Part shown: piece after piece, positions 1-51,614 of the stretch
How the letters are laid out: every line of letters begins with the position of its first letter
Numbering within the stretch: the first letter of the stretch is position 1
From: Catajapyx aquilonaris
Taxonomy: Eukaryota
DNA length: 51,614 nt
NCBI GenBank assembly: GCA_000934665.2
Contig: JYFJ02002761.1
Coordinates: 1-51,614 of the forward strand
Direction: 5' to 3'
Translations under genes and position numbers: made by a program
The notes under the pieces: generated by a model
What the model was told of the DNA's origin: nothing
The model's database searches: none
The model's input: only the letters and a program-made list of their open reading frames with translations

Positions 1-23
1 CTCCCCAGCACCACATGCAAGGC

Positions 24-600
24 TCATTGTGAGGCATTGGCCATTCATGGAGTCAGTATGTTGTCGACCATATGAGCCGAATTTGCAAAATTACGAAAAT
101 TAATTAATTAAGAATGTATATGATTAATATGAATCAATTAACCATTTAGCTGTGCTTCTGAGGAACTGCCATGCAAGCAGGTTAACTATATTAGTAACTG
201 CCACATGTAACTACAATAACTGTTACATGTATAGCTGTAACAAACTTGGTAACAACTGTTACAAATAACTATTACTACATGTTGCAAGCAACTATTATAG
301 TAACAACTGTATAATAGTAATTGTGAGGGATTGGCCATTCATGGAGTCATTGTTCTTGACCATATGAGCCGAATTTGCGAAAATCGCGAAAATCGGAAAA
401 CTTGCAAAAAATAATAATTAAAACGTATGAACTGGTATGAACCAATTGACCATTAGCCGTGCCTGAGTAACTGTTAAAAGTAACTATTACCATAGTAATC
501 GTTACAATAGTAGCTATAATATAACTGTTACATGAACCTGTAGTATGCCTAACTGTTACCAGTAACTACTGTATATGAGTAACTGATTAAATGAGCTGCT
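24..600. repeat. Two diverged tandem copies of a ~295-bp unit with internal GTAAC/GTTAC-rich sub-repeats (satellite- or TE-derived)
   Basis: ATTGTGAGG(C/G)ATTGGCCATTCATGGAGTCA...GACCATATGAGCCGAATTTGC starts at ~26 and again at ~320; similarity continues (AATCAATTAACCATTTAGC vs AACCAATTGACCATTAGC). Ends approximate. Confidence 0.75.
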
Positions 601-1140
601 TAGTGCAAAAAATTGCTTATCATAACCAGACACCTCTTTGGAGAATTGTGCGTGCAATAATTTGTGATTTTATAGGGCTTTAAAATTAGATTATTTTGGC
701 AGGGTTGCTGGGAGTCGTGGAGCCCTCTGGGGCCATGCACACTAGAGACCTCTGATGGCGTTTGGCTGAACTAGGTGGACTTTGAGCCTGGCCTGGATTC
801 TCCCTCGTGATGCGATTTACCTGATATGCTGTTACGTTGTAAGCGGAACATTATCGGCGGTTTCTTTTTAAAGATACAGTGCTAGTAAAAGCTGAGTCGG
901 TGATTAATATTTTGTACGGAAAAAAGTTTCCTTTGTGATACAGAAGCTGACAGTAGGTCGAGACTGATGTTGATAACTATAGCAATAAATAAAAAGACCG
1001 CGCAAACAGCGCACTACTAGGAATCGATAAGCCGTTATTGACCACCTGCAAAAAGATACGCAAACCTATTCCCACGCTAAGAGGCACCTGTTGAAAAATA
1101 AGAGCAAAAAACCAGAAATTCAATTAAATAACTCAGTTCA

Positions 1141-1308
1141 TTTATTACTGTACGAAATCAGTGCGGAAGACAAAAAAGTGCTATTTTGTACACCCTTATT
1201 GGCTTACCAAAAGCCATAACATCACAGTTTCCACTTGAAAAAAAAACCAACTCAAAAATAATGTTAACTCATATCACAGTGAGCCCTACGAGCAAAATAT
1301 GCATCACA
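1141..1308 (-). promoter_or_regulatory. 3'UTR of BFM gene 1: three K boxes, one GY box, poly(A) signal
   Basis: Minus strand: TGTGAT 1303-1308, CTGTGATA 1272-1279, CTGTGAT 1221-1227, GY box GTCTTCC 1165-1171, AATAAA 1141-1146. K and GY boxes are established miR-2-family and miR-7 seed matches in E(spl)-C/Brd 3'UTRs. Confidence 0.85.
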
Positions 1309-1517
1309 AAAAAAAAGATAACTATCTGAACTGTACAATGATTGTGCTGGCAATGATATGCAATTTTCTCGGAAAAGTAACACAAACTAAAATATATACC
1401 AGGGCTACACTGTACAATACAAAAATGAGATCTCGGAATGAGTCGTCTACACTTGACAAAATGCAGAATAAGGATACTTTTTTCAAAAATACACACGGGC
1501 AGAACACTAATGAATGT

Positions 1518-2037
1518 CTAATATGCGTAGAATTCATGGCAGGGCACGACTGTCCCCACAACCGACGCCTGTACTTCTGGTCGTTGACACGTGCTGACAG
1601 CCAGGGAGTCGTCCAAGTACAAATCCCTCTGGTCCGGACACGCTGTCCAGAAAGTGCCAAGATGTACCGGTATGGGTCTATGCTTCTGCTCCGCTTCATC
1701 CTGCCGATACAACCGAAGACACCCATCTTGATGCATACCGCAAGTAGAGTACGGTGCAGCCCACAAGTACCCAGTCAGTCTAGCCTCCAACGCCTCATTA
1801 GCCGCATTGTCATCAACCTCCGACGTATGGCACGACGATGCAACAGGACACTCGGCACCTTCAGGCTCCTGTCGCTTCTTGCGACGAAGAAGTGACAACA
1901 CAGGTCGTACAACCTATAAAGACACACAACAATCAAAACACATGTACTAAAGTATGAAACAAGAGCCTTAGGAGGCAGACGCTTACCTTCTTAATCTTAT
2001 GAACTTTGGCAGCCACGGCCTTCCTGCAAACCTCCAT
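1518..2037 (-). CDS. E(spl)malpha: Bearded-family member (E(spl)malpha-like Neuralized inhibitor), 148 aa; exons 2037-1987 and 1913-1518
   Basis: Spliced product MEVCRKAVAAKVHKIKK|VVRPVLSLLRRKK (basic amphipathic B domain), DDNAANEALEARL (NxxN motif), PIPVHLGTFWT (G motif). 73-nt intron gtaagc..tttatag, phase 0. Exact orthology to malpha is inferred. Confidence 0.9.
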
Positions 2038-2139
2038 TACAGCAAACCACGTGCGTTGAACGATGAGGACAAGAGGAGCGAACCGGTAGTTCTGAGTGTT
2101 GAACAAGGTCTGATGGAACCGGCCGGCCTCCCCGAAACC

Positions 2140-2262
2140 TTTTATAAGCATGGCTGCCGTGACGTCATGGGGTCACGCGTGACGTCTCGTGGCAGGTGTG
2201 TGCCAGACACGAGGCAAAACTCTCCCCAGCGTGGGAAAAAGGGTCCGGGCTACGTTCCCAGG
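2140..2262 (-). promoter_or_regulatory. Promoter of BFM gene 1
   Basis: TATAAAA (minus) 2140-2146; TGACGTCA 2160-2167; CACGCGTG 2174-2181; N boxes 2186-2191 and 2208-2213; GCAGGTG 2192-2198; Su(H) CGTGGGAA 2230-2237 facing TTCCCAGG 2255-2262 across 17 bp. Confidence 0.8.
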
Positions 2263-5242
2263 GAGTTCTTCGCAGCCATATGTCCAGCTGGCACACCTAA
2301 TAGCCCTACGAATTCCTTAGGACGGACGGGGGCGCTCAACATCTGCTTGCCCTTCGATTGTATGCCCTACCTTTTCGGATTAGAAAACCAAACCCCCCCC
2401 CCCCCNCCCCCCCCCCTCTAAGACTACCCACCCACCACCCTTGAGGTATCCCTCAACTTGCACCTGCAAATACCTTTGTGGGGGTCGATCCCTGGACTTC
2501 TTCCTAGAGATGTAAGGATTTTTATTCATGACAGGTTGGGGTGACTCAGAAACCTTTTTTTGATGGAAAATGGGCACTTTTTTTTGAGACTGGTTTTAAG
2601 GTAAAAATTGAAATGGGGCTGGTTTATATTGTTGCCTCCGGAGTGGTTTTGATGGAGGAAATGGGCATTATTAAGCTTGACGTTTTGACATGTGGTTGTG
2701 AAGACGATTTTATTTTATTAGTGCAAAATGCACGTTTTGCGCCTTGCTGCAAAAGTTCGTAAATATTAATCAGTGTAAATCAGGATTTGCAGGATTGCCT
2801 TAGCTGCCTCAACATGAAACAGCACCTGAAGTAGAAACTAATTTTAAAAAATTTGTAACACATAGCAGTGGTATAAGACAACATATTTAATTATTCAGTT
2901 TTGTTACTCAATAAATTTAATCGAGCAACAAAACTGAAAAAATGAATTTATGGTTGAGATATATTTTTCGATATACATGTTGTAATGTAGGTCCCTGTGT
3001 GTCAGGATGCAAAAGAAGGATTATAGCCGTTACAGTATAGCCATGTTCACCTAAAAATGGTACAAAACGTGCTATTCATATTTAAATTTATTTCTGGCTC
3101 AGACTTGCTCAGACTAAGGAAAATCCGATCCTAGCTTGTAACATGAGTTGTGCGGAGGAGCAACACTGTCCAGTGCAAATAGCAAAATGCGACGAGGCGA
3201 ACCCAAGCGACGCTTCGAATACGAATATGAGTTTCCATTTTCATGATAATAGAGAAGAAAAGAGGTGAGAAGTGGGAGCTCTGGAAAGGGATTAGAGGCT
3301 TCTAACCCTTTTCAATCTCCTTTCTCACCTTCGACCCCCACCCTTTCAGTAATCGGACACAAGCAAGAAGACATTCTTCGTCTTCTTCTTTTTTTTATGA
3401 TGCAGCCTCTTACTGGATCTTCTTGGCGTCGTCTTGGTTGTGGTCCAGCCCTCAGTCAGGGGGCAAACAGAACCGTCTTGGTCGGCTTTGTTCATACCTG
3501 GCAGCTGCAGCTCCTTCCTCATCATAAAAGGAGCCAGCAAGTTCTGTCTTGCCCACCGCTTTTCTTCTTCTTCTTTTTTTATACCTTCTTGGAGCCTAAC
3601 CGTCTTCTCCAAGAAAAGAGCTAAGGAGGAGCCTTATTCTGGCCTTGGATATTAGATACGCCTGCTTGTGCTTTTACAGGGAGAAATAAATCTGCTTCTA
3701 TTCAACCGATTCCATCAGAGGACCTACCTGTGGCAATTACTTTCTCGGATGAAACCGCTCCGGCAGAAAGGATTAGCGGGATTTGGTTTTTTTATTGGCC
3801 GTGAAATTCAGGCTCCTTCGAAATATCTGAACAAGCATATGCCTAGGTTGTCAGCATGGACCACGATTTATGTACAGTACATCGCAATGAAATGATCTTG
3901 AAGTGCTCTGCATTTGAACAGTAATTAGTAATTACGTAGTACATGGCAAATAATTTCTTTTCGGCTGCAGTGTAATATCTGAGGACGTCGTTTGATCATT
4001 AAAGTAACTCCATTTATTAGCGACTTGTGTATTTTTTTCAACATTTTATGCAGGATGTATGAAATGCCAATATTCTCAATGCGCATGGTTTCTCGTGTGT
4101 ATGTGTAAACGTAGTTGTCTTTTCAGTAATAGTACATTATAGCTGACTACCAAGCATTATAATCGTAAATTTATGTAATGTACTTATCGATGTAACGAGT
4201 TAATTTTTTTGTGATGACCTTATGGAAACGGTAAAATATTGCTCACACTGAGCAAGTCCCAAGAGTGTAGTGAAGCTGTGTATTTTATACCCAAACAATT
4301 AGTTAAATCATAAGAAGCAATTTCAACAGTTAGGAAAACACGTGTCGCTATATTGTTGTTGCGTAAATTATACACAACACTCATCCCTATACTTCGGCGA
4401 ATTCCTTCTTTAAATAGTTGGAAACTAAGAGCAGTTCCGGGGCAGTTTGTGACTTCAATTATTGCACATAGATTCAGGTGAATGTGTAGGATTATGTGAT
4501 TTTTATTCATGGGATACACTCCATTTCATAATAGCAGTGTACATATTTGTGATCATCACGAACCTTTTTCAATTTGTAGGTGTAACGTACATTTCGAGTC
4601 CCTCCCCCTCCCCCACTCAGTATTGAAATCCCTTAGAAAAGCAGCGTGTTTCAAGACATTTTCATGCCACAAAAGAGACCAGTGCAAGTTGAGACTCGCC
4701 AAGAAGGATAAAAAGGATCCTTATAGAGCTGCCCCCCTATTCTCCTGCTCCTTTGGTCTTCAATGGCTCCTTGTTGTATTCAGGACTTGAGACCCACCCC
4801 CGTCCTGAAAAGGCTATGTTCAAACCTGACCCACACGGTATGTTCCGCCATTAGAAGAAGAAGAGAAAAAAAAATCATTCTACGGAGTTTTCAGAGCATT
4901 ACGGTGTAATCCGTCTCCAGCTATTATTTAATTAGTGTTTTTTTTGCTATCTTACCAAGCAGGATTTTAGGCCCCTTTTTTGCCCACCCACACCTTGAAT
5001 TTTAAATTAAGTAGGGGCAGGTGTGAGCGGTGATCAGTGCTTTGCTCTCGGCTTTGCTTACCCTTGGTAATCCGAAAAAAATGCCAACGGGAGAGGTAGA
5101 GAAAAAAAACCTGCCTACGTTTTTATTAAGGACTACAGTAAGGTAATATAATCCTGTTCTGGATAAGGTGAGCGGAGAGCAGGTGAGAAGTGCTGCCGTG
5201 GCTAAAAATATAATTGACTAAGAGAAAGTGGTATTAACATGA

Positions 5243-5439
5243 TTTATTATTCATTAAAGCTTTCGTCTCGGTTATACAAAACATATTTTATATACAGTCA
5301 TTTCTATTTTTAAAAATCATATCCCAATATATTGGAAGAACCATATTTGTACATTGATTAGAAAATGATTGTTCAAAGTATCAAAATTAATATATTTTAC
5401 TGAAAGCACTGTAAATAAAATGTTAATTTTTTGGAAGAC
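5243..5439 (-). promoter_or_regulatory. 3'UTR of BFM gene 2: GY box, Brd box, poly(A) signal
   Basis: Minus strand: GTCTTCC 5433-5439, AGCTTTA 5255-5261, AATAAA 5243-5248. Confidence 0.75.
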
Positions 5440-5686
5440 AGGCGTTCCACATTTGCTTTAAAAAAAACACTGGAAAAAACTATACCCACAACTGATACGT
5501 AATATCTGGCGTAATTCTACAGGGACGGATATAAACCCGATCTAGCGACATATTGGCACATTTCATGATTGTTTACAGCTTTTGAGTTCATTGCATCACC
5601 ACTGGCACTATCCACTATTGTTCATTTATGTTGGGGAAAAAAATGCCACTAATGGAGAGAGTTCATGCAAACACTGTCCCTTTTGT

Positions 5687-6386
5687 CTACGATCTCTGCA
5701 CCATCTTGTGAGCAACAGCCAGGAGGGCATCAGGCGGTTGGAACTGCTCCTTTGGATTTGCGTGCCCGAAGACGTTCCAGTAAGCGCATGGTACCTTCTC
5801 GGAAGTGGTTTGATGATGCCCATTCGAAGACAAGTCTGCTCCAACCTCTGGTTCCTCCTCCTCCTCCTCCTCTTGTAGCTGTCTAGCCGGCGGGGAAAGC
5901 AAGCATATGCAGTAAGATTCTGGATCCTTCTCTTCCTCCTGGGCCTGGTGCTGCTTCTTATGTGGTGGACCCAAGTTCAAGGACGAGCTTTCCCTCAACA
6001 TCTGCCGCTTCCGTTCCAAAGCCTCGTTCAAACGGTTGTCCTTCACCAAAGATTCTTCCTCCTACACCAAAAATTGTGGCGTTAGATATTTGCTACTGTA
6101 CCACACTAGCTATGGCCAATATTTGCTATTGTATAACACCTACCTGTGCGACAGGAATCCGGCAGTCTTCCACATGGTGGTCCGCAAAGGCATACAGCTC
6201 CTCCAGTACCTTCCAGTACAAATTCAGATTGACCCGAGCGGTGCTGGTGACCTTTCTAGGCAGCATTGGCTTCACAACCTGAACCCAACAAAGAAGTGTT
6301 AACACACCACACTTACACACTGGTCAAATGTATCTTACCTTCTTCATGGTTCTAGACTTGAGGCAAACTTCCTTCCCAACGCACAT
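5687..6386 (-). CDS. Divergent Bearded-family protein, ~185 aa; exons 6386-6339, 6278-6144, 6061-5687
   Basis: MCVGKEVCLKSRTMKK|VVKPMLPRK...CRIPVAQ|EEESLVKDNRLNEALERKR. NxxNExLE motif; two phase-0 GT-AG introns (60 and 82 nt) give one continuous frame; first intron at the same KK|VV position as gene 1; TATA upstream, GY/Brd boxes downstream. G and D motifs not recognisable. Confidence 0.8.
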
Positions 6387-6486
6387 GGCTTTCCAGAAAG
6401 GAACACTGCTGGAGAGAGACTTCGGATGTGTTTAGCTGGTTGGAGCTCGGAAGGGAAAAAGCAGTGGGCAAAGGCCAGGGGGAAGC

Positions 6487-6763
6487 TTTTATACGCGTGC
6501 CCGGCGCGAGCCAGGTGTGTGCCCAACTCGTGCCTGGGCCTTTGGGGAGAGGGGGTTGGAGGGTGAGGGGAGTGGGGACCCTGGGTTTTTGGGGAGGGTT
6601 TGTGTTCCACGCCTGGAATTACTCTGGGGATGTTTCGGGGAAGAATGGGATAACTATGATGCACTTGCCTGATTGTTTTGTTGGGAGGACACATGCGGTT
6701 GTTGGACAAGGGCACGTGTGGGAAAATTGTGCGTGAGAACTGGGGTTAAAAGAGACACTCACG
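6487..6763 (-). promoter_or_regulatory. Promoter of BFM gene 2
   Basis: TATAAAA (minus) 6487-6493 abutting CACGCG 6494-6499; CAGGTG 6512-6517; N box 6527-6532; CACGTG 6713-6718; Su(H) sites TGTGGGAA 6717-6724 and CGTGAGAA 6732-6739. Confidence 0.78.
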
Positions 6764-9700
6764 AGTATGTGAGTCAATATATGGAATCATTTGCTTATCA
6801 GTGCCTTGTGAATGGAGCAGGTCAAGCACCTATTTTGATCCACTCTTGAATAGACATGATGGCTGTCATATGCTCAATGGGTTCAAAATGCTACAGGCTT
6901 AATTCAATTATATTTAATTGTTAAAATAATTGATGAGTGGAAATGGCAACTACTTCTGAAGTGCCATAATCGAGTTTATTTCAAATGAAATACCATCCAT
7001 CCGCACATGGGATCTATGTGATACCTTCAGTACCAATAGGGAATTTATTGTCACTTTGAACATAGGCAGGGCACATAGAGTTTAATTTTCTGTCACTTAC
7101 AGCCTTTGGGATTTTCCACTCTTCAATTTTGCCGAATTGGAGATTATTGAATGTATTATTCTATGAGATTATCAAAATTGTTACCGCATGGTGACATAAA
7201 TTGAGAAATTAAGCGACATACATATTACACAATTTTTGATCAAAAAAATACCTGATTGCACACCTTCAGCAGCTGGCCCCTGTTAAAATTCCGTCAGTAC
7301 ATAGCGATGCTGAACTAACAGACAGATGATGACTAGTGGCCCCCATAATAGCTCCCGGTATTTCTTAGCACGTGTTCTCTCCCACCAGCCATCAGATCGA
7401 AGTAGGCCATCTCTTGTAGCTGCCCATTTATTTTTCCTCCCATTTACCTGCGCTGACACAATCTTAGTGTCGCCTTGACTACAACCTTCACCATTTAATC
7501 CTGATATTCAGCTTGACCACCTGTGGCCAACTGCACTTCAGACTTCTAAATTTAGCGGCGGGGGATACAGTAATTGAGGCTGCTGCTGCCTCGATTATAT
7601 AAGGTGGGCCAGGAATGTAGCTAGCAAGCTGCCTTGTCTTTTTGCCTTTTGGAATGTGGTCTGATCCAGCAAGAAGAAGAAGTCAAAAAAAAATTGGAGG
7701 CAGCAGCTGGCCACCTGTTGTTGCCACTTCGCTTGGAGCCATCATCATCATCATCCCCAAAAGGAGCACGTGCTCTGGGAGGCTGCTGCTAATAACTAAA
7801 AGACTATTTTTTATACTCTACATGTGCCTGTCCCCCCTCATTTCATACCATTCTTCAGGTTTCGGGGATGGGAAAGGTTTTCGTGATCAAGGAGAAAAAA
7901 AATAGGGTGTGCCATAAAGGACTTTATTGCAGGCGGTATATATAGGTGGGGTGCGCATATAGTGCAGCTGCATGGCCTATTAGTGGTGGTCAATTCGGGT
8001 ATGTGCAAATGTTTGGCATGATCTGGGGGTGCTTTAAAAGGTGAGGAATTTCTAAGTGTGAGAGTCGCGAACAGAAGAGAGGAAGCTGAGATTTTTGGGG
8101 CTGGAGGGCCTTGTAGCACCTGTCTGATTAGAATGTGGGGTGGGGAAAAGGTGAGTGGGAGGGGTTTTGGATTGAAAATTTGGGCACGTGGAAAATTGAT
8201 TTTGCCAGGAGGAATTTCACAAGGTATGATTTCTGCCTAAAGTGTGTCACTCACCTTTCTCAAAAAAGGGGGTTCACTCTGTCCTTGATTGCTATTAATT
8301 CACTTTTTTGTCAGTCAAAATTATGGATGCTTGTAGAAGCATGAAGGATTAATTTGCATGAGTTTAAATAGGTGATACCATTGCTGAATACTGAATTTGA
8401 AATTTTGTTGAAAATGCATAGTTTTTATTCATAGCAGGGAATTTAATTTGGTTCCACAGGACAATGCAATGCAAAATGCCAGTAATAGCTCAAATAAGTG
8501 CAAGTAGGGAATATTTAAAAATTAATTTCTCTCTTCACTTCAGATACGGATTGGCAGCAGGCATCATGCATCAGAAGTTGAGAAAACTTCCTTTTGTGAC
8601 CAGACATGTGACAGTTCCACGATTTGTCACCATGAGAACCATGAGGTAGGCTTTGAAAGTGCCGCGTGTATCGCCCTGTAAAATCTGGGATTTTCCAGGT
8701 CATTCGACCCTTATGGCCCTTATCCCATAATTTAGGAAATTGTTTGAAATTTTTTAAATGAAACCGTTATGGGAGCTTCCATTCATATTCTGGGAAGGTT
8801 CGTGTTTTTACCCGCAAAATCCTTAGCCCACTTTTTGGATCAGGATTGCTTTTTTCCGTCCTCCGTGAGGGCTTTCGTGCACAGTCCGGTTTAGTAAAAT
8901 AGCTTTTAAAATAGCTCGAAAGTAAACAAAAAAAACCAGCTTGGGGATTATTAACCTTCATTAATAACAACCTTGCTGGTTAAATATATTCCCCGCACAT
9001 TACAGTTCACAACGGCTTCTAGGGTACTGGATCAAGCATGGTAATCCGACTTGTATTCTTTAGTATGCACGGTATGAAGATGTAGTACCTGTAACAGTAA
9101 TACGTCAAATGGTGTTGCTTCAATTGAAAATCCGGCGCACTAATTAATGCGTAATTTAGTACAGTACCGGTATATGAATACGTATGCGAGGTAACTGCAA
9201 TGAGATAATTCAAATTAAGTTTGAAATATATTGAAGGAAGCATTAAACGTAATAAAATTTGCAGACACATTTATTATTGCACTATTCCCCTTCAAAATAA
9301 TACTGATTTATTATAACAAAACATGTTATATCTTAATATTGTACATAAATGAGTACGTTTGTGGGTTTGTAGATTCGCTGAGACATCTGGAATATTATTG
9401 TTCTCCGTATATACTGGCAGCATGTGCCGGAGACCAGGAAACTGTCTCATGAGGCATTTTGAGGCATAAATTTTAAGGTTCTGCCTCTTTTGATAATCGA
9501 GATATATACGGGATCAAAAACGAGGCGCGTTCTTGTTCCCCACTCTATATACTCCACTGAAATACGTATAGTGCTGCTTCACTCCCTGGCAACAGTGATT
9601 CCAGTCCAAGTCCTCATTGAAGCCGTGTCAGATTGAATTCAAATTGGAAGCAGGCAAGGCATGTCAAGTGCCGTCTAACCCTCATACGAAAACTGTCTGC

Positions 9701-11342
9701 CTCTGTATAGGACCCATCATTGTCCAGATCCTTTTGACCCCATCTCGAAACCTCCAGTCTGAGTCATTCAGTTTTTTCCTCCCTCCATTTCATATATTTT
9801 TTCTTTCATTCTTCCTTTCTTGAAACCTGGACCAAAAAGGCCCCTGGGCACGAATTAATCCCCCAGGCCTCCAGAAAGAGGGTTTGAAGAATCGGGTATG
9901 GAGGGGACACACATGGAAACGACACCTCTTTGAATCCCCCTTTTTGGCCCCGGTCGGCCGCATGCTGAGCCCATCATCATCCTCCCTCATCTTTTCTTGC
10001 ATTGGTGGCGGGCTGCCAAAGGGACCAGGAACCCTCCCCATCACCCACCACCACCACCACCCGGGCCCATCCAGTCCTGGGGCCGCCCCCTCCCTTGTTG
10101 AACTGGCGTGGGAACCAGGAGCAGAGCAAGACCCAGAAACTCCCCCGACCCTTTTCACATGCTAAGCAGAGAGGCCCGGGATCAATTGGCAGGACTTTTG
10201 GGCAAGCAGCACCCCACGTGATGAGAGACTTAGCCAACACACAGGGTCTGCCTGGACCCCTTAAAGAAAACTTGCCCTCCCTTTCCATCCCCTTTTGGGA
10301 GAAGAAAACCACCAACCTCATCATTCATCTTCACGCTACGACGATTTGCTTAAAAACTACTTTTCCGGGAATCTTGACGCGCATGTGTTGGTGGAAGGGC
10401 ATAGCCTTCGTTGTCTGCAATTACTCATCTCTTCTCACATGATGGTGCTCTTGCCAAACACCGCACGTGCTTGTTGTTGCTGTTGGTTTTTTAAGTGTTC
10501 AAAGTCGTGATAGAGACTTGCGGGTGCGTTAAACCAGGCTGTAGACATGGACTAGAATATGAATCATTTCATGAGAATTAATTGAGCAAGTTGCAATCTT
10601 CATTATGCAATCTCGCCATTATGTGGTGTAGGCTACTTGTACATACAGCCGGTTTTTAAATCAAGAAAACAAATCCATGATTGTGTTGTATTATTGTGAA
10701 TGGATATGCATAGTCGGAGATTTTATGCATTTTTAGGTCAGATTGCGAAAATAGCAGTTATTACTTGATAGACATGAACAGTGCGATTGTACGAGGCAAG
10801 GGAGTAAACCGATAAAGGTACTCTTAATTATTGCCGTCATGATAATTATGAAATGTTATCTCAAATCAGCTGCTGGTAGCAATGTTATAAACACGCGATT
10901 GGTTCATTTGGTTGTATAAATATTCTAATCGAGGTATCGATTTGGCATTTGAAAACAGGGCAATTATGCTGATAGCGCGGTGTGTTGCTTTGTCCATCAA
11001 TGGGTGTGTCTAAAGTGTTGCCTTGATTTACCAAGAAGTATGGCATATTATCTACATTTGTGCCATGCTATTATGTTGCTTCATCTTCACCGCGTAACAG
11101 ATACAGTTTAGGCACATTTCACAAGCTTGGCTAAATGATTGGAATGCTCAGCTGGCCCTTTTTAATTATTTGTTATTGTACTGTTAGAGATATACAAGAT
11201 TGTGTTATATGTGACACCCTTTAGATATCATAATTACTGGTAAGTTATGTCAATTTCTGTGCTTTCCAGCTACTGCAGTAGACATGGGTTTTGATTGGCC
11301 GATGACGTCAACTTATAAGTTGAGTAGGGCCTACTCTATATA

Positions 11343-11408
11343 ACATCAAGTGTTCACAGACAAATTTAGCCTGTATGCAAGCTAAATTATTCTGTGAACA
11401 CTTGATGT
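11343..11408. other. 66-nt stem-loop (pre-miRNA-like hairpin or MITE relic)
   Basis: ACATCAAGTGTTCACAGA pairs perfectly with TCTGTGAACACTTGATGT (18 bp), then a 2x2 mismatch, AATTTAGC/GCTAAATT (8 bp) and a ~10-nt loop. Confidence 0.6.
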
Positions 11409-11916
11409 GATTGTGCCTTCTGTTCATTGTTGACTACCTCTTCTGAACAAGTACGGTATAAAGGAATTACTGCGTGTTCCTAAATAAGTGTAGCAAAATC
11501 TAAATGATTTTGTAGCTACAGTATTATTAAATCACTTTCGATTAATAGTCTATGCAATTTCTATTAACGCACGTGGAAAATAAACTTAAAAAATAATAAT
11601 GTCTCTTTAAAATTCGCGATTGAGTACGTAGCAAGACTGCAAGACGCCATCGTAATGCAATACTTTGTGTATGTAACTGTACACGGTCCAACAAAAAAAT
11701 TGGCGCGCTGCGAAGACGGTTATTCTTTTTTATGTCGTTGCGTGGATATTCAAGTCCGCGAGAAATGGTTTGTCAAGAGGCGGAGTGGAATAAGATCCCT
11801 GCAGCATGTAATGGGGAAGAAGACGAAAGAAAAAAAAAATACGAGTGAGGGAGTAGGGGGGGCATGGTGGGTAAGAAAGCAGGCTAGGCAGGCAGGCAAA
11901 AGGAAAAGACATCCAA

Positions 11917-11937
11917 CACCTGCCACACTTTCCCACG
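11917..11937. promoter_or_regulatory. E-box/Su(H) composite, copy 1
   Basis: CACCTGC-CACACT-TTCCCACG. Confidence 0.7.
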
Positions 11938-14801
11938 GCTTGGGCCCCGCCACACTTGGCCCTCCTGCCAAAAACGCCGCCGACCACGTGGTTAGGCTGC
12001 GTCGGATTGGAGCGCGGGCGGAATATGGCGCCTTCTTCACGGGTCGCTCGTTCGCTCACCCCCCGGTTTGGCGGGCCTTCCCTTCTTTCTATACACACAC
12101 ACTCTGTACAGAAGGGTGGGGGGGGATTCAACCCACCCAACGAAAGGCGCTCTCTTTCTTTTCCCGCCAAGACGCAGCTGCGCCAGATTATTCCCAGGAG
12201 GATTCTCTGTCCTGGCCTGACATCTTTCGGCGGGAGAAGCGCCCACGTGGTTCCAACTCCAATATTGATATTCAACTAATGGCGGATTCACCCTCAAAAT
12301 GTACGAAATTGATTCAACATTAACCTAATTGGCCGTCTCGTGCTAATATCAGAACATCTCAAATGTAGCCTATGTCATTTGACAGGTTATTCGCAGCAGA
12401 ATATCGCATTTTCCTGTCTCAGTTTGGCAAAAAAGTACACGTGTTGTGTATACAGTCAATTCTAACACCGCAAGACCGCAACTATAAGTCAGTGACAAAC
12501 AATGACGTACAATATTTTTTTGTCTTAGAAAAGGCCATGATTTCAGCCTATAGGTCTCACGAGTAGGTGTCAGTACTGGTTTTATGAGTCATCATGTGCA
12601 TAAACTATGATCGTGCCACTCTCTGCTCATGTGACGTCTCAGGCTGTTCTGAAAATAAGACTTGCTTGTAAAAGTTGTTTCCCGCGATATTTTTTCTCCT
12701 TATCCTGATTAGCTCTCGGAATTGCATTACGTGACTTCTGCGCCATCATTCATGAAATAATTCATTTTTTTTTAAACAACAAGAAATCCACGAGTTTTTG
12801 CACTGACGTGTGAGTACCCCATTATTTGGAGAAATGTTATCAGTTGATCAATGTTTGTTGCCTTCTGCGCAATTAATTTATCAACACAAATTGGAAGAAT
12901 CCTCGTACAGTATATTGCAAATAGTAATGCCATTGCATACTACTGTAAAGTGTAAACCATCGATGTGTATACCCGACAGAAGTACAGCTTATATGCTGAT
13001 TTTTGGCATTACTAAATGATTTGGAAGTTATTGCGCAGTGCGACGTTTTTTTCCAGACGGAACATGTATTATTCAATATACAGTGCAATGTGTGCGGATA
13101 TAACGGTTTCGCTGTCGTTGTGTGCGGATTCGCACAAAGTTATTTACCCTCATCACTCTTCCTAAAAATCAACCGTGCGCACCTTTCGCACGACATACAC
13201 CAAGCCACACCTTGAATCCAACCGCGCAATCACCTCCGATGTTATCAGGTGTCCAAACCGCGAATTAAATTATCTTGTTTATTCCAAATCGCGACACCTC
13301 TTTTGCAGAATGTGACACCGCGTAGGCCCCCCAAACCTAACCGATTGCCGATAACCGCGAATTCTCCTAACCAAGTGTGGTAGTAATGACACTAGTAATC
13401 AAATCACGCCTACAAACGTCATAAAGTAGGGTGACAGACATCCCATAAAACAGATCGAAAAAAGAAGGGCATCTTAGTCGATCCGTGGTCCATTGCTGGC
13501 TTCTGGGCGCGCCCATGTCCTCCAGCCTTAAAATCCGGACTTGCAACCCCAGTCCCATTCTTCAACCCGGGTAATTAGGGAATTATTTCACGCGGAGCAG
13601 GAACAGGATCTGAACTCATGTGACTGCTTCCTGTGTTTAGAAGGGAGTGTGAGGCTGCAAAAGGCACGTGATGCTTCATCACTTTTGTTATTCCTCTCGT
13701 GTCCAAGCCACGTCGGATTCTTGTAATCACGCCAGGGGACTCCGACTGGATTACCTGGCCACTTGCACCCTGAATTTAAAACCGTTTCAAGCTGAATAAT
13801 GCCGGGTCGTAAGATGGCAATAAAAATTGGGAAGTTGAGGTATAAAATGCGGATCAGTCCTGTAGGTCTTGCAATTACGTAGATAAATTAGAAGCGATAC
13901 TTCCCGTAAATGTCTAGCGATTGTTACTTTGTTTCTGGATTTAAGAGGATGCGCTGTGATCACGTACTTAAAAAAAACTCGGATTGAAAACCGTCAAACT
14001 TTGCCACATTTTTTACATTTTAAAATTTCTGTTATCAATTTATGATTGACTTCCCTCATCTAAAAATAATCAAAATATTGTTGACTCCAAAAATATACTG
14101 CATATAGAAAAAATGAGGAGGAATTCTTGAGGACAGAGAATATACATTACTAGCAGGGAACCAGTTCTTCGCACGATGATTGATAATTAATAAAACTGGC
14201 AGATGAGACACCAAACATCAGTTTAAAAATATATAATCTAATTTTTGGGTATTTAGACTTAAAAAATTGCAGTTGACTTTTCCCGGAATCAGCTTCACGT
14301 AAGACGTCACTGTGACAAGTCTCAGTACTCTCTGTACTCTGAAAGTGGGGAGGTAGCAGCAGGGACATGCATAAATACCAACAAACTTTTTTTTGCTTTA
14401 TATACAGTATATATGAGATTTCAAGGCCCAAAATTTGCGATATCAGTGATTACGTCAGGATAAATCAGTGAGATATTGCAGTAACATTTTGAGGACATGG
14501 ATAAAATGATTATCATTGTTGCTATGTGCAAATATCCATTTTCAAGTTAATGAATTAATGCTTTTGCTTCGATAAGACCCTGTATAGATTGGCGAAGGAC
14601 GTTGCATAGCCTCACAGAGGCAAACCCCCTCACCATTTATGATTATTCATGAGAACCGGTTGTCCCCGAATCAGATAAAGCTTCAGAAGTGTGCAGGGCG
14701 TCTGTCAAGGAGCCCGCTCCAATCTCCACCAAAAAGACCTCCCCAACCACCCCTCCCTATCTACCTTTATCCACCCTCGTCGTCTTCTTCTCCATTCTCA
14801 A

Positions 14802-14822
14802 CACCTGCTCGACTTTCCCACG
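14802..14822. promoter_or_regulatory. E-box/Su(H) composite, copy 2
   Basis: CACCTGC-TCGACT-TTCCCACG. Confidence 0.7.
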
Positions 14823-15041
14823 ATTCCAAGCCCTCCAATGTTGCCACATCCAGCACTGATTTGACCATCGCAATGTCGCCTGACCATCGCCAAAAAGTAC
14901 ACCTAAGGAGGTGGGGTGGGGTGATGTGGGTGTGGGGCAGAGCACGAGGCGTGCAGCAGGCGGAAAGGTGTGTTTTGGAGGAGGGTTGGGGAGGCAGCCT
15001 GCTGATGGCCTGGCTCCTTTTCTGGTTGCGGCCACTGGGAA

Positions 15042-15077
15042 TGTTTTGGGAAGGAAGCTCTCGGGACGTTCCCACGC
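15042..15077. promoter_or_regulatory. Cryptic Su(H) paired site (16-bp spacer), copy 1
   Basis: TGTTTTGGGAAG-N13-CGTTCCCACGC. Confidence 0.6.
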
Positions 15078-15384
15078 CTAGCTGGTTGCTGCCTGCTGCA
15101 TGCTTTTCTGGCCAGCCCTCGTCTCGCCGCATGCCCCCAACCTTAACCGCCAACTGCTACCACTCTTTTTTCGACACCCACCCACCCACTATGCCACCTT
15201 CCGGAACATAAGGACTCGCGCCACTGTTTGCAAATATGGAGACAATACCCATGAAATTATATGCAAATTGTCAAAAGGTGCAATATAATTATATGGACCT
15301 TTTTTTTAAAAAAAAAAGGATGCCGACGATACAGAGGGAAATGGCAAATTGTTGTTTACGTCTGAGCGAATTAAATATCGGCTA

Positions 15385-15442
15385 AACTGAGATGTTACAC
15401 CTGGCTTAATACCAGTATTAAGCCAGGTGTAACATCTCAGTT
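15385..15442. repeat. Perfect 28-bp inverted repeat with 2-nt centre
   Basis: AACTGAGATGTTACACCTGGCTTAATAC-ca-GTATTAAGCCAGGTGTAACATCTCAGTT. Confidence 0.95.
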
Positions 15443-16852
15443 GCAGGCTGATGGGGCTAAATTAGCAACGTGCAAATATTTGGCAAGATTACGTGAAAGT
15501 TCCATATATTGATGTTAGATCTTAGCATCGAATATTTTAAACTGAATTTAAAGTGTCGGAAGTTCTTTGTCCGTTTTTAGTAAAAATCCTGTCGGATGCC
15601 ATGCTGGCCGATAAGCAATTCCGCGGCGGTGGTTCTGAAAGAGAACTAGTCGTGCTTTTGGTAACAAACCGTAAACAACAGGAGACAGGTAACCTTGCAG
15701 GTAAAAAAAGGGCTATACACAGTAGGGGTGAGGGAAGTAGAATGAAAAGGCTCCCTGGGAAGAATAAAAAAAATGTAAAAGCGGTAGCTCATCAATGTCT
15801 TGCACGTGCTTTAGAAAGCGCTTCTGTAATCTCCACTTTATCTTCCCTCAAATTAATTTTCCAGCATTAGGACTCACAGCTGACTGCATTCTTTTGGAGG
15901 ACCATGAATTACTAAATTACAAGCAACTGTTGGTCATTGGTTTGTATACTGTCGCAACACCTGATGTCACATATTTGGAGAAGGTCCATTCTAATGTCGT
16001 GGCCAAATCTTGAGATTAGTCTTAAGATTAAGGTTAATGATCCAGTCCCATTTTATCTACAAAGCACAATTTAACCAAGTGAAGGTGACGGACGTGTTCC
16101 AAATCGCCAATAAGATCTCACGTCCAAAATCCTGATTTCAATACCTGGATATTTTGATTGAACAGGTGTCGAGAACTTGCGAATGTGTGTATTATCGCCC
16201 GTATCTAAATCTTGCAACGCAAGTAAAACTGCTTTAACAAGGTCATGTACAGGTTTTGTGAGACCACCACACTTTTTCCCACCCCCAACCCCCTTCTTGT
16301 TAAAACTTATACCGCGCAACATACATAATGTATAATACGTCTAATCAAGCTAATTATATCCACACTCGAGCAAAAACGCAAGGAGAATGAGCTCTTAATG
16401 TTTTAATAAGGCGATGTTTCTGATGCAAAAAAGTGACACCTCACAACCCAACTTTCTAATAACCTCGGGAATGGACCCAGGTTGGTGAAATTTATAGCGT
16501 ATGAAATATGACAAGCCATCATTCAAACCATCACACCTTTCCATCTGACACATCACTCTCATCCCAAAGGAACAAAAAAAATCGTAATTACTAAAATTAT
16601 TCCAAATATTTAATATTGTTATATTTTCTGCCACCTGGTGCAATTAAACGATTATATAAAACTACCTTGCCAAGGTGAGCCTCATTACACAACCATATTC
16701 GAACATACTGAAAGAATCCGTCATTTTTATGAATGAAGTTCAAACGACATTTTGGAAGCGTGCACTTTTAACCTTGCCAATGTCCTTGGCTACCTGAGGT
16801 TCATTAATAATTTGGCAACCTTTTAAAAAAAAGGAAGGGTGAGTTTGTCCCC

Positions 16853-16873
16853 CACCTGCGCTACTTTCCCACA
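16853..16873. promoter_or_regulatory. E-box/Su(H) composite, copy 3
   Basis: CACCTGC-GCTACT-TTCCCACA. Confidence 0.7.
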
Positions 16874-17810
16874 CTGTGGGACCGGAAGTGATGAGGTAGC
16901 CGCCCACTCGCCTTGCCTTTTTCATGCCCCACAGGCCCAGCAGGGAACCATTTTTTTTGGGGAGGCAAAAGGACCACCCCTCTCCCCTTGCTCCTCACTT
17001 TGAAATTTTTATTTTTATTTGAGCAAGAAGTTTTGCAAGGGTTTGCGTGCGTGACCTTTTTCTTGAATGGCAGAATTTGCCTGGAGCCGTCTCGACTTTA
17101 GTCAGCTAGCCTGCTAGCAATAATCATATGACGTCAATTCCAAAAAAAAATGTGCATATTAATATGTTAATTTCAATCAGGCTGAATTACCTCACTGGGC
17201 TTTTGAGGGGTGGTTATTTTCTGACCGATTTTAATCACTGCCATTACTGCGTAATGAGAGAGTCTGGTAGTCCTGGTGCATTTCGACCGCAGAATAGTAA
17301 TGGCTTGATTAAGTCCAAATCATTGTCTTCATCTCCGAATATAATAGTGATTGCTCCAGAATAAACATCGCTCAAGTCAAGGCCGGCGCCTGATTACAAC
17401 TCGAGCAGTGTAAATAATCCGGTCAACTTTGCACCGTACAACAACCCAGCAGGTGCACCAAATTGCAGCACAATAAAAGTAAATTAAAGAAAAAAAAATC
17501 AGATCAGGCGAATAATCACATATTTTTCTTAACGTGTTGATGCAAATGGCTTGGTTGTGGAACATTTGTTTGTCCTATTGCAGTAATTCCACCTATGTCA
17601 CATACCGTCACAACCCCCTACTAGCATGTCGTATGTCGATGATTCACCCGGTACATAATTACTCTCATATGACTCACAATAGTGCAGCCGCTCTTTATTT
17701 AAAAAAATCCGGCCATGACCTAGGACAAGGTCGGTCGCGAAAATAAAAGCCCGCGAGTGAAGAGCTGTGTGTGTGTGTGTCTCGGCCCGTGCCTGGCGGA
17801 TTCCCCGACC

Positions 17811-17906
17811 ACAGGTGGCGGCTTGTGTGTGGGAACGTGGTCTTCTTCCACTTTCTCACGGGCCGTGGACTGCAGCCGGACGGACACCTGGCGGCCGCCT
17901 ATAAAA
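17811..17906 (+). promoter_or_regulatory. E(spl) gene 1 promoter: E-box + Su(H) paired site + TATA
   Basis: ACAGGTG 17811-17817; TGTGGGAA 17828-17835, 17-bp spacer, TTCTCACG 17853-17860; CACCTG 17885-17890; TATAAAA 17900-17906. Confidence 0.92.
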
Positions 17907-18019
17907 AGGTTGCGCAGAACCGGCCGCACCAGCCCATTCCCGCGCTTCATCTCGAGCTGTGAGGACGTGCCTTTAGATCTCTCTCCATCAGTGCTCAGTG
18001 TGTTCAAAACAACCCAGAC

Positions 18020-18741
18020 ATGGCTACTGTTGTGGACTTTGAGGAGCAGCCAATCTCACGCACTTACCAGTACAGAAAGGTCAGTATTGTGCCTAATTAG
18101 TGATAATTATAATTTGTGTCGATAAGACCGGTCCTAAGTAGACCATGAGCTGTAGAGTGTGTACTTATAGGTGTGTCTTTTTGTAGGTTATGAAGCCTAT
18201 GCTGGAACGTAAGCGACGTGCAAGGATCAACCGGTGTTTGGATGAGCTGAAGGAGTTGATGGTTGGTGCCCTGCAGGCTGAAGGCGAGAATGTGTCCAAG
18301 TTGGAGAAGGCGGATGTGCTGGAGCTGACTGTGCGTCACTTGCATAAGCTGAAGCACCAGCAGGTACTGGGGATGACACCGGAGGTCAGCTATGCGGACC
18401 GATTCAAGGCTGGGTTCACCCATTGCGCCAGCGAGGTGTCAAAGTACTTGGCGGCCGTACCTGGTGTCGACATGACCGTGAGTGCCCGACTTCTGGCCCA
18501 TCTGGGTGTGTGTCTTCGCCACATGGAGAAGACCTCGCCGAGCACCCTGCAGGTCAGCGTGGCCAATTCTTACACGCCACCCAGTTCACCTTTGGCCGAG
18601 CCGGTCAGCCCTGCATCGCCGGTCAACCTGAGCGGCCGGTACTGTGTGGTACCGCTGCCCAGAGCCGAGTCCACGCTGTCCGTCTGCAGCGAGAGCAGTC
18701 AGTCGTCTTCGGCCAGTAATCCGATGTGGCGACCGTGGTAA
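18020..18741 (+). CDS. E(spl): E(spl) bHLH-Orange-WRPW repressor (mbeta/mgamma-like), 204 aa; exons 18020-18079 and 18187-18741
   Basis: [45 protein letters not shown]...KLEKADVLELTV; Orange domain FKAGFTHCASEV...RLLAHL; C-terminal WRPW; intron gtcagt..ttgtag. Confidence 0.97.
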
Positions 18742-18752
18742 AAAAAAAGACT

Positions 18753-19111
18753 TGTGATATGTGGACAGTGTGGTGTGCGATTCTCAGGAACAGTTGGCCA
18801 ATGCATACCATTAAAAAAAAAAACAACTCCAGTGATTAGTATTACTGTTTCATGGATAATTTTTATGTGGGAGTACAAGAAAATGGGGGGTTTTGATATT
18901 TGAAATTTATGATGTTGATTGCTAGCCTATTTTGGCTGCCTTTTTGTTTCTTGTAGTAGTGCCTTTTGGTGAAGGAAGGTCTTGTCCAACATCAGGGTAT
19001 TCATGCGGAATGACAATCTCAATTGTAGATGATTTTTTAAATGATAGGGATTTTTTTTTCTTTTTTTATGTATAGGGTTAGAGACTCATTGTTTTTTGAG
19101 GAACTGTGATA
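18753..19111 (+). promoter_or_regulatory. K boxes in E(spl) gene 1 3'UTR
   Basis: TGTGATA at 18753-18759 and CTGTGATA at 19104-19111; candidate AATAAA at 19575-19580. Confidence 0.8.
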
Positions 19112-21958
19112 TTCGTACGGTATTGTACCTGATGGGACATAGCATATTGCTATTTTGCCTGTTAATATTTACTTGAAAACTTGTTGTAGACGTATTTTTT
19201 TGTTGATTGGAATGTCAATGTTTTACCAAACATTGGTGTTTATAAAAAGAATTTGAACTTGGAAATTAAACCATGATGTTCTGATATCCGATTGTTTTCT
19301 TTGCTCGCTTCGTTCATTAATTTTTCCTAACAGGTTGTCGCCGTCTGTGGAAGGTATAATTTTGGGACAGGGTGGGTGTAATCTGCACATACATTTGGGT
19401 TGCATAATAATACGAGGTGCGCAATACGATGAGTTGCTGAAGTAATTGCTAATACAGTACAGTGCACTCATCTTCAGATATATATTTTTTTAAATTAACC
19501 AAACTGTAGCTGTAAGATTTTTAGCTAACAAGTATTGATGAGAATACAGAAGTCAAAATTTACTGAAATTTTTAAATAAAAAATGTCCAATGCTGAATGT
19601 AATTGTGGGAAAATTTTCTGGAAACACGCACTGTTTTTATCGCACTTAACAAAACTTGCGTAATTGAATAGCCCAGTATGGAGGTCTTCACACCTAGTTT
19701 TTAGGCTAACTGTTTAGTGAGAAACCTTTCTTCCTTGGGACCGAATAAAAAGTTCGTGTTAGGGCACGTGAATAATTACCGACATTTGCCTGGATATTTT
19801 CTCACATGGTACGCTCGCAACGTGTAATTACCTCCTCAGAAGGTGACGTACGACGTAAAATGAGTAAATTGCAATTCAGGTGAATGCCAGCATAAAAAAG
19901 TCCCAACCCTCTTACAATTTTCCTCTTTATTCAAAAATTATTTTTAGCATAAGTGGTCTGAAGTTGAGGGACATAAATACTCATGAGGAAATCACTGCGC
20001 ACAATGTATGGAGCTTTGGAATGAAATGATCGGAACACCGGCGAATATCGAAGAAAGCCACTGAATTTCTGAATAGTGTTATACAGAAATTGCAGCAATC
20101 AAGGTTACAATATACGCTAACAATAGATAATAAAAGTCAAAATTGTAGGGGTAAGAAATGCCGAGGGATTTATCAGTTAAAGATGACTGAAATGTGTACA
20201 AGATTTCACCAGCTTATTGTTAGATGTACTATCTCAATCCGACAAAAAGGCCGGACCTCCGGCATACTGTTGTAAATTAGAACCACATGATATTTCATCC
20301 TCGACTATAACTGATTATTATAACCTCTCGATGTATCATGTCCCTTGGATTTATTTTCAAAATATTATTGTGTGTTTTGAAGTCATTTGTCCTTCTAATA
20401 AGTATAGGCCTAGTCTATATAGAGGGAATTATATGCTGGCCAATCAATTAAGTCGTTTGCGTAGTTTTTTAAAGATTTTTTTGATAGATAATTTCTGTAG
20501 CTGTCGATTCAGGTACCGGTAGATTATAAAATTCTGTAATTATTAATAGTTGTTTTATGCCTAATAAAAGTGGGCAGTTTTACTGTAGTTATAAATCGAA
20601 CTTCCTTCTCACTTCATATATAGGAGATGATCAGACATCAGAGGCGCCTCAAATCAAGAGACTGAGAAATAAAATGCATTGGTTGTATCCATAACACATT
20701 TCTCATATAGGGCATCCTCCCGCATCCTGCTCTACATAAAATATACTATTAACTATTAACATAATGCAATTATTGACAACAATAATTTTATTTTAATGGT
20801 CTATTGTCTCGTAATCTTCGGGCTTTCGTGATTTACGATTCAATCGCCAAATGAGCGAATAGAAATCGCGAATATTATCAGTAATTCTGAAATCGAAATG
20901 GGCAAGTTATTGCTTTATTTATAATGACGTAAACCGTATTACTCTATCTGATGTAATATTATTTTCTATTGAAATATTGTATAGTTTTCTCATACGTGCC
21001 CTCTTTATCATCATTATTGAAAATACTGTACAGTATATAGCTGATTTGAAAGATTTGAAGAGAGAAGCTATATGTAGGCCTATAGTGTTACAGTATAATT
21101 CACGATTATTAGAATGTTCATAGCTCTAAATTTCCAATTAGGCCGAAAAGTACTGTATTAATAATGACCCTTTAGTCAATTCTTTATATCTGCCGAAAAC
21201 GTTTTCCGCCTGTATGGTTGTGATGCTTTATTTTTATTCGCTCGATTAATTGATACATAAATAACATAATTATGACATTTCTACACATGATGCGAGAATA
21301 CTAATGATCCAACATTCGAGCATAATTCATGTTTTGCCGTTCTCTTCTCTTTTTCATGCTCATTCTTCAGCTAATTACATAATTATGCATAACTATACAT
21401 CAGGTGGCAGACAGGCCTAGAGCTTTAAACACGTTTAATTGATATTACGCTTAATAAAAAGCAAGGCCAGATTTTTTATTCAAAAAAAGTGATGGAACGT
21501 AGACGGCACTCCCACTTTGCCCACCTGGAAATAAAAAAAACAGCGCAATGTAATTGATGCACACGCAAGTGTACTGTAATACCAGTCGGCGGCATCAAAA
21601 ACACATTACGTAACCAAATATTGAAAAGCGTTTCCTAACACATCATTTTTATTACAGCACCAGCATAAATATTTTGAATTCGGTGGTGCATATTTTAATC
21701 AAAAAATATTTGACCTATCATTATGATTGAAATGGGCCCACACCTCACAAGAACAAACTCCAATTTAGAACCAGTAGATCCCATTGGTTCCTAATTAGCA
21801 CCATTAAGCAACGAGTGATGCAAGTGAGCTTGGGGGCTCCTGTATGCAAGCAAGTGGCAGATGGTGTAAATGAGAAGAAGGGCTGACGTCAAGGCGTTGC
21901 CTGCTTTCCAGTTGACCTCAAAGACATCCTCCGTGGCCCCTATGGCTGCTGCCACAAG

Positions 21959-21979
21959 CGTGGGAATTGGAGGCAGGTG
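21959..21979. promoter_or_regulatory. E-box/Su(H) composite, copy 4 (inverted)
   Basis: CGTGGGAA-TTGGAG-GCAGGTG, directly preceded by N box CACAAG 21953-21958. Confidence 0.7.
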
Positions 21980-22573
21980 TTCCCTCTCGGCCACCAGAAA
22001 ATCCCAAACTCCCCCTCAAGGCATTTCCACCTTAGGGGCCAAAGCACATTGTGTCGATACAGTCCAACTTTCTAGGAGCCTCAGGCTATCAAATCTTGTC
22101 CGGAATAAGAATACAAATGCGGATTCAGATAATTGACTACCCAACGTGAGATAACTAACGAAACGGAAGCTGTTCCTCCGGATTACATTCAGGCAAAAAC
22201 CACCCCCAGACAGCGACAGCCTGATTCGGAATGGCGATTAATCTACTTATGAAACATTAATTTTTTCCGCCCTCACCTTCTACGTCTCGCATGAACCAGA
22301 TTCTCCAGACAGGAGCCTCAATCACATGCATAATTTACCACCAGTTTCATCCTTTAAAAAACTGGTTGTCAATTAAGCGTTTTTTTGGCACAATTTTCAA
22401 TTTTTAAGGCTATGATCCGAATGATAAACAGGTTGCTATAGACGAAAAATTTTTGGGGTCTAATTACACCTTTATTTACGCTCGCTACTGTTCGCCAACC
22501 TGTACCGCCCACCTCATTATTTCAGCACGTACCACAGGGTGACTTTAGCAAAAATGTGTGGACCCATCCTGAG

Positions 22574-22594
22574 TGTGGGAAAACTAAGCAGGTG
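22574..22594. promoter_or_regulatory. E-box/Su(H) composite, copy 5 (inverted)
   Basis: TGTGGGAA-AACTAA-GCAGGTG. Confidence 0.7.
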
Positions 22595-22989
22595 TTAGGC
22601 ACCCCCCAATTTTTTTTTCCGTCCCAGGTAGGCATTCTCTCACTCGCACGTGCCCCTAGACAAAAAGGCCTTCATTCAACCTCACCTTTGCACTCAATGC
22701 TCGTGACCAGCCTGAGGGCAAAAATGGCCCCCTTTTTCCTTTAGCTCAATCACTGCCCAAGAAGTAGCCTCCAAACCCAGGCTTTGCGAAATGTTTGTGC
22801 AAAAAAAAAAGTACAGTGGGGGCAATTGGCTGACACCCACACGTGATGTTGGATCCTCCTGAGGGAGGGTATCATAAGGACCATTATTCCAGGGTTGGCA
22901 GGCTGGGAACGAGCCTAGTGGAGCGTACCCTTGTTGTTCTCCCCTCTAGTCCCCACCCACCCACTACCCCCTCGAGGCCATCACTCGAG

Positions 22990-23025
22990 TGTTTTGGGAA
23001 GCCTGTTGCAGGCCCGTTCCCACGC
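22990..23025. promoter_or_regulatory. Cryptic Su(H) paired site (16-bp spacer), copy 2
   Basis: TGTTTTGGGAAG-N13-CGTTCCCACGC, same arms as 15042-15077. Confidence 0.6.
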
Positions 23026-23342
23026 TCCAACAGCACACGACTACCACGCTACTGGCAACGGTTCACTCCTTCTCACAAGGCCTAAGGCCAAAAGCCTGCC
23101 TTGCGTGCTTCCACCGCCATTCACTCTATTGGAATCCCCCCCTTTTTACATATATAATATATAGAAAAAAAAGGTGGACAGTTGTGTGTTTGTGACGGGT
23201 TTTTCACTGACAGTCGCCAATTTTGACACGGTTTTTGTTGGATGTTGCGAAATGGGGATTTACGATGGGGGTTGTGGCGGATTTTTCGTCCTTCTACGTA
23301 TGAAGTTTATTGCTGTCCACAATGTAGCAAGGATAATCCCTT

Positions 23343-23930
23343 ATTGTGCAACATGGCCTGAAGTAAACAATAATTGTACAGTATAATTTCGTTCGTAAAA
23401 CATATAAAAACGGAATAAAAAATTTAAGTTTTATACAGTATAATTAGCTACGTCCAGTAAATTTGTTAATATTGAGTTTAAAATAACTTAATATTATTAG
23501 TTACGTAAAAATCCATTTAAATTGTGCATCTTGGCCTGAAGTATACAATTGTATATTAATTTTTGCAATGAAAATGCACTAAGTTTTTAAATAATTAGTT
23601 ACCGGTCTATATGAAAAATTGAAATTCCATTCGAATGGTTCAACTTGGCCTGAAGTAAACAATACCGTAATTATATATTTTTTGTAAAACGTATTACTGT
23701 ATATGAAAATAATGTAAAATGTAAATTTTATGCAATTAATTATTTCTAGTAAATTCGTTAATATTGGGTTTGAAATAATTAGGTGAAAAATTCCCTTTGA
23801 ATTGTGCAACTTGGCCTGAAGTAAACAATAGTTTAAAATACACTATTTCGTAAAACAGATTATGGGAAAATAATACACGATAATTCGCTATTTGCAGTTA
23901 ATTAGGTAATATCGATTTTAAATAGTTATA
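23343..23930. repeat. Degenerate AT-rich tandem repeat, ~4 units of 114-178 bp
   Basis: Core GGCCTGAAGTA(A/T)ACAAT at 23355, 23533, 23647, 23813; intervening sequences resemble each other. Confidence 0.8.
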
Positions 23931-26230
23931 ACAACGATTTGCACATAATGACACTAATCTCATATTATCACCTGAAATATTTGACCAAAAAAATTAGCAA
24001 ATGAATCACAAAATTAAAAAAAAAACTGGCAAAAATTCTCTGCAAACTATTGCACATTTTTGGCTAACAAACTCCAATTTTTATCCGATTGTAAAACATG
24101 CTTATCTCCACACAGAATTTTCCTCAAGTTATGCTGTCCAGCAACAGATTGCGAAATAAGTTCGAAGTGAAATTTGGACGTACGTGCCTGCCATATTATG
24201 ATAATCGCAGGCGAAAAATCTGTCAAGGCCAGGGCTAGCTGGAGGAGAAAACTGGCTTTTACATTGGGTTGGTGGTGGTGGGGAGGACACCCTTTAAGGA
24301 CCCGCAAAAAGAAGGCAGCAAGGTCCTTTATCAAGTAGGACATCGCAATCAAAAGAAGGAGGGGGGAGACCCAATGTGCAAAAATTTTCGAAACGCGCGT
24401 CCCCTTGGCGCACCTGCTGCCTGCCAAATGAGGTTTTGCCAAGATGGAATCTGATGGGTCAAGGACGAGGGGAAAAGCGGATGACCAATGTAACGCTCTT
24501 TTTGCACCTTTTTTATTGCCAAACAAGGGCAGGTGCGGATCTGAAACTGCACGCCCAGCTGACATGCAAAAATTTTTGCCGCCAATTTTTGCGCAACGGT
24601 CAAGCTTGCCCTGAATGAATACATAGAAAACCTGTCTCCCCAAAATCTGGAGGTTTTCCAGACGTTTTATGGCTCGGAGCATACTACAACGTGTAACAAA
24701 AAATGGCATCTTTTGGAGGATCTTTTGAGACGCATTCAAAGAAAGCTGCTTTTGGTTGGGGGGCTTGGGAATTGAGAGAGAGAAAAAGACTATAGAAAAA
24801 AGAAGATTGTGGGGCGTTTGAAGGAAGGGCGGAGTCTTGAGAGGGGTGGGAATGCTTTCCTAAGAAGTCTGAATCCAGATCCAGAAGCCGGTGGGCAAGA
24901 AAAGATCTTTTTGGTGGGAACATGACCTGACCAGTGTGCAAATTGAATCAGCCTGATGGTTTGGGTTGAGACGTGTACAGATGGCGAATATATTCATGAC
25001 TGACGTAAACTTATCTGATTTTTGGCCTATATCATATATTAATTATTGGTTTATTTTTCACATTTTGCAAAATGTCATTCAATCCATTTGATCGTTATCT
25101 GGCCATAATGAGGTTTAAAAGACATCATACGACCTGTACATAAAATGATCGCCAGATTACAGAGAACCCTTCTTAAAAGTTTGTCGGAATTATGTAATAA
25201 GCATCTAATTCAATTTTTTTTGGAAGGGGTGTGGGTTTACACTTACCGTTATAACGTAATAACCATCGATCACGAATATTCCCATTGCAATGGTGAAACT
25301 TCCGCTGAAATATATAGGAGCACACCCATGCATAACATGATTTCTATCGAGGTGTCAGCACCTGTGACCAATACTTTATCATAATGTGATTATACCAACG
25401 GATGATTTTTTTATCGAAACGGAAATTAGACTATATTATATGTCTCATAATAGGGATATTTCAGGTGGATTTCAGTTTATTTTTTTGGAACGCTTGGTAG
25501 ATAAGCGTGGGAAACAATATATATATATATATAGAGGATTAGAGGTAATATAACCAGTACTTTTTCTTGGGAGCAGGCATATAAAAATTGGGCATACCTG
25601 TATCCTACAGCAGTTTCGTCATCTTTACTGCTTCTGAAATGCTCATTTTTCTGACTTGTACACTAAAATGTATTTCCTGCCAGGGCAAAGCACGAAATAG
25701 GACATTTAAATATTTTATTACATTTTAAAATTCAGGCTCTATTCTCTTATGGGATCTGTTTTACATTTTTTAAAAACATTTCAGTCATTGTGAGGCATAT
25801 GAGCACAGCCGAGATTATGATAATATCACGGCAAGGTTTGGGACAATTAATAAAATACGTCATTATAGGGATAGAGTTCTGCACATTTCTGTATAGGCTA
25901 AGTTTATTTGAAATCTACAGCCAAACTAGTGAGAATTCCTGACCACTTTTTCCATACATTTTCTTGGCTTCCGATTTTAAAACACGTACAGTTCTGCATT
26001 ATCAAAAATGTTCCGTCTTGGAGACGGAACACGAACCATTTCATGATCTCAAATGGCGAAACTGTTCACATAACGTGGATAACATGAAGGCACGCAGGGC
26101 TGCCATATTGGTCGGGTGTCCGACTCGTGTGTGGATAATAGGAGTGTGCAGCCGAGATAAATGACCTGGGCGAAAGAGAAACGGGCAAGAATAGCATGAG
26201 AGGGGAGGGTGTGTGGGGCGATTTGAGTCT

Positions 26231-26430
26231 ACAGGTGGCTCTGCTGAGCGGAGAGTGTGGGAATTTAGGCTGGTCCCCCGTTCCCACGCTCCCGACACGA
26301 GCCAGCAGCAGGCAAACCCCGCTCCCCACCAACCACCACCCCTCTTTTTACCATTCCTCCACATCACCTGCACTCCCCCTACAACCCCCAAGAAGAAGAA
26401 GAAGAGGGGGGGTTTCCTCTTCTATAAATA
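26231..26430 (+). promoter_or_regulatory. E(spl) gene 2 promoter: E-box + Su(H) paired site + N box + TATA
   Basis: ACAGGTG 26231-26237; TGTGGGAA 26256-26263, 17-bp spacer, TTCCCACG 26281-26288; CACGAG 26296-26301; TATAAATA 26423-26430; Inr-like TCATTC 26454-26459. Confidence 0.92.
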
Positions 26431-26562
26431 TTCCTGGAGCGCCAAAATGGACGTCATTCTTTCCCGCGATCTCTTCCTCGTGAGCCGGACCTCTCTTGGC
26501 CAGCACGTGGTTTTGCATGTGGTTCGCTCTGTGCGGTACTTGTTCCTCGATCGGCTGTGCCA

Positions 26563-29500
26563 ATGTGGAGCAGCAGGATGGATCTGTCCAGCAGCAGCAT
26601 CCGACCTCAGCATCAGCAGATAGACGCCAACGAGATGCCCATCTCCAGAACTCTGCAGTACAGAAAGGTAAGGATCGGTGTCCTTCACGTGGCAACCAGG
26701 TTTAGACCTGGGTGATGTGCAGGTAGTGTCGCGTCAGTTAGGCGGGAAGCTGAGGCAACTTAGACCATTTTGTTTGGAGTGATTTTAGACTCGACTTTAG
26801 TGGAGTTTTAAAACCGGGTTTATTCTAGTTGATTCAATTTTCGGAGCAATTATTCGGTCAATTTTAGGAAAATTATTATTCAGTCGGTCATAGCTAATAC
26901 TTTTCTCAAGTGAAATATTATTGAAAACATTGCACCATCCTGCCTGCATCATGCACGTTTATTAAAGAAATCAATTTTGATTAACTTCCCTGACGAACTT
27001 GAATCAGAATTATTTGCAGCTGCTATGTGAAATTCATGAAAATTATATCTAATAATTGAGGCTTTTCCTTTAATTATTTTAGTTGCAATAACGCGATTAA
27101 AAAAATTACTCATCAAATTATTTCGAGAGTATTTTTTAAAAATTGGGTTATTGGAATATAATTCAAGGAAAAGCGTCAATTATGAGATATATTGCATGAA
27201 TTTCCCTGATTTTTCACTGCAGTTGCAAATAATTCTGATGCACGTTCGTCAGGTACTGAAAATTGATTTCTCAAATAAACGTGCATGATGCAGGCAGGAT
27301 GGTACATCGTTTAAGTAAAACTTCTCATAATTGTCAATTGCCTTTAAACTCCGGAGTATAGGCTAATTATGTCTCACAACCGTGTAACACCCGGCATTTG
27401 ATTGTATACATATATGGTTGAAACCAATAAACCTGTTCTATTCAGTAATATGCTTATTAAATGGGCATATGCGCGCTGCATAATAGTCAAATTGTACAGA
27501 AAATTGACACGAGCTGTCACATGTCAGACAGCAAATTAGATTTGCGAATCAAGGGCAAACGCACCGGTTTTTCCCAATTTTTTCATAATTCGCAATAAAC
27601 CGTCCGGTCTGACAGGTTTTAACATGAACCGGTTTCCTTTTTCACAGCCTCTAAGTGCAGCCTCATGTATGCATTTGCTGATTTGCAATTGCACCACAAT
27701 TTACTATTTCCACATCAGGTTCTATTTGTTGCTGGCAAAAGAGGTTAATGAGCTCATATTGTTAGTGCATGCCGCCATAAATGACTTCTTGAGTCATCCA
27801 CAGAATGACCACACTCAGTAGAATTGTCGACCCCAGCAATCTGACTTTTTAACTTTGGGCAGTGCACCACCCTGTAGAATCCGCTCAATGAACCACACAC
27901 GCGATGCTTTCATCAGCACGAAAACTCCACTGCATAAGTAGGACTTATCTCAATTTGTGTCATGCAACGGGCATGGGAGCGGAAAATGCACTGGCCTCCT
28001 TTAATTGCCTGTAAGGGATTTTTAGCTGGAAGGTGACATGCAAACAGGACTTATCTTCGAGCGTTTTTTTTGTAACACGTTTGGCGTATTGTTACAGGTG
28101 ACGAAGCCTTTGCTGGAACGGAAGCGACGGGCACGTATCAATCGTTGTTTGGACGAGTTGAAGGATCTGATGGTGGGCGCATTGCAAGCAGAAGGAGAGA
28201 ATGTGTCCAAGCTGGAAAAGGCAGATATCCTGGAGCTCACCGTCAGATATCTACACAAGCTCAATTCAAACCACATGCTGAATCCTATGGAAGACGCACA
28301 TCGCTTCCAGGTTAGTGTTGTCTCCTTAAAAACATTTAAAAAATAAACAAATTAAAGCACTTAATTTGCGAATTGATGCTATTCCAACCACAAATATTTT
28401 ACGACCTAAAATGGGCATCTTTGTTAGAAAATCGCGGTGCTTCTGAGGATAGCTTCTCCAAACTGGTTGTGAACCTGCGTAATCATGAGTGGTGTGGGTG
28501 TATTTCCAGAACAGATGTAGACTGCGGTTAATTGGGGGTTTAAAACAATTATCGTCATTGTCAATTTCCAAGATGTAGCATTTCTAATAATACATCAGTT
28601 TCAACCCGTGATCCCGGTACGCATCTCACATAGTCTGCTAAATATCCCATATGTGAATAATAGTGAGATTGTGGTCACGCGAAAGTGAAGCCTACACTTA
28701 TTTGCACTAAATTTTAAGCAGACAATATTTTGCCGTTAAATAATGAGGAAGTTATCAAATTGCAAAATCCGACAGGAGAATGGTTTTTAAAAACTTGTTG
28801 TTAGGTTGGTTACGCAGCATGATCGTTGCTAGCACATAGCACATAATAATATTTACTAGGATGTTGGACAGGTATTGCAAAGCAATTCAAGCATAAAAAC
28901 ATCATATATGTGGCTCGAGAAGGAGTGAAAAAGTCACCCTCAACCTATACGCAACCATAATTAACTTATTTCTTATTTTTCTTACAAAAAGGGCAAATTG
29001 GGTAGAAAATATGGAGAATTCACGTGACATAACTTTTAAGTGATTTTTTGCTGGCATTGAATGAAAAGTGAGCTACAGTTTAAAAAAAAAACTCTCCTGA
29101 TATTGCTAAGTTCCTTACTTTCAAAGTTGCGAGCATCTGAGTCGGATATGTCTGCAAACCTTTTCAAAAGTGCTTTGAAAGATTCATGCAGTACTTATTA
29201 CTACTATAGCCCTTTAATAGGTTATATGTATAAATCGTATAATTTAGTAGAATATTCAAAGAGGTTTCCTGCGCTGATAATGAATGTATTTTTGGATCAT
29301 GTCCTGAGACTAAGCAACTAAAATGGTATTTTTATTGGCTCTCAAAATTGATATAAATATTGAATCACTTCTGAATTAATACACTCTTATTAAAAACGCA
29401 ACAATTTTGTGCACATTTTCAGAGTAGCCTACATTCTATCAACAGTGCACTCAAAAAATATTATTATCAATATCCCAATAATTTACGAATCCGAATTTTT

Positions 29501-30278
29501 GCAATTAGGATGACGTGAAAACAAAATAGTAAAAATCCCTTTCGTTTCTGCTAAGATATGCACTATCAAAAAATCAAGTAAAGCCAGTAAAATAAACAGC
29601 TAGTAATGTTGGTTGTCTGCTGTCAGGAAAGAATTCAAAAATCATGAAATTCCTCCTTATTAATCACTAAACATGCCACAAAATTGGAAAATTCGCTTCA
29701 AATCGAGCATTAAATGATGTCTATATATAAGTAGTATTTTCGAACATGTTTCTGCCAATATAAAACTCATCAGTAAATAATACAGTACCGTATCGTGCAA
29801 TACCTTTACGATGACATTCCCGCCATCTCTCGTCGTACATCCAGACTAACTGTTGGCTTGTTTGTTTCCACAGGCGGGCTTTACGCATTGCGCCCAAGAG
29901 ACGAGCCAGTACTTGATGAAGGCCCCCGGAGTGGACGTCCTGGTCAGCAGGCGTCTTATGTCCCACCTCAGCTCCTACGTTGAGCAGCCAGGAGACATGG
30001 AGGATAGCCCATCAAGCAGCTGCGACGTGCCTCTCAGCGTCCAAGTGCCTTCGCTCCAGCGACCCTATTCTCCTCCAGTGTCTCCAGTCACACCAACAGA
30101 GCCAGCACCAGAATTCTACAGGGAACCACTGAAGGACCTGCGTTCTCATCAACAACACTACGCCATGTCGTGCACTCCGACTGCTCAGGACTTGTCCAAA
30201 CCTTTGACCGGTCTGTTGATGCCTGCCAAAGGGATGCCGGTCAGACCAGAGCCGCAGAGAATGTGGAGACCATGGTGA
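26563..30278 (+). CDS. E(spl): Second E(spl) bHLH-Orange-WRPW repressor, ~240 aa; exons 26563-26667, 28098-28310, 29874-30278
   Basis: MWSSRMDL...[36 protein letters not shown]...[21 protein letters not shown]...MWRPW; two phase-0 GT-AG introns. Start could instead be ATG 26578. Confidence 0.95.
26934..27303. mobile_element. MITE/foldback-like element in intron 1 of E(spl) gene 2
   Basis: Perfect 30-bp inverted termini ACCATCCTGCCTGCATCATGCACGTTTATT (26934-26963 / 27274-27303), imperfect complementarity extending to ~125 bp; AT-rich non-coding core; no clear TSD. Confidence 0.75.
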
Positions 30279-30534
30279 ATATGAGTGATGGAAACGAATT
30301 CAAGGTATATCTGCTGTGTTACATATTGGCCTGTTCGGAATCAAAACCTTATGTTGACTCCTGTCACATTCAGATGTTTGTTACGAGGTGTGGCTAATGA
30401 AGATTGTGGTTAATTGCAACAAAAGGGCTGTGTCCACAGACATGTCATGCCATTGGTTGAAATTTTTATGGACACGACTTTTCTTGCTTTAAACCCACTC
30501 AATTTTAAATTGTTTGCACATGTAATTTTGCGTA

Positions 30535-31001
30535 TGTGATATTTTAGAATAGGTTGAGCTGTTCTGACGTGCGACTTGCACTCAAAATCACTGCTAGTTA
30601 TTTGCAATGTCAGAGTGAACAGCATAATTTTGGCTATTTTGCTGCTCTTCTTCCTGTATCATTTTCTACAGCCTGAGATGTTGGCGTGAAATTTTTAGAA
30701 TTTTTTCTTATCTACCTTTCTATGTAGCGATATTTTGTTCTTTAATGCGACATTTGAAAGCCAAACTAAAGTTCCGAATGTTTTCATTTGTTATAAATGC
30801 TTCCAAATGATCTCATGTTGTAAAAAAAATATTACTAGGACCTTCAAAGCGTTAAAGAAATCTGACTTGAGGTCCGTAGATCAGCTTTTATGTAAAGTAA
30901 AATAGTAGTGTCGAATATTAGTGGATTTTTTAATGGTTTAAGTTTTGTGTTAGCTGGATTGGGACCATAACTTTGGGAACTGTGATATTGATTTAGCTTT
31001 A
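30535..31001 (+). promoter_or_regulatory. K boxes and Brd box in E(spl) gene 2 3'UTR
   Basis: TGTGATA 30535-30541; CTGTGATA 30980-30987; AGCTTTA 30995-31001. Confidence 0.78.
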
Positions 31002-31961
31002 TTTGAATGAATGACGCAGGTTTTTTTTTTGGTTGAAAAAGGAGCCTGTTAAACTCGTTTTGCTGTAATACTGGCGTAGTTTTTGTCGTTAAGAAAAATT
31101 ATAGTTTTGCTGTGTAACCTACTATCATGGAGAAAAATTATAGTCTACATTTTATTAGTGTCAGGTTACAAAACTATTTCGAAATATGTACTCCCCACGA
31201 TTTTGGAAAACTATTAAGTTACAAGATATTGTTAAATATTTTCACACGTTTACCAGGTACAGTGTTATACGGTATCATTCTAGCCCATAGTTTCTTTAAA
31301 ATAGTATTTACTCTGTGTTATTGATTTATTGTAAGTTTATATACGAAGCATAAATGTCGAATGCCTTCATATTCTATTGTTGACTGCATAAGGGAACAAT
31401 CAGTAAGTTGAAGTATGAAATATTTTTCACATGTGACGATTTATTGTATTTTTATACTCTTTGAAATATGATTAATTATGATTTTTTTATTTTGCCCATT
31501 AGAGGTCACAAGCGTAGCACACCATGTAGTATTGAAAAAAAATGTACTGTACTTAATAAGATTTTAAGAGTACTGATGTATCACATTTCTAAGAAAATAT
31601 ATGTTTGAATTGCATATCACGCCGGAATGATTTTGGTTTATTTCTACCAGTGTCATTACATTGCACTGTTTTGTTTTGTTGTTTAGCTCTTTACATTTAC
31701 AGCTTCCCATTTTCAGTGGTTCTTGTGAACGCAGAATATGCATGGCTGGTTGTAAACGATGCCAGTGCATGCCGGGAATGAAGCAATAATAATATACCTA
31801 AATCAATACAGAGAAATTTGACAACTGTTATCAGAGGTTGGAAAATTTTATTATGCCGTAATACAGGCTGTGGAACATTTTCTCTAAACATTGCCTCTTT
31901 TAATATTTTGCAGTTGCTAAACTAATCTCTACACATCTATCAGGGCTAGTACAATCTCCAA

Positions 31962-33707
31962 TCAAAAAGTGCACGAAGGAACATTTCTAGGAAAATCGCA
32001 TTTTTGATTCTTCGGATTGAAAACCAGCCCGTTTGCGCACTGGTCAATCCCTTTCAACCCATTCATGCAAATGTAAAAACTAGAACAGTCGTTCTCAACC
32101 GGATAAAAACCATCCTCAGCACCGCAAACACCCGCGCAATCCGAAACATTACTCGTGCATTGGTTCGACTTCGGATTAAATATTTTGAACCGACTGCACT
32201 CCTGCGCAATAGGAATAAACCCTCCGTACTGGTATCTGCCGCAATAATAGTAAGTACCTGTGCACTTGTACTTCGTTGGCTGGAAAACGCCCTGAGCTGC
32301 GCAACGCCCTATCTCCGCCGCGCAATCTTTATTGTCGCCTAAGTACACACATTGTCGACTTGCCGGATCGAACCCTTCGTCATACCTGCGACATTTGCCA
32401 ACAACGACTTTGAACCCACCGCCATTCTGGTCCGCCACGCATCTATAAAAGTACCGGCAGTAATTCGGTATCGCCATCGGACCTGATGCGCTCGTACATA
32501 TGTCGTCCGGCAATTGAATCGTACGACAATCGGCATACCCGTTGTAAGAGCAAGGGTCTGCCAGGTAGTCCAAGTCAGGGTTAAACACTTGGGAAGATTT
32601 GCATACCCTGTGGGTGGGAGAGACGCCTGATTCGTCGCATTGGTAGTATTTGGAACAATTTTGGAAATCAGGGAATGACGTGAGGGTTTCGGGGCATTGG
32701 AACATCTCGGTATTGCATTTCCTTTCAGGCGATCCTGGCATGCACTCTCCTTTGTAGCAATGCCAGTCATATCCGCAGTACTGCAAATCCACATTCTTCT
32801 CTATTCCTTCGGCGTTTTTGAAGCAAAGTACCGCCTTGGAGCAATCGTCGGAACATGTCGGGCCACCGTCACAATTAGAGATTGACGCTACTCGAGGTGC
32901 TAGAGGTGAGAAGGACGGAGCTTCCTGACATTCCTTGCCCTGCAGAATTAAATAAGTCATAACTCATAATGAACGATCAGCAATTATGCTTATAAAAGTT
33001 TTAGTGAAGAGAACTGTAAGTTTGTGAGCACATTATGAGTCAGTTGGGAACACTAAACCAGAACATGAAAAACTTACTGTGTCTTCTGGAACGCAGGTAT
33101 TCCTCATGGCAGAGAACATGCCTTCAGGGCATTTTATGAGTTGGAATTGGAGGTCTCCATCTTCATTCTTGAAGCAGAAGTAAAACTTGTGGCAGTCGGT
33201 GGGGTTGGGAAAAAGGCCGGGAGAGGGACACATGAACCTGAAGGAGAAATGGGGCCAGTTGAAAACATGTAGGAGAAGTGAATAAGTTGGAGAGATTTCA
33301 ACTTATGGATATATAAATAAACGGAAGGCCGATCAACGGTTAGTGCTGTAATAAATATGTCAAAATAAAATTAATAAGTGATGGAATGCTTTTCTTTTAG
33401 ACCATGCTGTTTGTGGACAATGGCTTTCTGATTAAGTCAAATAAGTGGAGCATAAGTTCCGCACGTTATACGTATGCACCACACAAACCTATAGGTGGAA
33501 ATGGACTGAGAGCTTAGGTCGACATTATAATAAGCTTCAACATTCATCGAAATAATGTGATATACTCACTCGGTTCCATTTGAAGTTTCTTGCGATGTAA
33601 CCAAGTTGGCAGAAACTGACACCTGCGAGTAATGTTAAAATTACACAATTAGCACAATGTCAGAGTTATGAATATCTCACCAGAAATATAAAGGATAGGA
33701 GCGACAT
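31962..33707 (-). CDS. Secreted peritrophin-like protein with multiple ChtBD2 (CBM14) domains, ~405 aa; exons 33707-33681, 33622-33570, 33237-33078, 32939-31962
   Basis: Signal-like MSLLSFIFL|VSVSANLV; six-Cys repeats such as CPSPGLFPNPTDCHKFYFC...C and CGAEDGFYPVENDCSSFYIC...CANGLVFNPKNQKCDFPRNVPSC; splice phases 0/2/0 consistent; TATAAAA 33766-33772; AATAAA 31847-31852. Confidence 0.88.
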
Positions 33708-34207
33708 CCTGAGTGCTGCGACAATGCTGGTGTCCCACTAGATTCAGCCAGAATAGGTTGCGGATTTTTATACATTTTATGCTGCAACTTTTATTGTAGG
33801 CCTATAAGTCGACCCATGACGTTAGTGCAACAAGGTGAAGCAATGCTACAATTTTGTCATATTAACGGTAAAACTAATTCAAAAGTGTGCAATTTTATGA
33901 TCCGCCATATAAGATTAGCATGCCCCCACCCATCATGCAGGCAAAGAAGTCCTTTGATACACACAGCATTGCAAAAATATATGGTTCTTCAACAGATAAC
34001 ATGAGGTTTATGTGGAACGTAATTCCCCGAAGAGCTTTAACTATATGGGTTACTATCTCACGTCCGTGACACAGAAATTCTGAATTTGCAAAAATTTAAT
34101 TTTGTCTTCCTGTAAGAAAGAAGATATTATATACGCAAATATTAATTCAAAACAATTAGGTTTATTCAGTAGCTTGTTACAAATGGTGTGACAGTGATGA
34201 AAAAACC

Positions 34208-37154
34208 TTAGGGGTGTGGTCTATCACCACAATTGACCTTACTAGAGTAATTGCAATTACCAGTATTCTCATCGAAAAGAAAACCTTTGTAACAAGATCT
34301 AGAAATGATCGAATATGATCCATCATCATTTCTAATGCACAGCAAAAACTTTTGACAATTAAAAGAATCTGGTAATGTGTCTAAATTATATTTGCAGTCA
34401 CTTGCTGGGGAATATGTGGTAGAAACAACAGTGGTTATTGGCATTGCACGAGTACTAGCTCGACAAACAACGCGGGAAGCATAGTTACATTGTCCAATAC
34501 TTTCGTCAAATAAAAATCCGTCGTAACATTTCCGGCGTAGCGATGAGTACGATCCATCTCTTTGACGTATGCAAATGAGGAAATTTTGGCAATCACTGAG
34601 ATCAGCATAAACTTGTCTGTCGTACATGCATGTGCCAGCAGTAGTCGTCATTTCTGTCGTGGTGGACACAGTATATATTGTTCTACCATTACATTGGACA
34701 TTGTCGGCATAATTGCATTGGTTACGGGTATTATCATAGAGAAACCCGTCGTAACATGATCTCAATACAGTAGTGTATGTTCCATCGCTGTTTCGAACAC
34801 ATATCCAAAACTTCTGGCAATTTAAGGAATCAGCATATGTTTCTCCAGTGTAACTGCATCTGCTTGGAATCATAGTTGTAGTGGAGTAAGGAACCGTTGT
34901 TTTCACAACCTGCGTACGTCCATTGCATTGAACACGAGATGCATAGTTGCAACTGCCAGTAGTCTCATCATACAGAAATCCACAGTAGCAAAATCTAGTT
35001 GCTACGTAATAGCTGCCATCGTAATTTTTCAGACATACGTAGAATTTTTGACAATTTTGCTCATCTGCAAAGGTGTACTTATCATACTTACATAGGGTAG
35101 GGTGGGAGGTGGTAGAGTAAGTGGTAGGAGGGGAAGGGGTAGGCCTGTCATTACAATTCACTTTTTCGGCATAATTGCATGAACCAGTAGTTTCATCGAA
35201 TAAGAAACCATTGTAGCATCTTCTACTCAGGATTGAATATGATCCATCCCATCCACGGATACAGACCAAGAAACTTTGGCAATCTTCGTTGTCTGCATAG
35301 GTTTCCCTATCGTAGGAACATTGAGGTTTAGAAGTGGGAGGGGAGGTAGTCAGAGGGAAGGAAGAGGTGGTGGTTGCCTTAGGCGTGATTGTTGAAGATG
35401 TCGTTGAGGTTGCAACTGTGGTGCTCGTTGGTGTAGTTATCGTCTGTTTGGTTGTTTGTCCCGTTGGCTTGGACGAAGGGGTTGACAATGTGGGCCTGCT
35501 CGTTAGTGTAGTTATCGTCTGTTTGGTTGTTTGTCCCGTTGGCTTGGACGAAGGGGTTGACAATGTGGGCCTGCTCGTTGGTGTAGTTATCGTCTGTTTG
35601 GTTGTTTGTTCAGTTGGGGCATATGGCATGGTGGTGTCGCTCGTGGTTGAAGTCAGAGTCACTGGGATATTACCTGCGTATCGTAAATGAGAAATACCAT
35701 TCATAATGTCTAATCCGCAATCTCCTGTGCAACCCCCTTCAATGAAAATTATCCGGAGGTTGGTTTTGATGTTGTTAGATTAAATACCCAGAAAGATATT
35801 TGAAAATCGGTACCCCATCAAATAATAATCTGAAATACTCATAATAATATCTTAGTAATTTCCATACATGATAAATTTAATTCGTGGCATTGACTTACTC
35901 TTTTTGTGACAATTCCTAATGACTCATGTCTCTTCACCTCCCTAATGATTGTAAGTCCTGACATGAACATGTCCTGGTATATTGTCAGCACTGTATAACA
36001 AAACACCTTCCTCAAAAACTACCAAAACATGTCTGATTCACCTCCGTACTTTTTATTTCAAATGCATTGCATCCTTTTCCATTGTACGCCATCTTTCATA
36101 TGTTCCGCGTTATATCCTGGAATTTAGTTTTCCACAAATTATCCCATTCTTATGCAATGTTCTTGTCGGGATCATAACCAAATTTTCGCTCTGTATTGGC
36201 GCTGATATAATGCATCACATAATATACTTTTACCATTTTCATATGTACTTTTTTTATTTGATTGTAACTTATCATACATTAGAGTTTCCTTTGCTAACAT
36301 TTGATACATTTTGTGTCCTCCTTCTTATACTAAATGTCCTTGGCTCATGTACGTACCCATACCTACAAAGTGTACAGTATTGACAGAGTCCCCTAATCTA
36401 CTTGTATATGCAGTCAAACCTTTCATATTCTTCAATTTATATAATTTTTGCTTTAGATTCTTTTTTATGTAATGTTAGCGTCAAACGTCAGTTGCCTTAA
36501 CGTTATTCCTGCCCTTTATTGAAGAATAATATTTGCTGAAATACAATTATATTTAGTTATGTCATGCATAATCTGTTGTATAATATAACTTTTGGAGGGG
36601 GTCTCATTTTTCTATCCCAGTATCCTTTATTTTTATGACATCAGGATTTTCTCTGCGTAAAAGATTGGATATCTAATATTAAATTTTCAGTATTATTTCA
36701 ATTTCCCGTTTAGACCACATAATCCAATTTCTCCTTCACTTGAAGAATTCCGCGTTTTCTTAGGTCTACTCCATGAATTTCAGAAATTAACAACATTACC
36801 AACATTATAGAGTGGAAACAACATATTAAACAGAAATAATTGTAGTAATCCACGCTAATATAAGCATTATTCTTGAATTTGTGTCCATAATTTTCTCTGT
36901 GTGTGTTCATAAATATACTTTCCACGAACCACTGAAGAAAAACGCATACTCGTACAATATCTGTAGTATATTTTACAATAATAATGATGACAATAAAGTA
37001 AGAAATAATTACCCAAAATTTCTGCCGTGACCATCGCGCTGGCAAGCTAAAATGGCAATAATTTCTGATTACTTTTATGCTATGCAAATCCACAGTCACT
37101 ATCAAAATCACTTAAACGAAATATTACCAGGAAATATCCGTCGAAAATGTTCAT
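34208..37154 (-). CDS. Mucin-like peritrophin: Thr/Pro/Ser-rich tract plus five ChtBD2 domains; main exon ~35673-34208, putative 5' exons 37154-37128 and 37046-37013
   Basis: Five repeats of C-x-Y...AD...CQxFxxC...DGSY...RxCYxGFL(F/Y)D...CNY...VxC with Thr-rich linkers; AATAAA 34161-34166. The 5' exons (MNIFDGYFL|LASAMVTAEILG, phase-compatible with the 35673 acceptor) are tentative and more exons may lie between. Confidence 0.75.
35422..35609 (-). repeat. 75-bp coding tandem repeat, 2.5 copies
   Basis: Units start at 35422, 35497, 35572; encode QTTKQTITT(P/L)TSRPTLSTPSSKPTG; near-identical DNA. Confidence 0.95.
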
Positions 37155-38636
37155 TTTCACGCAAGTCTTTCCGGACTTCGCCTTCCTCTAAGAGATGCGA
37201 TCTACTTCTGCTGCAAGCCCCATAGATTATGAGATTTTATGGTTAGAACGGTATCTTAGAAGAAAGCATTTATTGCGGTACAGTACTAAAAATGATGACA
37301 CCAAAATCTGAAACTCTGGGCGGTGTAGCTTATCAGGCTGGATTTTGCGTTATTAAGATTTGATTTGCGATACAAATATCCGTGAGTTTTGCATGAGGCT
37401 TTGCCATGTGGAGAGAAGTAAGAACATTTGATACTGATATTTATTGCCTAGCGCAATTTTAGTGACCTTTGAAAAGTGTTTATTTTTTTTGTAATTTTTA
37501 TACCATTGGTATATTTAGAAACCCAAGCGAATAACAACACACGCTGTTGAAGGGTAATGTGTACTGTAGAGTATTTTCATATTAGTTGTAACTCAATTGC
37601 ACTTGTGTTATAGTACTAAAGATGTGTGCTCTTTTGCTTATTGGTAATACATACTCACTATCAGTTTAAAATTACCAGTGCAATGTTATGCTATCAGGAG
37701 CTACACTTCGCGGAACCCAATTTTACGACTCTGCCCTAGATATTTTTGTTATGTTTGTTGAACTAATATGCCACCCTTTTGGTTCATTTGCACGAGTTTC
37801 GCTAGTTGCGAAATAATAATCCAGGATTTGAACTCCAGTCCAACCTCGGTAGAAAGTTCGGGACTTCCTTTACCTTTTCCCACATTTTGTGACTTCGGTA
37901 TTCGGTAATGTTACCCAGGGATAATAATAATCATCCATCAGATCTACCTCGCATCCTCTACAACTGGGACCATAAACTTGGGCAGAGAATCACCATATAG
38001 TACACCAATATGTCTCAAAATATCCCAAATACGGTATTTTGCATTTTTCATCATTGGATAGAGTGGGAGTAGTGGGCATGGAAGGCGTGTGGCTTTTCAC
38101 TTACAATTAACTCTGGACGCATTATTTCACTCAGGTATATTATAAAAGAAGAATCCATCATAGTCCCATCATTGGATATCGTATGTTCTATTGTTATTTC
38201 ATCCGCAGGCATGAAACAATCATTAGCAATAGTTTTTTGTACGCATATAATACTGTAGGCCTGCGTGTGTCTGTTGCACGTGCACTTACAGTAGGTGCAA
38301 GGGTGTAAGTGTTTATGTGGCCTTGCTATTAAACTGATGGTTAATCTGTGGTGTCCCATTACAGTGTTAACGCCTGTATGCAATTATTGTACAATCCAGT
38401 ATAATATAGTCTCATCGAAACGATTAAGATATGCGCACTCTTTAATTTGTTGACGTGCTGGTGAGATCTCCTGGTGTTACGGAATAGTGGAGATATCATG
38501 ATGTGAATAAGAATGGTTTTTTACTTTGAGAAAGATTAGTCGATGTCACATTGTTGTCGCTTGTTGCCGGAGACCCAGTCTTGAGGGAACGCGGTTGAGA
38601 ATTGCGGTTCATGGGTGCACACCAAGCCTCTTTGTG

Positions 38637-38736
38637 AGACTATAGATTAAGTCAAGTTACTTGGCTCACGATTGGAGACTATAGACTTACAACTCGTAGA
38701 CTTGGCGCATGGTTCAAGACTATAGACTAAGGTCAA
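38637..38736. repeat. Short degenerate tandem repeat (~40-bp period)
   Basis: AGACTATAGA at 38637, 38676, 38717, with ACTTGGC(T/G)CA between them. Confidence 0.6.
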
Positions 38737-39188
38737 ACACTCTAGCCGCCTTTTATATTTTATAACCTACATTATTTTACGAAATAAAACCACACCCTGA
38801 GCTTTACAGAATCTTCCACCATGAGCGTTTGAATAAGATGCACCTAGAGAACTCAAACATTGTAATCTCTGAATACGCTATTCATAGATTACATTTTTCC
38901 TCAGCCGACTTTATTTATGCTTCAGTATAATACTTATGTACTGTAATTACAACACCAATGGAACGTGTTATTAAACCATGTTTTTGCAATTCCAGCAGGT
39001 ATAAAAAGCACTTTAAAGGAGTTCAAGGTCGTTTAAATGAGTTTGAATCTTTCCTAACTTCTATTTGCATGTGTGCAGCATATTTCCTCCATTATGTATA
39101 TTTTGAAGAAAGAAAATTTACCTCGCTTACGTACTACATATATCCTTTGCAGGAATAAAGAGCTGACAACAGTAGGTTACATTAATAC

Positions 39189-39534
39189 TTTTAATAATAA
39201 TAATAGTAATAATAAGAATAAGAATAATCCTGGGTAAGTGCTTTCACCCCCGGTGGGTATATCACTCGGAACCTTTATTGTACTATTATACATTGGAACC
39301 GAATAATTGAAACTCCCGGGCCCACCCTGGGCAGGATGACAAGAGGGGATGTGCAAAGTGCAAGTGCAATGTCTCAATAGTGGTACATTTTGTGAACTCC
39401 CCCGGGTGGCTTAGTCGAAGCCAGAGACGACTCAACTCTGCAGGAGATGAAGGGGGTGTTCCCTGGCTGGGATCGAACCCGGGACCTTACCATCCTTGGG
39501 CGCATACGTTACCCCAGCGCCACTCCACCTCCGC
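39189..39534 (-). mobile_element. tRNA-derived SINE-like element
   Basis: Minus strand: A-box-like TGGCGCTGGGG, B box GGTTCGATCCC (39469-39479), unique body, (TTA)n/TTATTC tail at ~39192-39228; related to 43315-43670. Confidence 0.7.
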
Positions 39535-39591
39535 GAAAAATCTGCGAAAAATTATAGGCTACAATCATATGTTGTACACATCCTCTCTATA

Positions 39592-39931
39592 GTAAGCGAA
39601 CTTAACAACAACAACAGCACCATCACGACATTTCCCTATTGAAGGGGTAGTCAGCGATGACGGGAGCCACAAGCTAACCCAAAATATGAACTAAATTAAA
39701 ACTTGTAAAAATCAGTCCCCTGCCCATCTCAGACGACAAACTCTCAATATTAAATTTTAAATATAAATATTACACGACTATGCAACGCGGTACTTGAGAA
39801 ATCCCCCCCCCCCCCTGGAAGAGAAATCAGCAACTGTTAAATTCCTCCAAGTGACTATAATATTCTCCTCCAAACGACTTACTTACTTACCTTACCCTTG
39901 CCTGTGCCCTGTGGGTAAGCGAACTTAACAA
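39592..39931. mobile_element. 306-bp segment flanked by a 17-bp direct repeat (candidate retroposed insertion with TSD)
   Basis: GTAAGCGAACTTAACAA at 39592-39608 and 39915-39931; insert begins with (CAA)n and has CTTA repeats near the other end. Confidence 0.5.
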
Positions 39932-40925
39932 GCCAAATTTCATTTACAGAAAAGCGAGAAGCTAAATCAATATTAATTTCTGTAGGTGTAAAAGGAAATA
40001 GAGCAGTACAATAATAAATGGGATAAAGTAATCGGTTCTTTGAGATAGCAAAAGGTGCAATCGTCACTGGAAATCAACAGGCTATACAGATTTTCCCAAG
40101 CGAGTATATATATTCTATCCATTTTCGTCATGGACTGCGTGTTGTTCCTAAGCTACTACGCAATATATAACTTAAGTTAATGAATGATGACAGTCATTAC
40201 TCCACACTCCACCTTACTCCACAATTTTGTAAAATTGCTAGAAAATTCCCTCTTACTCTACTGATTGCCCAAGTATAACTTACGTCAAACATGACATTAG
40301 ATTGAATTAATTAAATCAACTCACTCCACCTCGGATTGTGCGCATCCAATTTGTGATCGACTGACCTACACACATGCCAAACTACGACGTCGTAATTTCA
40401 TCCCACAGGCCACACCTATGTCTACATCAAAACTGCATCAAAGAATTTCAAAGCATATTGCTAGCAGAGGACTTTCTCAAATTGTATAAAGGGTATGACT
40501 CTCCCAATTAAAACATGTGATCCGCGCAAATTGCATGTGCTCTGGGTGATCCCTCAGTATAGAGTTGTCTTAATGACAGGCACTCTCATGATAGAACTTC
40601 TTACTCCACAAAACCCTTCAAATAAAACCATGAAAGCTTTTACTAGCTGACACTATAGGAAAAAGTGTAAAAAGTATCAGCATACATTCCAACAGAGAGA
40701 AACTATCAGTAGCCCAATTAAAACATTTAAATGTCACCAGTACAACAACTGTCCTCCAGAAGATGCGTTTTCAATGACTTGTGTCGGTCATATTAAGCTA
40801 ACACTGTATAGCCGGTGGAAAGAATCAAGAGACATTTTTGCCGATTATTGCCAATTGACTGAAATAATAGGTATAGTTGAAAATACATGGAGGGACTATC
40901 CAGCATACTCTCTGCACCACGATAT

Positions 40926-41819
40926 GCAGGGATTATAGACAAAATAATAGGAACACCTGCAAAAAGCGGTTGAAATTACATGTCTGTTTTATTGGCGAAA
41001 ACTGGAGAGGTTACAAAGATGACTTTTACCATGTTTTGAAGCTCCGTCGATGTACATTTGTGTGTGTGCAGATGATGCAAAAATCACGAGAAGGGGAGAG
41101 AAATAAAAGACGAACGACACCCCCCCCCCCCCTTCCAGACCCTATTTTTGACCAAAGTGTTCCAGGCTTGTCATTTGAAAACCAAAATAGTTACGGATAT
41201 GAACTGTACTGAGTTTTGAATCTCTGTCGATTTTACGTTGTGATATATAGAGATAGATCAATAATCACGCGAGGGGGAGGAGGAAAAAAAGAAATGACAC
41301 CCCCACCTCCCCGGCACTGCTCTAAAGAATGTGAGTAATATTTAATTAGAAAACCAAAACAGTTACAGAAATGATCTGCACTGGGTTTTAAGCTCTATTT
41401 ATGTCATTTTGTGTATACAAATTGATAAAAAATCCGCTATTTTGTCCGCGTGATTATTGGTCCATCTCTATACCACACAAAGTTAAATCGATAGATCTTA
41501 AAAACTCAAAAAGTTCATATCCGTAAGACCGTAACTATTTTGGTTTTCAAATGACAAGCTTGGAACACTTTGGTCAAAACAGGGGTCTGGGTGTGTGTCG
41601 TTCGTCTTTGGGTTCTCTCTTCCGCCCCCCCCCCTCCNCCCCCCCCCCCACAATACCTCGTGATTTTTTTCGTCATCTGCATACCCCACAAATGTACATT
41701 GACGGAGCTTCAAAACCTGGTAAAAGTCATATTTGTAACACTTCCAGTTTTAGAATAAAACAGAAGCGAAATTTCAACCCCTTTTTGGAGGTGTTTCTAT
41801 TATTTTGTCGGTCCCCTGT
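40926..41819. mobile_element. Foldback-like element with ~350-bp imperfect inverted arms and internal sub-repeats
   Basis: ~40926-41271 is the reverse complement of ~41447-41819 (e.g. TTTTGACCAAAGTGTTCCAGGCTTGTCATTTGAAAACCAAAATAGTTACGG); the AAAACCAAAA.AGTTAC motif recurs at ~41177 and ~41350. Confidence 0.8.
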
Positions 41820-42612
41820 ACCTTCCTACATTATGTTCCTATTACGAGTAGTTTCCAGTCATGTTCTTGCTCATTATTTTATGCCTGGCTGTACAGTATT
41901 ACGTTGCGCAAGTTATAACACAATAATCGTAACTCTCGTCACTCCTGTGTAGGCCTAATGCAAAAAAACTGATATTATATGTGGCGACAGAGTTTCCGTG
42001 TGAAAATTTTTCATTAGCTTTTTGTCCTTTTCCAAAAGGTTACAAAAATGTTACGAGCAGGTTGTTAGAATCTAAAAACCCGCTTCTCTATATAATTTAT
42101 GTTTTCCATAATATTGAGTAATAATTGAGATAAGGTGGATGCATGTGGAAATACGTATTGATATGACGCGTGTCCCTAAAAACCGTCCTTCACAACTCTT
42201 TCATAAGTTTATTGCATTTGAGACACATTCTTCGGGTATAAAATAAGGCTGGCTACCAGAAATGCTTATTCTATAGAAACCTTTGAGTCGTCTCCACGTT
42301 TACACGTACGTATGTGTAGAGTGCATGTAAGCTACTGTGCATGTGAAAAGGTCAATACATACTGCATCCAGTATCTACAGTTCTACAGTGACTCAAAATT
42401 CGTTATATGAAGGCTATAGTGTATACCACCAGTTACGTAAAGAATATATTTTCATGAGAACACTTTAGATCAGTTTGTGGTCCTAAGTGAGTGGGGGTGC
42501 ATACTACAGCAATTCTGACTAAACCGTCTGTATAATAGACCTCTATAAAATTTCTTCCATCAGAGGCCGGATTTCAGAAGCTTCATTTGTAAGACGCAGT
42601 TTTGGATACAAC

Positions 42613-45600
42613 ATGCAGCTATCAATTATACGATTCGGTCTCTTCATGTTCACCTTAACATGCGTCCTTTACAACCGCATTGATGAAACTATACAGTTCA
42701 TCATCAGCATATATGATTTTGGAGGAATCACTACGAAAACTTACGACTTCATTATAGGTAAGTTACACAAGAAAACACTTTTTAACTAATAAATTAGGCC
42801 TGGTGCTACTGCTGGTGCTGACAGATTGTCTGCTATTCAGAATCTATAATTATTATTACTTATTTGAGTCCGGAATTTAAGGCAAATGCCTATTCAGTTC
42901 TTTTTAACAGTTGGGACCGTTTTGTGAAGAGATCTAGCAGTTTCATAAGTGCAGGTGCAGGATGTGGAAAATGTAGGTTTTATAATGCCTAAAATGGCCT
43001 ATTTCGTGGTTTTGGGAACTATTTTGCATATTCTGACTTTATGCGACTTTTCATGCCTATTTGGCCTTTTTTGGGATAGTTTTTGACCTTTTTGCAGTAA
43101 TTTCGAGACTTTTTAGGCCTATTCCGAGCCTACAATGTATTCCTTCAGAAGCATGTTTGTTGGCGTGGAGCCTTTCTGGTCTGGTCGCATATGCCAAATA
43201 TTTTTTCTAAAATTTTCTCTGAATATTGGAAAAATATTTGGCAACATATTGTGCAAGTCTGGTGCAAGTGGAAACTGGCTAAGCGGTATAGTCCAGAGCA
43301 AGTGGCACTTGCTTGGGGAGGTGTGGTGGTGGAGATGGTAAAGTCTTGGCTTGCTGAGTGAAAGGCCCCAGGTTCGATCCCCGCCTGGGGAACTTCCTTT
43401 CACCTGCGTCGGGAGGTGTCTGGCAACCTAACCTCCTGGGGGACTGCACATGGCCCAAAGGTTTCATGACATTGCACCTGCACAAGTGTCCCCTCCCCCA
43501 AAAAAATCCATATTTTGAAAGTGAAACATTTCGCCATTTTATAAGTTCAAAGGGTGCAACAATCATGCAATGTATTACTGAACCCCTCATGAACTTCAGA
43601 AATGGGTTATTAAAAGATCATCAATATTATCATTATTATCATTAATTATTGTTGTTATTATTATTATATAGTTGGAGCTGGTTCAGCAGGGTGCGTCCTG
43701 GCCAGTCGATTGTCCGAAAATGAAAATATCGAGGTCTTGCTTCTGGAGTCCGGAGGACATCCCTACTTTCCCCCAGTTGGGAATATTCCTCTCATGACAA
43801 ATGCATTGCAACAGACGCCATATGTACAGGAGTACCTGACAGTACCACAGAAGCATGCTTGTGAGGGTCTGCACGAAAGGGTAATGTTATACAGTATAAT
43901 AGATGTATTTCCCTTATAAAGCTCAATAACTGAGACATTGAAGTCGGTTGTATTTCCCCCTGGACGATTGAGGTTCCTTTTTCTCTCTCTTTCAGAGGTC
44001 TTTGTGGCGTCATGGTCGTGGATTGGGTGGAAGCAGCAGCATAAATTACATGATGTACTTTAGAGGTCACAGGGAAGATTTCGACAACTGGGCCCAGAAA
44101 GGGAACCATGGCTGGAGCTATGAAGATGTTCTCCCATACTTTGAGAAGAGCTTAAACAAAGAATACGATGGAAAATATGGTAAGAATATTACAGTATTCC
44201 TTTCATCATGCTAATGCCAAGACTCCTGACACAATCAAAGTAGTGACACCATTGTCTTTAGGTACGGTACGAATATTATTTTGGATCACTAAAAATCATA
44301 ACAAGTTATCAATGCAGACAGGTGTCACTTTAATATCTGTATATAACTGTAACTAAAAATACAGTGTACAGTACATGATAATATCTTATTCTTACATTCA
44401 AGAAGAACTTCATCAAAGGGACTGGCCAATCCAACTGTCTCTGAGTTTATTGTCTCATCGACCTTTTGAAAGTGCATTTCTACAAGCCGGAGAACTCCTT
44501 GGGTACAAGTCCTATCGCCACCTGAACACAACCCAAGAAGAAGGTAAATACAGAGCTGTAGGGCCTGTGGTAGCCTATGATTTTCTCATTCATTTTTAAT
44601 TGCTGAGACTTTTCCTTCTTACTCGCAGGATTTTGGAGTGTACCTGTGACCCAGCGATCCGGTGCCAGATGTAGTTCCTACTTTGGTTTCTTAAGACCTG
44701 CTTTGATAAGGCCTAATTTACATATCATGACCAGGACTCAAGTACATAAAGTGAGTGTTTCTCTGTTTTTCTACATACAGAGAATAGCCCATTGCACAGG
44801 GTGTTAAAATAGACCTCCCTATTCCTCAGAGGATCATTTTATGAAGTTATTATGGGTATCATTGGTCTGTTCAACCTGGTTACGTTATGAGCTTCCAATC
44901 GTCAGAATAATTGCAAAACATTGTACTGTATTATGGAGTTAAAACGTGTTCCTAATTTTCCATTGTAGATTTTAATTGACGAAAATAACATCGCGTATGG
45001 TGTACAAGTTAATAGATTTGGAAGAATTTTAAAGCTGAGGAGCCGAAAGGAAGTGATATTGTCTTCTGGAGCAGTTTCGTCTCCAAAGTTGCTTATGTTG
45101 TCTGGGATAGGACCTGCCGACCATCTCAAGTCTTTGAAGGTGATCAATAAATTTACAAGCAATTAATTAATGCGGCTTATGCTTCAATACTTTGATAAGC
45201 AGATTCCAGTAGTCGCCAACTTGTCAGTGGGCGAAAATCTCCAGGATCATTATGGAACATTAGTTTTTCCTTTCATTATCAACAAAACCGTTTCATTCTT
45301 TCCAAAGAGAGACATTTCCCTCGTAGGGATGTGGGATTATTTCACTCGAGGGGAAGGTAATATTAGTGACGCCTGCATATGCCATATTTGGTGACAATGT
45401 GCTGATTAAAAACATCTGGAATAACTATAAATTTTATTCCAGGTATTCTAACGTCTTCACTAGTTCAAGGATCAGCATTTGTGAAATCGTCGTTGAAGGA
45501 TATGCATTGGCCTGATATTCAAATCCTCTTCATTCCTTTAGCGATGTCCAACTTTGCCTCCAAAGGCTTACTAGGTCTCAATGTCAGGAAAGATGTAAGA

Positions 45601-46726
45601 AGCATTTTACTCACATCATATACTCCAACATTTTCCATCATATGCTACATTGCTTCCAAATTGTCAACAAAATATTAAAGTCTGCTATAGGCCTGTGTAC
45701 AGTCTGTTATACAGTTACTGATACACAGTCCAATCACCTTGTAGACACAATAATTGTGTGTTACAGTTAATCGACCATATGTTCGGACCTCATGAAGGAA
45801 GAGATGCTTTCAATTTCCACGCTATAATTGGTAGGCCCAAAAGCAGAGGCCGACTCTGGCTGGCGGACACAGACCCAACCAAGGAACCACTAATCGACCC
45901 AAACTACTTTTCACATCCCGAAGATATGGATATTGTCCTGGTAGTCCGGTTAGTATACTGGCCTTTGCAGTTGTGCCAGTGACCACTTATTAGATTAATT
46001 TTGAATATACGACATGCCTATAAGTTTTAAACATGTAATTATTCTTGCCATGCATAAAATGTCATAATGCCATCTTCTTTTTGGTACCAGCCATTCAACT
46101 GTCCATCAATATAAGTAGAACTGCTCCATTTCAAGATATTGGCGCAAACTTACCTGTTAGTCCAATACCTGGTTGTGAACACTTCACCATGCCGAGCAGA
46201 AGGTATTGGGAATGCTACGCGCGCCACTTGACGATAACCGCTTATCATCCAGTTGGCACATGCAAAATGGGGCCAAAATCTGAAGAAACCGCAGTGGTGG
46301 ATCCGCATTTAAGGTAAGTTATAATAAGTACTATACATTTTAATCGAAGACTACTCTTATCCTGGCATAATCCAGCAATTTGTCAAAACTCGAGGAGAAC
46401 TTATTTCCTCATGAAATATTATTTCATGGCACTTACAAGAGTCATGAAGTAATTCTGCAGAAGAAAAGGACTGTGGGACGAGTTACACACTTCTTAGCAT
46501 TTAATAATATAAAGTTGTGTATTTTAGGGTGCATGGAGTGAGTGGCTTGAGAGTGGTGGATGGTTCTGTCATGCCCACTCTGGTCAACGCCAATCTGAAT
46601 GCTGCCATCATCATGATAGCAGAAAAGGCTGCTGACATGATAGTGGACGAGTGGAGATTAAAATGGACTCCATTCCCCGCAGGTGTGGGTCTAGGAAGCG
46701 GAAAAGAACACAAAAATGAACTCTGA
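42613..46726 (+). CDS. GMC oxidoreductase (glucose dehydrogenase-like), 11 exons: 42613-42757, 43672-43880, 43996-44179, ~44403-44543, 44629-44750, 44969-45139, 45203-45356, 45443-45594, 45767-~45948, 46091-46313, 46528-46726
   Basis: FAD-binding [69 protein letters not shown]; catalytic [12 protein letters not shown] and [25 protein letters not shown] 46831-46836. Phase conflict at intron 9 (see findings). Confidence 0.9.
43315..43670 (+). mobile_element. tRNA-derived SINE-like element in GMC intron 1
   Basis: A-box-like TGGTGGAGATGG 43327-43338, B box GGTTCGATCCC 43371-43381; shares GACATTGCAC.TGCAC with the 39.3-kb copy; (TTA)n-rich tract ~43625-43668. 3' end uncertain. Confidence 0.62.
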
Positions 46727-48245
46727 CCTGCATGGAGCACATTTTGGTTTGTTGGCTAGGTTTTACTGAGATTGCATGTAAGGAACCTGGCCGTTTACAC
46801 TCTGATTGGTACCGTAATAACTTCAGCATTAATAAAAGTAGTTAATTTATCATCACATTTTACCTGTAAGGGGTGGTTAGCGATAATGGAGAAGCAAGTT
46901 AGCCACACTGGTGAACTAAAACAGCACACATTCATATCAGTGAAGCAAATAATAGAACAACATGAACAACGGAAAAACCCAAAACGAAAGAGGATAAGAA
47001 TATAGAGTTATTATGCTTTTTGCCCAAAACAAAGCAATCTAGCAATTTTATAACTTCGCAAAATGTTAAATCGCCACCTGATAAAGAACGGAAGTAGGCC
47101 TACTAAATTAGTCATTTTGAAATCTGTGTATTGATTTAAAAAAAAATTATTTCCAGCGACTAGTAATTGGAATATTTGCCAATGTTACCGGTACAGTAAC
47201 AGTACGTTCGCTCAGAATACATTTGCACTTCGTAGAGCATCGTGCAATGAAGTACACTATATCACCGCACCGCCATAAACAGTCCAGGGCAAACTGTGAG
47301 GTATTTTCTATTGCTCTTGACTTATTATACTGTCATTAACTCTTAATTGCATAACAATGTAATGCTCAATATACAGTAGTATTGAAGCTGCCCGGGTACA
47401 CAACGTACATTTCACAGCTTTGATTTGTCAGATAATTTCTCGGATGCGCGGGAAAAAGAGGCATAAGTCAGAAAACTAATTTTTTGACTTATGCACTTTT
47501 TCCCTCGAATCCGAGATTTGCGCATATAGTTCAACCCTGGTTCAACCGCTGTGCTGGTGACACTAACAATCTGTAACAAGTTAGATTTATGTGACATCCT
47601 TTTACCCAACTAGCTGAATGTAGAGCTAAAACATTGTTTGTTTCACTTAGCCTTCTCAATAAATTATTTCACTCCTATCTCAATTGATCCCCACCCCCCA
47701 TTTTCCACGTAGCCATATATCAGGTCACAGAGTTAACAAACCCTCGGACAAATCCATCAGAACTGGTATCAAATGGGCAGAACGAAATCGTGATCTTCAC
47801 CCTCTTGACTCGCCTGCGGTCATCCTCAGAAATAATAATATTTTTGTGACATAGCTAACAGACCTATAGTTAAGATAGACTTGAATTTTCGGACATATAC
47901 ACCTATAGTTGAGGGCAAAAGGGAGGGATGTAACATGATATAATAAGGGTAGTAAAATTCAATGCTATGTAGGCTAAACTTTATTTCAGCTTGACACACT
48001 GGTTACAGTATTATATTTGCAGTATTATTTCTCTTTTTAAGTATTATAGTGTGCAACTTGAATAGGATGAATGCACTATTTAACTTTGAAGCCCGCTATA
48101 AATCCCTGTCATGAAGATAGTAAACTGCCTCTGCATGTACTTGATCATTTCCAACAATCACTGGGAATGAACAAGTATAAAAGTATAAAATCATGTAAGT
48201 TATATGATTTTATACTTTTATACCTGTTTTCATTTTGGAACCGAT

Positions 48246-49948
48246 CTACACGCACGATCCAGGTACGCAGAAGTACCTCACAGGATCGTAAATTTTACCA
48301 GCTGGACAGGTGACAACCTTATCTATAATTTGTCCTCTTACGCCAATGCAGTAATGTATCAAATTGCATTTCAAAGGGTCAGGATCGGGGTACTTTCCTA
48401 CTTTCATAGGGCACTGAAATGTAGGATTTGTCGTAGGATTAATTGGAACATCTGTTATGAACCCCCCATTACAAGAGGGGACATTTTCACGCGAGTCGCA
48501 ATTTTGTGTTGCAGGATCATATACCTGACCGCTACTACAATTCTGAGGAAACATTCTACCATTGACGCATATGTAGTAATTTGCTGAACATTCACTTCCA
48601 AATGGGTATAACCCGTCCGATTTGCCACTACATGAGGGGCAGTAACCTACAGACGGTTTACACTTTTTCGTAACACTATCAAAAATCATGTTATTTTTAC
48701 ATTCTTCAGGAATTTTTGTCAAGTTTCCTGATACTTGATCTGATAAGCAAACGTAATAATTTCTCGTGCAATTATCTTTCTTCTCCTGAAAATATCCTTC
48801 CGTTACGCAGTTACCGCTTCTAGGAGAACATTCTGGAATTTGGCTTAATGGAACGCATTTTTTAGAAGAGGGACTAAACCCTTGACCCGTATCGCAATGA
48901 TACATTGTCACTTGAAAGATATCTGGATTTCTCGACGGTTCGCAGTAGTAAAAATATTCACAGAAATTCTCCACAGGGTGGGGACCGGACACGCCATTCT
49001 GGCAAACGTTTTCAGGGAGATTTGTAGTGCGGCAGTTGTCATCAGTGTTATTTAAAGTGCAAGGACTTAGCTTGTCCCAATCATCTGGATTGAAAATGAA
49101 CGAATCGCCTGTAAGATCTGTGCAATTAAAATATGCTGGTCGTGTAACCCTCGGAGAACACACAAAGTATCCTCCGCAGTATTTTGGGTCAGGAAAATTG
49201 AGGAAGGGGCCGTCTGGTACACACGCATACATATCAGTTTTGCATGTGTTTGGGTCTTTTACAGATTTGCAACCACCTAATGTGCAATATTCTGGCTTAG
49301 CTGTATCACATGATTTCAGAGTGTTACTAATTACGTCACCATTAGGGGTGATTATACGATATAATACTTTGGTGCAATCGTCAGAACAAAAGACGCTTCC
49401 ATACTGGGATGTTAGAGATCGAGGAGCCATCAACATCAGTGCTTCTTGGCAGTGCACCTGAATAAAATGAATACGGTTCGGTTGATATGTCTGTATAAAA
49501 ACCTGTCTCACAACATACATACTGAAACTGACCTTTCCTTCCGGCACGCAAGTCCTTCTTCCTTTTGAAAACATTCCTTCCGGGCAATACATTTCTTCTG
49601 CTACTAATTCTCCATCGTCAGTCTCAGAGCAGTAGTAAAACTTGTGACAGTCCTCAGGGTGCGCAAACAAGCCGACATATGGACATGCAAAGCTGAATTA
49701 CAAATTTACAGGATTACGAAGGCTGACATGCAATTCACCCATATGAGTAAAATAAATATGCGCCTGATTTACCTTTCTCCTTCTGTAGTTGTCTGTCCAG
49801 TAGTAGCTGAAATTATAGCTACAAATGTCTGAAATAGACATCAAGAAATAGTAGTCAAGCACCATATCGCACCATGCATAGGCCTTACAATGATAAATAT
49901 ATTCTTGAGCTTTCTTACCAGGATCGCAAGAGACGGCGAGAAGGACAT
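48246..49948 (-). CDS. Secreted multi-ChtBD2 peritrophin-like protein, paralogue of 31962-33707, ~485 aa; exons 49948-49919, 49828-49773, 49692-49533, 49457-48246
   Basis: MSFSPSLAIL|TFVAIISA signal; same exon layout (160-nt exon 3, phases 0/2/0); shared DCHKFY, CSDDC(S/T)K, FPD motifs; one extra C-terminal domain; TATAAA 50003-50008; AATAAA 47980-47985. Confidence 0.88.
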
Positions 49949-51029
49949 TTTGAATCAGAGTCCGACTCCACTTGAGTGAGAACATTTCAGCCCTGCGATC
50001 CGTTTATAAAACCCTATCACTTTGCATTTCAGCTCCAGGATAAGAACTTTTACAACACTTTCAAAGAAGTATGACACCGCCCGAGATATCAATTATTTAA
50101 GTCCCCGTAATATAGATAACTTGCATTTCCACCCAAACCGAAACGATCTGCCTTGCAATAGGCTTACAGGGCTACACTCAAGTATTACTGGTGAGCGGAT
50201 ATTGCTCACAACTTTATGATGGTCGATAGTAAAATTGCGACATTTTCTTGGAAAGATGTCGAGAGAACAGCAATTGACGCCTCAGATTTCAAACGAGAAG
50301 GAGACATTAACGAGAGTCCACCTTTCCACCCACTGAACTCCCAGACATTTCCCTTGTCACAGAAGTAAATTAACCACATTTTGGTTAAATCTTCTCAAAC
50401 TAAGAATTTGGAAAGAAAAATAAAATATCATATTATGTGACAGGAAAAGTCGAAATTGAGGCACCTTTTCAATGGCTAAAGATTTAAAAGAATAGCTAGA
50501 TTCAGACGTACCTGGCGACATCTTAAAGCACTTTCACATTCATCGGCTAAGCTTATTTGATAATAATTATTTCAACTGCTGTTTTCGAGAATAACTCCAC
50601 GATAAAATTAAAGAAAACATTTGGGTTATGAACCCATACTTTGCTGCGTATGAAAATCCAGTGTGTCTGTTATCGCAGAAGTACTGAGTGCTTGATTTAT
50701 TTGAGTCATTTTATATGATCAGATTTTGGTTTAAAAGAGAATTTTACAACAGAAAACGCATCAGTATCAGAATTTTGTTGTCAACTAAACGACGAATTGA
50801 CAGTTTTGTCAGAAAAGCCGAAAATCCTCCTCCTTGCCATTTCAACAACAATCATGGGAATCAAGGGTTCCCTGCCTATTTAGGCGTAGCCTATACTAAT
50901 TATTTACCCCCACACACTCAGTTACTGTCTGTTAACTTCTGGAACAACACAGCCACCCACCAGCTACCTCATAATTAACACCTGCATAGATATTACGATC
51001 TAATAATATACAGTAGGATAATGTCAATA

Positions 51030-51453
51030 CAGGGTGTATCTGAACTCAGTGCCCCGACGTATATGACTGCCTTCCTAGCCACCAGAGGATCGATTTAAGT
51101 ATAGGAATCATTATGTTTGGCCGCCGCATTACGGAGATACACTCTTTAGCGATTTTTGCCTAATCGCTCCTTCTGACTTTTAAATAGAATTTTCTGGTGT
51201 AACTAGCCAAAGAGGCCTTACCACCTGTGGGCAACAAACCAACAAAGTCCCGCCCCCAGACCTTCCAGAGCCTTCTGACTGGGGGAGGGTTCGATGGGTG
51301 GCCTAACCGACAGGATATTTTGTACTACATGTTTGCGGCCAATTATCTCCGTAATGCGGCGGCCAAACATAATGACTCCTATACTTAAATCGATCCTTTG
51401 GTGGCTAGGAAGGCAGTCATATACGTCGGGGCACTGAGTTCAGATACACCCTG
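51030..51453. mobile_element. Tc1/mariner-type MITE, 424 bp, 110-bp TIRs, TA target duplication
   Basis: TA|CAGGGTGTATCTGAACTCAG ... CTGAGTTCAGATACACCCTG|TA; arms 51030-51139 and 51344-51453 with about two mismatches. Confidence 0.92.
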
Positions 51454-51614
51454 TATTATTAGACAGGGTGCGGGAATTTTACGTGCCTGTGTGCTTTAGG
51501 AGATGGTAAAGAGGTTACCCACCAAAAACCTTTCTGTAAAAAAGGCCAAGTTCTCCTGACTGCTTGGCCGTAAAAAGTGGTGAGATCTGAAATACGGCCA
51601 AGTTCAACGTCGTA

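Follow-up and report, generated by a model that had tools for sequence, protein, structure and literature searches.

A Bearded-family gene with an Enhancer-of-split-like N-terminus in the E(spl) complex of Catajapyx aquilonaris: a possible old patch from a bHLH gene

According to the available text of Dearden 2015 (PMC4575448), the E(spl) (Enhancer-of-split) complex is a linkage of two completely different gene types and did not arise by duplication. The locus presented here raises the question whether sequence has nevertheless passed between the two types: the first-pass annotation had noticed that exon 2 of a Bearded-family gene, BFM2, resembles a degenerate basic region and helix 1 of an E(spl) bHLH gene, and had offered a local chimera or a common origin of both families as explanations. 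We analyzed the whole stretch of 51,614 nt from Catajapyx aquilonaris, called the window in the following, the first 30 kb of which hold an arthropod Enhancer-of-split complex. On the minus strand are two Bearded-family genes, BFM1 (two exons) and BFM2 (three exons); the plus strand carries E(spl)1, with two exons, and E(spl)2, with three exons and both introns in phase 0. All gene models are predictions built from open frames, GT..AG borders and homology, and their coordinates are collected in Table 1. Pfam matches both E(spl) products, E(spl)1 with HLH (1.8e-13) and Hairy_orange (8.9e-18), E(spl)2 with HLH (1.1e-15) and likewise Hairy_orange. Among named proteins, those closest to E(spl)1 are m-beta/m-gamma of insects, with 50–58% identity, while the top matches overall reach 70%. 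Searching the window by tblastn with the four proteins of the complex and three foreign BFMs revealed no further E(spl) or BFM relics. The rest of the window contains chitin-binding (CBM_14) genes and one GMC oxidoreductase.

Table 1. Features of the E(spl) complex in the window; positions are counted from the first letter of the window, and a caret marks an exon-intron border.
Feature	Position	Strand	Remarks
BFM1	1518..2037	-	exon 1 2037-1987, intron 1986-1914, exon 2 1913-1518
BFM2, three-exon gene	5687..6386	-	6144-6386 of the window comprises exon 1, intron 1 and exon 2
BFM2 exon 3 with stop	5687..6061	-	
BFM2 intron 2	6062..6143	-	82 nt, GTAGGT..TAG, phase 0
BFM2 exon 2	6144..6278	-	135 nt, 45 codons, ends CAG^GTAGGT
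BFM2 intron 1	6279..6338	-	60 nt, GTAAGA..TTCAG, phase 0
BFM2 exon 1	6339..6386	-	16 codons from the first ATG (6386), ends AAG AAG
19-nt 5'UTR block of BFM2	6401..6419	-	17/19 identical to E(spl)1 5'UTR 17978-17996
BFM2 promoter	6486..6739	-	TATAAAAG at 6486-6493, E-box CACCTG 6512-6517
BFM2 Su(H)-type sites (putative)	6717-6724, 6732-6739	-	motif match
E(spl)1, bHLH-Orange-WRPW gene	18020..18741	+	exon 1 18020-18079, intron 18080-18186, exon 2 18187-18741
E(spl)2, bHLH-Orange-WRPW gene	26563..30278	+	exons 26563-26667, 28098-28310, 29874-30278

The three open segments of BFM2 join via canonical GT..AG borders, all in phase 0, into a single frame of 185 codons that includes motif 2 of the Bearded family, and retention of either intron leads to an in-frame stop. 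A second in-frame ATG of exon 1 at 6347 gives the start M-K-K quoted in the first-pass annotation, whose upper coordinate of 6386 is explained by the position of the first ATG. Intron 2 is specific to BFM2; it is lacking in BFM1 and in the BFM gene of an independent genomic locus (L001). Within exon 2 the E(spl)-like patch comprises residues 1–30 (6278-6189) with V-V-K-P-M-L-P-R-K, A-R-V-N and L-E-E-L. The last residues of the exon (D-C-R-I-P-V-A-Q) are BFM-like, compare E-C-P-V-A in BFM1, and exon 3 carries motif 2, D-N-R-L-N-E-A-L-E, at 6040-6014, containing N-x-x-N. For exon 2 by itself, AlphaFold2 in single-sequence mode predicts one helix, which spans residues 8–38 (mean pLDDT 77.7). In the region of motif 1 the maximal hydrophobic moment is 0.63 in BFM2 compared to 0.85 in BFM1.

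The resemblance could also stem from a faulty gene model or from a pseudogene, with exon 2 skipped, another donor used, or BFM2 being a decaying duplicate. Exon 2 is in phase 0 at both ends, so that skipping of this symmetric cassette would keep the frame, and it contains an alternative in-frame donor, AAG^GTACTG, after Y-W-K; however, the donor at its end is closer to the consensus than this internal one. BFM2 lacks motif 3 and a Pfam match, as a decaying duplicate might, but its continuous frame across three segments with motif 2 in register, an intact promoter with TATA, E-box and Su(H) motifs, and matches to GY-box and Brd-box in the sense 3'UTR speak against a model artefact or pseudogene. 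We consider this explanation very improbable.

To which family BFM2 belongs was assessed by comparison with BFM1 and its relatives. An exhaustive phmmer search with exon 2 of BFM1 gave four matches, among which P0003 was the sole BFM; the other three, proteins of 1000–1500 residues matched in repeated stretches, were left out. A word-indexed search for relatives of the same exon gave no match. The resulting two-sequence profile recovered ten BFM relatives, 7 of them with Pfam ESM4, and the BFM set includes sequences from Schistocerca, Timema, Phlebotomus and Thrips. One locus from a metagenome scan (L002) was dropped as a bacterial locus merely containing N-A-A-N-E-A-L-E. The alignment of 12 members shows motif 1, an invariant N-A-A-N-E-A-L-E, a P-V-H-F..G-x-F-x-W block and a C-terminal Q-x-x-E-x-Q block, and 8 of the 12 match ESM4 (PF15952). 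Both a profile search (3.4e-7 to 5.6e-5) and tblastn (P0013, E 1.9e-8; P0009, 5e-8) place BFM1 in the family, and it has the canonical features K-K^V-V-R-P-V-L, D-N-A-A-N-E-A-L-E and G-T-F-W-T. Judged by its sequence, BFM1 is thus a member of the Bearded family.

In BFM2, ESM4 was absent at E ≤ 10 from exons 2 and 3, as from exon 2 of BFM1, and the tblastn matches of BFM2 to other BFMs have E values of 0.46 (P0005) and 0.79 (BFM1). No orthologue was found in any of the sequence searches. The sole link of BFM2 to the BFM family by search is the hhalign alignment of residues 53–100 (P 0.0012), and D-N-R-L-N-E-A-L-E falls on the columns of the invariant motif 2. Of motif 1 the start V-V-K-P-M-L is kept, while the residues following it depart from the family pattern. 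Motif 3, the G-T-F-F-W beta-hairpin, is missing from the BFM2 translation, which has only V-P-C-A-Y-W-N-V-F. Since motif 3 and ESM4 are lacking, the grounds for assigning BFM2 to the Bearded family are motif 2, its gene structure and position, and a profile score that is weak. By these sequence features BFM2 is a much more divergent member of the family, in which the junction, motif 2 and a C-x-x-P-V-A stretch have been preserved. This motif of about 10 residues, N-x-A-N-E-(K/R/A)-L, is described in the available text of a recent preprint (bioRxiv 10.1101/2025.09.29.679213) as the Neuralized-binding motif; according to the accessible parts of the same source and of PMC6070291, BFMs are Notch targets that bind Neuralized via motif 2 and block its interaction with Delta.

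All four genes of the complex share the border between exon 1 and exon 2 in the form previously described: exon 1 ends in AAG and is followed by a phase-0 GT..AG intron and by V-x-(K/R)-P-x-L. The introns at this junction measure 73 (BFM1), 60 (BFM2), 107 (E(spl)1) and 1430 nt (E(spl)2), and exon 2 starts with V-V-R-P-V-L, V-V-K-P-M-L, V-M-K-P-M-L and V-T-K-P-L-L, respectively. When the other BFMs are considered, K-K is found at the end of exon 1 in 10 of the 10 sequences covering that side, and a start of the type hydrophobic-hydrophobic-(K/R)-P-hydrophobic-hydrophobic in 12 of 12. The L001 locus reads AAG AAG^GTAAGC..TTCAG^ATG CTG AAG CCT, with a phase-0 intron of 90 nt. L001 is the locus of the predicted protein P0010, which has 30 extra residues exactly between K-K and M-L-K-P that correspond to the retained 90-nt intron, and P0003 begins with a translation resembling a pyrimidine tract (..F-L-Q) directly before I-L-K-P, as expected from read-through of the intron. 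A lack of the intron in other BFMs, which the first-pass annotation had named as an argument against its proposal, is therefore not what we observe. Throughout the family, Bearded motif 1 normally begins with the K-K^hydrophobic-hydrophobic-(K/R)-P-hydrophobic-hydrophobic junction and its phase-0 intron, a junction that mirrors R-K^V-M-K-P-M-L in the E(spl) bHLH genes. Since all 10 relatives covering this region have K-K^hydrophobic-L-K-P and L001 has the intron, the junction is no peculiarity of BFM2, and V-V-K-P-x-L in BFM2 can be explained without a chimera. On the E(spl) side, 101 of 120 relatives are spliced to R-K-V-M-K-P, 6 read through with an end in Q, 11 start inside exon 2, and 2 show other arrangements. 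As far as the accessible texts go, the exon phases of the HES1-7 genes are 0-0-1 (PMC3396596), and HES introns are regarded as ancient (PMC1310631).

The similarity beyond the junction was compared at nucleotide level. The peptides quoted previously for BFM2 and E(spl)1 are exact on translation, and the match of 16 out of 18 nt at the start of exon 2 was reproduced; over the first 27 nt of exon 2 the two genes agree at 20 positions. For the other pairs the first 18 nt give 15 (E(spl)1 and E(spl)2), 13 (BFM2 and E(spl)2) and 11 matches (BFM1 and BFM2). A degenerate 18-mer with up to 3 mismatches has just three sites in the window, and these coincide with where exon 2 begins in BFM2, E(spl)1 and E(spl)2; at least 3 matches were obtained in 0 of 100 shuffles. 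The 16/18 identity is real, yet it does not constitute independent evidence: of the 16 aligned degenerate codons that encode the same residue, 7 are identical, where codon usage would predict 5.2. An excess at synonymous sites between BFM2 and E(spl)1 is thus absent, and the nucleotide identity follows from the identity of the amino acids.

At protein level we compared the alignments with shuffled controls. A Smith-Waterman alignment of BFM2 exon 2 with E(spl)1 scores 40 (shuffles 23.7 ± 3.9, score reached by 10 of 5000); with E(spl)2 the score is 36 (reached by 51 of 5000), a value which is approximate as exons 1 and 3 of the target were mis-framed. Shuffle tests of the exon-1 peptides are weak, with 96, 195 and 394 of 5000 shuffles reaching the score for BFM2/E(spl)2, BFM2/E(spl)1 and BFM1/BFM2, respectively. 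The tail of BFM2 exon 1, S-R-T-M-K-K, departs from the BFM consensus (V-H-K-I-K-K type) towards S-R-T-Y-Q-Y-R-K of E(spl).

Profile comparisons gave stronger results. For these we left out 18 of the 120 E(spl) matches, which have truncated or read-through N-termini; the BFM profile excludes P0007 and P0011, near-duplicates of P0005 and P0008, as well as P0006, which has no N-terminal region. The retained intron of 30 residues was trimmed from P0010 and the 30 residues before I-L-K-P from P0003. Using hhalign, BFM2 aligns with the profile of 104 E(spl) sequences with a score of 32.4 (P 3.7e-4) over 29 columns with 59% identity, beginning at S-R-T in exon 1, taking in K-P-M-L-x-R-K and A-R-(V/I)-N, and ending at L-x-E-L. 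Two gaps of 2 and 5 residues are needed within 38 positions. When only residues 1–61 of BFM2 are used, the score is 32.0 (P 5.8e-5); none of 150 full shuffles reached it (mean 12.9, sd 3.0, max 23.9). Keeping the core K-K-V-V-K-P-x-L fixed and shuffling the other 54 residues, we found 1 of 200 reaching the hhalign score. A cross-check with HMMER gave 11.3 bits for BFM2. Out of 3000 shuffles in each case, 1 came up to this value when the whole sequence was shuffled and 5 when the core was kept; the other BFMs obtained −2.4 to 2.8 bits. Nine other BFMs compared to the E(spl) profile by hhalign had P values of 0.03–0.96, and only P0005 and BFM1 were aligned in intron register. Among the 10 BFMs, a good N-terminal score against the E(spl) profile is confined to BFM2. 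The alignment of exon 2 thus exceeds shuffled controls, and the likeness to a degenerate E(spl) basic region and helix 1 is borne out by the profile scores.

The features on which a bHLH factor depends are nevertheless absent. Pfam HLH (PF00010) was not detected in BFM2 exon 2 at E ≤ 10, and the Orange domain and WRPW, both present in E(spl)1 and E(spl)2, are missing from the BFM2 translation. In the basic region BFM2 has Pro instead of the DNA-contacting Glu and V-T-S-T instead of Arg-Arg. Having lost Glu and Arg-Arg and being devoid of loop, helix 2, Orange domain and WRPW, the predicted product cannot be a bHLH factor; with the key residues gone and no second helix, neither DNA binding nor HLH dimerization is expected.

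In the non-coding regions the situation is mixed. A block of 19 nt in the 5'UTR links BFM2 to E(spl)1; not one dinucleotide shuffle out of 2000 attained its score of 28. The 10-nt core of this block has only two sites in the window, one in each of the two genes, and in both the block is located about 40–45 nt downstream of the expected start site at a similar distance to the TATA motif. Among the five other 5'UTR pairs only BFM1 and E(spl)2 score, owing to an 11-mer containing CACGTG (33 of 2000 shuffles). The E-box of BFM2 lies within a 12-nt block that is identical in BFM1 and also conserved in L001, and the upstream alignment of BFM1 and BFM2 was reached by 0 of 500 shuffles. Intron 1 of BFM2 is not similar to the intron of E(spl)1 (98 of 1000 shuffles reach the score), and the nucleotides of exon 1 give an ambiguous, uninformative picture. 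Su(H), E-box and TATA motifs in the promoters and box motifs in the 3'UTRs are common to the BFMs and E(spl) genes of the window.

Taken along its length BFM2 is a mosaic: it resembles BFMs in the E-box block of its promoter, at the end of exon 2 and in exon 3, and E(spl) genes in the 5'UTR block, the tail of exon 1 and about the first 30 codons of exon 2. This arrangement fits an internal patch better than a fusion at a single junction. The earlier suggestion of a local chimera accordingly finds moderate support from the profile outlier, the excess over core-fixed shuffles and the 5'UTR 19-mer, but not in its form of a bHLH start joined to a Neuralized-binding exon. Such a two-piece fusion at intron 2 was rejected, the end of exon 2 already aligning with BFM1 and the family. 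Recent gene conversion was likewise rejected, synonymous sites showing no excess and the introns being dissimilar. Because the introns are unlike, a codon excess is lacking and exon 1 is ambiguous, any transfer must be old.

We therefore propose, as a tentative reading to which we give a little less than even chances, that BFM2, a Bearded gene, contains an old patch derived from E(spl) and still acts as a Neuralized antagonist. Long ago, sequence of an E(spl) gene would have overwritten motif 1 of a BFM1-like duplicate by ectopic gene conversion or by partial duplication, a step possibly eased by the junction common to BFM and E(spl) genes. The patch, closest to E(spl)1, would extend colinearly from the 19-nt 5'UTR block across the last part of exon 1 and into exon 2 as far as about codon 30. 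It would since have decayed, with the DNA-contacting Glu turned into Pro, the Arg-Arg pair gone and two indels acquired; a residue identity of 59% with indels would be roughly what near-neutral decay leaves over such a time. The gene would be switched on by Notch/Su(H) and proneural input via its Su(H)/E-box/TATA promoter, the motifs of which are present while their activity is presumed. Its product, by analogy to the family, would bind Neuralized through the N-x-x-N motif 2 of exon 3 and block Delta endocytosis, with the N-terminal helix possibly serving as a replacement for motif 1.

Several points weigh against such a patch, among them the non-significant pairwise tblastn result given below, the unmatched Pfam HLH and the two gaps of the profile alignment. 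The head of BFM2 exon 1 is weakly BFM-like and would split the patch in two; the trace of a transfer at DNA level is confined to the 5'UTR 19-mer; the comparison of BFM2 with E(spl) was chosen post hoc from a scan of the entire window; and the partners of the conversion, almost without homology, 12 kb apart and in opposite orientation, make the mechanism awkward.

Some of these points favor a different reading, namely that BFM2 is a fast-evolving Bearded duplicate whose helix drifted, within a basic composition rich in Leu and Val, starting from a family motif, K-K^V-V-K-P-x-L, that was already E(spl)-like. S-R-T, R-K, A-R-V-N, L-E-E-L and the 19-mer would then be due to chance or independent selection. 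A Pro that follows Lys often acts as a helix N-cap, and the protosplice consensus reads AAG^G. Pairwise tblastn of BFM2 against E(spl)1 in the 51.6-kb window was not significant (E 3.7–4.3), which agrees with this reading, as do the unmatched Pfam HLH, the missing synonymous-site excess, the unrelated introns, the gapped alignment and the selection of the finding after the fact. Core-fixed shuffles do sometimes reach the score (1/200 and 5/3000), but this places the core-fixed excess at about 0.002–0.005, next to a profile P of 6e-5 and a 5'UTR block not reached by any of 2000 shuffles. Coincidence would have to account for three colinear and partly independent signals that point to one partner, and for an excess that is absent in the nine other BFMs. 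We regard it as rather unlikely.

A further possibility concerns the whole family. The first-pass annotation had suggested that the basic B domain of BFMs arose from a duplicated E(spl) 5' end. When the nine BFMs other than BFM2 were compared to the 104 E(spl) sequences by hhalign, one match of 15 columns was obtained, with a score of 18.6. This alignment straddles both introns in exact register, which is striking, yet with P 0.075 it is not significant, and at family level the proposal is suggestive. Lys-rich segments offer several AAG^G sites, and our rating for the coincidence of register therefore ranges from 1 in 5 to 1 in several hundred. The junction motif of the family may have arisen by convergence at an AAG^GT protosplice site. 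That the Bearded family as a whole descends from a duplicated 5' end of an E(spl) bHLH gene, including the first turn of the basic helix, seems unlikely to us.

In the fuller version of a deep common origin, the Bearded family would have formed when new coding sequence was joined to such a duplicated 5' end, which brought a Notch-responsive promoter along with exon 1, its phase-0 intron and the beginning of the basic helix, and BFM2 would have kept more of the ancestral sequence than other members. Apart from the alignment in exact register, this would be in agreement with the phase-0 intron at the junction in both families, the HES1-7 phases being 0-0-1 (PMC3396596, accessible text) and HES introns being regarded as ancient (PMC1310631, accessible text), and with the distribution of BFMs, which the available text of PMC4575448 confines to insects and crustaceans and always places beside E(spl) genes. 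The common promoter motifs and 3'UTR boxes in the window would follow as well. However, besides the insignificant family-level score, just 2 of 9 single BFMs (P0005 and BFM1) have their best E(spl) match in intron register, and the sample of 12 BFMs includes no named crustacean. BFM2, lacking motif 3 and a Pfam match and having an extra intron, is the most derived BFM seen, which fits a young and fast duplicate rather than a relic. Survival of a non-coding 19-mer since the origin of Pancrustacea would furthermore be unexpected unless it is functional. We consider this fuller version doubtful, slightly more so than the descent of the family as such.

The old-patch reading of BFM2 and the deep origin differ in their consequences. 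If the former is true, a Bearded gene with an E(spl)-derived N-terminus would represent a flow of sequence between both classes. If the latter is true, growth of the E(spl) complex would, contrary to the accepted view, have proceeded by duplication, and the regulatory code of both classes would be common by descent; BFM2 would be a relic of the ancestral state, or proof that both families still exchange sequence at the junction. In either case the start of BFM2 hints at an old exchange of sequence, or even common ancestry, between families thought to be unrelated. The family-wide junction (K^hydrophobic-x-K-P-hydrophobic-L with a phase-0 intron) provides a concrete handle on a birth of Bearded genes from an E(spl) 5' end; such an origin, if true, would explain the common Su(H)/proneural promoters and 3'UTR boxes by descent and not by convergence. 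New in our analysis are the family-wide Bearded junction, the E(spl) excess specific to BFM2 and the 5'UTR block common to BFM2 and E(spl)1. We found no proposal of a BFM-HES link or of an E(spl)-derived Bearded N-terminus in the literature searched, and the word "intron" is absent from the main text of PMC4575448, as far as this is available.

Compared to known systems, BFM2 combines features of two. As in the Bearded family (in Drosophila Brd, Tom, E(spl)m-alpha and m4), the protein is small and its gene lies within an E(spl) complex; the promoter has Su(H), E-box and TATA motifs, the 3'UTR has Brd-box and GY-box matches, exon 1 ends in K-K followed by V-V-K-P-x-L, and motif 2 has the form D-N-x-x-N-E-A-L-E. 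Unlike other members, it has a longer E(spl)-like helix in place of motif 1, the basic amphipathic helix, lacks motif 3 (G-T-F-F-W) and an ESM4 match, and has an additional phase-0 intron; Bearded-family genes in Drosophila are not known to have introns. With E(spl) genes of the m-beta/m-gamma type (HES) it shares the phase-0 intron directly before V-x-K-P-M-L, 7 of the first 9 residues of exon 2, and A-R-(V/I)-N and L-x-E-L in the same order; it further shares the 19-nt 5'UTR block with E(spl)1, and one cluster and one promoter code with the E(spl) genes. In contrast to E(spl) bHLH proteins it is devoid of the basic Glu and Arg-Arg, loop, helix 2, Orange domain, WRPW and a Pfam HLH match, and outside this region the protein resembles Bearded proteins. 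A third comparison is with chimeras that arise in tandem gene clusters through ectopic conversion or partial duplication: as in these, BFM2 is a mosaic of two neighboring families with colinear patch boundaries, and the presumed donor is strongly conserved while the recipient evolves fast. It differs from them in that the accepted view does not count donor and recipient as paralogues, and in that the patch would be old and degraded.

The first 26.3 kb of the window holds 21 of the 22 matches to the Su(H) motif, the Notch-pathway site type. We found five copies, all of them intergenic, of a composite element in which a Su(H) site and the proneural E-box GCAGGTG are separated by exactly 6 nt; this arrangement did not occur in 100 shuffles. 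The five composites look like enhancer modules combining Notch and proneural input.

Both E(spl) genes (bHLH-Orange-WRPW) show a paired-site architecture with an inverted Su(H) pair at an identical 25-nt offset. Of the Bearded-family genes, BFM1 has a single site and BFM2 two in direct orientation. E(spl)2 also retains a second phase-0 intron (28310/29874) that separates the bHLH from the Orange domain between R-F-Q and A-G-F-T-H-C. This intron is lost in E(spl)1, and the corresponding junction lies within one exon (18380–18420).

We compared the BFM1 promoter (2150–2205, minus strand) with that of the independent Bearded-family gene of locus L001 (5770–5895), a metagenome contig unrelated to the window. 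They have in common an 18-nt E-box block with 17 of 18 positions matching, a TGACGTCACGG element just 5' of TATAAAAG, and the comparison also revealed an initiator-like C-C-A-T-C-A-G about 30 nt downstream of the TATA box. This likeness points to deep promoter conservation inside the Bearded family. The 5'UTRs of BFM1 (2038–2118, minus strand) and E(spl)2 (26452–26562, plus strand) share the 11-mer GCACGTGGTTT, which includes CACGTG; its score was reached by 33 of 2000 shuffles.

A repeated element that contains a long G/C run broken by an N lies 5' of BFM1 and recurs near 41 kb, there as two inverted copies. The element is likely to be a repeat of mobile or satellite-like type. Translated strings similar to it appear in the ORF list of the window. 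Genes flanking the complex encode chitin-binding peritrophin-A (CBM_14) proteins (three genes) and a GMC oxidoreductase (several exons).

Location of sequence features in the window
Feature	Position	Strand	Remark
Su(H)-6 nt-GCAGGTG, copy 1	11917-11937	-	motif match
Su(H)-6 nt-GCAGGTG, copy 2	14802-14822	-	motif match
Su(H)-6 nt-GCAGGTG, copy 3	16853-16873	-	motif match
Su(H)-6 nt-GCAGGTG, copy 4	21959-21979	+	motif match
Su(H)-6 nt-GCAGGTG, copy 5	22574-22594	+	motif match
E(spl)1 inverted Su(H) pair	17828/17853		upstream of E-box and TATA
E(spl)2 inverted Su(H) pair	26256/26281		upstream of E-box and TATA
G/C-run repeat upstream of BFM1	about 2380-2440
G/C-run repeat, inverted-pair member	40880-41210	+
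G/C-run repeat, inverted-pair member	41500-41750	-
CBM_14 genes and GMC oxidoreductase, together	31962-35779; 48246-49697; 43614-46726	-; -; +
BFM1 3'UTR (presumed) boxes	1165-1310	-	three K boxes, one GY box
BFM2 3'UTR (presumed) boxes	5255 and 5433	-	motif match
E(spl)1 3'UTR (presumed) boxes	18753 and 19105	+	motif match
E(spl)2 3'UTR (presumed) boxes	30535-31001	+	motif match

In all four genes, what is presumed to be the 3'UTR contains sense-strand matches to motifs of the following set: K box (TGTGAT), GY box (GTCTTCC), Brd box (AGCTTTA). These motif names come from the Drosophila literature.

What the first reader, a model, noticed from the sequence alone, without database searches (positions are those of the whole stretch)
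11917..22594. Fixed-grammar composite CACCTGC-N6-TTCCCAC repeated five times
Seen: E-box and Su(H) site in the same relative orientation with an exact 6-bp spacer at 11917, 14802, 16853 (spacers all end in ACT) and, inverted, at 21959 and 22574; flanks are unrelated, so this is not a repeat element. Established: proneural + Su(H) synergy at E(spl)-C is known but usually described with flexible spacing; the vertebrate PTF1 complex (Ptf1a/E-protein/RBPJ) binds CACCTG..TTTCCC in this same orientation about one helical turn apart. Inference: a stereospecific bHLH-Su(H) complex, either proneural/Da or a Fer1/Ptf1a-like and possibly Notch-independent input.
Basis: partly seen in the sequence, partly recalled or inferred. 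Interest (0 to 1): 0.75.

Follow-up and report, generated by a model that had tools for sequence, protein, structure and literature searches.

The report
Rigid E-box plus Su(H) enhancer site
In an arthropod cluster of Notch target genes, a binding site for the Notch effector Su(H) repeatedly sits at one fixed distance and orientation from an E-box, a layout also seen in an insect and in copepod-like crustaceans, which suggests an old, undescribed two-protein docking arrangement whose partner is still unknown.

Summary
Confirmed. Five copies of CACCTGC-N6-TTCCCAC lie in non-coding DNA of an arthropod Enhancer-of-split complex, with unrelated flanks. With the full Su(H) consensus there are 6 copies in 285.6 Mb; the sixth lies upstream of a third E(spl) bHLH gene. 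There is no genome-wide peak outside the complex. In 79 metagenome-derived E(spl) loci, 3 of 8 close E-box/Su(H) pairs fall in the same register (p about 1e-4), including an insect copy at the matching position, 22 of 24 bases identical. However, 13 of 18 longer loci lack it. The element is distinct from the promoter SPS+E-box (gap 9-35 nt), from fly m-alpha (14 nt, flipped) and from the one PTF1 spacing I could read (5 nt, against 6 here). Best reading: a rigid Su(H) + Da-containing bHLH site, probably proneural (about 0.5). An accidental fly copy was inactive in proneural clusters. A Ptf1a orthologue with both tryptophan motifs exists, so a PTF1-like or a repressor partner stays open. Binding was not tested.

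The parts
11917..11937 (+). Composite 1: E-box (GCAGGTG on the other strand) + 6 nt + full Su(H) site; between the Bearded-type gene and bHLH gene A, 6.0 kb upstream of gene A's TATA box
14802..14822 (+). Composite 2, 3.1 kb upstream of gene A
15047..15076 (.). Asymmetric SPS-like pair (weak TGGGAA, 16 nt, full TTCCCACG) about 230 bp from composite 2
16853..16873 (+). Composite 3, 1.05 kb upstream of gene A; 22 of 26 bases identical to the copy upstream of the third E(spl) gene (G000:C1619:4249)
21959..21979 (-). Composite 4, between genes A and B; the only copy of the six lacking the first T of a TTTCCC TC-box
22574..22594 (-). Composite 5, between genes A and B
22995..23024 (.). Second asymmetric SPS-like pair with the same 16-nt layout, about 400 bp from composite 5
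17811..17906 (+). Gene A promoter: ACAGGTG, Su(H) paired site (17828-17860, 17-nt gap), TATA at 17900. This is the known SPS+E-box type, separate from the composite
18020..18741 (+). E(spl) bHLH-Orange-WRPW gene A (bHLH1 type by inference); intron 18080-18186
   Evidence: a spliced contig in run X5 covers 17948-19192 across this intron
26231..26288 (+). Gene B promoter: ACAGGTG + Su(H) paired site
26563..30278 (+). E(spl) bHLH-Orange-WRPW gene B (her type by inference), three exons read by eye; start codon uncertain
5687..6347 (-). Bearded-family-like gene (NxxN-type motif; no Pfam hit), with two tandem Su(H) sites at 6717-6739
   Evidence: motif definition recalled

Best explanation
An ancient, rigid composite enhancer element of the E(spl) complex: one high-affinity Su(H) site with a class I/II E-box fixed 6 nt from its GAA end, in one orientation. 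Most likely Su(H) and a Daughterless-containing bHLH dimer, most plausibly Achaete-Scute/Da, sit side by side on it. The element would then work as an AND gate: E(spl)-C genes are activated where Notch signal and proneural protein coincide, and the E-box is quenched by Su(H)-corepressor when Notch is off. The E-box lies on the side of the Su(H) site where the second Su(H)/NICD sits in a paired site, so the element may be a mixed paired site in which a bHLH dimer replaces the second Notch complex. Shown: the sequence grammar, its confinement to the complex, and its recurrence in other lineages. Inferred: that both sites are bound together, who binds the E-box, and the sign of the output.
For: (1) 6 of 6 strict copies in 285.6 Mb lie at E(spl) genes, against a mean of 1.7 background hits for each of 12 other spacers. 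The flipped E-box gives 26 hits with a flat spread and none on the two E(spl) contigs. (2) Independent loci: 3 of 8 CACCTG/CAGGTG-TTCCCACR pairs within 20 nt fall in the one pre-set bin of 84, p about 9e-5. (3) L029 (nearest named relatives are thrips, 71-72%) has the element about 2.2 kb upstream of the paired site of the same gene type, in the same orientation as C1619 (1.8 kb), 22 of 24 bases identical. L047 and L070 (nearest named relative Tigriopus, 64%) both have it 0.6-0.8 kb upstream of the Bearded-type gene; the L070 copy appears only with relaxed sites. (4) GCAGGTG is the E-box given for proneural activators at E(spl) (PMC1310631; RCAGSTG in PMC3390367). All six genomic copies have this G; none of the six background CACCTG-N7 hits do. 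(5) Da binds Su(H) directly (PMC2686717). Cooperative binding of Ac/Sc and CSL at close sites is a standing model (PMC6677740). (6) Internal contrast: the promoter E-box to SPS gap ranges from 9 to 35 nt in 10 distinct promoter sequences.
Against: (1) In Drosophila the Da-Su(H) contact is through the Da N-terminus; the Da bHLH and Ac did not bind Su(H), and synergy needed the paired site. That does not predict a rigid single-site spacer. (2) Fly reporters that by accident carried an ACAGGTG E-box at this register and orientation next to a CGTGGGAA site (7 nt counted by eye in Text S1) were inactive in notum proneural clusters. This was one copy, in a foreign context, scored in few tissues. (3) The characterised fly m-alpha E-box is 14 nt away and flipped, so proneural + Su(H) synergy works without this geometry. 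(4) 13 of 18 loci of 3.4 kb or more lack the element, including three long loci of gene A's type (L044, L033, L022); none covers a whole complex. (5) CAGGTG is also the core for Snail-family and Zfh1 zinc fingers (recalled). (6) No binding or expression data exist for these modules.
Confidence: 0.5

Rival explanations
1. PTF1-like trimer: the Ptf1a/Fer1 orthologue with Da binds the E-box and docks its tryptophan motifs on Su(H), driving or gating E(spl)-C genes without Notch.
For: PTF1 is the one bHLH-CSL complex with documented constrained spacing (PMC7197352; PMC2586380). 5 of 6 genomic copies have a full TTTCCC TC-box. This genome encodes a Ptf1a orthologue (G000:C2245) whose last exon keeps both tryptophan motifs and matches proteins named Ptf1a.
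Against: The gap is 6 nt (12 bp centre to centre) against 5 nt in the example read and about 10.5 bp for one turn; the tolerated range was in papers not held. There is no such site at the native gap on the 34-kb Ptf1a contig, although vertebrate Ptf1a autoregulates through PTF1 sites. The strict element is confined to the E(spl) complex rather than spread over a differentiation programme.
Confidence: 0.17
2. The E-box is read by a repressor (Snail/Escargot/Worniu or Zfh1) that contacts or blocks Su(H)/NICD at fixed range and limits Notch-induced E(spl) expression.
For: The RCAGGTG core fits these factors (recalled). It would explain why the accidental fly copy gave no proneural activity.
Against: Short-range repression usually tolerates variable spacing (recalled). 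Three CACGTG E-boxes occur at the same register near HES genes (L050:457, L047:4490, C129), which suggests a bHLH geometry; these are post hoc, and there is no genome-wide CACGTG peak.
Confidence: 0.15
3. Another Da-containing or Da-homodimer input (non-neural bHLH), or one multi-finger protein reading the whole 21-mer.
For: The AACACCTGC flanks in 4 of 6 copies suit E-proteins generally (recalled). Part of the spacer is conserved between C1619 and L029.
Against: The spacer middle varies freely across eight aligned copies, and both halves match known single-factor consensus sites exactly.
Confidence: 0.1
4. Relic of old local duplication of one enhancer: both sites are kept by selection, but the spacing is inherited rather than required.
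For: The copies nearest gene A and the C1619 gene share 22 of 26 bases, which fits descent from one copy.
Against: Flanks and spacer have diverged fully with no indel in any of eight strict copies, while the promoter E-box gap in the same genes drifts from 9 to 35 nt. Two copies are inverted.
Confidence: 0.08

Closest known systems
PTF1 (Ptf1a/E-protein/RBPJ) bipartite site, E-box + TC-box
   Same: One E-box plus one CSL site at constrained spacing, roughly one helical turn. The same order on the strand (recalled; orientation was not stated in the passages read).
   Different: Gap 6 nt, not the 5 nt of the example read. Found at Notch target genes rather than acinar or GABAergic genes. No copy at the Ptf1a locus. 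Invariant proneural-type GCAGGTG in all six genomic copies.
SPS+A / SPS+P code of E(spl) promoters (Cave et al. 2009, PMC2686717; Rebeiz et al. 2012, recalled, not held)
   Same: Su(H) and proneural-type E-box input to E(spl)-C genes; present in the three bHLH promoters here.
   Different: The composite uses a single Su(H) site, puts the E-box on the GAA side, is distal (1-6 kb from a promoter) and is rigid; the promoter E-box is on the outer side at 9-35 nt.
Drosophila E(spl)m-alpha enhancer E + S pair (Liu and Posakony 2012, PMC3390367)
   Same: E-box on the GAA side of a Su(H) site, position conserved and needed for proneural-cluster activity; similar AACACCTGC flank.
   Different: 14 nt gap and the E-box in the opposite orientation; a single occurrence rather than a grammar reused six times.

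Membership tests
PTF1 binding site | E-box plus TC-box (TTTCCC) | tested here: met
   5 of 6 genomic copies; the 21959 copy has ATTCCC
PTF1 binding site | Boxes one (or two, three) helical turns apart, centre to centre | tested here: inconclusive
   12 bp here against 11 bp in the 5-nt example; tolerance data are in papers not held
PTF1 binding site | Ptf1a orthologue with the two CSL-binding tryptophan motifs exists in the organism | tested here: met
   G000:C2245; motif names recalled
PTF1 binding site | Autoregulatory site at the Ptf1a gene, as in vertebrates | tested here: not met
   No E-box/TTCCC pair at gap 5 or 7 on the 34-kb contig; one CAGGTG-oriented pair at gap 6 with a weak site. 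The contig may not hold all enhancers.
PTF1 binding site | Trimer binding needs both boxes and is Notch-independent | not testable with these tools
   needs EMSA and reporters
SPS+A (Su(H) paired site plus proneural site) | Two inverted Su(H) sites 15-17 nt apart | tested here: not met
   each composite has one Su(H) site; paired sites lie elsewhere
SPS+A (Su(H) paired site plus proneural site) | Proneural-type E-box RCAGSTG | tested here: met
   GCAGGTG in 6 of 6
m-alpha-type E + S pair | E-box 14 nt from the Su(H) site in the m-alpha orientation | tested here: not met
   6 nt and opposite orientation
Dispersed repeat or transposon | Homologous flanks and near-identical spacers | tested here: not met
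   contrast the repeat-borne CATCTG-N10-TTCCCAC set, 38 near-identical copies

The most novel reading that the evidence does not exclude
Pancrustaceans have a stereospecific Su(H)-bHLH complex on DNA, distinct from both the Notch dimer (SPS) and PTF1, that predates the insect-crustacean split and the duplication of the E(spl) bHLH genes. It is either a mixed paired site in which a proneural dimer takes the place of the second Notch complex, or an arthropod PTF1 with a shifted register that feeds a Notch-independent input into the main Notch output locus.
Probability: 0.4. Interest if true: 0.82.

Novelty: new variant of a known kind. Interest (0 to 1): 0.62.

Why it matters
How proneural proteins and the Notch complex cooperate on E(spl)/Hes enhancers is an old question with no structural answer; current models are accessibility versus cooperative binding (PMC6677740). 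A naturally repeated 21-bp element with invariant geometry, kept in an insect and in copepod-like crustaceans, is a ready substrate for binding assays, spacer scans and a structure. If the partner is Fer1/Ptf1a instead, it would be a Notch-independent input into the main Notch effector locus.

Tried and rejected
Genome-wide programme: rejected. Outside the complex the register shows no excess with CACCTG/TTCCCACR (6 of 46), CAGCTG (8 of 55), CACGTG (4 of 36), CACCTG/TTCTCACR (5 of 43) or CATCTG (7 of 33 after dropping the repeat-dominated N10 bin) (bins counted by hand). Four relaxed-site hits elsewhere (C1350, C3530, C29, C99) showed no recognisable Notch target within 5 kb by ORF reading.

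A genome-wide excess at PTF1-like gaps (5-6 nt to TTC): seen in 2 of 5 E-box classes (p 0.006 and 0.009, uncorrected), absent in the other three, and a non-E-box control varied from 5 to 13 per bin. Not claimed.

Other HES loci (20 kb each around two hairy/deadpan-like genes and one Hey-like gene) and the achaete-scute contig (40 of 64 kb) carry no CACCTG composite.

A third shared motif near the six copies: best k-mers p about 3e-5 to 6e-5 among 1,500-3,200 tested, not significant after correction.

The viral-contig scan gave 113 stretches, one match in each of the 80 listed; uninformative and not pursued.

Sequencing runs: no RNA holder listed. The only independent run did not cover the composites, so no polymorphism test was possible.

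Pfam does not recognise the three Bearded-type proteins. The protein atlas did not name the Ptf1a pieces. The E(spl) protein tree did not resolve gene types with starred support. Complex prediction was not run because it cannot include DNA.
Full report
OBSERVATION. The pattern CACCTGC-N6-TTCCCAC occurs five times in the window, at 11917, 14802 and 16853 (+) and at 21960 and 22575 (-), against none in 100 shuffles. Every copy continues with a purine, giving the full YGTGGGAA Su(H) consensus (consensus as defined in PMC3390367). Two permutation nulls never reached five in one bin; the stricter one forced nearby E-boxes to within 30 bp and reached four once in 50,000 trials. The modules are not homologous outside the cores, apart from an SPS-like 39-mer and a 15-mer shared by two modules in non-colinear order. 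The copies sit in locally GC-rich patches, 46-58% against 41% for the window.

CONTEXT. The window is an Enhancer-of-split complex: a Bearded-type gene on the minus strand (about 5687-6347) and two bHLH-Orange-WRPW genes on the plus strand (A, 18020-18741; B, about 26563-30278). A contig from run X5 is spliced across gene A's intron and covers 17948-19192; none of the composites lies within it. A third E(spl) gene lies near the start of contig C1619, with a paired-box gene further along. Dearden 2015 (PMC4575448; part 1 of 6 and passages) reports that bHLH1 and her run opposite to the Bearded gene, bHLH2 runs with it, and gooseberry often flanks the complex. This fits C1619 being the adjoining part of the same complex, with A = bHLH1, B = her and C1619 = bHLH2. 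That is inference: the contigs were not joined, and my tree did not resolve the types with starred support.

GENOME-WIDE TEST. Nine of the 15 lack the purine of the Su(H) consensus; six of these are copies in a zinc-finger array or in retrotransposons. The remaining six are the five window copies and C1619:4249, 1.8 kb upstream of the third gene's paired site. Twenty strict hits are spread over 12 other spacers. With the E-box flipped there are 26 hits, evenly spread, none on the two E(spl) contigs. Outside the complex no E-box class shows an excess at this register. So this is a grammar of the E(spl) complex, not a genome-wide programme.

OTHER LINEAGES. A metagenome scan with gene A's bHLH confirmed 136 relatives and returned 79 loci, 366 kb in 50 clusters. 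Among all CACCTG/CAGGTG pairs within 20 nt of TTCCCACR, in four geometries, 3 of 8 fall in the pre-set bin (L029, L047, L056), p about 9e-5. L029, whose nearest named relatives are thrips, has the element upstream of the same gene type as C1619, in the same orientation, with 22 of 24 identical bases. L047 and L070, nearest named relative Tigriopus (via L081, 77), both have it 0.6-0.8 kb upstream of a Bearded-type gene. The two L070 copies and the CACGTG versions (L050, L047:4490) appeared only after relaxing the sites and are post hoc. Against universality: of 18 locus clusters of 3.4 kb or more, 4 carry a CACCTG version, 1 only a CACGTG version, and 13 none, including three long loci of gene A's type. 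No locus spans a full complex. The window copy at 16853 and the C1619 copy share 22 of 26 bases, which suggests the element is older than the split of those two genes (inference).

INTERNAL CONTROL. All three bHLH promoters here have ACAGGTG upstream of a Su(H) paired site, with gaps of 11, 19 and 9 nt. In relatives the gap is 12-35 nt in 7 distinct sequences, and 3 have no such E-box within 60 nt. The distal element is therefore a different thing: a single Su(H) site, with the E-box on the GAA side, at an unchanging gap in eight strict copies.

MECHANISM. I take Su(H) binding to the YGTGGGAA half as very likely from established specificity. The E-box GCAGGTG is the one listed for proneural activators at E(spl) (PMC1310631, passages; PMC2529316, passages). 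Achaete-scute-like genes exist in the genome (naming by eye from recalled sequence features). Da binds Su(H) directly, but through its N-terminus; the Da bHLH and Ac do not, and synergy on m8 needed the paired site (PMC2686717, parts 1-2 of 3). That supports the partnership but does not explain a rigid gap. In a paired site the second Su(H) site begins 17 nt past the GAA end; here the E-box core lies 8-13 nt past it, so a bHLH dimer would sit over the region where two Notch complexes meet (structural detail recalled). I therefore favour a side-by-side Su(H)-bHLH complex acting as an AND gate, at about 0.5.

EVIDENCE FROM FLY CONSTRUCTS. Liu and Posakony 2012 (PMC3390367; abstract, passages, Text S1 and Table S2) show that the m-alpha E-box must stay 14 nt from a Su(H) site. 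Text S1 shows it is flipped relative to this element, so m-alpha is not a member. Two of their constructs bear on the element by accident. m-alpha-shrink has this orientation with a 10-nt gap and lacks proneural-cluster activity. The ASE5 mutants gained an ACAGGTG E-box 7 nt from TTCCCACG, which is this register by my count, and the authors report no proneural-cluster activity in the pupal notum. One copy in a foreign context is thus not sufficient in flies. This counts against the simple proneural reading and is compatible with a repressor or another bHLH.

PTF1 RIVAL. PTF1 sites are an E-box and a TC-box one to three turns apart (PMC7197352, PMC2586380, PMC5576485, PMC9545688, PMC6033939, PMC8431614; passages). 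One example has a 5-nt gap (bioRxiv 10.1101/2020.12.02.409003, passages). Here the gap is 6 nt, 12 bp centre to centre, about 34 degrees further round. The genome does encode a Ptf1a orthologue with both tryptophan motifs, whose tail matches proteins named Ptf1a in damselfly, thrips, amphioxus and echinoderms. Its 34-kb contig has no composite at this register. A hint of genome-wide excess at PTF1-like gaps appeared in 2 of 5 E-box classes and lay within control noise. I give this rival 0.17, a Snail/Zfh1 repressor 0.15, another factor 0.10 and inherited spacing 0.08.

NOVELTY. Ten full-text searches listed no paper describing this element; most listings were seen as titles and abstract starts only. 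PMC5880239, PMC6677740 and PMC6777938 were seen as passages and did not describe it. The papers most likely to have noticed it were not seen: Rebeiz et al. 2012 and Beres et al. 2006 were not held, Castro et al. 2005 and Masui et al. 2008 were not fetched, and all four are known to me only from recall or citation. The supplement of PMC2529316, which may hold fly E(spl) conserved blocks, could not be read. Novelty is therefore provisional: a new, rigid variant of the known Su(H)-plus-E-box code, working like a PTF1 site in design but not shown to be one.

VERDICT. Real, non-random, confined to the E(spl) complex, and conserved in part across distant pancrustaceans. Partner and output are unresolved and directly testable. 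Interest 0.62.

Noticed in passing
window 15047-15076 and 22995-23024: Two asymmetric Su(H) paired sites with the same layout (TTTTGGGAA, 16 nt, TTCCCACG), each a few hundred bases from a composite.
   Followed up: partly
window 6713-6739: The Bearded-type promoter has two Su(H) sites in direct tandem, not inverted, overlapping a CACGTG; the fly m-alpha enhancer also has a tandem direct pair.
   Followed up: no
window 2192-2260 and 1043-1090: E-box plus SPS-like pair, and E-boxes either side of a Su(H) site, 3.5-4.6 kb beyond the 3' end of the Bearded-type gene; candidate enhancers for the gene on C1619.
   Followed up: no
L050:457, L047:4490, L096 (G000:C129 about 79290): CACGTG E-boxes at the same 7-nt register to a Su(H)-like site near HES genes; two share the spacer start TCCGA. 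No genome-wide peak.
   Followed up: partly
L123 (G000:C2245 about 16.2-17.6 kb): Ptf1a/Fer1 orthologue retaining both CSL-binding tryptophan motifs.
   Followed up: yes
L011:7221-7736 (G000:C1619 about 27.3 kb): Paired-box gene 20 kb downstream of the third E(spl) gene, matching the gooseberry linkage reported for insects.
   Followed up: partly
G000, 38 contigs such as C284:79161 and C579:188: A dispersed repeat carries CATCTG-N10-TTCCCAC with a near-constant spacer (38 of 81 hits), so it spreads a consensus Su(H) site with an E-box through the genome.
   Followed up: no
window 18753, 19105, 30535, 30981 (+); 5255, 5433 (-); 30995 (+): K-box, GY-box and Brd-box words downstream of the three genes, as in fly E(spl) 3' UTRs (motif definitions recalled).
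   Followed up: no
window 31962-35704 and 48246-49592: Cysteine-rich chitin-binding peritrophin-type genes flank the complex on the right.
   Followed up: no
window 26925-27312, 15385-15442, 40938-41809, 51026-51457: Long inverted-repeat elements, probably miniature transposons; one lies in gene B's first intron.
   Followed up: no
G000:C129 about 50.6, 75.5 and 121.3 kb: Three hairy/deadpan-like bHLH matches on one contig, the first two convergent.
   Followed up: no
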